From a bacterium (GTDB lineage: Bacteria; Zhuqueibacterota; Zhuqueibacteria; Residuimicrobiales; Krinioviventaceae), in assembly GCA_963693055.1 (NCBI GenBank), contig OY843751.1, positions 3,456,001 through 3,520,000 of the forward strand: a DNA stretch of 64,000 bases, given 5' to 3'. How positions within the stretch are numbered: the stretch's first letter is position 1; each line of letters opens with the position of its first letter. Below the pieces are notes generated by a model, which was not told the origin of the DNA, searched no databases, and was given only the letters and a program-made list of their open reading frames with translations. Made by a program: the position numbers and the translations under genes. Below are positions 1 through 64,000 of this stretch, in pieces.

Positions 1-987
1 TCCCGGATAACACTGATGTCTGTTAATTCCTTTGGTTTTCAAAGGTTTTCCATTGAACAAGAGACCCTTATTAGCAGTAAACTCGAATGAACGAAATCCG
101 ATCTTTGTTTTCAATTGATCAATTAATTGATTGTTTTCAAACAATTCAACGTTGAGTAAATACAAGTTGGGTTGATCAGGCGACCATAACTTGACATTTT
201 TTACAATACTTTCAAGATTAGAGACAGCCCGTGTGAGCTCCGGTGGTATGGTAATGGATTGTTCAGAAACCGATTTTTCCTGCGCACCATCTAACACGGT
301 TGTGCGTACAAGAATGGTACGATACTCCTGGGAGGTATTACTCACTTTAACGGCAGTATTAATAACAGATTCTTTTTCGTTTACCACCGGTGTGGTTGCA
401 AACAGATCATATTTTTCAAGATAAACATCAGACAGGCTCTCAATCGTCACTTCGCGATAGATTCCACCATATACATTGTAATCCATGCGCCAGCGCCCGG
501 GTGGAATTTCGTCATTATGGATATTGTTTACCCGCACGGAGATCAGGTTTTCACTGTCCCAGTTTAAAACATCAGTCACATCAATCTCAATGGGCGTAAA
601 ACCGCTGTTGAACTTGCCCATATACTGCTCATTCACCCAAATCTCGGACTGATTACTTATTGCGCCAAAACAAATAAAAATTCTTCTACCCTTGTGTTCA
701 GCAGGTACCGTAAAATGTTTCCGATACCATGCATATCCACGATAATACCATCGAACATTATCAAATGAATCATCCGCATTATAGGAATGCGGAGTTTGGA
801 TTTTGATCCAGTGCGAATCCTTCCAGTCCCAATGACTGGCATTGTTTAACCCAACCCAGTCATCCTGTTCAAACAACCAGTCGTGATTAAAATCCATAAT
901 AATCCGGCCGTTATCCTGCTCCGCCAGGAGAGTACCGGTTAACAACAGTACAACAAACAGCAACTGCAAAATCACTAATCTTTTCAC
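1..987 (-). CDS. Glycoside hydrolase family 2 (beta-galactosidase/beta-glucuronidase-like), N-terminal part; runs off the window edge
   Basis: Not in the ORF track (no stop in window). Read by hand from GTG at 987 with GAGGTG RBS: signal peptide, FNHDWLF, YRGYAWYRKHF, WVNEQYMG..SGFTPIEIDVT, YGGIYREV, LWSPDQPNLY, IGFRSFEF..GLLFNGKPLKTKGINRHQ, all typical GH2 motifs. Confidence 0.9.
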   Translation of the reverse strand, partial: MKRLVILQLLFVVLLLTGTLLAEQDNGRIIMDFNHDWLFEQDDWVGLNNASHWDWKDSHWIKIQTPHSYNADDSFDNVRWYYRGYAWYRKHFTVPAEHKGRRIFICFGAISNQSEIWVNEQYMGKFNSGFTPIEIDVTDVLNWDSENLISVRVNNIHNDEIPPGRWRMDYNVYGGIYREVTIESLSDVYLEKYDLFATTPVVNEKESVINTAVKVSNTSQEYRTILVRTTVLDGAQEKSVSEQSITIPPELTRAVSNLESIVKNVKLWSPDQPNLYLLNVELFENNQLIDQLKTKIGFRSFEFTANKGLLFNGKPLKTKGINRHQCYPG

Positions 988-1024
988 GCCGCACCTCGGG
1001 TTTTATAAACAAAAAGTATAATGA

Positions 1025-1052
1025 AATATAGAATAATAATCTTGTAATTCAA
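1025..1052 (-). promoter_or_regulatory. Possible sigma70-type promoter of the GH2 gene
   Basis: Minus strand TTGAAT-N16-TATATT about 40 bp upstream of the GTG; AT-rich context makes chance matches likely. Confidence 0.3.
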
Positions 1053-1069
1053 TACTTAAAATATAGATC

Positions 1070-2053
1070 TTATTCTTTCACCAAACGAACAGACAGGCCG
1101 AATCCATTTTCATCATAGCTTCGTATAATATCATCATTCAAATAAGATAATTCACGCGTAAAAGCACTAACATTTGTGACTACATGTGTTGATGTCCAAT
1201 ATCTTGCTCCATAGTTCATTGAATAAAAGGCACCGTTAGCATCATATCGATACCCACCCCCACGGGCTCTAAAGCCACTTTCATTCGTGGCAGAAGTATT
1301 GGGCGTATTCCAATGCGATGTACCTTCTTCTTTTAATTTACCACCGTCATCGCAACGGCTGGCACCGGAACTATTTGCTTCTGCAGATGTCAGGCCTATA
1401 CTCATTTCAAGAACTTTATAATCATAGTCAGAAGGTACTCGCCAGCCTTCCGGTGCAAGATTACGCGGATCCACAACAGCATACCAGTTGTACATGGCGC
1501 CATAAACAGCAGCATTGTCGCTGTCATTATTATAATAACAATAAGCACCTGTACTGAGTGCTGACCACTCTGCATTATCTGTTACATGGGGAATTGGATC
1601 ACCATTACGATAGGTAGTAACTCGCAGATCTTCAGCCATCCACCATTTTTCACCAATCTTAACAGTTGCATATACATTACCATCCTGATCGGTCATGGTA
1701 CCGGTTTCGAGATAGTCCTGGGCAGTTACGCGTACCATAAAATTGCTGCCGGATATTCCGGGATTATCAGCATAAAAATCCCATACAATGTGTTTATTAG
1801 TACCTTTGCTGATAGCACTTCCCACATCTCCGCTTACACTGCTGCAATTCAGGTCCCAGGTTGAGCCACCATCATCAGACGCGGTCAGCGTTATATTCAT
1901 CAGATTCATATCATCTACATCATAATAGACATCCACAATCAAACTACCATCTGTTCGCTGTGAAAAACTAACATTCGAAATCACTGGTGCCTGCGCATAA
2001 AGCAGACCTGAACAAAAAACAAAAAGTAATATTATAATCTTTTTCATCATCAT
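1070..2053 (-). CDS. Secreted FISUMP (Fibrobacter succinogenes major paralogous, Fib_succ_major) domain protein with N-terminal Ig-like domain
   Basis: Signal peptide; TDQDGNVYATVKIGEKWWMAEDLR, YGAMYNWYAV, LAPEGWRVPS, NESGFRARGGG, YWTST, GLSVRLVKE. Confidence 0.9.
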   Translation of the reverse strand: MMMKKIIILLFVFCSGLLYAQAPVISNVSFSQRTDGSLIVDVYYDVDDMNLMNITLTASDDGGSTWDLNCSSVSGDVGSAISKGTNKHIVWDFYADNPGISGSNFMVRVTAQDYLETGTMTDQDGNVYATVKIGEKWWMAEDLRVTTYRNGDPIPHVTDNAEWSALSTGAYCYYNNDSDNAAVYGAMYNWYAVVDPRNLAPEGWRVPSDYDYKVLEMSIGLTSAEANSSGASRCDDGGKLKEEGTSHWNTPNTSATNESGFRARGGGYRYDANGAFYSMNYGARYWTSTHVVTNVSAFTRELSYLNDDIIRSYDENGFGLSVRLVKE

Positions 2054-2075
2054 TCCCTTTTTCTTTCATACCATA

Positions 2076-3068
2076 CTACTTAATCAAGAAGGCCTTTTGT
2101 GTTAACATTTGATTATTTGCTTTTAATATCACAAGGTACATTCCTGAAGGAAGCGAATTCCCTGCATCATCTTTACTGTCCCATTGAACATTATAACTTG
2201 AAGCGGATTGGGTACAATTTGACAATTCCCGTACTTTTCTTCCGTTTATATCATATACACTCAATTCAACCTGTGCTTGTTCGGCGAGTGTATAGCGTAT
2301 ATGGGTTTGTGGATTAAAGGGATTCGGATACAAGGGCAAAAGTTCTGTTGTTTCAGGTATCTCTGCAACTGTACTGCAAACAGTGCCGCATACATGCAGA
2401 TCACCGGAATAACTGACATCGGAAAGACGGTAAAACCAGGTTGTACCGGGTTGAGCGGACGTATCTCGAAAAGTATACTCTTTGGGACTGTCGATTGTTC
2501 CCCGCCCGGCAAGTTCAGAATGTGTTTCATAGGAAACAACAACCTGCCAATCAGGATTTGTAATATTCCTTGTACGCTCAAGAATAAATCCCAGGTTATT
2601 GGATTCTGTTTCAGTTCTCCACGAAACAACAATGGAACCTTGCTCCCGTGTTGCAGAAAAAGAAATCAGCTCTACCGGTAATGATGTATCAAAAGTAAAA
2701 TCCCATGTGTCGGAATAAGCACCGGTTCCGGCTACATTTACAGCACAAACCCGCCAATAGTAATTATTACTTGTGACCAATTCACCGGCATCATAGGTGG
2801 ATTCGTTTAAACCGGACTCGTTCACAACATATGAATCAAAATTAGATGCTAATGATACTTGCAGTATATAGCTTGAAGCATGATCAAGATCATTCCAGTC
2901 CAGAACGGATAAAGCGGTTCCGCTATGATTGGCCGGGGTGGATAAAACCGGTTGTGCCGGTGGTAATGATGTCAGAGAACCAGTCCCGGAATTACCATAA
3001 CCGGTATCTGCCAATACATTAATACCAGACAAAAAGACTAAAAATGCAAAATAAAACCATTTTGGCAT
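2076..3068 (-). CDS. Small secreted protein: FN3-like domain + LPVEL Ig-like domain + FlgD-like T9SS C-terminal sorting domain
   Basis: Start moved to ATG 3068 (GGAGG RBS, MPKWFYF signal peptide); YYWRVCAVN FN3 motif; SLPVELISFSA; YPNPFNPQTHIRY...LPSGMYLV. Confidence 0.8.
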   Translation of the reverse strand: MPKWFYFAFLVFLSGINVLADTGYGNSGTGSLTSLPPAQPVLSTPANHSGTALSVLDWNDLDHASSYILQVSLASNFDSYVVNESGLNESTYDAGELVTSNNYYWRVCAVNVAGTGAYSDTWDFTFDTSLPVELISFSATREQGSIVVSWRTETESNNLGFILERTRNITNPDWQVVVSYETHSELAGRGTIDSPKEYTFRDTSAQPGTTWFYRLSDVSYSGDLHVCGTVCSTVAEIPETTELLPLYPNPFNPQTHIRYTLAEQAQVELSVYDINGRKVRELSNCTQSASSYNVQWDSKDDAGNSLPSGMYLVILKANNQMLTQKAFLIK

Positions 3069-3445
3069 AGTGCCTCCCAATAAAATAAAAAAAGTAAAAA
3101 GATATAAAAAAATATTAATAATTTTTTTGCTACCCATAATCTTTGACAAATTAACCAAATTTAATCAAAAAAACAAAAATTATTATTTTCCAGTCACAAC
3201 TGAAAAAGATTCATTATAAAGATTCTGAATTGATTAAAGCACGGTGGGATATTTATAACTACTGACATCAACAAAGATTTTATTGGCTTATAAAAACCCC
3301 AAATTACAAGATATGAATAAAGAATAGTGATGCATTAAGAGCAAACACCCAGGCCTGTCCAAAGGCATTGCAGATTAGATGATACTGTGAAAATAATTGG
3401 GTATATTGTAAATTAAAAATTGGGATATTAATTATGAATTAAATC

Positions 3446-3538
3446 TTAATTTGTGATAAAATATAATCCCAGCTGGCTGAAAACATACCCTTTTAACCGG
3501 ATGGACCGCTTGTGATGGATTTTCGAATTGTAATTCAT
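3446..3538 (-). pseudogene. Truncated N-terminus of a REP-associated tyrosine transposase (RAYT, Y1/IS200-like HUH family)
   Basis: GGGGGA RBS then MNYNSKIHHKRSIRLKGYVFSQLGLYFITN*, matching the RAYT N-terminal consensus (H)RRSIRLxGYDYSxxGxYFITIC; stops before the HUH motif. Confidence 0.75.
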
Positions 3539-3605
3539 AATTCCCCCCTGATTACCATTTAAACCATTTTAAAATTATCCCCTAAAAGCATCATATTTGA
3601 TTTAT

Positions 3606-4760
3606 TTATTTCCACTGTTCATTTTGCTCTTTAACAATATCCATCACCTCCTGATATATCATCGATGGATCTTTTTGTAACAATTCATCAATTTTATCAG
3701 CGATATCTTTTGTACAGCTTTCTTTTAACACCAGTAATTTATCATATACATCTAAATTTTCTTTCGCATTGCTGGCCAGTGACCATTCAGCCGTACCTGC
3801 TGCTAAAAAAAGCGTCAATGCCTTTCGTTCCTCCAGATATTCAAGGTTTTGAACTACCATATTTAAATAAAAAGGATCACCGCTTGCTTTAAATGCACCC
3901 CAACACATGTCGTTCTGCTGGGGAGAGATATCCTGCGCTTTCAAAACTTCTTTGGGATTATCAGATATGTATATTATAGTTTCAACAAAATCAACAACCG
4001 TTGAATCGCAGCCATCACTTGTAGATTTCCATTCGGCTATCATCTCCTTATTCTGATAAAAACATTCTCCAAAGAAAAATAATAACGGGGGAATTGCACT
4101 TTCTTTGTTCAATGTTCCATTTTTGATGATATATAACAGGGCATCATCCACCATATCCGGATTCGGATTATTATAATATTCGCTGGTAAACCGATCGAAC
4201 CACTCGTCATTTTTTTCCTGGATGGATTTATGCGTCTGTATGCTTTCGGTTGGTGGATCGCCTTCAATCACCTCAAATGCCAGGTTCAAAGGAACATCAA
4301 TCCCCTTGTTTTTTTCATGGATTACAGCATTAACTTTATAGGCCCCAAACGGATCGTCTTCCTCGATCCTTATCACTATCTGTTGATCCATTAAATGCAT
4401 TTCGCTTGCGGGATTATCTTTCCAGACCAACAGGTCTTTGAAATCGCCATAAATCGAACCATCCGGTTTCAGAATTTGAATATCATAAGTCAGATATGCA
4501 TTGCCATTATCATCTTTGCTATCCGTTCCAAAAATAATAACGGGAAAGATATGGCCACCACGCTGAATTTTATCAGCACTGCTGACAACTGGTGGTTCTG
4601 GCTTTTGCCAATCCTCAAAAAACTGTTCATTGTCTATTAGGGCAAAAAATAGAAATAATCCATCTTTATCATAGGTCACATTAGAACGAGTTACAACATC
4701 TGTCACTGCATACAGATACGAAGTAAATAAAAATACAACACAAAACAATCTATTGAACAT
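3606..4760 (-). CDS. Secreted hypothetical protein (N-terminal Ig-like beta domain + C-terminal helical domain)
   Basis: 384-aa ORF, GGGGAG RBS, signal peptide; no family recognised. Confidence 0.7.
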   Translation of the reverse strand: MFNRLFCVVFLFTSYLYAVTDVVTRSNVTYDKDGLFLFFALIDNEQFFEDWQKPEPPVVSSADKIQRGGHIFPVIIFGTDSKDDNGNAYLTYDIQILKPDGSIYGDFKDLLVWKDNPASEMHLMDQQIVIRIEEDDPFGAYKVNAVIHEKNKGIDVPLNLAFEVIEGDPPTESIQTHKSIQEKNDEWFDRFTSEYYNNPNPDMVDDALLYIIKNGTLNKESAIPPLLFFFGECFYQNKEMIAEWKSTSDGCDSTVVDFVETIIYISDNPKEVLKAQDISPQQNDMCWGAFKASGDPFYLNMVVQNLEYLEERKALTLFLAAGTAEWSLASNAKENLDVYDKLLVLKESCTKDIADKIDELLQKDPSMIYQEVMDIVKEQNEQWK

Positions 4761-4817
4761 ATCTTTCTCCCCTGGGCAGAATATATTTATTAGTATTTAC
4801 CCATTTGTGTATAGTAA

Positions 4818-4841
4818 CTCCTCTCCCCTTGTTCAGAGGAG
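4818..4841. repeat. Inverted repeat / hairpin
   Basis: CTCCTCT-N10-AGAGGAG, perfect 7-bp stem in the 4761-4937 intergenic region. Confidence 0.5.
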
Positions 4842-4900
4842 ACCCAACAAAATCAATTTGCCTTAAATATGCAAGACAATATTACAGATTAGAAGTAAAT

Positions 4901-4930
4901 GTAAGGGTAGACTCGAAAGTCTCCCCCAAC
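4901..4930. repeat. Imperfect REP-like palindrome directly after the stop of the upstream gene
   Basis: GTAAGGGTAGACT-CGAA-AGTCTCCCCCAAC, a stem with 3 mismatches and GTA..AC ends. Confidence 0.4.
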
Positions 4931-4937
4931 ATACACA

Positions 4938-6776
4938 TTACTTTAACTCTTTTATCATCACATTGCGGTAATCCACGCCGGTACCATGGGATTGCATGCC
5001 GATATGCCCTTTGCGGGGACGCTCACTGAGCGGCAGATAGTCACCGTTAGCGATGGTGACCTCGTCCATGTTGGCAGAATTGATCTGTACGCCATTGAGC
5101 ATGATGGTTACTTGCGGGCCGTTGCAGGTGATCTCGTACACATTCCATTCGCTGGGAGGATTTGTATGTCCTTTCTCCGCGGCCACCTGGTAATAGATGC
5201 CGCCGGTATATTGCGCGGGTTTGAGATCATTGTATTTTTCCGCATTATCGTCCAACACCTGAATCTCCATACCCACATGCGCGGGATCACCTTTTTCAGG
5301 GTAACGGATACCTACACCACTGTTGCCTCCTTCGGGTATGCGCCATTCCAGGTGCAGCACAAAATTATCATATTCTTTTTTGGTAGTAAGCCAACCGCCT
5401 TTTTCCGCAATACAGGATAAAACTCCATTCTCATACTTCCAGGATTCGATCTTGCCATCCTTGGCATACCAGCCGGACAGGTCCTTGCCATTGAACAATG
5501 ATACAAAATCATCATCAGGTACCGGACTGCTGCTGACCAGATTTTCCGCTTCGTTCATATAAATCTCGGCGGTATTTTCTCCCAGGCTGGTGCGGGTGAT
5601 ATAATTATAGCGTTCAAAACTGTTAAAATCCACTTTGGCAATCATGTATCCAAAAGCGTCGTTGGTAAGTCCAAACAGCAACGGCTGTTTGGTATTCATG
5701 TGGCGTTTTACATAAAATCCCACATTGGGCAGGGCCTCACCGGGTATAGTAAGTACCTGTGCCGTACCAATATTCACCAGGTTCAGTGTTGTACTGATGG
5801 ATTTATCCTCAGACAATGCATACCCCAGCGGAGAGATTTGCAGTATCATTTGCATCATTTTCGACTCTATAGGAAAACGAATGGTTTTGGATGTACAATA
5901 CAATCCGGGATCATTTTGTACAGGTGCATTTTCCACAATGCGCAAAGCTTCGTCCGCCATGAGGTTACCAATGCGGATACATTCTTCCCAGGTATTGTTC
6001 TCTTTGCCGTCATCTCTACGAACATCCGCGGTTACCATGCCTCCCTGTGCACTGTTCATAAACAGGGCAATACCGCCGCCCTCTGCCTCAATGCGGTCAT
6101 ACATGGGTCCGCACAGATCGGGTGAAAGAATACCTCGTTCTGAGCCCAGCACCTCCGGGTGTGTGGCATAATTGATCAGCGTTGCAATGGGTTTGCCTGC
6201 GTTTGCGCCGTCTTTAGCAATGGCCTGTATCACACCCATACGGGGATCATAAAGCCGGGGTGCATATGCGTTAAAAGCAATTTTACCTTTGGCGTCATCA
6301 ACAGCAATTTTTAGAGATGCGGGTTCCAGATTGTTCACCGCCTCATTCACTGCATCTGCAATCTGCTTCACACACCAGTCCAGATACTCGAGGTCCGCAT
6401 GGTGCTGACCATTCTGGTCCGGAAATCCATACGCATCGGGAGCACTATGGGTATGTGTCACACCAATGATCACATTCTCCGGCGCAATATCTTTGATCAG
6501 TGCCCGGGATTTATCTCCCAATTTTGCGGGCCAGCCGAGATTATCAATGCTGACTATAGCAATCCGGGTTGTGCCGTCATCCAGCACCAACGCACGGGCA
6601 AACAAGTCTCCCTTTTTTTCAGTCACAGGATTAGGCGTACCTACACCACCGGAAACCGGCAGCAAAGGGTCAGGGGTTATGACACGCAAAGCCGCACCCG
6701 CCTTGAATGCTCCCGCCCAAACAGATGTTGACATTGCAAAAACGCAAAAGATGAATATGATTATAGATTTTTTCAT
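4938..6776 (-). CDS. Neutral/alkaline ceramidase-like amidohydrolase fused to a C-terminal DUF1080 (3-keto-disaccharide hydrolase-like) domain
   Basis: Start at ATG 6776 (GGAG RBS, signal peptide); DLFARALVL, VTHTHSAP, NYATHPE, IPGEA, GLTNDAFGY; then SLFNGKDLSGW, LEWR..GGNSGV, EIQVLD, GHIGMQSHG..V.YRN. Confidence 0.85.
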   Translation of the reverse strand: MKKSIIIFIFCVFAMSTSVWAGAFKAGAALRVITPDPLLPVSGGVGTPNPVTEKKGDLFARALVLDDGTTRIAIVSIDNLGWPAKLGDKSRALIKDIAPENVIIGVTHTHSAPDAYGFPDQNGQHHADLEYLDWCVKQIADAVNEAVNNLEPASLKIAVDDAKGKIAFNAYAPRLYDPRMGVIQAIAKDGANAGKPIATLINYATHPEVLGSERGILSPDLCGPMYDRIEAEGGGIALFMNSAQGGMVTADVRRDDGKENNTWEECIRIGNLMADEALRIVENAPVQNDPGLYCTSKTIRFPIESKMMQMILQISPLGYALSEDKSISTTLNLVNIGTAQVLTIPGEALPNVGFYVKRHMNTKQPLLFGLTNDAFGYMIAKVDFNSFERYNYITRTSLGENTAEIYMNEAENLVSSSPVPDDDFVSLFNGKDLSGWYAKDGKIESWKYENGVLSCIAEKGGWLTTKKEYDNFVLHLEWRIPEGGNSGVGIRYPEKGDPAHVGMEIQVLDDNAEKYNDLKPAQYTGGIYYQVAAEKGHTNPPSEWNVYEITCNGPQVTIMLNGVQINSANMDEVTIANGDYLPLSERPRKGHIGMQSHGTGVDYRNVMIKELK

Positions 6777-6791
6777 AAGATATACTCCCAA

Positions 6792-9773
6792 CTACTTTTT
6801 AAACTCTACTTTTTTCATGGCAATGATTTTGACAGGGCCCAACAATCCGGACGCCGGCAATGGGCTAAATCCATATTCCTGTACAGTGTCAGTCAGTGCA
6901 TTACCAAAACGCTTCTGTAGTTCCTGAGGAACCGGTGGAGATTTTTCCCACGTGGAAACTTTGTTTATGTTGGTATTGGTAACAAGAAATGTAAGATGGT
7001 TCTTTCCATTTTTCAAGAGACCTGTCACATCCAACTGCATCCCAGTCATCCAACAGGTTCCGGCATCCTTATCATTGACTTTTATGTCGGCTATGCTCCC
7101 CACCTTGCCAGTATCAAGGATTAAAACAACATCCTTTTGCAGGTACGTATCGGGTAAGGTAAAATCAATATCATACCTGCCGGTCCCGCTGAAATGACAG
7201 GTCAGGGAGTCATCAGTCCAGGATTTTAATACCGGCAGGTTCTGTTCTACTCGCTCGAAATCACTGCTTTCAAGTACCAGCTTCCATTCGCCGGAAATCA
7301 TAAATGGAGAAGGTACACTGTCTATTTCTTTTTTAACAAATTTCTGTCCACTGTTTTCAACTTTGGCGTAAAACATACCATTTTCTTTAGCAAGTGCAGA
7401 GACTGAATTTTTATCAACTGATACAATTTCATCAAAATTGGTTTCACTAACAAAAGATACGCCTTTATCGGGACCGAACACCAGTACAATAGATTCCCAG
7501 GGGGATAATTTCAGCGGAACTTTGATACCGTCTCGAGTTTCACTAAACTGGAAATAACGTTGTACAGAGCCGGTAAAAGGGTCCCAATCAAACACATCTT
7601 TATTATGGGTACGGAATGTTATAGGCACAGAACTGGGGGTGTTTTGCGTATTGGTGACAAAATAAACATCACAATCATCCACTTTGCGGTGGATAAATCC
7701 CAATCCATTATTCCGACGCAGTCCCTCTTGAGCGAAATCAATTCCAAAATCCGGTGCAATATGCGAACGGATGGTATTTACAAAAGGATCAAGCGGACTA
7801 CTGCGAAGGTCCCACCAGATCTTTCGATCAATGACATTTTTAATAAAATAGGCTTTACCTTTGCCATAATCTACTGTTCCCACCTCATCCCTGCGAAAAG
7901 GTTCTTTAAACATTTCAGAAATTATCTGCTGCACCTTTGCATCGTTTACCTCGTAATTGGTAAATCCGGTTGAACTGTCAGGTACACGATCACAGGCAAT
8001 CACCACACCACCACTTTTAACATAATCCTGAATACGTAAAAGTGTCTGTAATGGCAATGCTTTAATATTAGGTAACAGTAACACTTTGTATTTCATATTT
8101 CGAACACGAATCTGTCCGTTTTCAAATTTAGCGAAATTCTGCAGAGCGTCATCATTGATCAAATCAAAATCATATCCGTTTGAGACCAATAAAAATCCCA
8201 ATTCATCCCAGTCAAATTCACGTGTCCATTTACGGGGATTCAAAGCGTCCAAAGTCCATTGATTTGCCAGAGGCGAATACACTGCAATATCCGGGCTGAA
8301 ATCACCCTGTCTCAGCAGAAACGAGCAGCGTGCAATGTACTGAGAAAGTAGTGGATAATAGGGCCACATGAGATTAGACGGATTGAGCTGAACGGCCCAG
8401 CCTGTACGTCGTGAAGGCGCCAGGTTGCGGTCAGGTGAATAACAAAAGCCATGATTATAGAATTTTGTTGCTCCGGCACGTAAAAATCCGTCAGTAGCAA
8501 TTTTCAATTCTTCCAAAGTGGCACGATACCGTTCCCAATGCAGAAAAGTATAGGCCTCCAACGAAATGACATCCCGCCCATACAAGTGAGCACCAGAGGA
8601 AACATATTTTTTGGGTCCAATCCTATTATCGAACCAGCCCTGCGAATCCTTTTCACCAGGAGTAATTTCCATTTCCGGAATATGTGTTGCACCTGCTGCC
8701 TGCAGATTGTCTGTAGCAAAGCCATAGGTCTGCACCCGTCCTTTGATGCCATTATTCTCACACCAGGTCATAAAGGTTTCGAAAAACGTCTCCATCCCTA
8801 CATGATGCAAAAACTCATTCACATCATAACGGATCTTGGGTGAAATATCACCAACCTGCCACCATACAGCCGGTAAATACGGAACCAGATCGTAACCCTT
8901 GAATTCCTCAAATTTGCTCAACAGATTATCAGACCAGTATAAACCACTTGCCAGATTAGGCAGCTCAAAGCTGTCTGCAAAAAATGAATCTACTGTTTTT
9001 CCAAATTCATCACCAAATGCCTCTTTGAAACGATTACCCAGATCGTCACAATAGCGTTGCATTGCATCTTTGTTAAAATGATCTACCGCATTGGCATGAC
9101 CATTCTTTGCCAGCCAGAAGCACATAATCCGCCATCTTCCATCAGGAACCTGCCAGATCAGTTTGCCGTCTTTAACGTTATCTGTTATGACTGTCAGTGT
9201 GGGTTCCTGAATCACACTTTCTACAACTTTAGCGGCAACAACTGCAAGCAATTTTTCGGAACCGTTCAAATTGGTTTCGTACAATTCCCAGGAACGCTTG
9301 GTTTTCATCAAGGTATCGGGTAATACATCATTAAATTTAACAGGCCCCACAACATCTACAAATGTGGGTATAAGATCTTTGGAGTTATCATCCTCGGGGA
9401 CCCATTCACCACCAATAATCCATCCGGGACCGCCAAAATTGAACGATATTTCCATTCCTAACCGTTTGGCCTCCATAACAGCATGCCTTGCCATTTCCAG
9501 AAATTCCTCAGACATGTAGGGAATGTTGCCCTTTTCATAATAAGGCTGCATGGTAATCTGCTCCACACCCCGGATGCCTACACCGCGCATCTGTTCCAAC
9601 TCCCAGGTTATTTCTTTTTTGGTAACTGCATTTCCGGGCCACCACCAGCGCGTATGCGGCCAGCAATCCATGGGTGGATTCTTGAACTGCTCTTCTAACG
9701 CTTGCAGAGGTCTTGCCTCTATTGTTCCGGAAAGTATCCATAATACAACAAGCATAAAAATTGAGCGTTTCAT
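6792..9773 (-). CDS. GH106-like glycoside hydrolase (alpha-L-rhamnosidase family)
   Basis: PHTRWWWPGNAVTKKEITWELEQM..VGIRGVE, FFADSFE, VSSGAHLYGR, C-terminal beta-sandwich and SGLLGPVKI. Confidence 0.85.
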   Translation of the reverse strand: MKRSIFMLVVLWILSGTIEARPLQALEEQFKNPPMDCWPHTRWWWPGNAVTKKEITWELEQMRGVGIRGVEQITMQPYYEKGNIPYMSEEFLEMARHAVMEAKRLGMEISFNFGGPGWIIGGEWVPEDDNSKDLIPTFVDVVGPVKFNDVLPDTLMKTKRSWELYETNLNGSEKLLAVVAAKVVESVIQEPTLTVITDNVKDGKLIWQVPDGRWRIMCFWLAKNGHANAVDHFNKDAMQRYCDDLGNRFKEAFGDEFGKTVDSFFADSFELPNLASGLYWSDNLLSKFEEFKGYDLVPYLPAVWWQVGDISPKIRYDVNEFLHHVGMETFFETFMTWCENNGIKGRVQTYGFATDNLQAAGATHIPEMEITPGEKDSQGWFDNRIGPKKYVSSGAHLYGRDVISLEAYTFLHWERYRATLEELKIATDGFLRAGATKFYNHGFCYSPDRNLAPSRRTGWAVQLNPSNLMWPYYPLLSQYIARCSFLLRQGDFSPDIAVYSPLANQWTLDALNPRKWTREFDWDELGFLLVSNGYDFDLINDDALQNFAKFENGQIRVRNMKYKVLLLPNIKALPLQTLLRIQDYVKSGGVVIACDRVPDSSTGFTNYEVNDAKVQQIISEMFKEPFRRDEVGTVDYGKGKAYFIKNVIDRKIWWDLRSSPLDPFVNTIRSHIAPDFGIDFAQEGLRRNNGLGFIHRKVDDCDVYFVTNTQNTPSSVPITFRTHNKDVFDWDPFTGSVQRYFQFSETRDGIKVPLKLSPWESIVLVFGPDKGVSFVSETNFDEIVSVDKNSVSALAKENGMFYAKVENSGQKFVKKEIDSVPSPFMISGEWKLVLESSDFERVEQNLPVLKSWTDDSLTCHFSGTGRYDIDFTLPDTYLQKDVVLILDTGKVGSIADIKVNDKDAGTCWMTGMQLDVTGLLKNGKNHLTFLVTNTNINKVSTWEKSPPVPQELQKRFGNALTDTVQEYGFSPLPASGLLGPVKIIAMKKVEFKK

Positions 9774-9788
9774 GGTAGTAATGCTCCT

Positions 9789-11501
9789 TTAATAGATTTC
9801 AACATTATCAAGCGGTGAACCATCATCACGGGTTATTCGGAGATACAATCCCCAGTTCAATTCTGAATTACATACTTTGATCAACACCTTGTTCTCGCCC
9901 TTGTTCAAGCGGACAGACAGAATATCAGAATCCGGGGCGGCAGAACGTTCAATATTCTTAGCAAACAACTTTTGACCGTTAAACCACAATGTTGCCGTAT
10001 CATTGGTACCCAGTCGTATCTGAGCATCCTGTTCAATTGTGCTGTTCACAGATATGTACGCATAAGCACAAACCCATTCGGTAGGTTGAAAATGTTTTCT
10101 AAAATCAAGATATCCACTGACCGGGTCAACCTTGCATTGCTGCCATTTCAATGCTTTATCTTTTACCGTATATTCCGCATGGATATCTGTTTTTGTTTCT
10201 GGTGGAAATTCAGTATCAAAATTATTACAGGATTCACATCCAAAGGGACCCACAATATGGAATTCTGATACAAATCCCAATTCCGCATTAAACGCATCAA
10301 CTTGACGGGTTTTTGCAAGCTCGACAAGATTTTGAATTGCAGGAGTAGAGATCCATTTTTCTTTAACAACATTGAGGTATTGATCAAATTGGGGGTCCAA
10401 AGGCAATACGGAATTACCCACCTTGCCATATTTTTCAACATCTGCCTGATCAAACTGCCACCAGGTGGCACCATGCCCATAGATCCAGCAATATTTTTTA
10501 CTGCCCAGTAGAATACCTGCATACTGATTTTTAAAATCCTCAACGGAAAAACGACTGCTCTTGTCCGCATAAGAGCCAACCAAAGAATCACCAAAGGTCT
10601 CTTTTTTACCGGACCACCCTAAAAACTCGCCATCTTTATCAACGATCTCGCGGTAATAGCCTAGCGGCCAGCCCGCCAAAGAAACACCACACGTTTTCAT
10701 CCAGTAATCCTGAGCTTTGGGGCTAATCGCATCCAAAATTTTTGATTCCAGTTCGAATGCATAATGTAAAAGTCCAAAGGTGCTGACCATGTCATAAGAC
10801 AATTCAGTCAAAACAAACAACCCACCGGGAGCCTGTTGTTCTGCCATTGCCTCAAGCCAACCGGTAAACAGTGCCTTTGCTATAGGGCCATAAAAGGTAA
10901 TACTTTCCGGAAGGGTGAGATAAACCATATCCGGATATTCTTTCAACATGGCGTTGACCATTTCATATCCGCGTTTGTTAGCGGCAGTTATCAAGTCTTG
11001 TTGAGAATATCCTTTATAATCATACCCCTGCCAATTAAACTGATATTGCTCGTTAACATATTCAATATCCAGGGATATCCCTTTACAGCCGGATAGTTTT
11101 GCAAAGCGAGCAGCCTCGGCAAAATTCTTTATAATTCCTTCCCATGCAGCATTATCGGTCCAAAGGGGTACATGTTTATAAAAAGCGATTTTGATAAAAT
11201 TATCGGTAATACCTGCCTTTCGACACATATCGTTACAGTTTTTTATCCGCTGAAATGTAGCATCAGATTCATTTCGACTCGATGGATCACCATCCTGTGC
11301 CCAGATATCATCACCCCAGTTGGCCATGATCCCGGACAACAAGAACCCATCAAATCCATTCTGCTTCCATTCAACCGCTGTGTCAGCCAGATATTCAGGT
11401 GAAATAGGACTAAACAGCAGGGTTTTGGGTAAATCCTGCTGTTTATTGTTTGTACAACATAAAAACATGGATACTGCGATGAAAACAAAAAGCTTTTTCA
11501 T
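9789..11501 (-). CDS. Lipoprotein, putative TIM-barrel glycosidase-like domain + C-terminal PA14/galactose-binding-like module
   Basis: Lipobox MFLCC; GISLDIEY; C-terminal VGPF..YAYISV..LGTNDTATLWFNG..LNKGENKVLIKV module. Confidence 0.65.
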   Translation of the reverse strand: MKKLFVFIAVSMFLCCTNNKQQDLPKTLLFSPISPEYLADTAVEWKQNGFDGFLLSGIMANWGDDIWAQDGDPSSRNESDATFQRIKNCNDMCRKAGITDNFIKIAFYKHVPLWTDNAAWEGIIKNFAEAARFAKLSGCKGISLDIEYVNEQYQFNWQGYDYKGYSQQDLITAANKRGYEMVNAMLKEYPDMVYLTLPESITFYGPIAKALFTGWLEAMAEQQAPGGLFVLTELSYDMVSTFGLLHYAFELESKILDAISPKAQDYWMKTCGVSLAGWPLGYYREIVDKDGEFLGWSGKKETFGDSLVGSYADKSSRFSVEDFKNQYAGILLGSKKYCWIYGHGATWWQFDQADVEKYGKVGNSVLPLDPQFDQYLNVVKEKWISTPAIQNLVELAKTRQVDAFNAELGFVSEFHIVGPFGCESCNNFDTEFPPETKTDIHAEYTVKDKALKWQQCKVDPVSGYLDFRKHFQPTEWVCAYAYISVNSTIEQDAQIRLGTNDTATLWFNGQKLFAKNIERSAAPDSDILSVRLNKGENKVLIKVCNSELNWGLYLRITRDDGSPLDNVEIY

Positions 11502-11535
11502 TTCTCAATCCTGTTTTAATAATTTATTTGTTTAT

Positions 11536-11934
11536 TTATTTATTCAACCACTGCACAAACTCGAGCACATTATTGTCCGGATCTGTTATATACAGCCAGG
11601 TTACCATATCTGGAATCAGCATGGGGCCTTTAAGGATATCTATTTGAGCAGATTTCAACTTTTCCACCAGTGCTTCCAGATTATCCGTCCCAATGGCCAT
11701 ATGCGGACTGTACGGCGGTTTAATTTCATTTTCAGGCGCCGGTATGGGGTTATTTTTCTCGTCCAGCAGTTGCAATAACTCAATGTTGCATCCATCGAGT
11801 TTTAAAAAAGCAAATGCCTCGTGGTGCTCCTCATCCACGGTTTTGGACATGAGCTCCAGTCCCAGTTTTTCCTGATAAAATTTTATCGAAACATCCAGAT
11901 CAGAGACCTGAAACGCGAAATGATCAGCAAACAT
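11536..11934 (-). CDS. VOC/glyoxalase-family protein
   Basis: DHFAFQVSDLDVSIKFY...IELLQ...HMAI...YITDPDNNVLEF metal-binding H/E/H/E pattern. Confidence 0.9.
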   Translation of the reverse strand: MFADHFAFQVSDLDVSIKFYQEKLGLELMSKTVDEEHHEAFAFLKLDGCNIELLQLLDEKNNPIPAPENEIKPPYSPHMAIGTDNLEALVEKLKSAQIDILKGPMLIPDMVTWLYITDPDNNVLEFVQWLNK

Positions 11935-11950
11935 TACGTTCCTCCAGTTC

Positions 11951-14512
11951 TTATTCTATACTGTCCATAAGATCATGAAATTCTTTACTACGCAATTGAT
12001 GGCGTTCAGCATAATGGGTTATACCTTCCCGTTCAACAATTTCACAAAAACGGGCATAGCTTCCATCATGTTTTGATTGTTGTGGAAAATATAAACATTT
12101 GAGATACAATATTGGTAACCGGGCCACTTCTACACGTTCCAAAACATCCTGGTTGTCTGCAATTCTTTCAGCACGATCGAAAATTTCACCGGCTTGGATG
12201 ATAAAAGATTCCGTAAATATCTTGTCTTCCGGTTTCATAAATAAATGGATATGCGTTAAAGGTGTTACAAGCCCCTGCAGTAAATCAAAATATTCACGAA
12301 TATACTGTCCACTGCGCCCATAATAACCATAGATAAAGTCATTTACCACTGTTTCCACATCACAATCGGGGTTCCAAAGTAATTTAGAGATTAAATAGGC
12401 TCTTAGCTCGGCAAACTCACCGCCGCGACTTTGATATGCCGCCTGTTCCATAATCCCTATTGCGTTATTCTCTTGAAAAGTCTTTATATTTTCCTGCAAT
12501 ACTCCAAAGTTGGGATACGGCATAATATAATGACCAAAATTCACAACATAATCCCAAATATACATATGCGGCGCAATAGCAGACCAGCCTTGCAGATCAT
12601 CAATAAAAGACTGGTTTAACGGACAGGATTTAAAATCATGTGAAAAACAACATTCAATACTGCAAAGACGGATAACCACATTTTCCCGCGGCTTTATATT
12701 TTTACAGGGCTTGCGGGTATATTGATATGCAAGTGTACCTACATATTTATCTGGAAATTCTTTTTCAATCTCTTTTGCAATCTTGTTCACAAACCAGATT
12801 AACGGCCCGGCTTCACTTTCTTCTTTCCGTGCGATTTTCTGGCAATTTTCACATTGACATGGATTTTGCCAGTCGTTCTGTGACACGGAATAAATTAAAC
12901 AATCGGGATTGTCAAGCATGGCCTGTTTGAGGCGCTTTGTAACAATCTTGAAGACATCAGGATTAGTGAGACACAGCTGCGCATGATCATGAACACGTTT
13001 GCCATCAATCAAACTGTAATATTCCGGGTGCTCGTCATAAAATTCTGTTGGCGGCATAAAGCGGTAAAAAGTATGTACGGCCCAGTATCCTTCCACTCCA
13101 CCAGGTTGTTTACGGCTGTTCATGGCCCCGTTCACACGGTTCCGGGCCGCCCAAACCGGATCAAAGGCTTCATAATAAAAATCGTTACGTACACGTATGC
13201 CCGGGGATTCATGGTTATAAAAATAAGTGAATTCAAATTTATCTTTTTCAGGAACATTTGTTACCTGCGGGGTATACCAGCGGAGCCCAAGCTCATTTTC
13301 CAGAAAATCAAATACTCCGTACATAGTACCCCGTTGACTGCCGCCCCAAATTAAAATATGATTACCAATATTTTTATAGGTAAAGGCTTCTGACATTGCA
13401 TCTGGTTTGTGTATATCATTCGGAAACATCTCCAACACATCCGGATGACATCCAACAATGATGGACGGGATTGACTCTTTAAACTGATTTACAATAGGGA
13501 AAAAAGCACCACTGACTTTGTTGAGCCAATGCTGAAGATCACGTGCAGCCCATTGCTCGGACTCTGACGCGTTAACATCCACAACAATAGCATACTTTGA
13601 TTTGCGGTTGTTGAAAAGCTCAAAAATCTGACGATTACCCGCACTAAATAAATGGAATTCCTGGAATGACTGACCATCTATAAACTTTGCCGTAATTGAC
13701 AAATCGAATTCTCCGTATCGTTCTGTCGGCACAGAAAGGGCCAGATCCTGTTCGGTCCCTAATTTGCCTTGCCATATAATTGAATCCGGAGCAAATTTGG
13801 GAGTAATTGTAACAAGATTTTCCTTAAACAATGAGGCTAAATTGCGTTTATCATATTTAAAATGCAGAACCGGTTTAGCATCCAAAGTCAAAACAGTAAA
13901 AAAAGAACCCGCCCCTAAATCCGAATCAAAAGATAGAAATCGGGTACAAAAAGCCCATACATTGCCCAACTCTTCAATCTTGAGTAGTAAAGTATTTCTC
14001 CCCTTTTTTATAACCACTGGGACCAGACCTTCATCAGGATTGAGTCCACCGGGTCTTGCTTCGTCCCAAACCAACATACCGTTAAACCAGACCCTTCCGC
14101 CATCATTACAGGCAACGGACAAATAGCATATCTGGTCCTTTTCCGCAATGATTTCTCTAAACGCATAAGCGCAAACATTTTCATCAGTAGAAACAAAATC
14201 ATCCAGAACAATGACAGAATCCGGCGCAGCAATCTCTTTAAAAACCAGCTTTTCTCCATTTACAGAGATCATTGTCCCCGCTGTTAAAACAGGATTTTCT
14301 TCTCCTCCGATACCTGCGAGGTAATCGGTTTCAAATCCAGGGATGTGCTGTTGGTCAAGTTCATTATCTTTGGGAGACTCTAAATGAATAGGCCCGCAAA
14401 CAGTCCATTCTTTCATCCACTCTCCCATTTCAAACTCGTATTCGGTAGCAAAAAGATTAACTGATAAAAATACAAATAATATTAATATCAGAAAATTGGG
14501 TTTCGATCTCAT
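11951..14512 (-). CDS. DUF4838 domain putative glycoside hydrolase with N-terminal PA14-like and GH20/GH67-N-like domains (paralog 1)
   Basis: Start likely ATG 14512 (GGAG RBS); GTMYGVFDFLENELGLRWYTP, HTF..F..HPEYYSL, QLCLTNP, SQND..CQC..C, TLAYQYT, YIWDY, LLWNP. Confidence 0.8.
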   Translation of the reverse strand: MRSKPNFLILILFVFLSVNLFATEYEFEMGEWMKEWTVCGPIHLESPKDNELDQQHIPGFETDYLAGIGGEENPVLTAGTMISVNGEKLVFKEIAAPDSVIVLDDFVSTDENVCAYAFREIIAEKDQICYLSVACNDGGRVWFNGMLVWDEARPGGLNPDEGLVPVVIKKGRNTLLLKIEELGNVWAFCTRFLSFDSDLGAGSFFTVLTLDAKPVLHFKYDKRNLASLFKENLVTITPKFAPDSIIWQGKLGTEQDLALSVPTERYGEFDLSITAKFIDGQSFQEFHLFSAGNRQIFELFNNRKSKYAIVVDVNASESEQWAARDLQHWLNKVSGAFFPIVNQFKESIPSIIVGCHPDVLEMFPNDIHKPDAMSEAFTYKNIGNHILIWGGSQRGTMYGVFDFLENELGLRWYTPQVTNVPEKDKFEFTYFYNHESPGIRVRNDFYYEAFDPVWAARNRVNGAMNSRKQPGGVEGYWAVHTFYRFMPPTEFYDEHPEYYSLIDGKRVHDHAQLCLTNPDVFKIVTKRLKQAMLDNPDCLIYSVSQNDWQNPCQCENCQKIARKEESEAGPLIWFVNKIAKEIEKEFPDKYVGTLAYQYTRKPCKNIKPRENVVIRLCSIECCFSHDFKSCPLNQSFIDDLQGWSAIAPHMYIWDYVVNFGHYIMPYPNFGVLQENIKTFQENNAIGIMEQAAYQSRGGEFAELRAYLISKLLWNPDCDVETVVNDFIYGYYGRSGQYIREYFDLLQGLVTPLTHIHLFMKPEDKIFTESFIIQAGEIFDRAERIADNQDVLERVEVARLPILYLKCLYFPQQSKHDGSYARFCEIVEREGITHYAERHQLRSKEFHDLMDSIE

Positions 14513-14569
14513 CATCACTCCAAAAAAATTTATAATTTTCACTTTTAATATTGAGATTATTAATTGGAC

Positions 14570-17122
14570 CTATTTAGCATATTCCATAAATTGATGAAAT
14601 GCATTTTTATGTTCCAAACCATGTTCAGCGTAATGCGTAATACCCTCCCTTTCCGTTATCTCACAAAAACGGGAATATGTCCCATCCTGTTTAGATTGCA
14701 GGGGGTATCGCAAACATTTCAAATACATTAACGGCAGTCTGGCCACCTCTACACGCTGCAGTATTTCCTGATCATCTGCAACGGCCTCCGCACGATCAAA
14801 AATATCACTAGCCTTATATATAAAAGAATCAGGAAAAATCTTGTCTTCGGGAGTAAGGCCCAAATGGATATGGGTATTTGGTTTTACAAGGTCATGAAGT
14901 AAATTAAAATAATCATGAACAAACTTTCCACTACGTCCATAATATCCATACATAAAGTCATCAATTACATCATCCACATCACAATCGGGATTCCACAAGA
15001 GTTTCGAGATTACATAGGCACGTAATTCAGCAAACTCGCCTCCACGACTCTGATAAGCAGCCTGTTCCATAATACCTATGGCATTGTTTTCACGGAATGT
15101 TTTAATATTCTCTTGTAAAACACCAAAATTGGGATACGGCATTATGTAGTGGCTAAAATTCACTACATAATCCCATATATACATATGCGGAGCAATTGCT
15201 GACCAGCCTTGTAGATCATCCATAAAGGATTGATTTTCAGGACAGGATTTAAAATCATGCGCAAAGCAACATTCAATGCTGCACAAGCGGATAACGACAT
15301 TTTCTCTCGGCTTGATATTTTTACAGGGCTTGCGGGTATACTGATATGCAAGTGTGCCCACATATTTATCTGGAAATTCTTTTTCAATATCTTTGGCTAC
15401 CTTGTTAACAAACCAAATCAATGGTCCTGCTTCAGTCTCTTCTTCCTTTGCAATTTTCTGACATTTTTCGCATTGGCAGGGATTATAATAGTCATTTTGT
15501 GATACAGAAAAAATCAAGCAATCTGGATTTTCACGCATCGCTTGTTTTAGGCGTTTTGTGATAATCTTGAACACATCTGGATTAGTAAGACAGAGTTGAG
15601 CGCGCTCATGAATACGTTTGCCATCAATCAAGCTATAGTATTCGGGGTGCTCATCATAAAATTCTGTTGGAGGCATAAACCGATAAAAGGTATGCACAGC
15701 CCAGTAACCTTCTACACCGCCGGGTTGTTCACGGCTATTCATTGCACCATTTACACGGTTTCTCGCCGCCCAAACCGGATCAAAGGCTTCATAATAAAAA
15801 TCATTGCGCACCCGAATTCCTGGTGCCTCTTTATGATTCAAATAGTCAAAGACATATTCGTCTTTTTGCGGCGCTGATGTAACCTGTGGCGTATACCAGC
15901 GTAAACCCAGTTCATTTTCCAAAAAGCTGAGCACACCATACATGGTACCACGTTGAGGATCACCCCATATATATATATGTTGTCCTATAGTTTCATAAAT
16001 AAAAGATTCTGACAAAATATCAGATTTCTTCAAGATTTCAGGGCTTACAAACGGATTAAAGCCAATAACTATTGAAGGCTTTTTAGGATGGAATCTATTC
16101 ACTATTGGAAAAAACGCACCGCTAACCTCGTTTAACCAGTGCTGCAACTCTTTTGCAGCCCATTGTTCAGAATCTGAAGCCTTGTCATCAACCACAATAA
16201 CATATGGGGTTTTGCGGTTTTTAAACAGGGTATATTCTTTTCGCTCCCCTACACCAAACGTATGGGTTTCTCTCCATTGCTGTCCATCTGCAAATTGTGC
16301 GGTAAAAGTCAATTGATACATTTGATAAATTTTTGACTCAACAGGTAGAATATTCTCTTTCACAGGGTCCAGTGTTCCCTTCCAGATAACGGTTTCCGGA
16401 GAGTCTAACAATGACACCTGGATAATTGTATCTTTGAATAATGACTTTAATACACCGTCATCATACTTGAAACGCATGACAGCATGATTATTCTGATTCA
16501 ACATTTTAAAATATGAAACGGGACGAATTTTTGATTCTATTGGTAAAAAACGGGCACAAAACGCCCACACATTGGCTCGTTCTTCAACTTTGAAAAGCAG
16601 TGTATTTTTCCCTTTTTTCAACAAAACAGGTAATAAAATATCATCTGCGGTTACTCCCCTTGGTTCAGGACGGTCCCAGATTTGGGTCCCGTTTAACCAT
16701 ACACGACCTCCGTCATTACATCCCAGAGACAAAAAGCAAACCTGATCATTAGGAGAATTAATTTCCCGGTACATATAGGCACAGACAATATCTTCTTTAC
16801 TTATAAAATCATCCAGACTAATAACAGAATCAGTTGCAACAATATCTTTAAATATCAAAGTATTGCCATTTACAGATATTGATTGACCGTTTACAATGTT
16901 AGGATTTCTCTCTCCGCCTATAGATACAAGATAATCGGTCTCAAATCCGGGAATATGCTCCTGAGTAAGATCGGAATGATTGCCAGGTTGAAGCTGAATA
17001 GGACCACTAACGGTCCATTCTTTCATCCATTGGCCCATTTTTAAATCTGCGCTAAATGCACACATATTTACAAGCAGTAAAAACAACAATACGACTAAAA
17101 GGGTGCGGTGTATTGCTCGCAT
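14570..17122 (-). CDS. DUF4838 domain putative glycoside hydrolase (paralog 2)
   Basis: Start likely ATG 17122 (GGAG RBS, MRAIHR signal peptide); same motifs as 11951-14512 with a near-identical core. Confidence 0.8.
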   Translation of the reverse strand: MRAIHRTLLVVLLFLLLVNMCAFSADLKMGQWMKEWTVSGPIQLQPGNHSDLTQEHIPGFETDYLVSIGGERNPNIVNGQSISVNGNTLIFKDIVATDSVISLDDFISKEDIVCAYMYREINSPNDQVCFLSLGCNDGGRVWLNGTQIWDRPEPRGVTADDILLPVLLKKGKNTLLFKVEERANVWAFCARFLPIESKIRPVSYFKMLNQNNHAVMRFKYDDGVLKSLFKDTIIQVSLLDSPETVIWKGTLDPVKENILPVESKIYQMYQLTFTAQFADGQQWRETHTFGVGERKEYTLFKNRKTPYVIVVDDKASDSEQWAAKELQHWLNEVSGAFFPIVNRFHPKKPSIVIGFNPFVSPEILKKSDILSESFIYETIGQHIYIWGDPQRGTMYGVLSFLENELGLRWYTPQVTSAPQKDEYVFDYLNHKEAPGIRVRNDFYYEAFDPVWAARNRVNGAMNSREQPGGVEGYWAVHTFYRFMPPTEFYDEHPEYYSLIDGKRIHERAQLCLTNPDVFKIITKRLKQAMRENPDCLIFSVSQNDYYNPCQCEKCQKIAKEEETEAGPLIWFVNKVAKDIEKEFPDKYVGTLAYQYTRKPCKNIKPRENVVIRLCSIECCFAHDFKSCPENQSFMDDLQGWSAIAPHMYIWDYVVNFSHYIMPYPNFGVLQENIKTFRENNAIGIMEQAAYQSRGGEFAELRAYVISKLLWNPDCDVDDVIDDFMYGYYGRSGKFVHDYFNLLHDLVKPNTHIHLGLTPEDKIFPDSFIYKASDIFDRAEAVADDQEILQRVEVARLPLMYLKCLRYPLQSKQDGTYSRFCEITEREGITHYAEHGLEHKNAFHQFMEYAK

Positions 17123-17141
17123 TTTGACTCCGGTGTTTGGG

Positions 17142-17177
17142 TAAAAGCCGGGACAGGGGTAGAACATAGTCCCGGCT
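17142..17177 (-). terminator. Intra-operon hairpin, putative intrinsic terminator or mRNA stabiliser after the DUF1080 gene
   Basis: Minus strand AGCCGGGAC-N14-GTCCCGGCT followed by a short T run. Confidence 0.55.
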
Positions 17178-17185
17178 GGGTAATA

Positions 17186-17779
17186 TTATTTGCTTAAATC
17201 ACGACAATAGAGATCTTTGGCTTCAATGGTCATACCGGGATTATGTCCCTGAATTGCAAAATGACCTTTGGTGTATTCTGCATCTTGCCAATCTGTCATC
17301 AATTGATCATTGATCCAGATCTGAATGTGGCTGCCAACAGCTTTAACTTTCATGGTAAACCATTCTTCATCTTTGGTAATCAGTTCTTTGGCCTTGCCGG
17401 TGGGGGTACCGGGTTTCCACAGCCAACCGGTAAAAGCATCGCCCCTATTGGTGATTTGTGCTTCATAACCACGGGGAAAACCATCCGGATTGTCTTCAGG
17501 GGGATTAGCGCGGAAATAAAATCCGCTGTTTCCATTTGCACTGACTTTGAACGTACCTTTTACTTCAAGATCGGTTAAAACGGGATCCGCGTAAATATGG
17601 CCCATTCCACCTTCTCCAACCAATACACCATCAACCACTTTCCATTCTGCTTTACCTCGCACGGTCCATCCGTCAAGATTTTCACCGTTAAACAAAGATA
17701 CCCATTCAGGCTCTTTTTCAACCGCACATGACATGAACATAGCTGCAAGCAGTACAGTCAACAACATGATTTTTTTCAT
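17186..17779 (-). CDS. DUF1080 (3-keto-disaccharide hydrolase-like) lipoprotein
   Basis: Lipobox FMSC; WVSLFNGENLDGW, GNSGFYFR, GYEAQI, GHFAIQGH. Confidence 0.9.
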   Translation of the reverse strand: MKKIMLLTVLLAAMFMSCAVEKEPEWVSLFNGENLDGWTVRGKAEWKVVDGVLVGEGGMGHIYADPVLTDLEVKGTFKVSANGNSGFYFRANPPEDNPDGFPRGYEAQITNRGDAFTGWLWKPGTPTGKAKELITKDEEWFTMKVKAVGSHIQIWINDQLMTDWQDAEYTKGHFAIQGHNPGMTIEAKDLYCRDLSK

Positions 17780-17818
17780 TGTCCTTCTCCTTGTAAAAAG
17801 TAATGTAACAGGTTATTA

Positions 17819-18895
17819 TTAATTATATCTTTTTGAAATTGCTTTACACGTATTAATAAAAAATAAAATTCTATCATCAGGCGTACCCGCTTCTATATCA
17901 GCGGCTACAATATCACATGGACCGTAATCCGTTGCAATTCTTTCCAGGTCTGCCAGGATTTCCTGATACGATTTATTCGCAAGGTCCATAGGCGTATACA
18001 TGATAGCACGACGTGCCTGGGGAAACAACTCTTTTGATTTGACCAAATCAGAATGCAGTCCCATATCAATATATCCTACATTGGGGATTTCAGCATAACT
18101 TTCAAGATAGGGATCAGCCGTCCATGCGCAATTGTGAATACCAATACATCCAAATTCTTCCGCAAGTCGTTTATCAAATGGCAGCACAAATTCTCGATAT
18201 AGATCCGCAGACAACATATTAACCAGACAATTACTGATGGTAAAAAATGACACCTTGAAACCGGCATCCGCCTGAACTTTGTAGAGGCGCTTTGCCGCAT
18301 CTGTCATGGTTTTATAAACACATTCAAACAAATGCTTAACCAACTCGGGACGTTCATACATGTCCATGAATAGTTGCTGGCCCCGCAAACGCTGGGCATT
18401 GTTCAAGATACCCTGCCAGTTGATAAAACCGGTTACGCTCCCTTGCATCGTTTTGATTTGTACAACCTGCTCCAGCAGTGCATTGAAAAATGGATTGCTA
18501 TCCAAATCAGGAGGAACAAGCTCTGACATTTGCTCATCCGTAAAATAATTTGATTCATAGGCTGGCCAATTCTGTTTTTCGTATCGGATGGGTATTCCAT
18601 AAATCCCGGCAATTGTACAAGCACCATGTGTACCTGTCAATAAATCCAGGGGTAAATCCGTATTGCCGAAATGCGTATCAGGAAACCGTTGATTTAATAT
18701 CCGTCGCATATCAAGAACAGATTCTTTGCGATAGACAGGATCAGTATGCCAACGTTCACCAAAATCAATATCCAGATATTGACGATACCATGCCGGTGTA
18801 AATCCGATTTCAGGGCGCAGATAGGGTAATTCTCCATCAACCGGACGACGTGTTGCCGGTGCTGCAGGTGCAATATAACTAGAGAGTTGGTTCAA
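17819..18895 (-). CDS. Uroporphyrinogen decarboxylase / MtaA-CmuA-like TIM-barrel protein
   Basis: AQRLRGQQLFMDMYERPELVKHL, MLS.DLYREFVLPFD, GIHNC (HxC), C-terminal AGTPDDRI; TTG start. Confidence 0.75.
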   Translation of the reverse strand: MNQLSSYIAPAAPATRRPVDGELPYLRPEIGFTPAWYRQYLDIDFGERWHTDPVYRKESVLDMRRILNQRFPDTHFGNTDLPLDLLTGTHGACTIAGIYGIPIRYEKQNWPAYESNYFTDEQMSELVPPDLDSNPFFNALLEQVVQIKTMQGSVTGFINWQGILNNAQRLRGQQLFMDMYERPELVKHLFECVYKTMTDAAKRLYKVQADAGFKVSFFTISNCLVNMLSADLYREFVLPFDKRLAEEFGCIGIHNCAWTADPYLESYAEIPNVGYIDMGLHSDLVKSKELFPQARRAIMYTPMDLANKSYQEILADLERIATDYGPCDIVAADIEAGTPDDRILFFINTCKAISKRYN

Positions 18896-18898
18896 AAA

Positions 18899-19816
18899 TC
18901 ATTTTCCTTTGATGTCAAGGCTGGTGATTAAATCAATAACACGATTGATCAACAAATCAGCAGTTTTTTCATGGATTGTATCAAAAGTCAGAATTGGTTC
19001 TCTGACGTTTGAGGTTGTGTATATTCCCTGCTTGTATAGCAGTCGTTTAAAAAAGTGTATGGATATATCCAAATGTTGATTAGCAAATGCAAGAACGGGC
19101 AAAAGTTTGTAAAACAGGGATTTTGCCTGTTCAATTTTATTCTCTTTATATAATCTGTAAATTTCACAATAAATCTCGTGCATACCGGTGGGCATGAATG
19201 CATGCACACCCCGATCCAATCCTTCTATCATTTGCTGAACCGCCCAACCTCCGGAAACGTTCAGTCTGTCCTGGGTTGCGGCTAGTATCTCGCTGTATTT
19301 TACTCCTGCGGGCACGACTTCAATTTTCAAGCACCTGAATGCATCCACCGTATCAAACAAATCGCAGATCAAGGGGACAGGTAAACCATACCCGCCAAAA
19401 TCCCAGTCCTGCAGCATGATCATATCAACATCCATTTCTGCAATGCGATACAGATCAGAGCGATACTGATTTTCATCCTGAAATGGTATTTGCAGCAGAA
19501 TATTTTTACAACCCGTTTGAATCAGATCCTGAACAATCTGAATGCGCTTTTCAACATCCAGTTCGCCCGCACCGCCAATGACCGGCACCCTGTTATCGAC
19601 CTGTTCCAGCACTGTGGAAACAATGTCTCTGCGTTCCTTACGGGATAATTTATATACTTCGGATGCCATTGCCGGTACCAGAAAGCCACCAACACCGGCC
19701 TGGATAGCATTTTCCACATTTCGTTTTAATCCGGAAAAATCTATCCGATCCTCTCTAGTAAAAGGAGTATTGAGTACCGTAACAATCCCAAACAATGGGT
19801 ATAATTCTTTTATCAT
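18899..19816 (-). CDS. DapA/NanA-like class I aldolase (dihydrodipicolinate synthase family)
   Basis: TPFTREDRIDFSGLKRNV, SEVYKLS..ER, RVPVIGG, Schiff-base lysine in CLKIE. Confidence 0.85.
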   Translation of the reverse strand: MIKELYPLFGIVTVLNTPFTREDRIDFSGLKRNVENAIQAGVGGFLVPAMASEVYKLSRKERRDIVSTVLEQVDNRVPVIGGAGELDVEKRIQIVQDLIQTGCKNILLQIPFQDENQYRSDLYRIAEMDVDMIMLQDWDFGGYGLPVPLICDLFDTVDAFRCLKIEVVPAGVKYSEILAATQDRLNVSGGWAVQQMIEGLDRGVHAFMPTGMHEIYCEIYRLYKENKIEQAKSLFYKLLPVLAFANQHLDISIHFFKRLLYKQGIYTTSNVREPILTFDTIHEKTADLLINRVIDLITSLDIKGK

Positions 19817-19825
19817 TTCATCGAT

Positions 19826-22153
19826 TTATTGTTTAATTAACCAGACATCAGAAATATGAGACCACTGGCGCCAGTTCAATTCCAATTCTTCCGTTTTCCG
19901 GTCAAAGGTTAATTTAATGGTTCCGTCACTAACAGCAGATTGCGGGACAGTAAATTCTTTAAATGTTTCCATCTCTTTATTATACATTGTATAGGTAATA
20001 CGCTCACCGTCAATACGGGGAAAAGCCTCACCAAATCCCGAAATCCGTAATATATACGATGCTTCAGGATCAAGATCATGATATTCCAACACCGGAGAAT
20101 ACTGGAACACCTGAGAAGACAAACGGGCACGGCTTTTACCTTCATCCCACCAGGCAAAATGGGGTGCTACGTCCGAACAGAATACAGTATGTAGCGACTG
20201 GGCTACACTGCCAATGTTATCATAATAACTACCGGGAGTAGGCTTTTCCCAATCGGCCAGCACTTTGATGCGGGCCAACTTTTCTTTATCTGTAGATAAG
20301 TTGCTAATCTTTTCAAACTCATCCGCTAGCCACCACCGATTATTGAGAGGATAATCAACAAAATCAAGAACGCAACCGCGTTCCGGATTTTTAGCCTGGT
20401 ATTTGGGTACACTGGTTTGCAATCCAATGGACTGATACAAATTTTCGCACAGATCCACAATCCGCTGCCGTAAATCCGGCGCAACACAATGATTATCAGC
20501 CTGTTTCAACAACGCCAAAGCGGATTGCATAGCAGTACCGCTAGCGATATCTCCCGCCTTAGCCAGGATCCGGTTGGCTTTGATTTCAAGATCATTTTCG
20601 TATAAAAATCGACGGCGCTGATAAGCATCATAATTGGCTCGCAGCAGGCACAACTGCCAACGCCAGTTGCCGGCAAGCTGTGGGTACTCTTGTTCCAGAT
20701 CCTTCCAGTAAGCAAGCGTAGCCTCTATACCGCCATTCTGACGGATGGGGCCCACCCAGTTACCTTCAAGAGCAAGAATTCCATAAGCGGCTTTTTCAGC
20801 AACCTGATCATTGAAAAACAACCGGCAATAATCGGTAACAATTTTTTGTACATCCTGTTCCGGGTCCCAGGCAAGTTGAGACCAAAGGGCCTTGTTCACA
20901 TCATCATGCACACCATCGGAATAGGCCAGAAATCCGTCTGTAAAAGGAGCAGTCTGTTGAAATATTTTAGCGTAATAATAGGGCTGGGGATTCGAAGCTT
21001 CACGTCCCAGCGTAAGGGCAAAAGCCTGATCCCACCATTCCACAGGGTACTGACAGGTCATATTGTGGGTAATATCAGGATAATGACGGTGTTTATATTG
21101 CTTTGGTAAACGGTAACGGGTCTCGGACATGGACGGGCTGCCCGGTCCGGATACTACACCCTCAAGCCAATCCGGCTTTTCACGCTCTAGATAATCAAAA
21201 AAATAATCCACTTTTTCAGCATTGAACCCCTGTAACGAGATCCACATACCAGCAGTTGGGTGAGATTGTTTTAATAGTTTTGTCAGTTCTTTTAGATACG
21301 GCATCACATCTCGGGGGTGATTGTGGCCAGGATCGCCGCCCGGAAAGAATACATTATCAAGCCGGGGACAAGTTTTGAAAAATTGTTCATGTTCTTCAAG
21401 AGCTGCCACACGCTTTTCAGTATCGGTCAGATCAAACTGTGCAGGCATCCAGCACCAGTAATCCATATCATATTTAATGCAAATCTCACTGATCTTTTTA
21501 TTCATCTCTTCACGAGGCAGTTTGAAATGCGGACTGGGGCTATCCTGCATGGGGATATTTTCAATACAATTGGCGCCAAAAAGTGCCAGCTCACGGATGT
21601 ACTGATCAAACTGCTGAGGGGTCCATGCGTCCCACGAGTTGGCAGTATTACGGTACCCCAACTGATGTCCACGGATCTGATATTGTGGGCCTGAATATAT
21701 ATCTAATTCATCAGGAATCGTTATCGATCCTTTTTGCAAATCCATTAAAATTAAAAGTCGCCCCACACCATACAACGTACCGCGACGATGTGCTCCCAAA
21801 ATCCACAACTGGGGCTGGCTGTTTTCATGGATTAAAGAGAGATAAAATGCATCCTGCTCATGAAAAGGTCTGTTTAGGGATTCAGGGATCTTTTTAGCAT
21901 ATTTTTTATTGTTACTTTTATGGATCGCAATTACCGGTTTATCAGATGGCCAGGAATGGACCACGGGGAGTTTTATTCCGGTACGTTTTTCGATCTCTTC
22001 CGCAAGCACCTCTGCCGAGACCTGCACAATATGCTCTGAATCATCGCTGATAACAATAACCGCATCATTCAGATTGATTTCACCGGCAAACGCTGAAACG
22101 TGCAAAGTCAAAAAAGTAGAAATCAGTATGAAAATATATTTTCTATTTCTCAT
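19826..22153 (-). CDS. Secreted putative glycoside hydrolase with GH20/GH67-N-like domain
   Basis: Signal peptide; LAEEIEKRTG, RGTLYGVGRLL, IRGHQLGYR, YIRELALFGAN, PGGDPG. Confidence 0.65.
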   Translation of the reverse strand: MRNRKYIFILISTFLTLHVSAFAGEINLNDAVIVISDDSEHIVQVSAEVLAEEIEKRTGIKLPVVHSWPSDKPVIAIHKSNNKKYAKKIPESLNRPFHEQDAFYLSLIHENSQPQLWILGAHRRGTLYGVGRLLILMDLQKGSITIPDELDIYSGPQYQIRGHQLGYRNTANSWDAWTPQQFDQYIRELALFGANCIENIPMQDSPSPHFKLPREEMNKKISEICIKYDMDYWCWMPAQFDLTDTEKRVAALEEHEQFFKTCPRLDNVFFPGGDPGHNHPRDVMPYLKELTKLLKQSHPTAGMWISLQGFNAEKVDYFFDYLEREKPDWLEGVVSGPGSPSMSETRYRLPKQYKHRHYPDITHNMTCQYPVEWWDQAFALTLGREASNPQPYYYAKIFQQTAPFTDGFLAYSDGVHDDVNKALWSQLAWDPEQDVQKIVTDYCRLFFNDQVAEKAAYGILALEGNWVGPIRQNGGIEATLAYWKDLEQEYPQLAGNWRWQLCLLRANYDAYQRRRFLYENDLEIKANRILAKAGDIASGTAMQSALALLKQADNHCVAPDLRQRIVDLCENLYQSIGLQTSVPKYQAKNPERGCVLDFVDYPLNNRWWLADEFEKISNLSTDKEKLARIKVLADWEKPTPGSYYDNIGSVAQSLHTVFCSDVAPHFAWWDEGKSRARLSSQVFQYSPVLEYHDLDPEASYILRISGFGEAFPRIDGERITYTMYNKEMETFKEFTVPQSAVSDGTIKLTFDRKTEELELNWRQWSHISDVWLIKQ

Positions 22154-22162
22154 TTTCTTGAT

Positions 22163-22990
22163 CTATTCCACCTTTTGAACAATGGGAACGCCAATTTGTG
22201 GTAATTTATATTGAATTTTATCTTTGGCAGCAAGAACAAAATCATTGATATCCACAGTATTAATGGTAAACATGTTGTAATGCATGGGAATTGTAGTTTT
22301 GGCATTGATAGCAGTAGCAAAATCAATTGCTTCTTCTATGGAAAAATTGGGTTCAAGATTATATTCTGGTGATTTTTGCCCATTGATTGGTAAAAAAGCA
22401 ATATCAATATCAAAAGGTTTAATATAATCCAATTGTTCTACATATGGCACAGTATCCCCAGCAAAAAACAGCGTTATTTTACCCAGGCGTACAATAAAGC
22501 TGAGATACGGATATCCATAATCATGATTATAATCCAGATCAGAATGTGCAGCAGGTATTGCATAAACACTGATTTGTTGAAATACTTTGGAATCCAAGCC
22601 TCTCAACAGTCCCAGTTGGGTTGGATTAACATATAATCCCTCCAAACGTTTTCTGGCCGCCTCCGGGGCAATAAAAACCGCATCAGGATTACGCTGGGCA
22701 ACGATAGGTATAGTAAAGGGATCAATGTGGTCTACATGATCATGGCTGCACAATACATAATCAATACCCTGAATATCTTTAGGTTCTATGGGTATTGCAC
22801 TCATACGAACATGCTGATTTGGGGTACCCGCAGTCCATTGTTCAGCAAAATCAGACAAATACGGATCAAACAATAAATTCAAAGACTGATAACGGATTAA
22901 AAATCCATTTTGACCCAGCCATACAAATGCCAGTTCCTGCTCAGAGAGTTCAAGATTTTCCAATTTTTCTAGAATAATATGCTTTGTCAT
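22163..22990 (-). CDS. Metallo-beta-lactamase-fold hydrolase (UlaG-like sugar-acid lactonase)
   Basis: WLGQNGF, DPYLS, SHDHVDH (HxHxDH), PAAH, AGDT, LPING, IPMHY. Confidence 0.85.
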   Translation of the reverse strand: MTKHIILEKLENLELSEQELAFVWLGQNGFLIRYQSLNLLFDPYLSDFAEQWTAGTPNQHVRMSAIPIEPKDIQGIDYVLCSHDHVDHIDPFTIPIVAQRNPDAVFIAPEAARKRLEGLYVNPTQLGLLRGLDSKVFQQISVYAIPAAHSDLDYNHDYGYPYLSFIVRLGKITLFFAGDTVPYVEQLDYIKPFDIDIAFLPINGQKSPEYNLEPNFSIEEAIDFATAINAKTTIPMHYNMFTINTVDINDFVLAAKDKIQYKLPQIGVPIVQKVE

Positions 22991-23790
22991 GCTATCTCCT
23001 GTTTTACTGAAAACAGTTGCTTTTGTGCGGATTCATTAATATGTCCAATATTCATCCAGTTTAATCCCAGCAACTCTGCCGCTATTCGATCTATAGTTAT
23101 AGGGTCTGTACCTGCAATCAATTGATTTACATGGGGACTACATTCACGTCCACCCAGGTGAAAATCAGCCAGTCCTATGCTTGCATCCATCAATGTCATA
23201 TCCGGTGCACGATAGCAATTGAGATCAACAATTGCCTGATGCATCATATGATGAAACACTGCTTTTTTCCATGAGCCAAACCTTCCCGAATAATATTTAG
23301 GGGGCGCAATACCCATCATATTCTTGAGGGTCCCTGTTATTTGAGCCAGGGAATGTGCTTTTAACACCGGCACTGATATCAGATAATGCGAAAAAACAAT
23401 TTCAGGTAAATACATTTCAGGAAAAACATTACAGTCAGATCTTTTTATTTTTACGAGTGGTGTATGGTTCAAATCAACCAATTTAATATTATATTGTGAT
23501 GCAATTTGATCATAACCCAAAATCCGGAAAACCTCGTCCGTTTCCATGCTCATGTCACCACATCCTTCTGCAATGACAATCTCTGCATTAGAGCAACCCT
23601 GAATATACTCTACAATTGCAGCACTATTTGCCGGAGAGGTTGTTATGGGATGTTTAGATGCCATAATCAGATTGGGCTTTATAAGAATATGGGTCTGTTC
23701 AGCAAATATTTCTGCTGCACCAATTTTATTTAAAATTTCAAAAACTGAAGTCTTGAAAGATTTAAAATTAACAACTGCTGTACTACTCAT
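22987..23790 (-). CDS. DUF362 domain protein
   Basis: Start likely ATG 23790 (MSSTAVV); ILIKPNL, IAEG, SVPVLKAH, TGTLKNMMG, DPITID; stop overlaps the next start (ATGA). Confidence 0.85.
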   Translation of the reverse strand: MSSTAVVNFKSFKTSVFEILNKIGAAEIFAEQTHILIKPNLIMASKHPITTSPANSAAIVEYIQGCSNAEIVIAEGCGDMSMETDEVFRILGYDQIASQYNIKLVDLNHTPLVKIKRSDCNVFPEMYLPEIVFSHYLISVPVLKAHSLAQITGTLKNMMGIAPPKYYSGRFGSWKKAVFHHMMHQAIVDLNCYRAPDMTLMDASIGLADFHLGGRECSPHVNQLIAGTDPITIDRIAAELLGLNWMNIGHINESAQKQLFSVKQEIA

Positions 23791-23806
23791 ACTACCTACC
23801 TCTTTT

Positions 23807-24571
23807 TTATAGATCAGGACGACTAGCGCAAAATCCCAATGTAAGACCACCATCAACTGTAAAAGAAGAACCTGTAATATAATTTGCTTCTTCTGAAGCC
23901 AGGAACAACACCATGTTTGCAATTTCACGTTTAGATCCTACGCGTCCTGCAGGTACGGCTGTTAAAAACTGTTTCTGCCTGTCAGGATCGGTTAAACGTG
24001 TTGCTATCGCTCCCGGAGCAACCTGATTAACCTGAATATTATACTCTGCCAATTCAAGCGCCATATTTTTAGTTAGCATAACCAAACCACCTTTTGCAGA
24101 GCTGTAATGCGAAAAATTACGCTTGGTCTGGTATTCATGTACAGAACCAATATTAATAATCTTTCCCCCGCCCTGTTCAATCATCATTTTTGCAGCAAGC
24201 TGTCCGCAAAGAAATGGCGCTTTTAAATTCACCGCCATGATCCGGTCCCAGTCTTCTTCCGGCATATCAATAAAGGGAACATTGTTCTGTGTTGCTGCAT
24301 TATTTACCAATACGTCAAGCCGGCCGAAATGGGAATTAATTTTTTTAAACAGTTTACGAATTGCCTCTGGCTCTTCCAGATTACAAACCAGGCTAATGGA
24401 TTCAGGACTGTGGGGAATGACTTGTTCCAAAGCCGATGTAATTTCTGTATTATAATCCGGGCCATGAACAATCACTTTGGCGCCTTCACGCGCAAAACAG
24501 ACAGCAGTCTCTTTACCAATACCTGACACCGAACCGGTTACAAGAACAATTTTACCATCAAATCTTTTCAT
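23807..24571 (-). CDS. Short-chain dehydrogenase/reductase (glucose/gluconate dehydrogenase-like)
   Basis: VTGSVSGIG, LVNNA, YSSAK, VAPGAIAT, YITGSSFTVDGG. Confidence 0.95.
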   Translation of the reverse strand: MKRFDGKIVLVTGSVSGIGKETAVCFAREGAKVIVHGPDYNTEITSALEQVIPHSPESISLVCNLEEPEAIRKLFKKINSHFGRLDVLVNNAATQNNVPFIDMPEEDWDRIMAVNLKAPFLCGQLAAKMMIEQGGGKIINIGSVHEYQTKRNFSHYSSAKGGLVMLTKNMALELAEYNIQVNQVAPGAIATRLTDPDRQKQFLTAVPAGRVGSKREIANMVLFLASEEANYITGSSFTVDGGLTLGFCASRPDL

Positions 24572-24577
24572 GTTTCC

Positions 24578-25657
24578 TCAATCCGCTTTCCACGGTTCAA
24601 AAACAACTTTGAATGCAGCTTTGGGTTGTTGTAATAACAATTCAAACGCTTGCTCAAATTCATCCAGAGGGAATGTATGGGTTATCCATTTACTTACATC
24701 CAGTTTACCGGTATTGAGTAATTGATAAGCTCTAACCAGATCAGAATTAAACGCATTGGACGATGTGGTCAATGTTCGTTCCGAACCAAGAGCCATGGCA
24801 TTCATGTTTACCGGTGTATCATGTACTGCCATATTAACCCAGGTACCTCCTTCCTCAAGCAAGGGTAAAAGATTTTGAATCATTTCACCGGAACCAACCG
24901 AATCAAATATCGCGGCAAACTTTATATTTTTCTCAAGCAGATATTCGTTTAGATCAACTGTTGCAGGATCAATCACTGTAAACTGTGGATAATTTGCCAA
25001 AACGTTTTGAGCAATGGGTGACGGATCAGAAATATAGACGGGAACATTGCTCAACGTTTCAACAACCTGAGCAATACCCAAACCAGCAGGGCCTCCTCCT
25101 ATGCACAAAACGTTCGCGCCGTCATAAATCCGGACCCGTTCAGAAACATGTACCGCAACGCACAAAATATCTGCCATTGCAGCCGATGCAAAATCCAGGT
25201 CATCGTCCAATGGATGCAAGAGATCAGCCCAACCCAAACAATACTCGGCATATCCACCGGGGAAATATTCCATATCTCCCCACCCCTGGGCATGGCCAAT
25301 ATGGATCATATCCCGGCATAAATTCTCACGACCGGTTGTACAAAAGTTACATTTACCGCACACCCGATAAGACTGAACGCCAACCCGTTTTCCAAGCAAA
25401 TGTTCATATTCTGACGAATTAACAGCCTCAACAACTCCTGAAAATTCATGTCCCATCACCATATTGGGAGGATTGTCTACATGTTTACCCAGTGTATGCA
25501 GTGCCCATGGATTTTCTCCCGCCCAGTAACGCAGGTCACTTCCACAGATACCACAAGCTTCCACCCGGATCAGAACATGGTTCTTTTCTGTCATAACCGG
25601 TTTGGGAATATCCAATAGTTGGAGTGTTTTAGGTTTTGTTAATACAACTGCTTGCAT
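24578..25657 (-). CDS. Zinc-dependent medium-chain (polyol/sugar) dehydrogenase
   Basis: Start likely ATG 25657 (AAGGA RBS); CGICGSD, GHEFSG, CGKCNFC..GRENLC, GGGPAG. Confidence 0.92.
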   Translation of the reverse strand: MQAVVLTKPKTLQLLDIPKPVMTEKNHVLIRVEACGICGSDLRYWAGENPWALHTLGKHVDNPPNMVMGHEFSGVVEAVNSSEYEHLLGKRVGVQSYRVCGKCNFCTTGRENLCRDMIHIGHAQGWGDMEYFPGGYAEYCLGWADLLHPLDDDLDFASAAMADILCVAVHVSERVRIYDGANVLCIGGGPAGLGIAQVVETLSNVPVYISDPSPIAQNVLANYPQFTVIDPATVDLNEYLLEKNIKFAAIFDSVGSGEMIQNLLPLLEEGGTWVNMAVHDTPVNMNAMALGSERTLTTSSNAFNSDLVRAYQLLNTGKLDVSKWITHTFPLDEFEQAFELLLQQPKAAFKVVFEPWKAD

Positions 25658-25665
25658 ATTATCCT

Positions 25666-28098
25666 TTATTCTGTTACAGCGGCATCTATAAAGCCATGAT
25701 AACGTCCCATCCAATATGCCAATAACCAGGATGCACCATCATCTTCGTTTTTACCACTTTTGCCACTGTCAGGGTAATAGGGATTTTTGTTCCATTTATT
25801 AAAATTCGTTTCATCCGCCGGGAGTACAGTAATTAACTGTGGTCGGTCAAACCGGTCCTTACGGGGATTCAAAATTACATCAGCACGGTTACTGTTGATC
25901 ATTTCCCACTGGCGTCTATCAGTGGGGATCTGTCTCAAATTGGTAACCGCACTTTTTATGTCAACAAAATCAAGATCAATTGTAGCTGCAGCAAAATAGA
26001 AAAAAGCGGAACCATCGGTCCACAAGGTTTTATAATGTCTACGCACAGCGCGTTGTAATGCGTTTCTCGCTTTATCCCCATGCTCTAACTGAAGTATGGG
26101 GTACAGGGCACAAAATCCCAATTGATTATCTGAATGATTATTCTCATCAGGAAAGACTTTTTTCTCCAAAAGCACATTACCCAGATAACCATGTTCCTTA
26201 ATCAATTTATCATAATGTTCCTTGTACTTGAGATCACCGGTAATATAATAGGTTACTTTGAGAAACGACAAGATTTGCGCGGCATTTAAACCATTTTCAA
26301 TATAATGATCCGGATCATCATTCAGGTTTTCGGGATTCCAGAATCCCCAGCGGGTTCGTTCACCATCCCAGTCAATCAACTGGTAATTATGGTCCACAAT
26401 ATAATCCATAAGGATTGATATTTGCTCTATTATCAATTCCCGTTCTTCCGGAATGAACCGTGCAATATGTTCCCAATAGGCATAAAAAGCAAAGAAATGA
26501 CCATCAATTTCATCACTGGACGTATCACTTTTCCAGATCATTTTACCGTCTGGTGTTACCCGCCATTGCGGGCTTTTGTTTTTCTTTTCAGAAACAGGCA
26601 GCACACTGCGTGCAACCAAACCGGGTATACCGGAAGCATTCTGCAGCATGATCATAGCATGCATGCTCTTTTTTGCAGATTCAAGATAATCGATCCGGTC
26701 AGTTACCGCATATGCCATAGACATGGCAACTACATGATAAGATGTCCATAAACCATCATTATCATTATCAATGATAACATGTCTAGTAGGATTCTCAGCA
26801 TCATCAAATGTACAAGCGGCTACAAGTCCCAGGCGGCGATGATATTTGTTCAATCGTTTTTCAATAATCTCTGCTTTTTGTTCCAATGTTCGTTCAACAG
26901 CACCCAGTTTACTGATTCCTTTGGATGTTTTAAAATAGACCGGCATTCCATTAGGTGGTATAGCAATATCGTTAACAATATTATCTATTAAATAACGCTT
27001 GCCGGCACGATAATACCATTGACGATCCGAAACATAAGGTTTGTACAGAATAGCGCCTTCCGATGTACCGATCCAGATTTGGTCACTCTTATCAATAGCC
27101 AGGCAATTTACAGATTCAACCGGCAAACCCTGTTTCCCCCGGATTATCGACCAGGTACCATCAGCATCCAACCGTCCCAGGCCCGCTCGTGTTCCAACCC
27201 ACAATGTTCCCTTAGAGTCAAAAGCTAGATCTGAAATAAAAGAAGCCGGGGGACCGTCAATACCATAGCTGTTATGACGAACTGCCGTTTTAGAACCAGC
27301 CTTAACAAAATATAACCCCATAGTGGTACCAAACCAGGTAATATCTCCGTTTTGCGCAACAGATGTAATCTGGTTATTTTCCACAGGTGGATCAAAAGTA
27401 AACTTTTGAACATTCTGCATTTGCTGAAACAGCTTTTCGGCTAGTTTGTATTCGTCTTTGTCCAGAGATTGGCGGACATGCTGTACAAAAGGTGTATCTT
27501 TAACAGGGATGTATTCTGTTGCATAGGTCAAAAGCTCAAGATCATCTTCATAATCCAGGGCTGGTACGAGATTAGGTAATATATAATCACCATCAATTTC
27601 AAAAGGTTGACGAATCCATGCTTCATTGACAATAACGTGCTTCATTCCTTTATCTGTATTATAAATCAGGTTAATTTTTTTATCAACGGTTTGTAACAGT
27701 GAATAGAACGCATTACAGCCTTCCGGTTCCAACTCGCGATATAGCGGCCACGACTTTCCGCCATTGGGTGAAAACCACAAGCTCAACTGGTCCTTTCCGG
27801 TAAAACTACCGGAATTTATTGCCATAACAACATTACCAGATTCCAGTTTTATGATATCCCATGCAGCGCCTGCTATCACTTTACGCTGTAATCCCATATA
27901 TTCATCATAATCCGGAGACTTTTCGACAGCACCCAGATTAATCTTGACCAGAGAGCCGTCAGACATTTCTACAAGAACAGGAGTTTGGTCTTGATTCACA
28001 TTAACCATATTAACTTTATAATACGGCTGCGCCAGTGATACCAGCGCACCCGATATTATCATATAAAATAGTAAATAAAAACGAACGAACCTGAACAT
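25666..28098 (-). CDS. Secreted multidomain protein: BNR propeller fragment + Reg_prop-type beta-propeller repeats + C-terminal alpha/alpha-barrel putative glycosidase
   Basis: Asp-box SPNGGKSW; repeats WFGT..GL, LWVGT.AGL, GLP..V..LAID...IWIGT.EG; DNDGLWTS, WKSDTSSDEIDGH, WLLAYWMGRYHG. Confidence 0.65.
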   Translation of the reverse strand: MFRFVRFYLLFYMIISGALVSLAQPYYKVNMVNVNQDQTPVLVEMSDGSLVKINLGAVEKSPDYDEYMGLQRKVIAGAAWDIIKLESGNVVMAINSGSFTGKDQLSLWFSPNGGKSWPLYRELEPEGCNAFYSLLQTVDKKINLIYNTDKGMKHVIVNEAWIRQPFEIDGDYILPNLVPALDYEDDLELLTYATEYIPVKDTPFVQHVRQSLDKDEYKLAEKLFQQMQNVQKFTFDPPVENNQITSVAQNGDITWFGTTMGLYFVKAGSKTAVRHNSYGIDGPPASFISDLAFDSKGTLWVGTRAGLGRLDADGTWSIIRGKQGLPVESVNCLAIDKSDQIWIGTSEGAILYKPYVSDRQWYYRAGKRYLIDNIVNDIAIPPNGMPVYFKTSKGISKLGAVERTLEQKAEIIEKRLNKYHRRLGLVAACTFDDAENPTRHVIIDNDNDGLWTSYHVVAMSMAYAVTDRIDYLESAKKSMHAMIMLQNASGIPGLVARSVLPVSEKKNKSPQWRVTPDGKMIWKSDTSSDEIDGHFFAFYAYWEHIARFIPEERELIIEQISILMDYIVDHNYQLIDWDGERTRWGFWNPENLNDDPDHYIENGLNAAQILSFLKVTYYITGDLKYKEHYDKLIKEHGYLGNVLLEKKVFPDENNHSDNQLGFCALYPILQLEHGDKARNALQRAVRRHYKTLWTDGSAFFYFAAATIDLDFVDIKSAVTNLRQIPTDRRQWEMINSNRADVILNPRKDRFDRPQLITVLPADETNFNKWNKNPYYPDSGKSGKNEDDGASWLLAYWMGRYHGFIDAAVTE

Positions 28099-28108
28099 CT
28101 AGCTACCA

Positions 28109-31054
28109 TTATTTATTTTCAACTGATAATTTAAAATCCTGAAACTCTACCCAATAGGGTACCTTGTCACAGGAACCGCCGGCAAGCCCAATATCGATGG
28201 TTTCTTTCAAACCGGGCAGATCATTGGTATTGCGTTCACGGGTCCATGTTTTGCCATCCAGACTGACATAACCGGTAAAACTGTTGCCATGACGAATTAG
28301 CTTCAACCATACCGGGTATTTCACATCTTCGGGAAGATTGGCACTGCTCGCCTTGTGCATACAACCATCACCAAACTCGTCATAATTAATACCGGCACGC
28401 CCCGGCGTGGTAAACATGAGTACAGATCCTTTACTTCCCGGTTCAGTATCAAAACTTTTTGATATATCATTACGCGCGAACAATCCGGTTCTAAACCATT
28501 CATGGGTACGGTTGCCAAAGCCATTCACCTTGACTGTTGCAACAAAGTTACCTTTAACACCTTTAATATAGGCAGAAGCATATGAATCTTCAGCATGATA
28601 AAAATCCGATCCACTTGCTTCTATTTTAACCTTGTTTCCCTTTTTGTCTATATCCACTTTATAGGGAAAAGCCGTGCCTGAGCAATAAACCTTGAAATCC
28701 GATTTTTTAATCTTTACTGGTTGATGAGCAAAAACAGAGAGTTTCTTTTGAGGGCTGTTGCCAATTTGAACAGTATAATCCCCGGCCTTGGGTTCAAGTT
28801 CAAACTGCACAGAAACCGAGCTGTTTGCCTTTATATCAATCTGTTTTTCCTGCGCAGATTTACCATTCATTAACAAAACAGCTTTAACAGACTGATTCGT
28901 CCCGGTTTGATTAAATGCAGTTGAAGAAACAGTAATGATCTCTCCTTCAGGTATCAAATCATGATCAAGTGTCAGTTCTTTATAAACAACCGGTACATAA
29001 TCTCCCTGAACGTTGACAGATTGATACGGAGTATCTCCAATAGCAACACGATGTTCACCCGGTTCAAACAGACGTAATCCAAATTCTATAGTGCGTGTAT
29101 TGTTTTGTATTACCGGTATGGATTGCGTTTCATATACTTTTCCATCCAGATAAAGCTGTACAGGCATGATTCCAGTGGCTCCGGAATTGTGTACCTCCGC
29201 AGTGATTGTCAAAAAAGTTCCGGTTTCAATCGTACCTGACAGTTTGCTACCATTGGCTTGAATTAAAAGACCCTCTATATTGAATTCAGGTTCGCCTTCA
29301 ATAATTCCCTGTGGAGTGATTTCAGGAGCATCAATTACAAAATTATTACGATAAATATTATCAACCAAATTGGCTGCACAGAGTTTCATTTCACCTTGCT
29401 GTAAATTATAGAAAATATTCTCTTCCGATATCCAACCGGATGACATGTTATCAAACCAGAAACCTACATTGTCATTAAAGTAACCGGCAATTACATCGTG
29501 CACCAAATTTCTGCGAACTATTGAATCATAGGTCAAGCCGGTGGTTTTGATAGCCCCCGAATCATCCGCGTCTTTCTGTACCTGGTATAAATGATTATAC
29601 TCTACACGATATCCGCATTCAATAGATTCTTCAAGATTTCGCCAACCACCAACGGCAATTGCGTAACGACCGCGAGTATAACTGAGTTCATTATGGGATA
29701 TAGTAGTAAACTGTGTATTATTGGCAACAATATTTACACCACCACAATTGGTAATCACATTACGGGAAATGGTCGTTTCCCGGATTATGTCCCGCCAATC
29801 CATGGGGTGTGGATTTCCAATCACATGAATTACACCATTATCAATCATTTCAAATGAATTGTCCAGAATCTTTGTCAGGTAACAACCATCACCCAGAAAA
29901 ACTCCGGTTCCGGCAATTGCACTCAAACGGGATCCTACAAGTTCGCAGGAATGAGCATATTCAATAGAGACCGCCTTGCCCTTTTCAAGAGTAGATTCAA
30001 AGGTCAGGCCATAAATGCGCAAATTGCGAACAGGCTTGTCCGGTGTTCCTTTTATCACAAACAGTTCTTGGAGTTCGGGGACGACAAGGTGTGTCTGGTT
30101 CGGATTTACGCCATTTTCCGGGATATAACTGAGCTCATCTTGCTCTTTATCATAAAACCATTCTCCCGGAGCATTCAACAGTTCTTTGACATTTTCAACA
30201 TAAAAACGGGGCGGTACAATTACAATACCCGGTTGAGGTTTTTCGAGGGTGGCTACACCCTTTTTTACATCAATGCTTTTAATGGAATTTAATCCGGCAT
30301 GCCAACGCAGCAAGAGTTTGATACGGTTACCTTCCAGACCTTCCCAATCATCAAGATCACCTTTGCGGAAATAAAGCTCAGTATCTGTTTTGGAAATAAC
30401 GGGGGGGGTAAAATATTCTTTATCCGGTGTGCGGGCCAGTATTTGTTTGCGTCCGTCTGCAACAAGCATGTTTACAGAACCGTCTACTTTGGCTGTCCAT
30501 TGATCGCCTTTTTTACTCCAACCGGAAACCGGTTTACCGCCGGAAATAACAGGTTTTTCACCGGGATACGCAGCCCAGGTCACATAATGGTCTTTGAGTT
30601 TGTGATATTCAAATGCCCCTGTAGGAAGGTTTGTCTCAACTCTCTCTCCACCATCAAGAGGGCCGAAAACAACAGGGGCATTTAAAGTGTAAAATCCTTC
30701 ACGGATCAATACGAGTATGTCTTTGCCTTTTCCCAATTCATGAGGTGAACCAATCCAGCGTTTCTCCACAGGTTCATCTTTGGGAAAATAGACTTGCTTT
30801 TTTAAATCTCTTACAGCCTGCTGTGCGCGATTAATCGTTGCAAATGGGCCATCTGTTTTATTTGCATTAGGTTCTGCAAGTGTGCCGGACCAGGTATCGT
30901 TACCATCCGGAGATACATAAAAGTCTGCTGAGGTTTCGGTGTTGGAATACTGCTGCCATTTTTCACCACGTAGCAATTTACCATCTGCCAATGTTATAGA
31001 TGATAAACAAAAGAAAAGAAAAATCCAAACAATTTTAATTTGATTCCGTGTCAT
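28109..31054 (-). CDS. Right-handed parallel beta-helix glycoside hydrolase (GH141-like) with CARDB/Ig and ConA-like C-terminal domains
   Basis: FYVSPDGND.WSG.L..P....DGPFATI.RAQ, YPGEKPVISGG, FYVEN..ELL.APGEWFYD, DSGAIK, GFWFDNMSSG, PVWLKLIRHGNSFTGYVS.DG..W. Confidence 0.75.
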   Translation of the reverse strand: MTRNQIKIVWIFLFFCLSSITLADGKLLRGEKWQQYSNTETSADFYVSPDGNDTWSGTLAEPNANKTDGPFATINRAQQAVRDLKKQVYFPKDEPVEKRWIGSPHELGKGKDILVLIREGFYTLNAPVVFGPLDGGERVETNLPTGAFEYHKLKDHYVTWAAYPGEKPVISGGKPVSGWSKKGDQWTAKVDGSVNMLVADGRKQILARTPDKEYFTPPVISKTDTELYFRKGDLDDWEGLEGNRIKLLLRWHAGLNSIKSIDVKKGVATLEKPQPGIVIVPPRFYVENVKELLNAPGEWFYDKEQDELSYIPENGVNPNQTHLVVPELQELFVIKGTPDKPVRNLRIYGLTFESTLEKGKAVSIEYAHSCELVGSRLSAIAGTGVFLGDGCYLTKILDNSFEMIDNGVIHVIGNPHPMDWRDIIRETTISRNVITNCGGVNIVANNTQFTTISHNELSYTRGRYAIAVGGWRNLEESIECGYRVEYNHLYQVQKDADDSGAIKTTGLTYDSIVRRNLVHDVIAGYFNDNVGFWFDNMSSGWISEENIFYNLQQGEMKLCAANLVDNIYRNNFVIDAPEITPQGIIEGEPEFNIEGLLIQANGSKLSGTIETGTFLTITAEVHNSGATGIMPVQLYLDGKVYETQSIPVIQNNTRTIEFGLRLFEPGEHRVAIGDTPYQSVNVQGDYVPVVYKELTLDHDLIPEGEIITVSSTAFNQTGTNQSVKAVLLMNGKSAQEKQIDIKANSSVSVQFELEPKAGDYTVQIGNSPQKKLSVFAHQPVKIKKSDFKVYCSGTAFPYKVDIDKKGNKVKIEASGSDFYHAEDSYASAYIKGVKGNFVATVKVNGFGNRTHEWFRTGLFARNDISKSFDTEPGSKGSVLMFTTPGRAGINYDEFGDGCMHKASSANLPEDVKYPVWLKLIRHGNSFTGYVSLDGKTWTRERNTNDLPGLKETIDIGLAGGSCDKVPYWVEFQDFKLSVENK

Positions 31055-31071
31055 TTTACACTCTCCAGATC

Positions 31072-32226
31072 TTAGTATTCATTTTTCACCCAACCTTCTG
31101 TGAACGTGACATGTTTAATTGTTTTTACATCATGGCTATACGTTGCATGTAACATTTCGTCCCGACTCTGAATCAATGCGGGGTAATCATAACGCCCTTT
31201 ATCCGATTTTTCAATTTGTTTTTTCCATTTCCAGGTACGCCCCTCATCATCAGACAGAGAGACCACCAGAGAATTTCTTTCTTCATCTGTATTGTCATTA
31301 TAGATCAACATTATATTGCCACTATTCAGGCGCAAAACCTGAATACCTGCTCCCGGATTCGGAAAATCAGTTTCTGTCACCGGTCCCCAGGTCAGGCCCA
31401 TATCTTTAGACTCGCTTTTACGAATACGGTCAATGCCCGAAGAATCCCGAAACCAGGCTACCAATGTTCCATCACGACGTTCCAATACGGTGGGTTGTTC
31501 AATCCCATATCCCAATGCAGGTTTTGAGAATTCCCAGGTATGTCCAGCATCCGAGGTCAATGCCATTGCTGCCAATCCAAATATTTCAGACGCCATGGGC
31601 AGCAATAACTTGCCATTAGACAACCTGACAGGGCTCGTACGGGTAGTCCACCCCAGTCGACGGGCAAGCTGGCTTTCTAATTTAGGTTGGGCTTTTTTAC
31701 GCATTTTTTGAAATTGTTGATTACTCTTGTTCTGTTCACACAACAGTTCAATGGTTTCATCTAAAGCATTAGGTATTATCGGCAAATCTTTTTGAACATA
31801 CCAGGTTATGGGGATACTAAGATAATCCGATGAAATTTTATACCGCAAAAAAGCAGTATCCCAGGGTTCCTCAGGTGCGCCCAAAAGTGTATAATAAAAT
31901 AACCACAAGCGTTCCTGCTCATCTATATACAAACATGGATTATTATCAGATAGCATCGGGGTATCGGCTAAAAGAAATGTTTCTGACCAATCAATTTCTC
32001 CTTTTGAGAGCCTTGCTGCCTGAATATGTACATCCCTGCTTTTATCAGAAACACCTTCATACCAGCATGCCAGTAACGAACCGTCAGGGCACTCTACTAT
32101 TGAAGACGCATGGGTATGCCCATGCAGTTTTTCATCCGGTTGGAAAATAAATTCTCCCTGTATACCGGATTGAGAAAACAACATAGCAGGTAATAGTACA
32201 ATATAAAGTAATAAAAAGTTTTTCAT
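31072..32226 (-). CDS. BNR_2 / sialidase-fold (GH33-like) protein
   Basis: Start likely ATG 32226 (GGAGG RBS); HASSIVECPDG.LLACW, Asp boxes SDAGHTW, SKDMGLTW, SDDEGRTW; YDYP. Confidence 0.85.
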   Translation of the reverse strand: MKNFLLLYIVLLPAMLFSQSGIQGEFIFQPDEKLHGHTHASSIVECPDGSLLACWYEGVSDKSRDVHIQAARLSKGEIDWSETFLLADTPMLSDNNPCLYIDEQERLWLFYYTLLGAPEEPWDTAFLRYKISSDYLSIPITWYVQKDLPIIPNALDETIELLCEQNKSNQQFQKMRKKAQPKLESQLARRLGWTTRTSPVRLSNGKLLLPMASEIFGLAAMALTSDAGHTWEFSKPALGYGIEQPTVLERRDGTLVAWFRDSSGIDRIRKSESKDMGLTWGPVTETDFPNPGAGIQVLRLNSGNIMLIYNDNTDEERNSLVVSLSDDEGRTWKWKKQIEKSDKGRYDYPALIQSRDEMLHATYSHDVKTIKHVTFTEGWVKNEY

Positions 32227-32227
32227 A

Positions 32228-34654
32228 TTACCTCCGATTTTTCGGATCCCATGGGGGTACAAGACCTAACGCGTCCGGAGTTTTGGATATATAATACAGT
32301 TCAAATTTCCACCAACTGTATCCATGTTCCGGAAAATCTGATAAATATAATGTAACCGTATAATCATTATCTTTTGAAGGCTGTTCAAGAATAAACGGAT
32401 GAAATGAACGGGATTGAATGTCTACGGGTATGACAGTATATTCCTCAAGTGGAAGTTTATCGAAAAAATCAGATTTCATTTCCTGTATCTGGTCATAACG
32501 CAAATGCTCAACAATGAGTGAATCAAGCCTGATATGCAACAGATCACGACCATCTACCCTACCCTGCCAATACAATAATTTGACTGCATCAGCTTGATTT
32601 TCTTCAAGAATTGCAGCGTATTTTGCCTGCTGATCATCAATAATCTCATCAATTTCCGTATCATTGGGTGCATGCTTTAATACAGCTATTGCAGCTTGCG
32701 GATCTTTGAGCATTTCTTTTGCATTAACCAGTAATTGTTCAGGACCATCCAGACGGTAGATGCAATTTGGCGTATTCTTGAACGAGTGGATTGCGGTTTT
32801 CAACTGCATTGCAGACAATTCCAAAGCCAATCGGTTCTTTTCTTCTTGTTGATCCCGATAATTAAAATAAGCAAACAAAGTTTTAACATACAAATTATTG
32901 CATTCTATCAAACCATATGTCAAATCAACAGAATTCTTGATATCATCAAGTGTATCCGGCAACTGCGATGCGATAATCTTCATTTTTTTGCCGAGGTCTA
33001 AGCCATAGTCCAGATACAATAGCGTCTCGGTTTGCCATGGATTACAGCGGTAATAGATCTTTTCCAGAAATTCCATGTGTTTTCTGCCGCCGTCTAATTT
33101 TGGCAAACCCTTTGCCGGGAATGTGGTTAATCGTAATTGCAATAAAGAGTTGAATTGCCAATGCGAAACCGGTTCAATATAGAGTCCATACTTGTATGCA
33201 TTGGGAGACATGAGCAGCAAATCAGCCAGGTGATCTGCATACTCGGTTGAAGCATATAGTTTGCTAAAATCCTGGGCAATTTGACGGATATCTTGATTCA
33301 TGTTCCAGGATAACCGGTAGACGGTATATGCCGTTAAAGACCAGGTATTCCATTTCATCTGTGGTTGCAAGCCAAAGTCTGTTCCCACACAATTAGAGGT
33401 CTCTCCACTAAAGATGGTCCGCAATCCATTTTGATAATACGCCGCAGGATAGGTTGGAAATATAAAAGCATTATTGTGACCATGATAATCGAGTGGAGAC
33501 AATAATACAATCATATTGTGTGGAGTTTGATTAAAAGTGGGATTATAGGGCTGATGAAAATACCGGTCTGTTGTACTTAGATAGGGTGATAAATACAGGT
33601 CCCTGACCGGAACATCATCTGTAAATATACCTTTATACACCTCTGCCATGGAATGTTGTTCATGGGCACTGGTAACCCAGGTGCGTTGATAATAGATCTT
33701 GCCAAACTCGCCAACAACAACATTATAGATCTTTTTCACAAAGGTACGATAGCGTTTTTCCAGGCTCCAATCGCTTAAAGTCTTGTCGTGCATAACATCA
33801 AATGCCCTGAAATTACCACCAACTCGTGTTGCTTCACCTGTACGCAATCGGATGCCATCTATTTCCGGTAATGCCTGCAAGAGACGTCTATACTTTGCCT
33901 GTACCGCATCCCAAAACACAGGGTCTTCAGGATTTAAAGTGGCCCCAAACTCGTCTAACAAGGTTGGATGATAGGAAAATTCATCTTCATAAACAAAATA
34001 TTTCAGGTGCAATGAATGGGCATATTCGGCAAGCGCTTTTACTTTTAAACGATTTTTTTCATTTTCGGTTCTCTCGGGCTCTGCATCCCAGGGGACCAGA
34101 TGATTGGAAGAATAACTGCCACATACCCATGTAGCGCCATAACGCAAAGCAATATGCATATCTTCCTTGCTTGCCCCACGGGTAAACCGGATTTTCAAAT
34201 CGGGTATACGTAATTCGTTCAACTCGGGCATACTTTTTTGTATTTTGAGTTGATCCCAAATGCGATACAAGGCATAAACTTCTGCGGGGATGCTGGCACC
34301 TGCTGTAACCACTACAGTTTTACCATCCAGGAACAGCGTTTTTATTTCGTATCCCTGTTCATCAGAGATGGATTCAAGCTCCAGCTCTTGCTTTTCGATC
34401 AGTTTTGCAACAAGATCATTCCGCTCCGGCGATCCCACCAGCAGCGTATGATCTGCAAGTTTCATTTTATAACTAGTTGACAGTTCAATACCAACATCCT
34501 CACATGCGGATTGTAAATCCTGCATTGCTAGCTGAACGGCGGCATCCTGGGCAAGCTCCTTATTAATAACTATACGCCAATTGTTTTGACCGGCAAATAC
34601 AAATCCCGTCATCAGGATAATTAATACAATTCCTGCTCTCATTTTCCCAACCAT
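32228..34654 (-). CDS. Secreted putative glycoside hydrolase with GH20/GH67-N-like domain
   Basis: Signal peptide; LLVGSPERN, QGYEIK, EVYALY, LPEIDGIRLRTGE; family not pinned down. Confidence 0.6.
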   Translation of the reverse strand: MVGKMRAGIVLIILMTGFVFAGQNNWRIVINKELAQDAAVQLAMQDLQSACEDVGIELSTSYKMKLADHTLLVGSPERNDLVAKLIEKQELELESISDEQGYEIKTLFLDGKTVVVTAGASIPAEVYALYRIWDQLKIQKSMPELNELRIPDLKIRFTRGASKEDMHIALRYGATWVCGSYSSNHLVPWDAEPERTENEKNRLKVKALAEYAHSLHLKYFVYEDEFSYHPTLLDEFGATLNPEDPVFWDAVQAKYRRLLQALPEIDGIRLRTGEATRVGGNFRAFDVMHDKTLSDWSLEKRYRTFVKKIYNVVVGEFGKIYYQRTWVTSAHEQHSMAEVYKGIFTDDVPVRDLYLSPYLSTTDRYFHQPYNPTFNQTPHNMIVLLSPLDYHGHNNAFIFPTYPAAYYQNGLRTIFSGETSNCVGTDFGLQPQMKWNTWSLTAYTVYRLSWNMNQDIRQIAQDFSKLYASTEYADHLADLLLMSPNAYKYGLYIEPVSHWQFNSLLQLRLTTFPAKGLPKLDGGRKHMEFLEKIYYRCNPWQTETLLYLDYGLDLGKKMKIIASQLPDTLDDIKNSVDLTYGLIECNNLYVKTLFAYFNYRDQQEEKNRLALELSAMQLKTAIHSFKNTPNCIYRLDGPEQLLVNAKEMLKDPQAAIAVLKHAPNDTEIDEIIDDQQAKYAAILEENQADAVKLLYWQGRVDGRDLLHIRLDSLIVEHLRYDQIQEMKSDFFDKLPLEEYTVIPVDIQSRSFHPFILEQPSKDNDYTVTLYLSDFPEHGYSWWKFELYYISKTPDALGLVPPWDPKNRR

Positions 34655-34666
34655 TTAATACCCCGA

Positions 34667-35833
34667 TTATTTTTCCATAATCCAATCCGGTTCTACCGAT
34701 AGATATTTAATAGCTCTACCCGCTTTAACTTTATATGAATATGTCATGTGCAGCTTTCCATCTTTACCCTGAATAATTGAAGGATATGAAAACTCGGCTT
34801 TTCCATCAGCCTGGTATTCAATATGACGCTTCCATTTCCAGGTTGCACCTTCATCGTCAGACATGGCAAGCGCCAGAGAATGACGCCCATGCTCCACATC
34901 GTTAAACAAATTTACCCAGCGTCCGTCTTTTAGTGAAATCACTTCGAGACTTGAACCTGAATTGGGTATATCCGTATCAACAGCAGGTGACCAGGTTTCA
35001 CCATCATCTTTTGAAGTACTAATCAATACTCGATTCGGACCATCTCCGGCATCGCGTGAATATGCGACTATAGTGCCATCTTTTTTTCGTACCAATGTTG
35101 GTTGTTCTGGCGCGTACCCTACCAAAGGTAAACTTGCACGCCAGGTTTTCCCCATATCATCGCTAATTGCCATTAATCCAACAATAAATCCATCCGAGTA
35201 TAAAGGAAGCAAAATTCGTCCTGAAGGTAACACCAATGGATGGATTCGTGTCATCCATCCGGTTTGACGCTTGGGAGCATCCTGGGCAGCTTTTAATATG
35301 AGTTCCGAATAGGGAAGCGCATATTCGGCCCACATGCCTTCATCGCGATCAAGATATTTAAAAGCAGATTCAATTTCTTTTGCAAATGCATCACCTGGCT
35401 GCAGCAGAATAACATCCTGCCATTCCCAGTTGGGTGCGCCCTCTTTCATATAATCCGTTGTGTATCTGTATTTAAGGACAGAGTATTGCCATCCTTCTGC
35501 CTGAACAGCAATCCAAAACAGCCACAGTTTTTCATCTTTATCAATAAATAAAACAGGATTACAATCGGGCAGGTTGGGTGTATCTGCCATCAGGAACATG
35601 TCGCTCCACTCGGTTTCTCCCTTTTTCAAGCGGGCACCATTTACTACAACATCATTCGCTGTACGCTCACCGGAGCCATGAAACCAGCACGCCAACAGAT
35701 CGCCATTCGGACATTCAACAATACTGCTGCCATGGGTATGCTTGTCCTGTAGATCAAAGATCAGCTTTTCAACCGGTGCTTTTGCTAAAGACACCGTTGT
35801 GATCATAAATATCAGCAGTACAATTTTCTTCAT
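34667..35833 (-). CDS. BNR_2 / sialidase-fold (GH33-like) protein
   Basis: HGSSIVECPNGDLLACWF, DTPNLPDCNP, Asp boxes SDDMGKTW, SKDDGETW, SDDEGATW; FSYPS. Confidence 0.88.
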   Translation of the reverse strand: MKKIVLLIFMITTVSLAKAPVEKLIFDLQDKHTHGSSIVECPNGDLLACWFHGSGERTANDVVVNGARLKKGETEWSDMFLMADTPNLPDCNPVLFIDKDEKLWLFWIAVQAEGWQYSVLKYRYTTDYMKEGAPNWEWQDVILLQPGDAFAKEIESAFKYLDRDEGMWAEYALPYSELILKAAQDAPKRQTGWMTRIHPLVLPSGRILLPLYSDGFIVGLMAISDDMGKTWRASLPLVGYAPEQPTLVRKKDGTIVAYSRDAGDGPNRVLISTSKDDGETWSPAVDTDIPNSGSSLEVISLKDGRWVNLFNDVEHGRHSLALAMSDDEGATWKWKRHIEYQADGKAEFSYPSIIQGKDGKLHMTYSYKVKAGRAIKYLSVEPDWIMEK

Positions 35834-35859
35834 GGTACAACCTCCGAATTTTTATGTAA

Positions 35860-37779
35860 TTAGGGTTTTGCTATTTTCAATTCCTTTTCAGGTTCAACAA
35901 GCCTTGCATAAAAACCCCAACTTGCTCCCTGATTTTCAACTTTGGCAAGTAAAATATTTTTACCTTTTTTTAATTGTATATCCAGAAAATCCTGATCTGC
36001 TATGGCATTTCTTCCCCCGGTAAATGTATAAATAACCTCATCATTCAACCAGACTTTGGCACCATCATTACTTCCCAGGGTCAATGTTACGGTTCTATCA
36101 TCCGGACTGATAATAACAGCACAAGCATATACCATCCCAATCATTGCTGACCCTGCATAACGGCTGTCAGAATTATAGACTGAAATAAAATTCAGGTAAC
36201 CATTTTCAGCGGTCGTTATCGGCTTCCAGCTTACATTTCCCCCCAAACCTTTATAGGTATTCTCGAATACCAGTTCTTTTTCCGGAGGATATACCTGATC
36301 AAGACCCGTTCCCGTTTCAAAAGGACCCACAACCTGCCAGTCGCGAATAAATCCATCTGTGGTATTGTGAAGTTCCCACCAATCCTTCAAACGACCGGGT
36401 TTGTCAAAGGCAGAACTGTTTTCAATACTGCGCGATTTACCCTGCAAATGAAAAACCTCCAGCGCATTCTCTCGTAATATTCGGCTGGCAATATCTATTG
36501 CCTCCTGCTCCAATAGATATCCGGATTCAACTTTTTCTACAAGTACATCTGCAACAATCTTTCTTGCCATAACCGAATGCGCGTACACACATTCAACCAC
36601 ACTGAAATCGCCTCCAAAAGCAAGGATCTTGTTAGAGGGAACGGTTTCGATCCATTCGTGCAAATAACGTTTTGCATAGGATGGAGATATTATATGCGTC
36701 CAGCACATATCTATATATACATTGGGAAAATTCTTGGCAAGTGTAGACAATTCACCGCCATAGGGATAACTGCCATGAAAAATGCAAAAATCCACATTGG
36801 GATATTCCATAAACAAATTCGCAAGATGAGTAGGATTCGAATTGGTGATTATATTCCCATTGCCCGCCTGCAGGCCTGTATGAACCTGGAAAGGCAAACC
36901 AAATTCGTCAGTAAGATCCAGTATACGATGCATAATATAATCCTGAAAGGATTGGATCTCTTGAGGAGATGCAGAAACATTACTATCCATCAGCTTGGCG
37001 AATATCATTTCAGCGGCATCATCGGGTACATTTTCATATTTTAGTATACGATTATAAGCCATTCCGGATTTTACCGCTACAATTCCATATCCCTCTGCTT
37101 GCAGGAAAGCATTTCGCAATGCCGTTTTTACATCTGTTAATTGATGAATTTGAACACCATATCTATTCCCTATCTTTTCAAAATCAGCAGGTGAGGTCAA
37201 CCAGAAAAATTCACCAAAGCGTTCCGCATGGCGGTAAAATTCCTTGTCCAGCTTTCTATGCCCCTGGTCCTGAATAGACAGCTCAATATTAGCCATGTCT
37301 TTTAAAATGTGTCGATACAAGCCGGGTTTTGTGGCTTCTCTAATTTTTTGAGACAATTCTTCAATGGTGTTTTCATTGATATCATCGATTTGGTAAATAT
37401 CACGTGCGGCGATCATGGGGAATCTGCCATATGCGGTTGAGCGCATGGCATTATAGTATGGCTCAAACAATTGCCAACGATCTTTGAGCGGGAAACCCTG
37501 TCCAAAAATGATTTCAATGATGCCTTTATCATTGGATGCCGAGATGAGATCTTCTTTGGCATAATGACTAAACAGGTAGGTGAAATCGAGTCGGTCTGCC
37601 ATTGCCAGGCGTTCTTCCTCGGTAATCAGGTGCTCATGCGTATCGATAATACGGATATCATTAACAAACTGACGGATTCTTTGCTCGAATCCCGGTTCAG
37701 GGGGAGCAACAAGTTGAATTTGGGTGAAACCAGTTACTGCGAAAAAAACAACAAACAGAAAACAACCTTTGAATTTCAT
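35860..37779 (-). CDS. Secreted amidohydrolase-superfamily protein (uronate-isomerase/Amidohydro_2-like) + C-terminal PA14-like module
   Basis: Start likely ATG 37779 (GGAGG RBS); IIDTHEH, QVHTG, IFHGSYP, NVYIDMCW, FGGD; C-terminal WQVVGPF..LGSNDGAKVWLN..LKKGKN. Confidence 0.8.
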   Translation of the reverse strand: MKFKGCFLFVVFFAVTGFTQIQLVAPPEPGFEQRIRQFVNDIRIIDTHEHLITEEERLAMADRLDFTYLFSHYAKEDLISASNDKGIIEIIFGQGFPLKDRWQLFEPYYNAMRSTAYGRFPMIAARDIYQIDDINENTIEELSQKIREATKPGLYRHILKDMANIELSIQDQGHRKLDKEFYRHAERFGEFFWLTSPADFEKIGNRYGVQIHQLTDVKTALRNAFLQAEGYGIVAVKSGMAYNRILKYENVPDDAAEMIFAKLMDSNVSASPQEIQSFQDYIMHRILDLTDEFGLPFQVHTGLQAGNGNIITNSNPTHLANLFMEYPNVDFCIFHGSYPYGGELSTLAKNFPNVYIDMCWTHIISPSYAKRYLHEWIETVPSNKILAFGGDFSVVECVYAHSVMARKIVADVLVEKVESGYLLEQEAIDIASRILRENALEVFHLQGKSRSIENSSAFDKPGRLKDWWELHNTTDGFIRDWQVVGPFETGTGLDQVYPPEKELVFENTYKGLGGNVSWKPITTAENGYLNFISVYNSDSRYAGSAMIGMVYACAVIISPDDRTVTLTLGSNDGAKVWLNDEVIYTFTGGRNAIADQDFLDIQLKKGKNILLAKVENQGASWGFYARLVEPEKELKIAKP

Positions 37780-37815
37780 CCCTGCCTCCAAGTATGAAAT
37801 TTACCCAACCAATCC

Positions 37816-37839
37816 AGTTAGGCAATCGTTTGCCTAACT
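37816..37839. promoter_or_regulatory. LacI/GalR-type operator palindrome at the head of the glycan cluster
   Basis: AGTTAGGCAA-TCGT-TTGCCTAACT, perfect 10-bp arms, central CG in GCAAnCGnTTGC, 36 bp upstream of ATG 37779. Confidence 0.65.
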
Positions 37840-37843
37840 TTAG

Positions 37844-37877
37844 AAAAAATTTCCCAATAGGGTTTATCTATTGGGAA
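37844..37877 (-). terminator. Hairpin with U-tract (terminator of the CNNM gene or leader attenuator)
   Basis: TTCCCAATAG-N7-CTATTGGGAA, followed on the minus strand by ATTTTTTC. Confidence 0.55.
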
Positions 37878-37907
37878 TATATTTTTACAACAATTAATAA
37901 CTAGTTC

Positions 37908-37935
37908 AATATAAGAATAAAGAATTAAAATGCAA
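37908..37935 (-). promoter_or_regulatory. Possible sigma70-type promoter of the glycan cluster
   Basis: Minus strand TTGCAT-N16-TATATT. Confidence 0.35.
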
Positions 37936-37997
37936 GAATAAATATTGAAGGAACATGTAAGACAAGGGGTTTTGCAATATGTAATTTTTTTTCAGCA

Positions 37998-39056
37998 TTA
38001 ATTATCAATTAATCCCATTTTTTGAGCACGTTCCTGCCATTTCTTTCGGGCAAGTTCCTGCATGTCTGCATTTGTATCATTTTCATCAAGAATCTCTAAT
38101 CCTAACAAGGTCTCGATGATATCTTCCATAGTCACAACACCATTCAAAGCGCCATATTCATCAACTACAAGTGCAATGTGCTCACGTGCATCGATTAAAT
38201 TTTCGAAAAGTACCGGTAGCTCAAGCTTTGTATTAACAGTGATAATTTTTCTTTTAAACTGTTCAAGAGACATAGGACCTTTATTATCTGCAAGATGTTT
38301 TAACACATCATCCTTGAGGATATATCCCGTAATATTGTCCTGTTTTTCCAAAAACACAGGTATGCGTGAAAATTTAACATCTTTGAAATGTTCGTGAAAC
38401 TCTAATACATCCAGATCCTGACTCGCAATACTCAAAACAGTACGAGGTGTCATAATATCACCAGCTGTAATGGCTTTGAAATTCAGCAAGCTTTTAATGA
38501 TTCGGTATTCAGATTCTTGCAGCACACCTTTTTCAGCTCCCAGTTCTGCCATAGCGGCTAGATCCGTGCGACTGAGAACACTCTTGTGAGCATTTTTACC
38601 AATCAACCGGGTTACAAGTTGCGCGGACCAAATAATACCTGTCCATTTTAAAGGGAAAATTAATATCAAAAGTGCTTTTGAAGTAAAATTTGCAAGCTGT
38701 TTCCAATAGGTTGCTCCAATAGTCTTGGGGATAATTTCAGAAACAACCAGGATCAGAAAGGTCATGATTGCAGATACAATGCCCACCATATGATTTCCGG
38801 TACCAAAGGCATTTTCAGATTGAACACCAACAAGGATAGCTCCAACCGTATGAGCTATGGTATTCAAGGTAAGAATTGCGATAAGAGGCTTATCAATATC
38901 TTTCTTCAATGCTTCAAGAGTTAGAGCATAGCTCTTGCCCTCTTGCTTTTTGACATTGATAAATGTAGGGGTGATGCTGAGTAAAACTGCTTCAAAAATT
39001 GAGCATAAAAACGAAAAAAAGATTGCAATAAAAGCATAAAAAACCAAGAGTGCCAT
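37998..39056 (-). CDS. CNNM (DUF21) + CBS-pair membrane protein (CorB/TlyC hemolysin family)
   Basis: FSFLCSIFEAVLLS, AILTLNTIAHTVGA, SEIIPKTIG, DIMTPR, FSRIPV, VVDEYG..GVVTMEDIIE. Confidence 0.93.
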   Translation of the reverse strand: MALLVFYAFIAIFFSFLCSIFEAVLLSITPTFINVKKQEGKSYALTLEALKKDIDKPLIAILTLNTIAHTVGAILVGVQSENAFGTGNHMVGIVSAIMTFLILVVSEIIPKTIGATYWKQLANFTSKALLILIFPLKWTGIIWSAQLVTRLIGKNAHKSVLSRTDLAAMAELGAEKGVLQESEYRIIKSLLNFKAITAGDIMTPRTVLSIASQDLDVLEFHEHFKDVKFSRIPVFLEKQDNITGYILKDDVLKHLADNKGPMSLEQFKRKIITVNTKLELPVLFENLIDAREHIALVVDEYGALNGVVTMEDIIETLLGLEILDENDTNADMQELARKKWQERAQKMGLIDN

Positions 39057-39126
39057 AAACTTTCCACCTGTTAATACCCTGTTATGTACAAAAAGATAAA
39101 AAGATTTATGCTTAATTGCAATCTTT

Positions 39127-39148
39127 TAACCCGCATTGCTGCGGGTTA
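39127..39148. terminator. Hairpin downstream of the PKD-protein array
   Basis: TAACCCGCA-TTGC-TGCGGGTTA; the T-run lies on the plus-strand side, so polarity is uncertain. Confidence 0.55.
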
Positions 39149-39159
39149 TTTTTAATATA

Positions 39160-42100
39160 TTATTTCAACAAAATGCATTTTTGAATTTTGCTATATCCTT
39201 CCGTCACCATCCGGATGAAATACGTTCCTGATGAATGATGGCCCGCCTGCCAGTTGATTGTATACCTGCCGGGGGATTTGTGTTCATCCACAAGCGTTTC
39301 CACCAGGCTGCCGTTGACATTATAAATGCTCAAGGTAACATGCTGTGCTTTAGGTACATCAAAGGTGATATTCGTAGTGGGATTGAACGGATTCGGATAA
39401 CTACCATACAACGCAAAGCTGGTTGGTTGTTCAGACATGCCCGCAATACCGGTCGGGAATTGTACCGAAATATAATCCGTTTTTGACAATTTGGCTATGC
39501 CCCCCGGCCCTGTAACAATCAGCGTTACCGTATAGGTATCCACTTTGGTGTAAACATGCTGCGGGTGTTGATCTGTACTATTATTACCATCACCAAAGTC
39601 CCAGAACCAGGTATTAATGGGACCTTTTGAACTGTCACTAAATTGTATTGTCAAAGGCGCTGGGCCTTCGTTTACATCCGCACAAAATTTTGCAACCGGA
39701 AGAGGTTCAGTTACAATGATAAAAGCCTCTTTTACCATCTGGTCAGCCCCGTCAGGACCACTTGCAGTCAGTGTTACATCAAAAGTATCAACAGATGTAT
39801 ATACATGAACGGGATTTTGATCGGTGCTGGTAAATCCATCTCCAAAATCCCACAACCACGCATCAACCGAGCCAGTTGACTCGTCTGTAAATGTGACAGT
39901 CATAGGATTTTCACCATGGGTGATATCCGCACTAAACGCAGCTACCGGTGATGTATCTGATACATACGCTGTGTAGGTTTTGCTGTCACTCCCCTCTGAA
40001 TTACTTGCAGTCAACGTGACATTATAGGTATCATTTACCGCAAAGGTATGCTCCGGACTCTGTTCAATACTGCTTTCGCCATCTCCAAAATCCCAGTACC
40101 AGTTTTCAATATATCCAGTAGACTGGTCCGTAAACTGTACTGTTAATGGTGCGGCCCCAATTTTAGACTGATGGGTAAAATCTGCTACCGGAGGTACTGT
40201 TGATCCAAGACTCAATATTACTAAATATTGACTCTCCGCACCAATAGCGCCCTCTGCCATGTTTCCGCCAAGGACTATTCGTTCCCCCGCATCAACCGAT
40301 TTGCGATGTAAAGTAAAAAATCCGAGTCCTTCGCTGGAGTTAATGGGTCTATGGGAATGGTAATAATCATTTGAAATCCAGTTCGGCGGTGAGGTTGCGC
40401 GGCTGTCATAAGCGATATAGACATAACTGTGACATTTAAATAAAATTGAACATAATGAATCCAAAGTATTGTTCTTTTCAATGCTTGGTGTTTGCAGCCA
40501 TACTACTTTATAATAATCATCAAATGATGAAGTGAGGTAATAGTTACTATCGATGTAATAGTTATCACCTGCCTGCAGGTAATCTAGATTAAAACGAGTG
40601 GAATCACTAATAATGACTTGTGTAATGGGTTGTTTATCACAAATACGGTAAGCATTGAGAGCAATTGAATCCGGTAATAAATAATTATTTACATTAAAAT
40701 ATTTTAACACGTGACCCGGCTCTTTATCAAACCCAAACCAAAGAGACAACACACCTGCTTCTCCTGTACTTTCATCATCATTTAAAATGGAATACAAAAC
40801 ATTAGAATCGCATACAGATGTTAAATCTTCCCACTCCTGAGTATTTACATTATGCTGGTTTGTAATTGCATTTCCTATTGCGGCTTGTGGTTTAACAGTA
40901 CCGGAACCTTTACCAATTGTAGCAACAGGTGCTGCCCCCAATTCTATACAAAATTTCACAGCGGTTTCAATATCATCACCACTATCAAGATTCAAATTAT
41001 AATAATATGGCAAATCAAGAAACGATTGATAGTTTTCAACATTACTCTCAATTAAAATATTTTCAAATTCCTGCTTTGTGACCGGATTATATCCAAATCT
41101 CATAAAGTCCATCGTATCATTTTGTACAACTTGCCAGGCATCAATTGATATATACGTTAACCCATCTGCCAATTGCACATGCATCAATTGATCACCCAAA
41201 GATTCTTCAAACCCCAGCCAAAGATCACAACCAGTGCCACTATGGTAATACATATCCTCAGAAAATGAAAAAGTCAGGTAACCTTTGCTGCCATAGGGTG
41301 TCAAGTCCTGCCATTGTGTAACCCTATCGAAATCAAAAAGATACTCAGAACCAGGACTCGGTCCAATATTAAATCCAGGTCCATAAGGCTCTAGCTCTTC
41401 GTCTCCCTTGCCAATGATAACTGAGGGAGTCTGATCAAAGTGTAAACTTGTAAAAGAATAATTATATGAAATCTTGGGTCCTCCCATACCTAACTTGTAT
41501 ATATATGGTTGCGTAAATAACTCAGCAAAATCCTCAAGTCCATCATTTTCAAGTATAGATTGCATTTCATCAGTATATACGGTAGTATAAGAAATGCTTT
41601 CTTTGCAGACAGCATCAGGGAGATGATATCCCTGAACCGTAACCGTAATATCTTCATCACCTTGAAGATAAAAGGACAGGCTGTCTCCAACACTTTTAAT
41701 CTGACAAACCCACAAATCCAGTTCAAGAGGTTGTTCCCCTTCTTGGATAGGAGAAAAGATATAATCCGGATAACATTCAATTAATTCATACTTGTCTAAC
41801 GTATTAATCCAGGTATTAGAATTTGTAGAATTTAATTCAATTAGAGTTGACCACCTGTTTTCAATAATGATAGGATTTTCATCCGAAGCATTCTTAGACT
41901 TTATAAAATATGTTAAATTAATGTTACCAACTCTCAAGTTGTTTATGGTCTCAGCTATCCCAGCGGTTGTGGGGCCGGTTATATGCAAACGAAAAGCATA
42001 ACGATATTTGAATTCATCAATATACTCCTCAAGACCTTCCTCAGCAAGAATCTCACGCATTTCATCAATGGACAGTTTCTGATATTCAACAGGTACTTTT

Positions 42101-42228
42101 GCATAATCATCTACATAGTCTTCTTCCGGTGGTTTTTCTGATAAAATAGTTGGATCACCAATTTGCGCAAAACCCAGGCTAATTCCAAAACAATATACTA
42201 CCAGAATTAAAATCTGCCAAAATCTCAT
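39160..42228 (-). CDS. Secreted surface protein: 3x unrecognised repeat domain + beta domain + 3x PKD + T9SS CTD (paralog D)
   Basis: Signal peptide; three WDFGDG PKD motifs; YPNPFNPTTNITF...SSGTYFIRM. Confidence 0.88.
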   Translation of the reverse strand: MRFWQILILVVYCFGISLGFAQIGDPTILSEKPPEEDYVDDYAKVPVEYQKLSIDEMREILAEEGLEEYIDEFKYRYAFRLHITGPTTAGIAETINNLRVGNINLTYFIKSKNASDENPIIIENRWSTLIELNSTNSNTWINTLDKYELIECYPDYIFSPIQEGEQPLELDLWVCQIKSVGDSLSFYLQGDEDITVTVQGYHLPDAVCKESISYTTVYTDEMQSILENDGLEDFAELFTQPYIYKLGMGGPKISYNYSFTSLHFDQTPSVIIGKGDEELEPYGPGFNIGPSPGSEYLFDFDRVTQWQDLTPYGSKGYLTFSFSEDMYYHSGTGCDLWLGFEESLGDQLMHVQLADGLTYISIDAWQVVQNDTMDFMRFGYNPVTKQEFENILIESNVENYQSFLDLPYYYNLNLDSGDDIETAVKFCIELGAAPVATIGKGSGTVKPQAAIGNAITNQHNVNTQEWEDLTSVCDSNVLYSILNDDESTGEAGVLSLWFGFDKEPGHVLKYFNVNNYLLPDSIALNAYRICDKQPITQVIISDSTRFNLDYLQAGDNYYIDSNYYLTSSFDDYYKVVWLQTPSIEKNNTLDSLCSILFKCHSYVYIAYDSRATSPPNWISNDYYHSHRPINSSEGLGFFTLHRKSVDAGERIVLGGNMAEGAIGAESQYLVILSLGSTVPPVADFTHQSKIGAAPLTVQFTDQSTGYIENWYWDFGDGESSIEQSPEHTFAVNDTYNVTLTASNSEGSDSKTYTAYVSDTSPVAAFSADITHGENPMTVTFTDESTGSVDAWLWDFGDGFTSTDQNPVHVYTSVDTFDVTLTASGPDGADQMVKEAFIIVTEPLPVAKFCADVNEGPAPLTIQFSDSSKGPINTWFWDFGDGNNSTDQHPQHVYTKVDTYTVTLIVTGPGGIAKLSKTDYISVQFPTGIAGMSEQPTSFALYGSYPNPFNPTTNITFDVPKAQHVTLSIYNVNGSLVETLVDEHKSPGRYTINWQAGHHSSGTYFIRMVTEGYSKIQKCILLK

Positions 42229-42258
42229 TTATAGTCCTTTTCTATAAAATATTAATCC

Positions 42259-42282
42259 CTGGCCCGTTATACAACGAGCCAG
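42259..42282 (-). repeat. Conserved intergenic hairpin, copy 1
   Basis: Minus strand CTGGCTCGTT-GTAT-AACGGGCCAG with one G-U pair; homologous to 45392-45413 and 48527-48550. Confidence 0.6.
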
Positions 42283-42294
42283 ATAATGATCCGA

Positions 42295-45200
42295 TTATTT
42301 TAACAAAACACATTTCTGAATCTTGAAATATCCCTCCGTCATCATCCTGATGAAATACGTACCGGATGAATGTTGCCCTGCCTGCCAGTTGATCGTGTAT
42401 CTGCCGGGAGATTTATACTCATCCACCAGCGTTTCCACCAAACCTCCATTAATGTTATATACACTCACCGATATATGCTGGACTCTAGGTACATCAAATG
42501 TTATATTTGTTGTCGGGTTAAACGGATTTGGATAATTGCCGTACAATGCAAAAGTCGTCGGTTGTTCAGACAAACCCGCAATACCAGTATCGTAACTCAA
42601 TTTGATATAATCGGTTTTAGATATTCTGGATATTCCTGTTGGTCCGCTGACCCGAAGCGATACAGTAAATGTATCCACCAGAGCGTACTGGTGCATTGGA
42701 TGCTGTCTAGTACTAAAGCTGCCGTCTCCAAAATCCCAAAACCAAAAGTCGATTTCACCAGAGGACGTATCAGAAAACTGGACCGTCAACGGAGCAGTCC
42801 CTTCAGTGACATCAGCAGTAAACCCTACTATGGGTGCTGGTTCAAACACAATGATATAATCTTCTTTTACGATCTGGTCGGATCTGTCAGGACCGAATAC
42901 GATTAGTGTTACATCAAAAGTATCCGCTGTGGTGTATTGATGCACAGGATTCTGTTCCGTACTGGTAGTACCATCTCCAAAATCCCATGACCAGGTATTG
43001 ATTGATCCGGTGGATTCATCCGTAAAGTGGACTGTTAATGGATTCACTCCGCTTGTGGTATCGGCACTGAATTCCGCAATCAGGTTGGAATCCTTTATGT
43101 AAATCGTATCAATTTTGCTGTCTGTGCCCTGCGTACTGCTGACAGTCAGGGTGACATAATACGTATCCGGAAGGACGTATGTATGCCCCGGGTTCTTTTC
43201 AGTACTGCTCTTGCCATCACCGAAATCCCAGTTCCAGCTTTCAATGTATCCCGAGGACTGGTCCATGAACTGAACAGTTATTGGTGCTCTTCCGGTTTCA
43301 GGTTGATAGGTAAAATTTGCCACCGGCGGGCTCTGCTCAATGTCAAATAATAAAATATATGGGAACCTTTCGCCTGCCTCCAGGTAATCTCCCAATACCA
43401 GTTCACCGGGTGTGACATTTATTTTGTAGATCGGAAAATAACTGCTTCTTTCTCCTAAAAACATTTGATCTTGAGTGTAAACCAAACTATTTCTCATCCA
43501 ATCTGGTAAAACCCAGGAATATTTCAAAAACACAACATAAACAGTGCCGGCCCCCTTGACCTTTACAGTGAGTAAAGAATCTGGGGTGCTATCAAGTACA
43601 TTATATGGGGTTTTGAGCCAAACCAGACCTTTTAAACTGTCAGGAATGGATTCAATATAATACGGCCGGTCTGTGTTATACTTGTCACCCTCTTGCAGAT
43701 ATTCTAATTCACAATGCACTGTATCATTAATCGAAATCAGGGGTATAGGCTGTTTTTCAACAACACGATAGGCATTTACATCAATTGCATTCGGTAAATA
43801 ATAACCATCCAGATTTTCATAAAACACATTATAGCCGGGTTGTTCATCAAACCCGAACCAAAGTGAGAGTTTGCTGGCTTTTTGGGAACCTGGAGTATTG
43901 CTGAGTATCGAAAACAATGTATCTGCATTGCATATAGAAGTCAAGTTTTCCCAGTTTTCCATATCAACATTGTGTTGATTGGTTATAGCATCTCCAATGG
44001 CTGCCTGGGGTGAGGTGGTACCAGAACCTTTACCAATAGCTGAAACAGGAGCTATTTCCATACCCATTTTCATTTTCACAGGTTTGTCCGTATCAACTCT
44101 GTTTATGAGCTCAAGATGATACAAATAGGGTTGTTTTAGAGATTGAATATAATGGCCTGCATTATCATCATTCAACATACCTATTAATTCGTTTTGGGAA
44201 ACAGGATCATAACCAGATTCCACAGTTGACGCATAAAGCTGATCTGAAACCAGATGATAGCCACTAATAGAAATACCCGTTAATCCACTACTAAATTGTT
44301 CATGGATTAAATTGCTGCCAAGGGATTCATCGAGTCCTATCCAGAATTGAAAACCAGCAGATGTGTGCATTTGCCAATCCCCACTTAATCCAACATACAT
44401 AGTACTTGAGCCACAATATTGTGTATAATCCTTCCAATAGGTATCTTCTTCATCATTTAAATAAAGAAAACCACTTTCATTGGAACCGATTTCTACTGAC
44501 TCCCACAAACCATCAACATCTATACTTGCTTTACCAATTAAAACCGGGACACTCTGGTTAAAATACAATTTGGTAGTTGAGCCACCAGCATAATCATCCA
44601 TTGGACCAGACATGCTAATACGATATATATGTTTCTGGGTGAATAAATGTTTAAATTCTTCAAGGCCATTTTCAGTTAACAACCGGTCTAAGCCAATATG
44701 ATCAATATCATGATTATTGATTTCTTCCTCGCAATGCGCGTCAGTAATACGATAAGCTTGAATGGTTATAGAGGCACCATCAGGTCTATCAACATAATAC
44801 CCTCTTATCTGATTTCCTACTGATGGAATCTGACACACCCATATATCCAGTTCAATAGGTTCTTCATTCTGCTCAATTGCGCTAAAATCTACATGGATAC
44901 TGTTTTCTAAATAACGATAAGTCTTGGCAATATCCAGCCAGGTGTTTGTATTTGATGCATTAAAAACAAATCCTTCTTTGGAGCCGTTTTGCATAATTGC
45001 TGTTTTCTCATCTGTTGTATTGCCGCACCTGGCTAATATAGGCTGGTAGTAAAGACCCACATATAATCCAACACTTACAAGAGAATCAGGAATAACAGGG
45101 CCGGTAATGCGTATACGATAAGCATTATGATATGTAAATTGATCGGAAAATTCCTGTGCTCCATCACTGGTTAATATTTGATCGAACTCTCTTTTTGTTA

Positions 45201-45360
45201 CTTGTTGATATTCAATAGGAATTTCAAAGTTAAAACGTTCTTCATTCACCTGTTCAACATCATCTTGATTGGACTGGTTTTGAAGATCATTTTCCTGCGC
45301 AAATCCCATTTGGAACATAATTAAACATAAACTAAGTACCACTATCTGCCAAAATCTCAT
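42295..45360 (-). CDS. Secreted surface protein, 3x repeat + 3x PKD + T9SS CTD (paralog C)
   Basis: Same architecture as 39160-42228. Confidence 0.88.
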   Translation of the reverse strand: MRFWQIVVLSLCLIMFQMGFAQENDLQNQSNQDDVEQVNEERFNFEIPIEYQQVTKREFDQILTSDGAQEFSDQFTYHNAYRIRITGPVIPDSLVSVGLYVGLYYQPILARCGNTTDEKTAIMQNGSKEGFVFNASNTNTWLDIAKTYRYLENSIHVDFSAIEQNEEPIELDIWVCQIPSVGNQIRGYYVDRPDGASITIQAYRITDAHCEEEINNHDIDHIGLDRLLTENGLEEFKHLFTQKHIYRISMSGPMDDYAGGSTTKLYFNQSVPVLIGKASIDVDGLWESVEIGSNESGFLYLNDEEDTYWKDYTQYCGSSTMYVGLSGDWQMHTSAGFQFWIGLDESLGSNLIHEQFSSGLTGISISGYHLVSDQLYASTVESGYDPVSQNELIGMLNDDNAGHYIQSLKQPYLYHLELINRVDTDKPVKMKMGMEIAPVSAIGKGSGTTSPQAAIGDAITNQHNVDMENWENLTSICNADTLFSILSNTPGSQKASKLSLWFGFDEQPGYNVFYENLDGYYLPNAIDVNAYRVVEKQPIPLISINDTVHCELEYLQEGDKYNTDRPYYIESIPDSLKGLVWLKTPYNVLDSTPDSLLTVKVKGAGTVYVVFLKYSWVLPDWMRNSLVYTQDQMFLGERSSYFPIYKINVTPGELVLGDYLEAGERFPYILLFDIEQSPPVANFTYQPETGRAPITVQFMDQSSGYIESWNWDFGDGKSSTEKNPGHTYVLPDTYYVTLTVSSTQGTDSKIDTIYIKDSNLIAEFSADTTSGVNPLTVHFTDESTGSINTWSWDFGDGTTSTEQNPVHQYTTADTFDVTLIVFGPDRSDQIVKEDYIIVFEPAPIVGFTADVTEGTAPLTVQFSDTSSGEIDFWFWDFGDGSFSTRQHPMHQYALVDTFTVSLRVSGPTGISRISKTDYIKLSYDTGIAGLSEQPTTFALYGNYPNPFNPTTNITFDVPRVQHISVSVYNINGGLVETLVDEYKSPGRYTINWQAGQHSSGTYFIRMMTEGYFKIQKCVLLK

Positions 45361-45391
45361 TTAAAATCCTTTTCAATAAAATAATAATCCA

Positions 45392-45413
45392 TGGCCCATT
45401 TTTAAACGAGCTA
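45392..45413 (-). repeat. Conserved intergenic hairpin, copy 2 (degenerate)
   Basis: Plus strand TGGCCCATTTTTAAACGAGCTA in a homologous spacer. Confidence 0.45.
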
Positions 45414-45425
45414 AAGTCAATCAGA

Positions 45426-48400
45426 TTATTTCAACAAAATACATTTCTGAATTTTACTATATCCCTCTGTCACCATCCGGATGAAATACGTTCCGGATGA
45501 ATGATGCCCCGCCTGCCAGTTGATCGTGTACCTGCCGGGGGATTTGTGCTCATCTACCAGCGTTTCAACCAGGCTGCCGTTCACATTGTAAATACTCACT
45601 TTGACATGTTGGGCGGCTGGAACATCGAATGTGATATTCGTTGTTGGATTAAAGGGATTGGGATAATTACCGTACAACGCAAAGCTGGTTGGTTGTTCGG
45701 ACAAGCCCGCAATACCGGTCGGGAATTGTACCGAAATATAATCCGTTTTTACTAAATTCGCTGACCCTCCCGGTCCCGTAACCGTCAACGCTACTGTGTA
45801 GGTATCTACTTTTGAGTATACGTGCTGTGGATTTTGATCTGTACTTGAACTTCCGTCACCAAAATCCCATAACCACGAAGTTATAACCCCGGAAGACGTA
45901 TCTGAGAATTGAACGGTTAATGGAACAGATCCTTCTGTTATATCCGCGGTAAACTGCGCTACCGGTACAGGTTCTACAACAACAATATAATCTTCTTTTA
46001 CAACCTGGTCCGACCCACCGGGACCACTTACTGTCAATGATACATCAAAGGAATCAGCAGAGGTGTATACATGCACAGGATGTTGTTCGGTACTGGTAGA
46101 ACCATCGCCAAAATCCCAGCTCCACGTATCAACCATGCCTGGGGATTCATCTGTAAACGAAACAGTCAATGGTTTATCTCCGCTTTTGATATCAGCATGA
46201 AAAGCTGCTACCGGAACTGTATATGTTACAATGACTGTATCGGTTTTGCTGTCAACACCAACCGCATTGCTGATAGTCAGGATAACATGATAGGTATCCG
46301 CAACTGCATAGATATGCTCAGGATTTTGCTCGGTGCTGCTCTCGCCATCGCCAAAATCCCATGCCCAATTTTCTATGAATCCTGTGGACTGGTCCGTAAA
46401 CTGCATGGTCAGGGGTTCCGATCCTGATTTGCGTTGATATTTAAAATCAGCAACCGGTGGCAATCCTTCAGGTATTTCAAACAGCACTACATATGGACAT
46501 CTGTAACTTTCATCTTGGTTACCTCCCAATATCAGCTCACCGGGTGTTACCTCTTTTTTATAGACAGGAAAATAACTACTCGTTTCACTTAGATAAATTT
46601 TATATGACGTTAAAACAAAATCCTTACTCATCCAACCCGGCAAATACCATTCAGGATTAATATAGGCAATATAAACAGTACCACTGGCCTTGATGTTCAC
46701 AGCAAGTAAAGAATCAGAACTGCCATTAAATTCATTGTATGAGGTTTTTAACCAAACCAGACCTTTTAGTTCCTCAGGTATGGATTGAATAGAATACTGC
46801 CGGTCTGTGTAATAATTGTCTCCTTCTTGCAGGTATTCAAATGCATAATTTAATGAATCCTCAACCCCTATCAGGGTTATGGGTTGCTTTTCAACTACAC
46901 GATAGGCATTCACATTGATTATATCTGGTAGAAAATAGCCATCCAGGTTTTCATAAAACAATTCATGACCGGGAGGATCATCAAACCCGAACCAGAGAGA
47001 GAGTTGGCTGGCTTTTTGGGAACCCGAATTATTGCTGAGTATCGTAAACAATGTATCATTATTACAAATGCTTGTCAGATCTTCCCAATTTTCCATGTCT
47101 ACATTGTATTGATTATTAATTGCATCTCCAATGGCTGCCTGAGGTGTTGTATTACCTGAACCTTTACCAATGGCTGAAACAGGTGCCAAGTCCAGACCCA
47201 TTTTCATTTTCACAGGCTTGTCAGTATCTATACCGTTTATGAGTTCAATATTATAGAGATAGGGTTTATCCATGATAGAAATAAAATCACCTGCATCATC
47301 ATCATTCAACATGCTTTTTAACTCGTTTTGGGAAATGGGATCAAAACCAAAATCCATGGTAGACGCATATTGCTGATCTGAAACCAGGTGCCAACCATCG
47401 ATATAAATACGCGTTAATCCATTCCTAAATTGTTCATGGTTCAAATAGCTGCCTAGAGATTCATCCAATCCTATCCAGAATATGAAATTGGGTCGTGAGT
47501 GCGAAATATCATCTTCCACCAAAAGAACATACATAGAGTTTTCGCCACACAATTGTGTAAAATCAGTCCAAATATAATATTCTTCTGTATTGAAATTATA
47601 AAGATCAACAGAACTGGGACCAATTTTTACGTAATCGTGACTGTTGGAATAAATTTTTGTGACTTTGCCAACCAAAACCGGGACATTCTGATTAAAATTC
47701 AACTTTGACAGAGAGCCATATGAATATAGATTGGTTGGACCATTCAAATGAATCCGATAAATATGTTTCTGAGTAAATAAATGTTTAAAATCATCAACAC
47801 CCTCATCAGATAGCAACTGGTCCAAACCAATCCTATCAATATCTTGATTATTAATTGCTACAGAACTGTGCGCATCAATAATGTCATATGCCTGAATGGT
47901 TATAGAAGCACCATTCGCTTCATCATAATAATAACCAACAACACTATCTCTAACTTTTATAGTCTGACACACCCATATGTCAAGCTCAATGGGTTCCTCA
48001 TTTTGAGCAATTGCACTCAAAGTAACGAAAAAATAATCGTCGTTAACGTGATAAGGCTCGAGAATATTTAACCATGTATTGGTATTTGAAGCATCAAAAA
48101 CAAAACCATCATTTTCACAAAATTGTATTTTGGCTGTTTTATTATCTGTGGTATTCTGGCTTTTTCCAATAACAAGTTGGTTAAAAGAACTAAGATTTAA
48201 ACGAAAACGGACGATTGTATCATTATTCACAGGACCGGTTATATGAATACGAAATGCATTATGAAACTCAAATCGATCTGAAAAAGCTTGTGCTCCATCA
48301 TCCGTCAGGATTTGATCAAATTCGCTTTTCGTTAACTGCTTATATTCTATTGGAATATTAAATTTAATAGATTCATCATCAACATTGTCAATATCTTGCT

Positions 48401-48494
48401 GCTCTTTTATTGTATCAAGGTCATTCTCTTTCGCAAAACCCAAACAACATCCAAAGCAAATTACAACCAGAATAAAAATCTGCCAAAACTTCAT
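45426..48494 (-). CDS. Secreted surface protein, 3x repeat + 3x PKD + T9SS CTD (paralog B)
   Basis: Same architecture. Confidence 0.88.
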   Translation of the reverse strand: MKFWQIFILVVICFGCCLGFAKENDLDTIKEQQDIDNVDDESIKFNIPIEYKQLTKSEFDQILTDDGAQAFSDRFEFHNAFRIHITGPVNNDTIVRFRLNLSSFNQLVIGKSQNTTDNKTAKIQFCENDGFVFDASNTNTWLNILEPYHVNDDYFFVTLSAIAQNEEPIELDIWVCQTIKVRDSVVGYYYDEANGASITIQAYDIIDAHSSVAINNQDIDRIGLDQLLSDEGVDDFKHLFTQKHIYRIHLNGPTNLYSYGSLSKLNFNQNVPVLVGKVTKIYSNSHDYVKIGPSSVDLYNFNTEEYYIWTDFTQLCGENSMYVLLVEDDISHSRPNFIFWIGLDESLGSYLNHEQFRNGLTRIYIDGWHLVSDQQYASTMDFGFDPISQNELKSMLNDDDAGDFISIMDKPYLYNIELINGIDTDKPVKMKMGLDLAPVSAIGKGSGNTTPQAAIGDAINNQYNVDMENWEDLTSICNNDTLFTILSNNSGSQKASQLSLWFGFDDPPGHELFYENLDGYFLPDIINVNAYRVVEKQPITLIGVEDSLNYAFEYLQEGDNYYTDRQYSIQSIPEELKGLVWLKTSYNEFNGSSDSLLAVNIKASGTVYIAYINPEWYLPGWMSKDFVLTSYKIYLSETSSYFPVYKKEVTPGELILGGNQDESYRCPYVVLFEIPEGLPPVADFKYQRKSGSEPLTMQFTDQSTGFIENWAWDFGDGESSTEQNPEHIYAVADTYHVILTISNAVGVDSKTDTVIVTYTVPVAAFHADIKSGDKPLTVSFTDESPGMVDTWSWDFGDGSTSTEQHPVHVYTSADSFDVSLTVSGPGGSDQVVKEDYIVVVEPVPVAQFTADITEGSVPLTVQFSDTSSGVITSWLWDFGDGSSSTDQNPQHVYSKVDTYTVALTVTGPGGSANLVKTDYISVQFPTGIAGLSEQPTSFALYGNYPNPFNPTTNITFDVPAAQHVKVSIYNVNGSLVETLVDEHKSPGRYTINWQAGHHSSGTYFIRMVTEGYSKIQKCILLK

Positions 48495-48526
48495 TTCAAC
48501 CCCGTTTCGAAAATAAATATTAATCC

Positions 48527-48550
48527 CTGGCCCGCTTTTAAACGGACCAG
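48527..48550 (-). repeat. Conserved intergenic hairpin, copy 3
   Basis: Minus strand CTGGTCCG-N8-CGGGCCAG with one G-U pair. Confidence 0.6.
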
Positions 48551-48562
48551 AGAATAATCAGA

Positions 48563-51500
48563 TTATTTCAACAATATACATTTCTGGATCTTGGAATATC
48601 CCTCTGTCACCATCCGGATAAAGTATGTTCCAGATGACCGGTTGCTCGCCTGCCAATTGATCGTGTATCTGCCGGGAGATTTGTGTTCGTCTACCAGCGT
48701 TTCAACCAGACTGCCATTCACGTTGTAAATGCTCACCTTGACATGCTGTGCGGCCGGAACATCGAAGGTGATATTCGTTGTTGGATTAAACGGATTGGGA
48801 TAATTGCCGTACAATGCAAAAGTCGTTGGTTGTTCGGACAAGCCCGCAATACCAGTTGGGAATTGTACTGAAATATAATCCGTTTTTGACAGCTTTGATA
48901 CGCCTCCAGGTCCTGTGACCGTTAGCGTAACCGTATAGGTATCCACTTTGGTGTAGACATGACTCGGGTTCTGCGCGGTACTGGTGAGTCCGTCTCCAAA
49001 CTGCCACAACCACGATATTATAGCTCCGGAAGAAGTATCTGAGAATTGGACTGTCATGGGTACAGATCCTTCAATGATATCTGCAGTAAAGCCTGCAACA
49101 GGCAAAGGCTCAATTGTAATAATATAATTTTTCTTTTCAACCTGATCCGTTCCACTGGGACCGCTAACCGTCAGTTTTACATTGAATGTATCTACAGTCG
49201 TGTATTCATGTACGGGATTTTGTTCGGTACTGGTAGAGCCATCACCAAAATCCCAGCTCCACGCATTGATAGAGCCTGATGATTCGTCAGTAAATGTAAC
49301 TGTTAATGGATTATCTCCACTTGTAGTATCTGCGCTGAACGCAGCAACCGGAGCTGCATCGGTTACATATACTGTATCGGTTTTGCTGTCACTACCGTCA
49401 GTACTGCTGACAGTCAGAGTTACATAATAGCTATCCGCTGTAGCATAGGTATGTTCGGGATTTTGCTCAGTGCTGCTCTCACCATCACCGAAATCCCATG
49501 CCCAATCTTCTACAAATCCTGTGGACTGGTCTGTAAACTGTACGGTCAAGGGTGCCGTACCGGATTTGGGCAGGTGGGTAAAATCCGCAATCGGTGGCAG
49601 CGTCTCGGGAATATCCAACAGCACAACATACTGGCTTTCAGCTCCATTTGCACCCTCGGCAAGGTTGCCGCCAAGCACCAAATCACCCGAACTTACTTGT
49701 TTTTTATATAAATCGAAATATTCTGCTTCATCGCTGATCCCAATCTGATCTCCAGTAGCTGTATATTGGTCAGCAATCCAGTTTGGCAAAGATGCAGCAC
49801 GGCTGTCATAAGCAATGTAAACAGTACCGTTGCCATTTAAACGTACTGCACACAAGGTGTCTGAGATATTACTCTTTTGTTCATTGGGCATTTGCAGCCA
49901 CAACAATCCCTGTAGACTATCAGGAACTGATGTGATATAGTATCCCCGATCAGTGTAATAGCTGTCACCTGCCTGTAGAAAACCCGGTTGATACAGAACA
50001 GAATCACCTGATGTGATTTGTTGTTTCACCGTGTCGGTAGTAATACGATACGGCAAAATAATGATAGAGTCAGGATACTCGTAACCCATTAAATTTTGAA
50101 AAATAATCGAGTTTCCTGGCATTTCATCAAATCCAAACCAGAGAGACAGTTCAGCAGCATTTACAGCATTTTGTTCATTAGTCAAGATTGTATATAATTC
50201 TGCTGAATTGCAGATATCTGATAAATTTTCCCAACCATCAATACTCACATTATGTTGGTTGTTTATTGCATTACCAATAGCAGACTGGGGATTTATCTGG
50301 CCGTTCCCTTTACCAATAGCCGCATTGGGAGAAGAATCCAACTCCATAGCAAGTTTTACAGAATTCTCAAAATCCAGTGAACCTTTTAACACAATATTTA
50401 ATAAATTGCCTTGAGTAAATTGATCGGCAAAAGCCTCTGCACCGTCATTTTTCAACAACTCTTTGAATTGGTTTTGCGTTATAGGATTATAACCAAAAAT
50501 TTCGGTTTGTTTATCATTTTGTAACGTATACCCAGTTATGGTAAAAATATCAGGATAATTTGTATTGTCATTATTTTTATCAAAGGTAATATACTCACCC
50601 AACGATTTATCAAAACTCATCCACAAAACAACACCCGTAGTGTCTAGCGGATTATTAGTTGATAATTCAGTCTTGAAATACAATTCTTGAGTAGATAAAT
50701 AATCAATTTCCTGCCAATTCACATCATTCATTTCAACAGCACTATCAGAATCTGGCCCTATTTTACAAATATTACCATTGCTGGAGATGGCCCTGCCAAT
50801 AACTGCCAGCGGAGTCTGCTTCAGATTAGCAGTAATATATTCCACAACAGTTTCATGGCTATACTCTTTGGGTAACCCCGCAATCTTGAACTCGTAAACA
50901 TAAGGTGCATCTAATTTTTCCAAATATTGAGATGGCAACGTATTGCTCATATAATTATTAAAATCAGACCTGGTAATAGTATGCCGATCTATAATTGCAG
51001 TATGATCAGTAGTATAGGCATTAATAATAAACCTGGGCTCACAATCTCCATAGTCTTCATAAACAATCTCGTCCCCTATAGATGCATACGAACCAATCCA
51101 AATATGTAATTTTGATTGATGATGCATTTGAGGATGTGCAAGCATTGAAAAATAGATCCTTTTATTTGCAAAGTATTTTGTAATATTGAACCATTCAACG
51201 TTTTCTTGATAATCTAACATTAAACATGAATCAGGATCGGTCAAATAAGACAAATTAATTCCCAAATCAACGCTACCTTCATTTCCTGGCTCCGAATCAA
51301 GTCTACCAATCACTAAAGATGGTACAGATTCAAGTTTCCATAGAAAATCAGTAATTGTATCATATACATAAGCTCCACTTATTTCTATTTTATAAACAAA
51401 TGGATAATTAGGCAAGTTTGCAAACCCATCTGCCTCACCTTCTTTTATTAATTCCTCAAGTTCTGCTCGAGGTATATATTCATGTTCAAAAGATATTCTT

Positions 51501-51577
51501 TTCTCATTTTCTTGTGCAAAACCAAAATTTACAATCACACAGCACACCAATAAAAAACACATCATAATATGTTTCAT
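48563..51577 (-). CDS. Secreted surface protein, 3x repeat + 3x PKD + T9SS CTD (paralog A)
   Basis: Same architecture; most divergent N-terminus. Confidence 0.88.
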   Translation of the reverse strand: MKHIMMCFLLVCCVIVNFGFAQENEKRISFEHEYIPRAELEELIKEGEADGFANLPNYPFVYKIEISGAYVYDTITDFLWKLESVPSLVIGRLDSEPGNEGSVDLGINLSYLTDPDSCLMLDYQENVEWFNITKYFANKRIYFSMLAHPQMHHQSKLHIWIGSYASIGDEIVYEDYGDCEPRFIINAYTTDHTAIIDRHTITRSDFNNYMSNTLPSQYLEKLDAPYVYEFKIAGLPKEYSHETVVEYITANLKQTPLAVIGRAISSNGNICKIGPDSDSAVEMNDVNWQEIDYLSTQELYFKTELSTNNPLDTTGVVLWMSFDKSLGEYITFDKNNDNTNYPDIFTITGYTLQNDKQTEIFGYNPITQNQFKELLKNDGAEAFADQFTQGNLLNIVLKGSLDFENSVKLAMELDSSPNAAIGKGNGQINPQSAIGNAINNQHNVSIDGWENLSDICNSAELYTILTNEQNAVNAAELSLWFGFDEMPGNSIIFQNLMGYEYPDSIIILPYRITTDTVKQQITSGDSVLYQPGFLQAGDSYYTDRGYYITSVPDSLQGLLWLQMPNEQKSNISDTLCAVRLNGNGTVYIAYDSRAASLPNWIADQYTATGDQIGISDEAEYFDLYKKQVSSGDLVLGGNLAEGANGAESQYVVLLDIPETLPPIADFTHLPKSGTAPLTVQFTDQSTGFVEDWAWDFGDGESSTEQNPEHTYATADSYYVTLTVSSTDGSDSKTDTVYVTDAAPVAAFSADTTSGDNPLTVTFTDESSGSINAWSWDFGDGSTSTEQNPVHEYTTVDTFNVKLTVSGPSGTDQVEKKNYIITIEPLPVAGFTADIIEGSVPMTVQFSDTSSGAIISWLWQFGDGLTSTAQNPSHVYTKVDTYTVTLTVTGPGGVSKLSKTDYISVQFPTGIAGLSEQPTTFALYGNYPNPFNPTTNITFDVPAAQHVKVSIYNVNGSLVETLVDEHKSPGRYTINWQASNRSSGTYFIRMVTEGYSKIQKCILLK

Positions 51578-51860
51578 AGATCCATCCCCTTAAATTATTT
51601 TAAATTATTAAATAAAAAACAACATGGCAATATAGACAATTGCCCAAAATGTTAAATAGAAATGAAATTGTAGTTTTAAAAAGTGGGGAAATTCTTGACC
51701 CGCCCCTAAAAAGCAGGAAAAAATCTTGTTTATATAACTGAAATCATATATACTATATATTATCAGTTAGTTAATATTACAAAATTTTTCCAATGAATGC
51801 AAATATTTTTTTTAAAATAAAATATATCTGCATCTCTTCTTATTCAATGGAGGATCTGTT

Positions 51861-53903
51861 ATGAACCGCATTGTATTCTATTTGTTTCTCACCACACTAT
51901 TCTTTTCAAATCTCCCGGCTCAATCATTACCGATTGAAAAAAGTGCTACTCATGACCAAAATAACAATATCCGTCAATATCTGAACCGTGTAGCCAGTGA
52001 GATCACCCAGAACTCTCTTTCAAATATTAACAGCGCTGAACAATGGCAGCAAATACGAGACGAAAAATACAAACAGTTCACGAGTATGATGGGACTCGTA
52101 GATGTGCCCGTCACGGGTGAACGCTCCCCCCTCAAGACACAAATTGTGGGTACCATTCAAAAACAGGGATACAAGATCGTCAAACTACATTATCAGTCCT
52201 TACCCAATCTATACGTACCTGCCGATCTGTACATCCCGGATGATGTGAGTACTCCCCGCCCGGCGATTCTCTATGTATGCGGTCATTCACGCACACAAAA
52301 AGTGCATTATCAGCCTCACGCACGTCGATTTGCGGAATTGGGATTTGTTTGTCTCATCATTGAAACCATTCAATGGGGTGAAATTCGGGGTGAACATTGG
52401 GGATGTTATGCTAACGGCTGGTTCAATTGGTACAGTTTAGGCTACACTCCCGGTGGAGTAGAACTCTGGAATGCTATTCGTGGACTCGATCTGCTTTGTG
52501 AACGACCTGAAGTGGACCCTGAACGATTGGGTGTAACCGGTATTTCCGGAGGTGGCTCACAATCCTGGTACATTGCCGCTGCTGATCCCCGCATCAAAGC
52601 CGCTGCACCTGTCTGCGGTGCAAGTACGCTGGAGGCGCAGATCCATACACGTACCATTGACGGACATTGTGACTGCATGATGCCACCCAACACGTATCTC
52701 TGGGATTTTACAGATATCGGTGCATTGTATGCACCCAAACCCCTGTTAATAGGTCAGGCAAACCGGGATGGTCTCAACACCATAGAGTCCGTTAGAGACA
52801 TCTATTTTCGATTAAAAGATTTTTACGAATTGTTTGATGCCAAAGAAAACATTAGTCTTGTTGAATCTCCCGGTGGGCATTCATATCACAAAACATCAAG
52901 GCAAAAGATCTTTTCGTTTTTCCTCAAACATCTCATGAACAAGGATGTGTATTATGCCGATATAGCTGATGTTGATGAGGATCCTGAAAAGCAACTGACT
53001 GCGGAAGAATTGAAAATCTTTACCAATGGCCCCATTCCGGGTGACAGAACAAAAACCATACAGGATTATTTTATCAAATCAGCTATAGCACCCGATATTG
53101 CAACACTGGCAGATTTGGAAAAACATCGGGACTGGGTGATCAATAATCTAAAAGAACAAACCTTTGCGGCATTTCCCCAAAATCCGGTTAATCTTGATCC
53201 TCGTCTCGAGTTCAGAACTCTGGATGGCGGCGAGTTTGGACGGACCGTATACAGTTATGTATCAGAACAGGATTGGCGACTCAAAATAGATATTCACTGG
53301 AAACATCCACAAGACGAGCCTAATCCTATTCTAATCGTACTACGAAATGCTAATGCCAGGCGATGGGATGCCGAAGGATTTATTGGCGAACTGGCTTATA
53401 ATATGAATGTGGCATATCTTGAGGTACGAGGTGTAGGTGAAGCCGGATGGGCGCCGGAACTGCAATGGCATATCCGCCGCGCAGCCGCATGGACAGGACG
53501 TACAATTGCCAGCATGCAGGTATACGATCTATTAAAAAGTATCGAATTCTGCATATCTTTACAGGGTGTGGATTCGAAAAAAATACATATTGCAGCAAAA
53601 GATGAAATGACAGTAATAGCATTATATGTGGCATTGCTCAATGGCTCAATAAACGCGTTGCTATTACAAAATCCCCCTTCTACCCAAAACAAAACATCAG
53701 CCAAAGATGGAACAGGACCTGCAATAGAAATGCTCAACTGTCTGCGGTTTACAGACATAAATCAGATACCCGGGCTGCTTTATCCAATGAAAATAGCATT
53801 CATGCAAGAGCTTCCACAAACATTCAACTGGTCAGAAAATATTTATAAAAAATTGGGTAAAGAATCAGCATATATAAAAATTAATGAAGCAAAAGAATTT
53901 TAA
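51861..53903 (+). CDS. Secreted alpha/beta-hydrolase (acetyl xylan esterase / dienelactone-hydrolase-like) with a second, degenerate alpha/beta domain
   Basis: PAILYVCGH, RGLDLL.ERPEVDPERLGVTGISGGG (nucleophile elbow), GHCDC, APKPLL, GGHSY; second domain lacks GxSxG. Confidence 0.85.
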   Translation: MNRIVFYLFLTTLFFSNLPAQSLPIEKSATHDQNNNIRQYLNRVASEITQNSLSNINSAEQWQQIRDEKYKQFTSMMGLVDVPVTGERSPLKTQIVGTIQKQGYKIVKLHYQSLPNLYVPADLYIPDDVSTPRPAILYVCGHSRTQKVHYQPHARRFAELGFVCLIIETIQWGEIRGEHWGCYANGWFNWYSLGYTPGGVELWNAIRGLDLLCERPEVDPERLGVTGISGGGSQSWYIAAADPRIKAAAPVCGASTLEAQIHTRTIDGHCDCMMPPNTYLWDFTDIGALYAPKPLLIGQANRDGLNTIESVRDIYFRLKDFYELFDAKENISLVESPGGHSYHKTSRQKIFSFFLKHLMNKDVYYADIADVDEDPEKQLTAEELKIFTNGPIPGDRTKTIQDYFIKSAIAPDIATLADLEKHRDWVINNLKEQTFAAFPQNPVNLDPRLEFRTLDGGEFGRTVYSYVSEQDWRLKIDIHWKHPQDEPNPILIVLRNANARRWDAEGFIGELAYNMNVAYLEVRGVGEAGWAPELQWHIRRAAAWTGRTIASMQVYDLLKSIEFCISLQGVDSKKIHIAAKDEMTVIALYVALLNGSINALLLQNPPSTQNKTSAKDGTGPAIEMLNCLRFTDINQIPGLLYPMKIAFMQELPQTFNWSENIYKKLGKESAYIKINEAKEF

Positions 53904-53906
53904 CAG

Positions 53907-53942
53907 AAAAAAAACGCCGGTCAAAAACAAACCGGCGTTTTG
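53907..53942. terminator. Bidirectional intrinsic terminator between convergent genes
   Basis: AAAACGCCGGT-N9-ACCGGCGTTTT flanked by A and T runs. Confidence 0.85.
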
Positions 53943-53970
53943 GAGGAGCTGATCACAACCTGAATGATCG

Positions 53971-55302
53971 TTAAATTTCGGGCAAGCTTATAATAAATCG
54001 CACACCATGTTCAAGATTCTCCACAGTGAACGATCCCTTATGCTTGACAATAATTTCTTTACATATCATGAGACCAAAACGGTTTTCCAAATCGGCTTCT
54101 ACATTTGTCAAGGGCTGAAACAATTGTTTCAACTCGCTCTTATCAAGACCTTTAAACCGATTGCTAAATAATAACTTTACTCTACCCTGATCAGGATTAT
54201 AGCAGGTTTGTAGATTAAAGTTATAAATATTGGTTTTCTCAATGAAAAAATTACAAATATTATACAATGCTAAATGCATCTGGGTTTTATCAATTTTGAC
54301 ATCAGGAATATCGCTTTGAATCTGTACATCAAAAATAGGATTATTTTTTGTATAAATGGTATGAATAAAATCCATAAACTCTTTAACTAGATCATTTATA
54401 CTACAATTTTCAAGCCGGGTCTCTATTCGGATATTATCAACCAAACCGTTTGACATGCTTTGTAGTTCTTTTAACAAAAATGAAATATTACCCAACTTGT
54501 CCGCTACACGATCCAAATTTGCATTCTTTTCCAAATAGCGGGTAACTAATTCTAGACTGCTGCTGGTTTCAAGAAGAAAATTATTCAAAAGGTGACCTAT
54601 ACTAGCGGCTACTTTGGTTTCGGCAGCAACTTTTTCCACATCTATCAATGCACCTGAAGTATTTGAAAGACTTGCAAAGGATTGCTCTTGCAATTGATAA
54701 AACATGGCATTACGAATTGCAATTGCTGCCTGGGTTGAAAAATGCTGTACAAGCTCCTGTTTGATTTTAGAATCACCAATCAAAGGATTTGCGCTATCGG
54801 CATAAATCAGACCCAGAATATCATTATCAATAATCAATGGGCAACAGATAATACTCTTGGAGTCCAAATGTTTATTGGGGAATAATTGTACTTTAGAAAC
54901 GTCATCAAAGTAATAGATGGCTTTGTGTTGATATGTTTTTAAAAGAATATTTTTAACAATCTTGAAATTTTTCTTGTCCAGATTATTATGGTTTGCATCT
55001 CGGGCAATTTTAAACTCCAGACGGCCCTGGGGAGTTTTTAATAATAAAAAGCCTCTTTCTGCCTGAATTACAGAGATAAGGGAATCAATAACAGATTCAA
55101 GAACCTGACCAAGACTAAGGGTTGAATAAATTTGACCAAAGCTGTTTACTACGGTTGAAATATAATCCCAATGTTCAGGGGAGTGGTCCAAGGTAGGATC
55201 AAGTTGATATTTACCGTGATCTTTGAATTCCAGATTGTCTTGTTGATAATCAATAAAATGTTCATCGTCACGTATGAGTTCTTTATTCAAGTCGTTCTTC
55301 AT
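53971..55302 (-). CDS. GAF + histidine-kinase-like protein with a degenerate ATP-binding domain (pseudokinase / possible phosphotransferase)
   Basis: Start likely ATG 55302 (GGAGGA RBS); GAF (AERGFLLL, SIICCPL, GLIYADS, QAAIAIRNA); H-box AASIGHLLNN; N-box and G1 box lost. Confidence 0.8.
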   Translation of the reverse strand: MKNDLNKELIRDDEHFIDYQQDNLEFKDHGKYQLDPTLDHSPEHWDYISTVVNSFGQIYSTLSLGQVLESVIDSLISVIQAERGFLLLKTPQGRLEFKIARDANHNNLDKKNFKIVKNILLKTYQHKAIYYFDDVSKVQLFPNKHLDSKSIICCPLIIDNDILGLIYADSANPLIGDSKIKQELVQHFSTQAAIAIRNAMFYQLQEQSFASLSNTSGALIDVEKVAAETKVAASIGHLLNNFLLETSSSLELVTRYLEKNANLDRVADKLGNISFLLKELQSMSNGLVDNIRIETRLENCSINDLVKEFMDFIHTIYTKNNPIFDVQIQSDIPDVKIDKTQMHLALYNICNFFIEKTNIYNFNLQTCYNPDQGRVKLLFSNRFKGLDKSELKQLFQPLTNVEADLENRFGLMICKEIIVKHKGSFTVENLEHGVRFIISLPEI

Positions 55303-55339
55303 TGCCCGACATCCTCCACACCACACTATTCTGCTATAT

Positions 55340-55367
55340 AAAAAGCAAAGGGCCCAAGTAGGGCCCT
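55340..55367 (-). terminator. Intrinsic terminator after the small lipoprotein gene
   Basis: Minus strand AGGGCCC-TACTT-GGGCCCT followed by TTGCTTTTT. Confidence 0.7.
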
Positions 55368-55379
55368 GTTGTATTTAAA

Positions 55380-55961
55380 TCAATCTTTTGTAATCAAGTA
55401 AATCGAAAAATGTTCAATATCAAATGTTACGCGTTGACGGCCTCTGTCCCATTTGAATTTAGTATCATTTGCTGCTGCTGAATTGGAAACTTTGACCCAT
55501 TTAGATCCGTTCCAATTCCACAGAGAAACATTGTCATTTTGAAGTTCTCTAAAGTTCATAACCAATTTTGCATTTGGTGTAAACTCTAAACCTGAAGGAT
55601 CAAAGGTAAAAATCAAATCACCTTTTGAAGTCAAATCTGCCTGAGCATAAATACGCGTATTGCGCTTTGAACTCATTGAGAATGGAGGCACATACAAGTA
55701 ACCAATATTGCGTTTGCCAATCCATCCGCCTTTGCGGTAATTGATTTTTTTGCTTGTTTTCCAGGTTCTAACGATAGTAAAATCGTCATAAGGTAACTCG
55801 TCAATAGCGGTAATACCAGCTATTTTATCCACCCCCATCCCATCATCATCACTTTGTGTTACATCTGCCAATGGTGCATTCGGCATTTTTTCACAACCGG
55901 TTAGCTGCAAACCCACGATCACCATGATCGTTACGAACAACAACCCTCTTAAATGTTTCAT
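55380..55961 (-). CDS. Lipoprotein with a ZU5/GAIN-like beta domain ending in an HFS motif
   Basis: Lipobox LTGC; KGGWI...LYVPPFSM...FTFDPSGLEF..A.L...W.W....W...VTFDIEHFSIY, a pattern typical of ZU5-like domains. Confidence 0.7.
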   Translation of the reverse strand: MKHLRGLLFVTIMVIVGLQLTGCEKMPNAPLADVTQSDDDGMGVDKIAGITAIDELPYDDFTIVRTWKTSKKINYRKGGWIGKRNIGYLYVPPFSMSSKRNTRIYAQADLTSKGDLIFTFDPSGLEFTPNAKLVMNFRELQNDNVSLWNWNGSKWVKVSNSAAANDTKFKWDRGRQRVTFDIEHFSIYLITKD

Positions 55962-56026
55962 CTCTCTCTCCTCTTACTATTTATTTTGATTGTGATTAGG
56001 GGTCTTATTAAATTTACTTTATTACA

Positions 56027-56043
56027 AGCAAATTGTAGGCCAG
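56027..56043 (-). promoter_or_regulatory. Sigma54 (-24/-12) promoter of the HFS lipoprotein gene
   Basis: Minus strand CTGGCCTACAATTTGCT = TGGC-N7-TTGCT with exact GG-N10-GC spacing, 65 bp upstream of the ATG. Confidence 0.65.
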
Positions 56044-56247
56044 AAATTGTCAAAAGAACACTTGGAAACTATAAAAAATGCAAAAAACCACGAAATATCT
56101 TATCATTTATACTAATTATTTACATATTTTCAAAGAAAAATATTAAAAAACTAAACATTTTTTTCAAATTACATAAAATTCAGCATAACAAACCATGCTT
56201 TTGTTGCTTTAACTGGACAACTGTTGAGTTTATGGGACAATAAACCA

Positions 56248-59200
56248 TCACATTGAGGCTTTTACTGTCTTTATACTTTTTAACAAGTCCAGATTTTCCG
56301 GATACTTTATTAATGATTGCTTATAAGAGTCTGGTTCGATATGAGTCAAACATAACTTTAAGCATTGGTATGCTTTACGAAAACATTTATAACTCTTGAT
56401 TTTATCTCCGGCTTTGAAATACATTTTGCCGCGGAGATAATAAATGCTTTTCACTTGAAGCATTAACCCCATCGATTGCGCAATTTCTTCTGCACGGTCC
56501 AGAGTTTTCTCTATCACTTCTATAGGTTTCTGCGCTTTGTACATTGCATTTGCAAACAATATCATTATTTGCAATTTATACCACTTGAAATTAGAATCTT
56601 CTATTACTTTTTGTAAGGATGGCAATATCTTTAAAGCATTTGCCATTTGGCCTTGTTCAATATAATATTGTAAATAAAACATCTCTATCTGCATCTTAAG
56701 CATAATATTAGAATCTTTGTCAGATAATGCTTTGGCTTCATGCAGAGATGGGTTTTCAAATTCACCAGTTTCAAGAAATTTAATTCTGGACTTCATTACC
56801 AGATATTCACCGAGCTTGGATTTATCGTTCAAAGATTCTGTAATTTTTAAACAGGCATCAATAGACATTTGGGCCTGCTCTATTTGATATAAAGCAACAT
56901 AAACCCGGCTTTTTTGAAAGAGCATTTCAGCTTTTGTAGACTCGCTTCGTATACGCTCAGAAAACTTTATTCCTTCATCAAGAATATTTAAAGCATTTGT
57001 ATAATCTTCACGTAAAAAAAGCAATTCACCAATATTACAATGCGATGCTACCAATCCACGAATATCACCAATTCGGTTTTTCAAATCTTTGCATTTTTTA
57101 AAATAATTCAAGGCACGCTCATATTGTCCACTTTCCATCAACAGTATGCCCAGATTATTATAATTTTCTGCAAGTCCGGCCCAGTCACCGGCCTCTTCCA
57201 TTACCTCCATACTTGAACGCCAATAGGTACTGGCTTTTTCAGGATCACCGGAAACATTATATACAATACCCAAATTATTCAGGGTTGCGGCCATACTCTT
57301 TTTATCGCCCATTTCTTTCTTAACTGAAGCACTTTTTGCAAAATATTTAATAGCATATTCAATATTTCCGGAATAAAAGCTAGCTCCACCCAACGTATTC
57401 AATGTTAAAGCCATAATACGAGATGGAGAGTTTTCAGGCAACAAATTCAATGCCTTTTCACCCAACTGAATTGCTTCCTGATAGTTACCTCTCATAATTG
57501 ATAGCCATGCCAATTCTCTCAAAATTAACGCACGTTCTATAATAGCACTTGCAGGAGCCTGCTTTAATGCACGGTTTAAAGCTTCATCCGCCTGATCTAC
57601 ATTACCAATTTTCTGATAAAGATCAGAAATCCGTCTTTCAAGGGCTGATTTGGCAACACCCGCTTTATAATCCGGTAACAATTCGCTATATAAATCAAGA
57701 GCAGTAGTTGAATCTCCCAACGAATCTTTTAAATCAGCTACGTTTCGTTTAAAAAAACGAACAAGCCTTTTTTTATCTGCAGGACTATGGTCCAATGCTA
57801 GCTGGGCAATAACCAGTGCACGTCTATATGAATTTGAATTTTTTAAAATATTAATTGCTTGAGAAGCAAGCGGTATCCCTTCAACGATATACCCTGCTCT
57901 TAAAAAATGTAAAGCCTTTTGATTTGGAGCATATTCCATGTCTGAACACTCTAACAAATATGCTGCTATTCTAGCAGTAATATCAGATTTAGCAGTTTCA
58001 GACAATTGTCCCATAACTGCATCTCTAAAAGCAATAGATAAAAAGCTGTAAACCGTACCCAGTTTGTCGTGATGTTCCAACAGAATACGCTTATCCATCA
58101 ATATTTCTACATTATGCTGGATTTCATTCTCATCACAGTTGACAAGATGTAATAGTAATCGCTTTTCTATTGCAGAATCATAGACTGCGATATTTTGTAA
58201 TATATTTTTTTGGAGTTCAGACAGGTTTCTGAATGTATTCAGATACAGCGCATTGATACTGGAAAGATCCAATGATTCCAGATCATAAGTTTCACTCATC
58301 ATCCAGGTTCTATCAGATCGGATAAAGAAACCTGCATTATTCAAAGCTGTAACAATAGCAGCTACAATCTCAACATTACCACCACTTTTACCATACAATT
58401 GCTGGTAAAATCTGGCAGGAAATAAAGAGGGCTTGAAAGCTGTAAGTAAGAGCTGTTCAAGCTCGGTTTCTTCTAAACACTTTACTCGAAAATCATATAC
58501 CGCAGCAAGTGAATCTCGACCTTTTTGAATATTTAATGCTGCTTCATCAGACTGTCGGTCTGTGGTAATGGTTACAACTATAGATACTTTATCATGGACC
58601 AGCGAACGACCAAGATAATAAATCAGGTCCAGCACTGCATTATTAGCCTGTTCCAGATTACGCAAAATAATTACTATACGCTTTCTTCTGCTTAAATCCC
58701 GAACCAGATTTGAAAATTCTTCCATAAACCGAAAACGTCCAAGTTCGTAATCATCCCGATTTTGACGTATTGCCAACAGCTCAGCTTCGGTTTCGGAAAC
58801 AAGTTTTTCAATATCTGCATACCCTTTAAAAGCATCAATAAAAGGTTGATACAGTGAGCCCTTGTCATCCCGGCACCAGCTCTCAAGGACAGATATATTA
58901 TCCAACTGCATTTTCGATTTTACATCCTGTAAAATTCTATATGCACCAGAGCCTTCATTGCCATTTATTGTAATAAAGTTGATTACATCATCATGTTGTG
59001 ACAAGCCAATGGATATTTGCAGTAAAAGTTTTTGAATTTCAGGATCACGCAACTTTAAAAATGCATCCATAATTAATGGAGAAATAAGGTCACGTGTTTT
59101 TGCAGAATCATAATCTTCAACACCCAAAGCGGTCAACAATTCTTCGCAACTTGCAAACCTCTCCAAAGGATCTTTAGACAAGAGTCTGAAAATAACAGAT

Positions 59201-59967
59201 TCAAGTTTATCAGAAAGATCAACTCCCAGAGCAGAAAATCTTTTGGGCAGCGTGCGCAAATGCCCGCTCTTGATATCATCCGGACTGCCATAAAATGGAG
59301 CTTTTCCGGTCAGGGCCCAGTACATTAAAATACCAACAGCATAAAGATCAGTAGAAAAGGTAACTGGCGCTTTTTGAAAAAGTTCAGGCGCCATGTATTC
59401 TAATGTGCCGCTCAGCGTTTGTTTGAGTTTTATATTTTCATCTTTACGTACGGCAAGACCAAAGTCCATTACCTTAATATTGGGATTCCCCTTTTCATCA
59501 TGGTAAACCATGATGTTTTCGCTTTTTATATCACCGTGCAATATTCCAGAAGCATGAATATAACCCAGTGCCTGTACAAGCTGTATAAACAACTTTACCA
59601 GAATTTCGCTGGAAAAAGAACCAACGGCATCAAAAAAATCTTTGCCATTCACATATTCCATTGTATAGAAATACTCATCACGATCAGAAAATTTACCAAA
59701 ATCAATTACCCGTACCAGGTTAGGGTGCCTGAGTGCGGATAAAATAGCAAATTCCCGACGCAAAGATTCTATAATCTCTGGATCTGAATGTTTTGCATGA
59801 AAGACTTTGAGAACAATGTTCTCATTATCACGTGCGGTATCCTCAACAAGAAAAACAATTCCCATCCCCCCACGGCCCAGCTCCTTAATCACTCGATAAC
59901 GGCCGTTTATCACATCGTCCACAGTTTTCGTTTTTAGTTCAGGAGATTGAAAAACTGCATTTTCCAT
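56248..59967 (-). CDS. Hanks-type Ser/Thr kinase - degenerate AAA/STAND-like NTPase - TPR protein
   Basis: GRGGMG, VLK, HPNLV, HGDIKSEN, DFG, GTLEYMAPE; central GNEGSGAYR / IILRNLEQAN / SGGN; TPRs (LNTLGG, LNNLGIVY, YNNLGIL). Confidence 0.92.
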   Translation of the reverse strand: MENAVFQSPELKTKTVDDVINGRYRVIKELGRGGMGIVFLVEDTARDNENIVLKVFHAKHSDPEIIESLRREFAILSALRHPNLVRVIDFGKFSDRDEYFYTMEYVNGKDFFDAVGSFSSEILVKLFIQLVQALGYIHASGILHGDIKSENIMVYHDEKGNPNIKVMDFGLAVRKDENIKLKQTLSGTLEYMAPELFQKAPVTFSTDLYAVGILMYWALTGKAPFYGSPDDIKSGHLRTLPKRFSALGVDLSDKLESVIFRLLSKDPLERFASCEELLTALGVEDYDSAKTRDLISPLIMDAFLKLRDPEIQKLLLQISIGLSQHDDVINFITINGNEGSGAYRILQDVKSKMQLDNISVLESWCRDDKGSLYQPFIDAFKGYADIEKLVSETEAELLAIRQNRDDYELGRFRFMEEFSNLVRDLSRRKRIVIILRNLEQANNAVLDLIYYLGRSLVHDKVSIVVTITTDRQSDEAALNIQKGRDSLAAVYDFRVKCLEETELEQLLLTAFKPSLFPARFYQQLYGKSGGNVEIVAAIVTALNNAGFFIRSDRTWMMSETYDLESLDLSSINALYLNTFRNLSELQKNILQNIAVYDSAIEKRLLLHLVNCDENEIQHNVEILMDKRILLEHHDKLGTVYSFLSIAFRDAVMGQLSETAKSDITARIAAYLLECSDMEYAPNQKALHFLRAGYIVEGIPLASQAINILKNSNSYRRALVIAQLALDHSPADKKRLVRFFKRNVADLKDSLGDSTTALDLYSELLPDYKAGVAKSALERRISDLYQKIGNVDQADEALNRALKQAPASAIIERALILRELAWLSIMRGNYQEAIQLGEKALNLLPENSPSRIMALTLNTLGGASFYSGNIEYAIKYFAKSASVKKEMGDKKSMAATLNNLGIVYNVSGDPEKASTYWRSSMEVMEEAGDWAGLAENYNNLGILLMESGQYERALNYFKKCKDLKNRIGDIRGLVASHCNIGELLFLREDYTNALNILDEGIKFSERIRSESTKAEMLFQKSRVYVALYQIEQAQMSIDACLKITESLNDKSKLGEYLVMKSRIKFLETGEFENPSLHEAKALSDKDSNIMLKMQIEMFYLQYYIEQGQMANALKILPSLQKVIEDSNFKWYKLQIMILFANAMYKAQKPIEVIEKTLDRAEEIAQSMGLMLQVKSIYYLRGKMYFKAGDKIKSYKCFRKAYQCLKLCLTHIEPDSYKQSLIKYPENLDLLKSIKTVKASM

Positions 59968-59982
59968 TTAAACCATTTTTCG

Positions 59983-61554
59983 TTATTCCCAATACCAATG
60001 CGCTATGTTGAAAAAAGTCGATACAGGAGAAAATTGTATTCCCTTTAATTGCTTATCCATTCCAACAATTCGTTCAGGGATCCACAAAAATGTTGCGGGT
60101 TGTTCCTGAACAATAATTTCTTGAAATTCATACCACAAAGGCCTGGATTTTTCGGGCTCCAAGATGTCAGGGGCCTGTTCTATTATTTCATCTATTCGTT
60201 TATTCTGATAACATGACAAATTGAAACCGGGAGATTCAATCATAGAAGAATGCCAAATAGGATAAACATCAACCTTGGTTGCTGACATCATACCCAGTAA
60301 CAAGGCATCAAAATCGCGGGACATTAAATCTTCAACATAAGCTGAAAATTCAAGACGCTGTGGAATCACCTTGATTCCAACCTTTTTTAACATTTCCTGA
60401 ATCATTACGAGTGCATCTTCGCGTACCTGGCTGCCAATATTTGTTAACATTTGAAATTCAAAATCTTTTCCATTTTTATCAAGCCAGCCATCATTATTGC
60501 TGTCAGTCCAACCCTCTTCTTTTAACAGAGTTTTTGCGGTTTCGGGATCAAAGGGTATTGATTCAAGATCAGGATTATATGCCCACAACATGGGATGTAT
60601 AGGGCTGTCATAAACTTTACCATATCCTTTTAACAAATGCTGAACCAGAGTCGGACGATCAATTGACATGGTCAATGCTCTTCGAACACGGGCACTTGCA
60701 AACAAAGATCTACTTGTATTCCATGATATTTGATTAAATTGAGCATATGGAAAATGCTCTAAACGCAGTTGGGGTGAATTGCTAAAATCTGCGTTCGCCG
60801 GAGGTACACCTTCGATAAAATGAATTTCACCAGTTTTAAGCTGTGTAAGGAGTTGTGTTTTATCCGGTACAATTTTAAATACAATCCGTGGAAGCTTGGG
60901 TAACCCTTCAACTGAAAATTTTTCGTTTCTTAACAGCTCAATAAATTGATTTGGTACCCAGGACTGTATAACATATGGACCCGAAAAAACACCATCCAGT
61001 GCAAAATCAAAAGATTTTATTTGTTCTGCGGATTTATCGGCAAATATATGTTTGGGAACGATAACACCTTCACAGGCATCCATTAACTGATAGGGATAAA
61101 GCGTATCAAAATAAAAATCAATTGTTGAATCATTTAATACACGGACTTGCGAAATATGTTCTTTGACATTCGCACCAGCCCACCCGATATCAGGATCGGT
61201 TTGTAATTGAAACGTAAATTCAACATCTGCAGCAGTCAATGGTACACCATCAGACCAAAGCACATCAGATCTCAAATGAAATCGGATTCGACTGTCATTG
61301 TCCATCATCTCCCAGGAACGGGCAAGCGCGGGTTTAAAACTGACAAAATCCGGTTGCTCAATTAACAGGGACTGAAACAACATTTTAGACATTTCAGAAC
61401 CAAATCGCGAGGTTGTAACCAAAGGATTAAAGGAATCTGTATCACCTGGTACACCAATAATCAAAACATTTTTGGTGGCATTTTTTCCACATGAAAATAG
61501 AAAAATCCCCAAGACAGATAATAAAAGCAGAATTGAATTTATTTTAATTTTCAC
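59983..61554 (-). CDS. Peptide/nickel ABC transporter substrate-binding lipoprotein (family 5, OppA/AppA-like)
   Basis: GTG start; lipobox LFSC; PALARSWE, FHLR.DV.WSDGVPLTAADVEFT, GPYV, RVRRALTMSIDR. Confidence 0.92.
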   Translation of the reverse strand: MKIKINSILLLLSVLGIFLFSCGKNATKNVLIIGVPGDTDSFNPLVTTSRFGSEMSKMLFQSLLIEQPDFVSFKPALARSWEMMDNDSRIRFHLRSDVLWSDGVPLTAADVEFTFQLQTDPDIGWAGANVKEHISQVRVLNDSTIDFYFDTLYPYQLMDACEGVIVPKHIFADKSAEQIKSFDFALDGVFSGPYVIQSWVPNQFIELLRNEKFSVEGLPKLPRIVFKIVPDKTQLLTQLKTGEIHFIEGVPPANADFSNSPQLRLEHFPYAQFNQISWNTSRSLFASARVRRALTMSIDRPTLVQHLLKGYGKVYDSPIHPMLWAYNPDLESIPFDPETAKTLLKEEGWTDSNNDGWLDKNGKDFEFQMLTNIGSQVREDALVMIQEMLKKVGIKVIPQRLEFSAYVEDLMSRDFDALLLGMMSATKVDVYPIWHSSMIESPGFNLSCYQNKRIDEIIEQAPDILEPEKSRPLWYEFQEIIVQEQPATFLWIPERIVGMDKQLKGIQFSPVSTFFNIAHWYWE

Positions 61555-61563
61555 AACTGTCCC

Positions 61564-62985
61564 TTAATAAATGATATCGTCAGAAACATTCAGTTTTTCT
61601 ACTTGTAATCCTTTTTTATCTTTTTGATAAACAGGCAAAGAGAGTGTAAATGTTGAACCTATTCCTAATTCACTATCAACTACAATGGAACCACCATGTT
61701 TTTTGGCAATTGCCTGACAGATACTGAGACCAAATCCATGACCTTCTGCTTTGTCCGTGAACAGAGGTGTAAAAATCTGACTCAATTTAGATTTTTCAAT
61801 ACCGGGGCCGGTATCTTGAATGCATATATCCACGCAATTCTCTTTTTCGAAATAGCGTGTTTTAAATGTAATATGTGTATCCGGACGGACTTCAATAGCA
61901 TTCTTTGTAATATTGTAAAAGATCTGCTGAATTTGTCCCTTGTCAACATCAATCTCTGGTACTTCCGGATCAAAATCCTGTTCAAAACTGGCACCCGATT
62001 TTTTATAAACCGGACGAATAAATTCCATAAAATCATGAACAAGCTGATTCAGGTTACAAGGCTCAATTTTTGTTTCAAGATGTGAATTGTTCATGAGTCC
62101 CTGAGAGAACCGGGTCATATTATCAAGTTTTTTGGCAACAAATTCCAGGTGTCCTAAAACCTTTTTTGTATCTCCCTCATTTACCAGATAGTGTATAGCC
62201 AGCTCAAGGTTTCCATAAATGATTGATAACAAGTTGTTCAACTCGTGACCAATACGTGCAGCCATCTTGCCACGTGCAGCCATCTTTTCAGCATAAATCA
62301 TACGGTCCTGAGCATTCTCTAGCTGCTCATAAGATACTTTGACCTTTTGGTATAATTGAGCATTGCGTATACCTTCGGCAGCCTGATCAGCAAACAACTG
62401 GAACAATTGTTTCTTGATCTTGGATTTACCAATAAGCGGTTGTGAACTGTCTGCATAGATAACACCTATCAATTCACCATTAATAAACATAGGACAGCAG
62501 ACAATACTGCGCAATTTTAATTGACGCACACTTTGAGTAGGAGAGTAATTTTGATCTGAAAAAACATCTTCAATATAAACAATCTCTTTTTTACGGATAG
62601 TTTCGTGTAAATAGCTGTTACTAATTTTGAATTCACTGTCATTCAAAATCTTTTTATCAGCATCACGACCAATCTTAAATTCCATCTCTCCTTTTGTGTT
62701 TTTCAACACAAGAAATCCTCGCTCCGCATGAATAACTGAAATAGCAGCATCCATAACATGCAGCAGAACTCTTTTTATATCCAAAGAACTGTTCATCAAC
62801 CGGAATGTTTCCAGCAATTTAGAAATAAAATTCCAATCGCCTATGGAACTGTCTTCTTCCTGTGCCTCAATCTCTTCGTCCAGATCCTCAATTTCCTGAT
62901 CAAACTGACTTATCAGATCCATAAAATCATTTTCAGCACCAGCTTCTTCTTTTGGAAACAGTTCCCTATCTTTATCCGTGAACAT
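61564..62985 (-). CDS. Cytoplasmic GAF-domain sensor histidine kinase
   Basis: GAF; H-box ARIGHELNN; N-box NITKNAIE; G1 DTGPGI; F-box IFTPLFTDK; G2 GHGFGLSIC; GSTF; no TM helix. Confidence 0.93.
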   Translation of the reverse strand: MFTDKDRELFPKEEAGAENDFMDLISQFDQEIEDLDEEIEAQEEDSSIGDWNFISKLLETFRLMNSSLDIKRVLLHVMDAAISVIHAERGFLVLKNTKGEMEFKIGRDADKKILNDSEFKISNSYLHETIRKKEIVYIEDVFSDQNYSPTQSVRQLKLRSIVCCPMFINGELIGVIYADSSQPLIGKSKIKKQLFQLFADQAAEGIRNAQLYQKVKVSYEQLENAQDRMIYAEKMAARGKMAARIGHELNNLLSIIYGNLELAIHYLVNEGDTKKVLGHLEFVAKKLDNMTRFSQGLMNNSHLETKIEPCNLNQLVHDFMEFIRPVYKKSGASFEQDFDPEVPEIDVDKGQIQQIFYNITKNAIEVRPDTHITFKTRYFEKENCVDICIQDTGPGIEKSKLSQIFTPLFTDKAEGHGFGLSICQAIAKKHGGSIVVDSELGIGSTFTLSLPVYQKDKKGLQVEKLNVSDDIIY

Positions 62986-63063
62986 TATAAAGCCTCCTAA
63001 TGCGCTTTACAGCAAAATCATAAAATACAATTGGATAACCTTACGGCTAGCCACTAATTTGAG

Positions 63064-63079
63064 TACAAATATTGTGCCG
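63064..63079 (-). promoter_or_regulatory. Possible sigma54-type promoter of the HK-SBP-STK operon
   Basis: Minus strand CGGCACAATATTTGTA: GGCAC -24 box, exact spacing, -12 box TTGT instead of TTGC. Confidence 0.45.
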
Positions 63080-63233
63080 CAAAGATAGCACAATACTAAA
63101 TCTGTTCTACAAACAAGAATAACTCAAATGTTGAATTCCATACAACATATCAACACCGATATAACAGCCCAACCTATTGTTTTTACGAGCCCTGACGAGC
63201 AAGTTTAGGTCAGACATCACGTACACAGAAAAT

Positions 63234-64000
63234 TTAATATTTAAAAAATCTTTCCTGCAAATATTCTCCAAACAAATTAATTAACAAAACTGTTACAACA
63301 ATGGCCACTCCGGGAAACACACTGATCCACCAACCATCTATTAATACCTGCCGGCCCTCATTAATTATATTACCCCAGCTTGGAGTAGGTGGTTGAACAC
63401 CCAGGCCAACAAAACTCAATGCAGATTCAACAAGAATCACATTTCCAAAAAGCAGTGTTGCTGAAACAGCAACCGGGCCAATTAAATTTGGCAGTAAATG
63501 CTTAAATAACAACCTCATTCTAGAGATGCCTATAACGGTTTCTGCCAGAATAAAATCTTTATGCTTTAAAGCAAGGGTCTGGTTGCGCACCAGTCTTGCA
63601 ATATCCATCCAGCTAAATAGCGCTATTATCAAGACAATCCACAATACTGAACTTTTTCCCAATACAGCGGCAACGGACAAGATCAACAAGAATTGCGGAA
63701 TCGCCATAAACACATTGATCACATTATTCAAGACAAAATCGAACCGATCAAAAAAACCACTTGTCAACCCATAAGGTATTCCAATCAATAGTGACATACC
63801 TACGGATAATAATGCCACCCATAAGGAAATTCTCCCTCCATATAACACTCTTGCCATAACATCTCGACCAAATTTATCAGTACCCATCAGATGTCCCGCA
63901 TTTGGTGCATGATATGAGTGTTCAAGATCATGAGTTACAGGATCGTAATTAATCAACAACGGTCCTGCAATTAAACTGATCAGTAATATCAACAACAAGA
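63234..64000 (-). CDS. Peptide ABC transporter permease (OppC/DppC-like); 5' end lies outside the window
   Basis: HLMGTDKFGRDV..RVLYGGRISL, EAA-like loop DFILAE..IG, ESALSFVGLG..PPTPSWG, WWISVFPG. Confidence 0.93.
   Translation of the reverse strand, partial: LLLILLISLIAGPLLINYDPVTHDLEHSYHAPNAGHLMGTDKFGRDVMARVLYGGRISLWVALLSVGMSLLIGIPYGLTSGFFDRFDFVLNNVINVFMAIPQFLLILSVAAVLGKSSVLWIVLIIALFSWMDIARLVRNQTLALKHKDFILAETVIGISRMRLLFKHLLPNLIGPVAVSATLLFGNVILVESALSFVGLGVQPPTPSWGNIINEGRQVLIDGWWISVFPGVAIVVTVLLINLFGEYLQERFFKY

Follow-up and report, generated by a model that had tools for sequence, protein, structure and literature searches.

A peptide importer, a Ser/Thr kinase with a TPR superhelix, a histidine kinase and a small lipoprotein with a predicted cleavable tail are encoded together at the locus analysed here. 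I give about even odds to the reading that this is a kinase-type form of a widely distributed cassette, in which the lipoprotein tail is freed, imported and read by the TPR region of the Ser/Thr kinase (STK), which would set a GAF histidine kinase (HK) and its paralog. The window is a stretch of 64,000 nucleotides (positions 3,456,001-3,520,000 of the forward strand of contig OY843751.1, assembly GCA_963693055.1), and the locus occupies its segment 53,971-64,000. The features are listed in the direction of transcription.

Past the end of the window, to about 66582: remaining genes of the opp run, namely oppB and two ABC ATPase genes (oppD/F)
63234..64000 (running to 64040), minus strand: OppC-type permease, last of the oppD-oppF-oppB-oppC run (Pfam)
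63064..63079, minus strand: sigma54-like site CGGCA-N5-TTTGTA of putative function, about 95-117 bp 5′ of the HK gene
61564..62985, minus strand: cytoplasmic GAF-HisKA-HATPase histidine kinase, HK (Pfam)
59983..61554, minus strand: SBP_bac_5, a family 5 solute-binding lipoprotein (SBP) of an AppA-like clade (Pfam)
56248..59967, minus strand: Pkinase-AAA_16-TPR protein, i.e. STK, inactive AAA/STAND-like NTPase and TPR superhelix (Pfam)
56215..56239, minus strand: TGTCC-N15-TGTCC direct repeat, present in 5/5 window-type loci at 164-213 bp 5′ of the sigma54 site
56027..56042, minus strand: sigma54 -24/-12 site 5′ of the lipoprotein gene
55380..55961, minus strand: stand-alone ZU5/MAIN-fold lipoprotein (lipobox, model, fold search)
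55383..55406, minus strand: codons for the octapeptide SIYLITKD, whose release is predicted; last beta-strand (188-192) plus two residues
55349..55367, strand not given: GC-rich hairpin between the lipoprotein and pseudo-kinase genes
53971..55326, minus strand: GAF-HATPase pseudo-histidine kinase, an HK paralog whose ATP-binding motifs are lost (Pfam)
53911..53941, minus strand: strong terminator ending the unit against a convergent hydrolase gene

All genes of the segment lie on the minus strand. As the first-pass annotation had stated, they are co-directional, the HK and SBP genes are 9 bp apart and the SBP and STK genes 15 bp, and an oppC gene, in agreement with Pfam, lies upstream of the HK gene. 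The opp run is present in all seven window-type loci, and the gene order of the window is kept in four other genomes belonging to two genera. The pseudo-kinase gene lies directly 3′ of the lipoprotein gene in 7/7 loci holding a pseudo-kinase (five genomes, L089 and L090). Chance adjacency of the opp and kinase genes was rejected, since the order is kept in 7/7. The proposed linkage of importer, STK and HK with the lipoprotein holds in five of the seven genomes but not in G004 (97% complete) and G020 (78%), where opp, SBP, STK and HK are kept and neither the lipoprotein nor the pseudo-kinase was found.

The lipoprotein is 193 aa long (its relatives are about 185-250 aa) and, as had been claimed, it has a lipobox (LTGC) and the C-terminus EHFSIYLITKD. 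The lipobox is followed by a disordered linker of ~35 aa, a beta-sandwich and HF|S at residues 184-186. Pfam gave no family above the cut-off. The structure model has a pLDDT >90 across the domain, its top 12 Foldseek matches are the ZU5 domains of ankyrin/UNC5 (E 1e-4 to 1e-3), and ZU5 is found on 51% of the members of its Atlas look-alike cluster; model and fold search agree on a ZU5/GAIN-B beta-sandwich. In the model, the HX(S/T) motif (H184-F185-S186) lies in the turn between strands 177-184 and 188-192, and the tail forms one strand of the sandwich. The H, F and Y of HF[ST]xY are invariant in 50/50 members. With the ZU5 fold and an invariant HF[ST], the suggestion of an HF|S motif is borne out. 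Self-cleavage is likely, the cut being placed by analogy with MAIN domains, and the predicted tail is 7-9 residues long in 84/86 lipoproteins. The fold by itself would account for the S-x-Y-A/hydrophobic conservation. It was also considered whether the lipoprotein is a piece of a larger MAIN protein; this was rejected because 84/86 have a signal peptide, promoter and stop of their own.

A sigma54 site precedes 42 of the 44 lipoprotein genes, compared with 39/164 control genes and 5/44 reverse complements, in keeping with the promoter originally proposed. Scanning the window for the consensus gave 51 two-mismatch matches against 55.5 expected, which is chance level; the evidence comes from the cross-locus comparison and not from the window scan. 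The other half of the proposal, that the lipoprotein gene is separately terminated, stands only in part. The hairpin follows the lipoprotein gene in 7/7 window-type loci, with a clear U-run limited to the window's genus, and these sequence features in part support a role as a partial terminator or stabiliser. The sigma54-like site upstream of the HK gene was recognized in 5/5 lipoprotein-bearing loci by reading the sequences, and it scores just below the threshold. The TGTCC repeat is a candidate activator-binding site. The window's genome has four copies, of which the copy at 56215..56239 is the only intergenic one; no genome-wide enrichment was found, the counts in five other genomes being at control level, and the repeat is not common to the commoner cassette described below.

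The STK protein (1239 aa) has intact Ser/Thr kinase motifs. Its middle domain had been called a dead NTPase, correctly so: the Walker A Lys and the Walker B Asp-Asp are gone in 7/7 orthologs, which have GNEGSG[AHI] and LR[NDS][LIA]E and not the Walker A GK[ST] and the Walker B acidic pair. Walker motifs are intact in four distant STK-AAA-TPR proteins from other lipoprotein loci. The TPR region, at residues 745-1239, is modelled as an LGN/Pins-like superhelix with conserved Asn positions and is a candidate peptide receptor; no RRNPP protein was among the matches listed (from the top 50) in a fold search with the window's TPR model. The TPR core is the best-kept part of the STK among lipoprotein-bearing orthologs (73-79% vs 60-64% for the kinase), and likewise between G004 and G020, which are without the lipoprotein (46% vs 38%).

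Histidine kinases are defined by the H-box HE and the N, G1 and G2 boxes. All of these are intact in the 7/7 HK orthologs, which occur at at least 59% in 7/125 genomes. The HK N-terminus is acidic (19 D/E in 47 aa) and contains a conserved acidic helix. The pseudo-kinase is 40% identical to HK and, as described earlier, ATP-dead: the His is kept, and the following Glu, the N-box Asn, the G1 Asp and the G2 glycines are lost in 5/5 orthologs. Its start is probably ATG 55302 and not GTG 55326, judging from a GGAGG 10 nt upstream. The HstK-family hybrids likewise combine a Ser/Thr kinase and a GAF histidine kinase in one unit, as a single polypeptide (PMC2853384). Unlike in those hybrids, the kinases of the window are in two genes (separate in 7/7) with an SBP gene in between, the NTPase is dead, and there is an extra pseudo-kinase paralog. 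In G020 the two genes adjoin and overlap, in the order of the fused protein. The fused STK-TPR-GAF-HK form invoked earlier did not turn up as a close relative among 44 matches of 681-2169 aa.

Is this gene combination common in the class? I surveyed 125 genomes. The lipoprotein family was found in 44 and the AppA-like SBP clade in 49; both occur in 42 genomes, the lipoprotein only in 2, the SBP only in 7 and neither in 74, counts that are favoured by profiles built from genes chosen at these loci. Five of the seven genomes with only the SBP are <90% complete. The two genes lie within 12 kb of each other in 34 of the 42 genomes carrying both. At 41 further lipoprotein loci, a TPR protein was found in 36, a sigma54 activator in 23 and an AppA-like SBP in 21; a TPR protein occurs at about 1% of random windows of the window's genome. 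In the commoner cassette, the lipoprotein is accompanied by a stand-alone TPR protein of 415 aa, whose gene is within 700 bp of the lipoprotein gene in 23/30 loci scored, and by a sigma54 pseudo-receiver activator. Neither this activator nor the stand-alone TPR protein was found in the window's genome. Conservation of the gene combination was the test that the first-pass annotation had set for itself, and it is far wider than was proposed: throughout the class, the lipoprotein is associated with the SBP clade, with TPR proteins and with sigma54 sites.

Distances between tails follow those between the neighbouring TPR proteins more than the ZU5 body accounts for, with a partial r of 0.70, compared with a mean of 0.05 and a maximum of 0.44 for 77 control windows of the body; the TPR protein used is the stand-alone one of 415 aa, which is absent from the window's genome. 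The tail tracks the TPR protein over the activator (0.50 vs 0.08) and over the SBP (0.43 vs 0.07). In these comparisons, the distances for the TPR protein and the activator are almost collinear (r 0.94), the ZU5 body is asymmetric in the same direction though less so, and relatives do not count as independent samples.

These results are consistent with the following mechanism. The ZU5-fold lipoprotein, preceded by a sigma54 site, would cut itself at HF|S, and its eight-residue tail would be freed upon unfolding or degradation of the envelope-anchored body. The cassette's own AppA-like importer may then take up the freed tail, for which binding in the TPR groove of the STK is predicted. The STK, by contact with HK, would likely set how active the GAF kinase and its ATP-dead paralog are, and the pseudo-kinase would serve as an induced brake. 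The conserved gene combination and the tail-TPR co-variation speak for the peptide circuit as originally wired, whereas the occurrence of the core without the lipoprotein (2/7) and the lack of a loop-closing regulator speak against it. No response regulator or activator was found in any of the seven window-type loci and, the commoner cassette's activator being missing from the genome, the suggested feedback on sigma54 promoters found no support. The window's genome encodes 27 activators. Two orphan receiver-type activators are widespread (41/43 and 27/43 genomes), so that neither is a marker of the system. Near oppD, one genus has a third paralog of the GAF kinase, which is found in unrelated settings without regulators and was rejected as a lead to the output.

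The AppA-like SBP is the sole family 5 SBP found in the window's genome and could serve nutrition. Its nearest solved relative is Bacillus subtilis AppA (PDB 1xoc; E 3e-140, the next being 2e-96), and App imports peptides of 5-10 aa (PMC10569065). Because G004 and G020 hold the importer-kinase core without the lipoprotein or the pseudo-kinase, this core can run on something else. It may sense other peptides, such as nutrient or envelope-turnover fragments, with the lipoprotein and the pseudo-kinase as a sigma54-controlled output or add-on in this lineage; the downstream position of the lipoprotein gene and its own promoter fit such an arrangement. This explanation is unlikely, given that the SBP clade occurs almost only in lipoprotein genomes (42/49) and is missing from 76/125 genomes of the class, and that the tail co-varies with TPR proteins. 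Moreover, the SBP tree tracks the cassette type and not the bacterial family, the window's SBP grouping with those of other STK-AAA-TPR lipoprotein loci across families. B. subtilis App is a general permease encoded away from the signals, whereas the window's SBP clade is tied to the lipoprotein cassette.

With the same parts, the tail could also be a quorum-like signal from cell to cell that differs between kin groups, as in Rap-Phr. Tail classes go with particular TPR clades; G124 has two cassettes with different tails and different TPR clades, and in tandem arrays two tail classes adjoin three TPR proteins. The layout under sigma54 would also suit positive feedback. I consider this quite unlikely, since the tails are hydrophobic and buried until release, SRYAIVKT recurs in four loci and the same tails occur in different genera, a diversity below that expected of pherotypes, and this reading does not account for passage across the outer membrane. 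Porins are narrow for an octapeptide, and the tail offers nothing by which force could pull on it; a report on the cell's own envelope is therefore more likely than a population signal.

It is similarly improbable that the tail is never released and the nicked lipoprotein acts whole in the envelope, for example by binding or gating the SBP or the permease, with the TPRs binding protein partners such as the acidic HK N-terminus. MAIN products do stay associated (bioRxiv 10.64898/2026.05.12.724683), LGN-type TPRs bind protein segments according to structure titles, and the conserved acidic helix opens HK. However, a periplasmic protein cannot contact a cytoplasmic TPR, yet it is the last eight residues that co-vary with the TPR, and every member retains the catalytic H and S/T though only a short tail lies behind the cut.

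It is known that the RRNPP systems of Firmicutes (Rap-Phr, PlcR-PapR, NprR and AimR) import a peptide by Opp and sense it by a cytoplasmic TPR protein (Bernard et al. 2023, PMC10075063). They are recognized by a propeptide of 10-100 aa, Sec export, maturation by an external peptidase, a TPR receptor of 250-500 aa and adjacent genes (PMC10075063). The circuit with the imported tail resembles them in the exported precursor, the short C-terminal peptide, the Opp/App-type importer and the TPR protein encoded beside the precursor, the STK-TPR gene being directly upstream of the lipoprotein gene. A signal peptide with a lipobox is present in 55/63 lipoprotein members. In contrast, the precursor is a folded lipoprotein of 193 aa with a built-in cut site, and self-cleavage is predicted instead of external-peptidase maturation. 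The TPR protein of the window, at 1239 aa with a kinase and a dead NTPase, exceeds the receptor size, which the 415-aa protein of the commoner cassette would fit, and its TPR fold is nearest LGN/Pins. The importer lies within the cassette, the outputs are sigma54 and kinases, and the host is KSB1-type. On the best reading, the circuit would be a peptide loop from envelope to cytoplasm that operates like RRNPP signalling yet falls outside RRNPP membership.

The lipoprotein shares with MAIN and other ZU5-superfamily autopeptidases (Zhang et al. 2012, PMC3482391) the beta-sandwich, HX(S/T) before the last strand, export and the predicted HF|S cut. MAIN domains cleave at HF|S, and only SDS or heat separated their bound products (Brogan and Rudner 2026, bioRxiv 10.64898/2026.05.12.724683). 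MAIN proteins are large (mean 158 kDa), run from signal peptide through cargo domains and MAIN to a C-terminal surface anchor, and free a big N-terminal cargo from the anchor behind the cut. In contrast, the lipoproteins of the cassette have an N-terminal lipid anchor, no cargo and only 7-9 residues behind the cut, eight of them in the window. The MAIN authors state that the C-terminal fragment has not been linked to any signalling, and TPR, lipoprotein and ZU5 do not occur in their main text. Related MAIN domains hold the cut tail tightly, an observation against a free tail. In the FIIND (ZU5-UPA) of NLRP1/CARD8, degradation of the N-terminal ZU5 part brings about release (PMC12575685). ZU5 self-cleavage, fragments that stay bound, a disordered N-terminus and a freed C-terminal piece as the signal are shared with the lipoprotein reading; the animal system is cytosolic, proteasome-driven and frees a folded UPA-CARD, in contrast to an envelope protein and an octapeptide, so that this is an analogy only.

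I found no published description of this lipoprotein-importer-kinase arrangement. With somewhat less than even confidence, the family as a whole may be a tethered-peptide tripwire: the ZU5 lipoprotein would pre-cut its last strand and free the tail only when unfolded or chewed, with AppA-like import, LGN-like TPR receptors and interchangeable outputs (sigma54 pseudo-receiver activator, Ser/Thr kinase, or histidine kinase with a pseudo-kinase brake). The parts are all soluble domains suited to production in Escherichia coli, so that cleavage and binding can be resolved without culture of the host. With the sequence of the octapeptide known and a transporter and receptors as candidates, the cassette, present in 44/125 genomes of a class that has been little studied, bears on TPR peptide sensing outside Firmicutes and on signalling by the fragment behind HF|S. 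If the tripwire is true, it would be a class of peptide signalling in diderms that stands apart from RRNPP, and it would mirror in prokaryotes the release logic of NLRP1 and adhesion GPCRs. It would be a new way to make a peptide signal and would suggest a bacterial counterpart of the tethered-agonist logic in animal ZU5/GAIN proteins.

It was found that the gene calls agree with the genes, strands and gaps reported for the locus at 53971..64000 in the first-pass annotation. The Pfam families of this minus-strand locus are as follows:

Permease (-): BPD_transp_1
HK, the GAF histidine kinase (-): GAF-HisKA-HATPase
SBP, the peptide-binding protein (-): SBP_bac_5
STK, the Ser/Thr kinase-TPR protein (-): Pkinase-AAA_16-TPR
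Lipoprotein (-): no Pfam family assigned
Pseudo-kinase, the HK paralog (-): GAF-HATPase

With oppB and two ABC ATPase genes located past the window edge, no importer component is missing, and the kinase operon contains the importer's binding protein. A profile search found no other family 5 binding protein in the genome (6.5 Mb, one contig). As had been proposed, the NTPase part of the STK is dead (the Walker A lysine and the Walker B acidic pair are missing in 7/7 orthologs) while its kinase catalytic motifs are intact, and the pseudo-kinase is ATP-dead, lacking the H+1 Glu, the N-box Asn, G1 and G2 in all five orthologs. The HK motifs are intact in 7/7 orthologs. No membrane segments were found in the STK, HK or pseudo-kinase. 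A third GAF-kinase paralog family occurs in other fetched neighbourhoods (L120-L129, and L092 at 18079-19434); six of these loci have it convergent with one and the same conserved secreted protein of 460-500 amino acids, and no regulator is nearby. Elsewhere in the window, positions 42295-51577 (-) encode three secreted paralogs in tandem, each about 1000 amino acids long, with a common C-terminal tail and repeated WDFGDG units, which I take to be PKD-like.

The most likely mechanism, to which I give about an even chance, is a loop from a self-cleaving lipoprotein through tail import, the TPR protein/STK and the kinase to sigma54 promoters. The lipoprotein would cut itself after export, and the tail behind HF would be held in the fold until the lipoprotein body is unfolded or degraded. 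From tail release onward, I infer the steps. Release by degradation would be analogous to that described in the available text on NLRP1/CARD8 (PMC12575685). The SBP would capture the freed tail in the periplasm, and the imported tail would bind the TPR groove of the STK, which would alter GAF kinase activity, the dead NTPase being able to serve only as a scaffold. A putative activator would then drive the sigma54 promoters for more lipoprotein and pseudo-kinase, and the latter may damp the HK by pairing with it or by competing for the STK.

Is the gene combination conserved? The full order oppD-F-B-C, HK, SBP, STK, lipoprotein and pseudo-kinase recurs in four other genomes of two genera (G001, G005, G014, G017), as the first-pass annotation would predict, and the STK/lipoprotein/pseudo-kinase end is also on two short metagenome contigs. 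The lipoprotein query matches 6 of 61 genomes, among them these four and the window's own, and full-length STK orthologs occur in 7 of 61; HK orthologs occur in 7/125 genomes, the same seven as the STK. Two genomes, G004 (97% complete) and G020 (78%), have the opp, SBP, STK and HK genes and lack the lipoprotein and pseudo-kinase at the locus; outside the locus, the broad lipoprotein profile gives nothing beyond partial matches within larger frames. The STK and HK genes of G020 overlap, arranged as they would be in a fusion. It is unlikely that the opp-STK-HK core reads other peptides, with the lipoprotein only an output. No response regulator or sigma54 activator was found in any of the seven window-type loci.

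The lipoprotein model has a low-confidence linker (22-54) followed by a confident beta-sandwich, and H184-F185-S186 is placed in a turn ahead of the last strand. The top 12 Foldseek rows are ZU5 domains of ankyrin and UNC5. As a lead, the Atlas look-alikes are unnamed clusters from Ignavibacteriota and Kryptoniota and one from Gemmatimonadota, in which 51% of the members carry ZU5. HF and the next Y are invariant in 50/50 aligned members. The tail is 7-9 residues long in 84 of 86 members (65 have 8), close kin included; one exception ends at a contig edge and the other extends to 18. In the available text of Brogan and Rudner (bioRxiv 10.64898/2026.05.12.724683), bacterial MAIN domains cleave the F-S bond of HFS, the products remain bound until SDS or heat releases them, and no signalling is tied to the C-terminal fragment. 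MAIN proteins are described there as large, with the anchor behind the cut, whereas the lipoprotein has its anchor in front and only an octapeptide behind. Its fold and motif are those of a ZU5/MAIN domain, but its architecture is not that of a MAIN protein; the bacterial ZU5 domains described in the consulted part of Zhang et al. 2012 (PMC3482391) are in toxins and large surface proteins. That the tail is never freed is quite improbable in my estimate.

A large protein with a weak ZU5-profile match (G000:C1:4726703-4732084) is probably a MAIN-type surface protein of the usual kind. HF[ST] lipoproteins occur as tandem arrays, with 3-5 in each, at L012 3600-6519, L045 8455-12096, L046 8507-10587, L047, L050 and L062. 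The first three have two tail classes, SRYAIAHSx and SRYALGxE, and adjoin three TPR proteins (AAA-TPR, TPR, STK-AAA-TPR) and an HD-domain gene. A subtilase (Peptidase_S8) gene within the L062 array (10536-11963) is a candidate for body degradation and tail freeing.

A profile search (cut-off E 1e-20, set in the gap from 7e-22 to 1e-16; weaker matches are mostly in large frames) found stand-alone lipoprotein members in 44/125 genomes of the class. I fetched and annotated 41 lipoprotein loci outside the window type, several of which stop at contig edges. A TPR protein is present in 36/41: 33 TPR415, a distinct TPR-only family of 415 amino acids, and five STK-AAA-TPR in which the Walker motifs are intact, with one more truncated where the locus stops. 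A sigma54 activator is present in 23 (18 belong to a single clade, and its receiver seems atypical when aligned) and the SBP in 21. Random 19.5-kb windows, a rough control from the window's genome only, gave about 1%, 8% and 0.2%, respectively. Most often the opp genes come first, followed by SBP, activator, lipoprotein and TPR. In L064 6526-11336 (G010), the SBP, activator and TPR genes are each in pieces and the lipoprotein is whole, reflecting decay or assembly errors. A receiver-type sigma54 activator, an orphan that follows a run of apparent lipid A genes (L095 7892-9274; G000:C1:5635891-5637273), has 73-83% identical relatives in 41/43 genomes of the order. At L001 11975-15564, an ATPase/nuclease-like gene is followed by a UvrD-like helicase, a pair presumably resembling Gabija-type defence.

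SBP profile matches fall into a high group (49/125 genomes, including three partial matches placed there on their per-residue score) and another, distinct group scoring <=424 bits. Lipoprotein and high-group SBP are both present in 42 genomes and both absent from 74; two have the lipoprotein only and seven the SBP only, one of these seven being G120, flagged unpublished, which underlies that row only. The Fisher p of 2e-23 is too strong, because related genomes are not independent and the genes behind the two profiles were themselves taken from these loci; the match persists within families (e.g. 1/14 and 2/14 in family f9). The two genes lie <=12 kb apart on one contig in 34/42 genomes and on different contigs in the other eight. 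In a midpoint-rooted tree of 16 SBPs, the three cassette types separate across families, and the window SBP groups with those from other STK-AAA-TPR lipoprotein loci. The closest solved structure is B. subtilis AppA. App takes up peptides of 5-10 residues according to the part of PMC10569065 available, a range that fits the tail lengths.

Among 23 adjacent lipoprotein/TPR415 pairs, tail distance tracks TPR distance with the ZU5 body removed (partial r 0.70; 0.67 in 17 pairs without the Thr-type clade), and none of 77 overlapping eight-column body windows equals this (mean 0.05, max 0.44). Tail distances agree better with those of the TPR than with those of the activator (0.50 vs 0.08, 14 loci) or the SBP (0.43 vs 0.07, 12 loci), although the correlation between TPR and activator distances is 0.94, the body is asymmetric in this direction too, if less so, and neighbour co-inheritance can produce part of the signal. 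One genome has two cassettes in which different tails are paired with different TPR clades.

Neither TPR415 nor the cognate activator was found in the window's genome, which leaves the STK there as the sole candidate receptor. The TPR domain of the STK is modelled as a confident superhelix, and among the matches listed the nearest folds are LGN/Pins-peptide complexes, with no RRNPP protein. Asn 857, 898, 938 and 978, presumably groove-type positions, are invariant in 8/8. Among orthologs from lipoprotein-bearing loci, identity is 73-79% in the core TPR repeats vs 60-64% in the kinase domain; for the two orthologs without a lipoprotein, the figures are 41-45% vs 46-47%. The sign is a weak one, since the core is also the best-kept part between those two (G004 and G020).

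The proposed sigma54 promoter of the lipoprotein was recovered: scored with a sigma54 consensus, an at-threshold site precedes 42/44 first lipoprotein genes, against 39/164 control genes with upstream gaps, 5/44 reverse complements and 3.5 for shuffled sequences. All five window-type loci carrying the lipoprotein also have a weaker site ahead of the HK. In the same five, the lipoprotein promoter is preceded, at a distance of 164-213 bp, by a TGTCC-N15-TGTCC repeat; the window's genome has four copies, only the locus copy being intergenic. Since the repeat is directly behind the STK stop codon and shows no genome-wide enrichment, I call it only a putative activator site. The gene had also been described as terminated. 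A hairpin follows it in 7/7 loci, but a clear U-run only in the window's genus, and the pseudo-kinase is probably transcribed by read-through from the lipoprotein promoter. Upstream of the sigma54 site in the commoner cassette, GGCTGA (17/41), CATTTC (24/41) and CGTTAC (15/41) exceed shuffles (3, 6 and 4); these words are likely the site of the pseudo-receiver activator.

The locus acts like RRNPP signalling, but in the window it departs from two of the five criteria in the available text of PMC10075063. I consider it rather improbable that the tail is a cell-to-cell signal. The STK and HK resemble a split HstK-type hybrid, as far as PMC2853384 was available. The cassette is real and conserved. 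It is apparently undescribed; no paper on it was found in the literature searched, most subscription papers lying outside its reach. With a lipoprotein predicted to cut itself as peptide source, the cassette would be a form of Opp-TPR peptide signalling in which the peptide is produced by a new route.

Follow-up and report, generated by a model that had tools for sequence, protein, structure and literature searches.

A stand-alone ZU5/MAIN-like lipoprotein beside an Opp importer and a TPR kinase: a candidate self-processing precursor of a bacterial peptide signal

The DNA analysed here (the window, 64,000 nucleotides) carries on its minus strand, at 55380..55961, a gene for a stand-alone ZU5/MAIN-like lipoprotein of 193 residues, which by its sequence and predicted fold is a candidate signal precursor. 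This lipoprotein is real and conserved, and very probably part of a signalling cassette. On balance, it is probably a self-maturing precursor: after export and lipidation, as its lipobox signal suggests, its ZU5/MAIN-like domain would cut itself at HF|S, and the octapeptide SIYLITKD would stay in place as the last beta-strand until freed; the freed peptide would then enter the cell through the neighbouring Opp-type transporter, and the TPRs of the kinase encoded next to it would sense it. The parts of this reading differ in strength. The anatomy, predicted fold, conserved motif, operon, promoter box, and co-occurrence with TPR and Opp genes are direct results of the analysis. Self-cleavage between F and S, with the strand retained, is highly likely by analogy with characterised domains, and the joint event of release, import by a dedicated Opp system, and binding in a TPR groove, judged from gene context, has somewhat better than an even chance.

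The gene is preceded by an AG-rich ribosome-binding site and followed on its 3' side by a GC-rich hairpin with a T tail (55349..55367), which is terminator-like or stabilising; these and the following features all lie on the minus strand. The product begins with a type II signal peptide and the lipobox L-T-G|C23 (55893..55961), a Sec/SPII-type signal read from the sequence and conserved among members of the family, with the cysteine invariant in all 34 aligned members. An acidic linker (DVTQSDDDG) and a ZU5/GAIN-B-like beta-sandwich of residues from about 62 to 193 (55383..55778) complete the protein. The predicted autoproteolysis motif, H184-F185-S186 (55404..55412), was identified from the sequence, from alignments, and from the F/S cut known from B. 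subtilis MAIN; it is followed only by IYLITKD and the stop codon, which falls 8 residues past the predicted cut, and there is no cargo. The last beta-strand, S186-D193 (55383..55406), is the octapeptide predicted to be released, as the AlphaFold2 model and a comparison of tails suggest. Re-reading the sequence confirmed the open reading frame, the lipobox, the acidic linker, and the H-F-S with its IYLITKD tail that an earlier note on this DNA had described, at the coordinates it had given, as well as the stand-alone architecture, with a single beta domain and no domain after H-F-S. The window's genome encodes no second stand-alone paralogue; one protein of 1793 aa has a weak match to the domain, and the motif is absent from it.

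A phmmer search against 1.84 billion representatives gave 26 matches, 21 of which were aligned with the query (22 rows). Those left out were P0006, a protein with two domains that retains the motif in both, and four repeat or local matches (P0019, P0021, P0022, and P0026). The histidine and phenylalanine are invariant in all 22 rows, at position 186 one row has T and the other 21 have S, and D193 is retained in 20; the conservation of HFS by which the earlier note had proposed to judge its idea thus holds, in the form HF[S/T]. The ESM Atlas yielded 30 look-alikes; among the matches listed, lengths are 185-196 aa and Ignavibacteriota, Kryptoniota, and Gemmatimonadota are commonest, and one cluster is 51% ZU5. 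Within the class, 49 of 125 genomes have a profile match, and within the phylum 58 of 167, both counts including cargo-fused domains (genomes G116 and G120 may be counted in the class, phylum, and own-family denominators, and no other result depends on them). Our profiles also detect HFS domains fused to cargo, and the homology demonstrated is to these unnamed cargo-fused domains. We defined a terminal-motif class by a motif no more than 20 residues from the end: among 145 distinct complete matches shorter than 450 aa, 139 end in HF[S/T] and a short tail, and the remaining six comprise two degenerate sequences and four internal or truncated cargo types. The profile of the sigma-54 clade (members encoded with a sigma-54 activator) matched nothing in viral contigs.

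Some members depart from the single-domain architecture. Two proteins (L053:8688-9899 and L110:8075-9286) have two ZU5-like domains, the inner one without HF[S/T] and the terminal one retaining it. As far as sequences go, this loss from an inner domain and retention in a terminal one would favour the signal reading. In three others (L206:1360-2613 from genome G004, L109, and L102), an HF[S/T] domain near the N-terminus is followed by cargo, the reverse of the published MAIN order; L206 and L109 are lipid-anchored, and proteins of this type could release a C-terminal cargo.

The AlphaFold2 model of the lipoprotein, built from the 22-row alignment, has a mean pLDDT of 84.7, with 85-98 per block over residues 61-193. 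It is all-beta: HFS closes a strand of residues 177-184, and after a turn the last strand runs over residues 188-192. Compared with 48,161 representative chains, the model best matches the ankyrin-B ZU5 domain (VIA-align, Z 11.8, rmsd 2.7, 117 aligned residues), followed by further ankyrin ZU5 domains (Z 11.0 and 10.7), UNC5b (8.8), and the GAIN domains of CD97 (8.4) and BAI3 (7.0), with CARD8 and NLRP1 below. Foldseek gave nine matches at E <= 0.001, all of them ankyrin ZU5 (E 2e-4), and a 34-row family profile matches the ZU5 domains of ankyrin-1 (E 3e-4) and ZO-1 (E 5e-4) by sequence; this broad profile was needed for ZU5 matches, as the narrow 22-row profile returned only chance-level matches against PDB sequences. 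No family in Pfam or NCBIfam exceeds the cut-off for the lipoprotein, and the Pfam ZU5 model (PF00791) does not match the window protein and weakly matches two of the 34 members (best E 0.006). Taken together, the structural comparison, Foldseek, and profile matches indicate that the modelled domain belongs to the ZU5/GAIN-B-type sandwich fold, in agreement with the earlier note. Of the three folds that it had named for comparison, ZU5 and GAIN were matched, and the Nup98 autoproteolytic domain was absent among the matches listed. We know of no self-cleavage by the ZU5 domains of ankyrin and UNC5b, the closest solved folds, so the fold alone is no proof of cleavage.

The argument for cleavage comes from the chemistry of MAIN and GAIN domains. 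MAIN domains cut between the F and S of HFS; they lose this activity when S is changed to A and regain it with T, and after cleavage the two fragments remain attached to each other (Brogan and Rudner, bioRxiv 10.64898/2026.05.12.724683). Because the same exchange keeps MAIN active, the S-to-T exchange at position 186 is compatible with cleavage. Like MAIN, the domain in the window is a bacterial GAIN-B/ZU5-like sandwich with HX(S/T) before the last strand, in a protein predicted to be exported and surface-tethered. However, virtually all MAIN proteins, according to the same preprint (bioRxiv 10.64898/2026.05.12.724683), have the order signal peptide, cargo, MAIN, and C-terminal anchor and average 158 kDa, whereas the window protein has an N-terminal anchor, no cargo, and a predicted product of 8 residues. 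We therefore did not assign it to the MAIN surface-protein class, although it carries a ZU5/MAIN-type domain.

The tail beyond the predicted cut is constant in length: the stop lies 7-9 residues after F in 144 of 150 tails (three mis-parsed tails were corrected by hand). The variability among homologues that the earlier note had in mind is found in the sequence types, which differ between OppA and TPR clades, and not in the length, which is fixed. Two different systems can even occur within one genome (G109, G124, and G061). A quick tree places the OppAs that adjoin lipoproteins in a single clade (25 of 30 rows, SH-aLRT 92) whose subclades match the tail types, and the TPR clades match them likewise (FastTree), a correspondence that co-inheritance alone could give. 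In 64 pairs of same-length array paralogues, the bodies are 36% identical; for the tails (minus the first residue) the figure is 78%, and for their last three residues it is 71%. The best 7-residue window of the body reaches 81% (0.81 versus 0.78 for the tail), and 12% of the windows in the body score at least as high as the tail; conservation of the tail is thus partly structural, as the tail is no better conserved than that best window. The tail SRYAVAW is common to 17 distinct proteins with a median body identity of 42%, although the metagenome scan pattern contained HFSRYA and the first tail residues there were therefore selected for.

These properties bear on a quite unlikely alternative, namely that the gene is a mere output of a sigma-54 regulon located beside its regulators, with HFS and the tail kept for folding and no signal involved. 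The pattern S/T-x-Y/F also occurs in cargo-fused domains, and the best structural matches are ZU5 domains that to our knowledge do not cleave, both of which fit a role in folding. On the other hand, the catalytic-type histidine and the S/T are strictly kept, the motif is lost in an internal copy, tails are fixed at 7-9 residues, and arrays have one or two tail types only; these facts argue against this alternative.

The gene context of the lipoprotein in the window's genome (G000) is an operon on the minus strand that closes with the lipoprotein gene, in the order two ABC ATPases, oppB, oppC, GAF histidine kinase, oppA, Ser/Thr kinase-AAA-TPR, and lipoprotein. The OppC-like permease gene (63234..64000) runs past the window edge, and oppB and the two ATPase genes come next at 3520037-3522582 of the genome; the importer set is thus complete, with a family-5 binding protein, two permeases, and two ATPases. 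A soluble GAF histidine kinase (61564..62985) has intact H, N, and G boxes by motif reading. The OppA-like family-5 binding lipoprotein (59983..61554) is the only PF00496 protein in the complete 6.5-Mb genome; among NCBIfam models it matches Opp4A best (E 4e-54) and NikA next, all below cut-off. The family-5 binding proteins include carriers of nickel and other solutes as well. The candidate cytoplasmic receptor (56248..59967), whose gene is 286 bp from that of the lipoprotein, is a 1239-aa protein that joins a Ser/Thr kinase with intact motifs, an AAA region with a degenerate P-loop, and TPRs. On the other side of the lipoprotein gene, past the hairpin, a GAF histidine-kinase-like protein without canonical N and G boxes (53971..55326) is likely a pseudokinase and is conserved downstream in the clade. 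Four related genomes (G001, G005, G014, and G017) have the same gene order and tails of the form SIYLI[ST]KD; identity to the last three is 40-41% for the lipoprotein and 53-54% for the kinase.

Other parts of the window hold different gene sets. On the minus strand, positions 39160-51577 hold four paralogous genes in tandem. Their products, of 1004-1022 aa, carry three PKD domains and a C-terminal sorting domain of the T9SS type (Pfam, one of the four), and nothing in Pfam convincingly matches their first 650 residues. Positions 1-37800 contain a long run of genes that look carbohydrate-active or sugar-catabolic when their translations are inspected by eye; they are unrelated to the lipoprotein.

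For the wider family, we compared 72 genome loci (most, not all, of the profile matches) and 73 metagenome loci, annotated with profiles that were built from the same neighbourhoods and checked by Pfam, a choice that may favour detection near the family. Of the 56 genome loci with a terminal motif, 45 have a TPR gene no more than 1.5 kb away, as do 29 of the 32 that have a 5-kb flank on both sides; Opp genes lie within 8 kb in 24 of the same 32. In the window's genome, TPR genes have a background of 2.1% and Opp genes one of 0.3%. For cargo-fused homologues, a TPR gene within 1.5 kb was found in 0 of 15 and 0 of 26 loci; this absence of the TPR link (0/41) also counts against the view of the gene as a mere regulon output. 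The metagenome loci, many of them short, have a TPR neighbour in 19 of 46 cases and Opp genes in 0 of 6 with long flanks, and for loci from other classes the count with a TPR gene at 1.5 kb or less is 0 of 6. The TPR link covers seven families of the class, the related genomes among them not being independent. Of the 11 genome loci (out of 56) without an adjacent TPR gene, some are contig ends and some are true orphans (L055, L066, L093, and L094).

Three architectures recur. In the first, opp genes are followed by a sigma-54 activator, one or more lipoproteins, and a 415-aa TPR protein. The second has lipoprotein arrays, AAA-TPR, TPR, kinase-AAA-TPR, and opp. The third, on GC-rich contigs, pairs a lipoprotein with the tail SRYAVAW with a TPR-HD-GYP protein and has no Opp. 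The TPR region is thus fused to or adjoins varied outputs, namely kinase, AAA, HD-GYP, and sigma-54 activator. The largest array (L115:79-8584) consists of 11 complete lipoprotein paralogues and one partial reading frame, with two alternating tail types and a repeat insert in one paralogue, and precedes two TPR genes (AAA-TPR and kinase-AAA-TPR).

Asn ladders in TPRs can grip extended peptides. The 415-aa TPR proteins have an invariant asparagine every 40 residues (N210, N250, and N290), and the kinase TPRs have an invariant ladder of N857, N898, N938, and N978. The best natural PDB matches of the sigma-54-clade TPR are LGN, Pins, and kinesin light chain; RRNPP structures account for 0 of its 51 PDB matches at E <= 1e-8 and for none of the NCBIfam matches, TPRs being hard to place. 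Published criteria for RRNPP systems are a propeptide of 10-100 aa, Sec export, and a receptor of 250-500 aa with TPRs that adjoins the precursor gene (PMC9765709, PMC10075063). The cassette shares with RRNPP(A) systems (Rap-Phr, NprR, PlcR, Rgg, PrgX, and AimR) a candidate exported precursor with the peptide at its C-terminus and an adjoining cytoplasmic TPR protein, and, judging from its genes, may also share Opp import, variable outputs, and peptide types that follow receptor clades. It differs in that the precursor is a folded 193-aa lipoprotein predicted to process itself, not a propeptide of 10-100 aa; the host appears to be diderm, the importer is within the cassette, the candidate receptor is a 1239-aa kinase (the TPR proteins of the sigma-54 clade have 407-464 aa), and the TPRs are nearest to LGN, Pins, and KLC. 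Because precursor and receptor both fall outside the published size ranges, we do not file the cassette as RRNPP, though Sec export and the TPR neighbour are both present.

The association with OppA was followed within the own family of the window's genome. Among its 16 genomes that are at least 85% complete, all nine with the lipoprotein have OppA beside it; of the seven without, five have no PF00496 match, one has a distant match, and one (G004) has a full cassette. A prospective look at 20 further OppA loci with no known lipoprotein found an adjacent one in none, 15 of the 20 lying outside the cassette OppA clade. Among the five inside it, G055 and G124 carry lipoproteins elsewhere and the contig of G122 stops after the activator. 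In G100, also inside the clade, the lipoprotein is on another contig, with a TPR gene directly after it and the T-type tail of its OppA clade. The fifth genome, G004, is 97% complete; it shares the Opp-kinase-TPR cassette of the window, and no terminal-type lipoprotein was found in it. The corresponding site (L199:14286-14681) is an empty stretch of 395 bp that lacks the lipoprotein, the sigma-54 box, and the second GAF kinase alike. Thus, either this is a receptor-only strain or the lipoprotein is dispensable, and the orphan copies together with this one cassette are a reason for caution on the signal reading. Another OppA subfamily, which has no permeases with it, is conserved in one family (L186-L188, L190-L192, L194, L195, L197, and L198); there it is flanked by a divergent 670-aa gene on one side and a gene for an exported protein of 327 aa on the other.

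It could be argued that the lipoprotein acts intact or nicked in the envelope, for example as an accessory of OppA or of another membrane component, its strand never being released and the TPR protein sensing other Opp cargo. This is unlikely in our view. In its favour, G004 keeps the cassette without the lipoprotein, OppA and the sigma-54 activator can stand apart from the lipoprotein-TPR pair (G100 and G124), and MAIN cleavage products remain stably associated and are released only by SDS or 95 C. However, in split cassettes the lipoprotein stays with the cytoplasmic TPR gene and not with OppA (L205, L067, and the GC-rich loci without Opp), and an exported protein would reach a cytoplasmic partner only via a diffusible piece. 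The identity of the last three tail residues among paralogues with divergent bodies likewise speaks against this role.

The lipoprotein gene also appears to have its own promoter. A sigma-54-type -24/-12 box (56027..56042, minus strand) lies about 80 bp upstream, recognised by a pattern match and by its recurrence across loci. The strict pattern is found upstream in 22 of 53 genome loci against 0.17 expected from base shuffles, with 0 on the wrong strand, and 19 of the 22 boxes are at -60 to -103. For metagenome loci the count is 3 of 33 and for cargo-fused loci 1 of 31, while in the window's genome 1.6% of long ORFs have the pattern upstream. Within the window alone there are 6 matches versus 4.75 expected, which is not significant, so only the recurrence across loci counts as promoter evidence. 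The box is also upstream of orphan lipoprotein copies, as would be expected of a mere regulon output. The window's cassette contains no sigma-54 activator gene; many exist elsewhere in the genome. Among the most speculative steps of the proposed mechanism are that the GAF kinases would pass the signal on to an unlinked sigma-54 activator and that a quorum-sensing-like feedback would act on the precursor's own promoter. Boxes of the same type lie 60-75 bp upstream of genes that are grpE- and dnaK-like by N-terminal sequence (G000:C1:4874544-4875098 and 4869639-4871561), which suggests sigma-54 control of chaperones.

The trigger of release belongs to the same most speculative group: more plausible than force is that the body unfolds or is turned over, comparable to the functional degradation of NLRP1, or that OppA extracts the strand. 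In NLRP1 and CARD8, the C-terminal fragment is freed when the N-terminal fragment is degraded (PMC7483925). The ZU5 domains of PIDD, NLRP1, and CARD8 (PMC7483925, PMC3482391) resemble the window's domain in fold, and N-terminal loss that frees a C-terminal piece is a plausible trigger here too; unlike in those proteins, there is no UPA or effector domain after the cut, and the domain lies outside the cytoplasm. The earlier note had suggested a caged signal peptide freed by unfolding or force. The caged last strand gained ground from the adjoining TPR sensor, the peptide-type importer, and the clade-specific tails, whereas force lost it. Extraction of the strand by mechanical force, as proposed for adhesion GPCRs and MAIN, has the analogy to GAIN and MAIN in its favour, but the lipid anchor and any extra domains lie on the same side of the cut, and tension cannot act across the cut because the 8-residue tail carries nothing to pull on. 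We therefore rejected force as the trigger and consider it highly improbable. As in the GAIN domains of adhesion GPCRs, the strand after the cut would be the agonist; unlike there, it would be free, with no 7TM tether and no force handle.

A very unlikely variant shares the core of our preferred explanation and differs from it in range only: the tail would be a cell-autonomous alarm with no cell-to-cell role, and the body would serve as a tripwire, set off by damage to the envelope, by foreign proteases, or by unfolding. Arrays of up to 12 paralogues with divergent bodies, inserted domains, and two tail types (L115, counting its partial frame) would suit such tripwires, as would the degradation-dependent release in NLRP1 and CARD8. 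Conversely, a sigma-54 promoter, often with an adjoining activator, suits autoinduction, and clade-specific tails and a receptor-only genome (G004) suit private channels and eavesdropping.

Short peptides derived from lipoproteins are already familiar as signals: the sex pheromones of Enterococcus are hydrophobic peptides of 7-8 residues from lipoprotein signal peptides, made by membrane proteases and taken up by Opp-type import. The octapeptide would resemble them as a short lipoprotein-derived peptide with Opp-type import, but they are N-terminal in origin, whereas here C-terminal autoproteolysis is predicted. ZU5 domains had already been described in bacterial toxins and surface proteins (PMC3482391), and self-cleaving bacterial domains with HF|S are already published; what is new here is the gene context of the stand-alone HF|S lipoprotein. 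The authors of the MAIN preprint state that the C-terminal fragment has no signalling tied to it (bioRxiv 10.64898/2026.05.12.724683). In the literature searched, mostly outside subscription journals, we found no paper on the pairing of a ZU5/MAIN lipoprotein with TPR or Opp proteins; the MAIN tables of 15,000 proteins could include short lipoproteins. The lipoprotein is likely a self-processing precursor of a peptide signal, for a peptide route so far known mainly from Gram-positives, where the precursors are different.

In its widest form, to which we give only marginally better than an even chance, the finding would point to a widespread and undescribed class of peptide signalling in diderm bacteria. 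The ZU5/GAIN-like lipoprotein would be precursor and protease in one and its last strand a caged agonist, a dedicated importer would deliver the peptide to interchangeable TPR sensors that feed kinase, HD-GYP, and sigma-54 circuits, and paralogue arrays would feed several triggers into one or two channels. Current detectors would miss such precursors because they cap propeptides at 100 aa. The MAIN preprint leaves open whether the post-cleavage strand signals in microbes; that question is directly testable here with a 170-residue domain, a synthetic octapeptide, and two neighbour proteins. If the reading is true, RRNPP-style communication would extend beyond Gram-positives, with a precursor that needs no processing protease, and the tethered-agonist logic of GAIN domains would be linked to bacterial peptide signalling, the octapeptide being a free-peptide counterpart of the adhesion-GPCR agonist.
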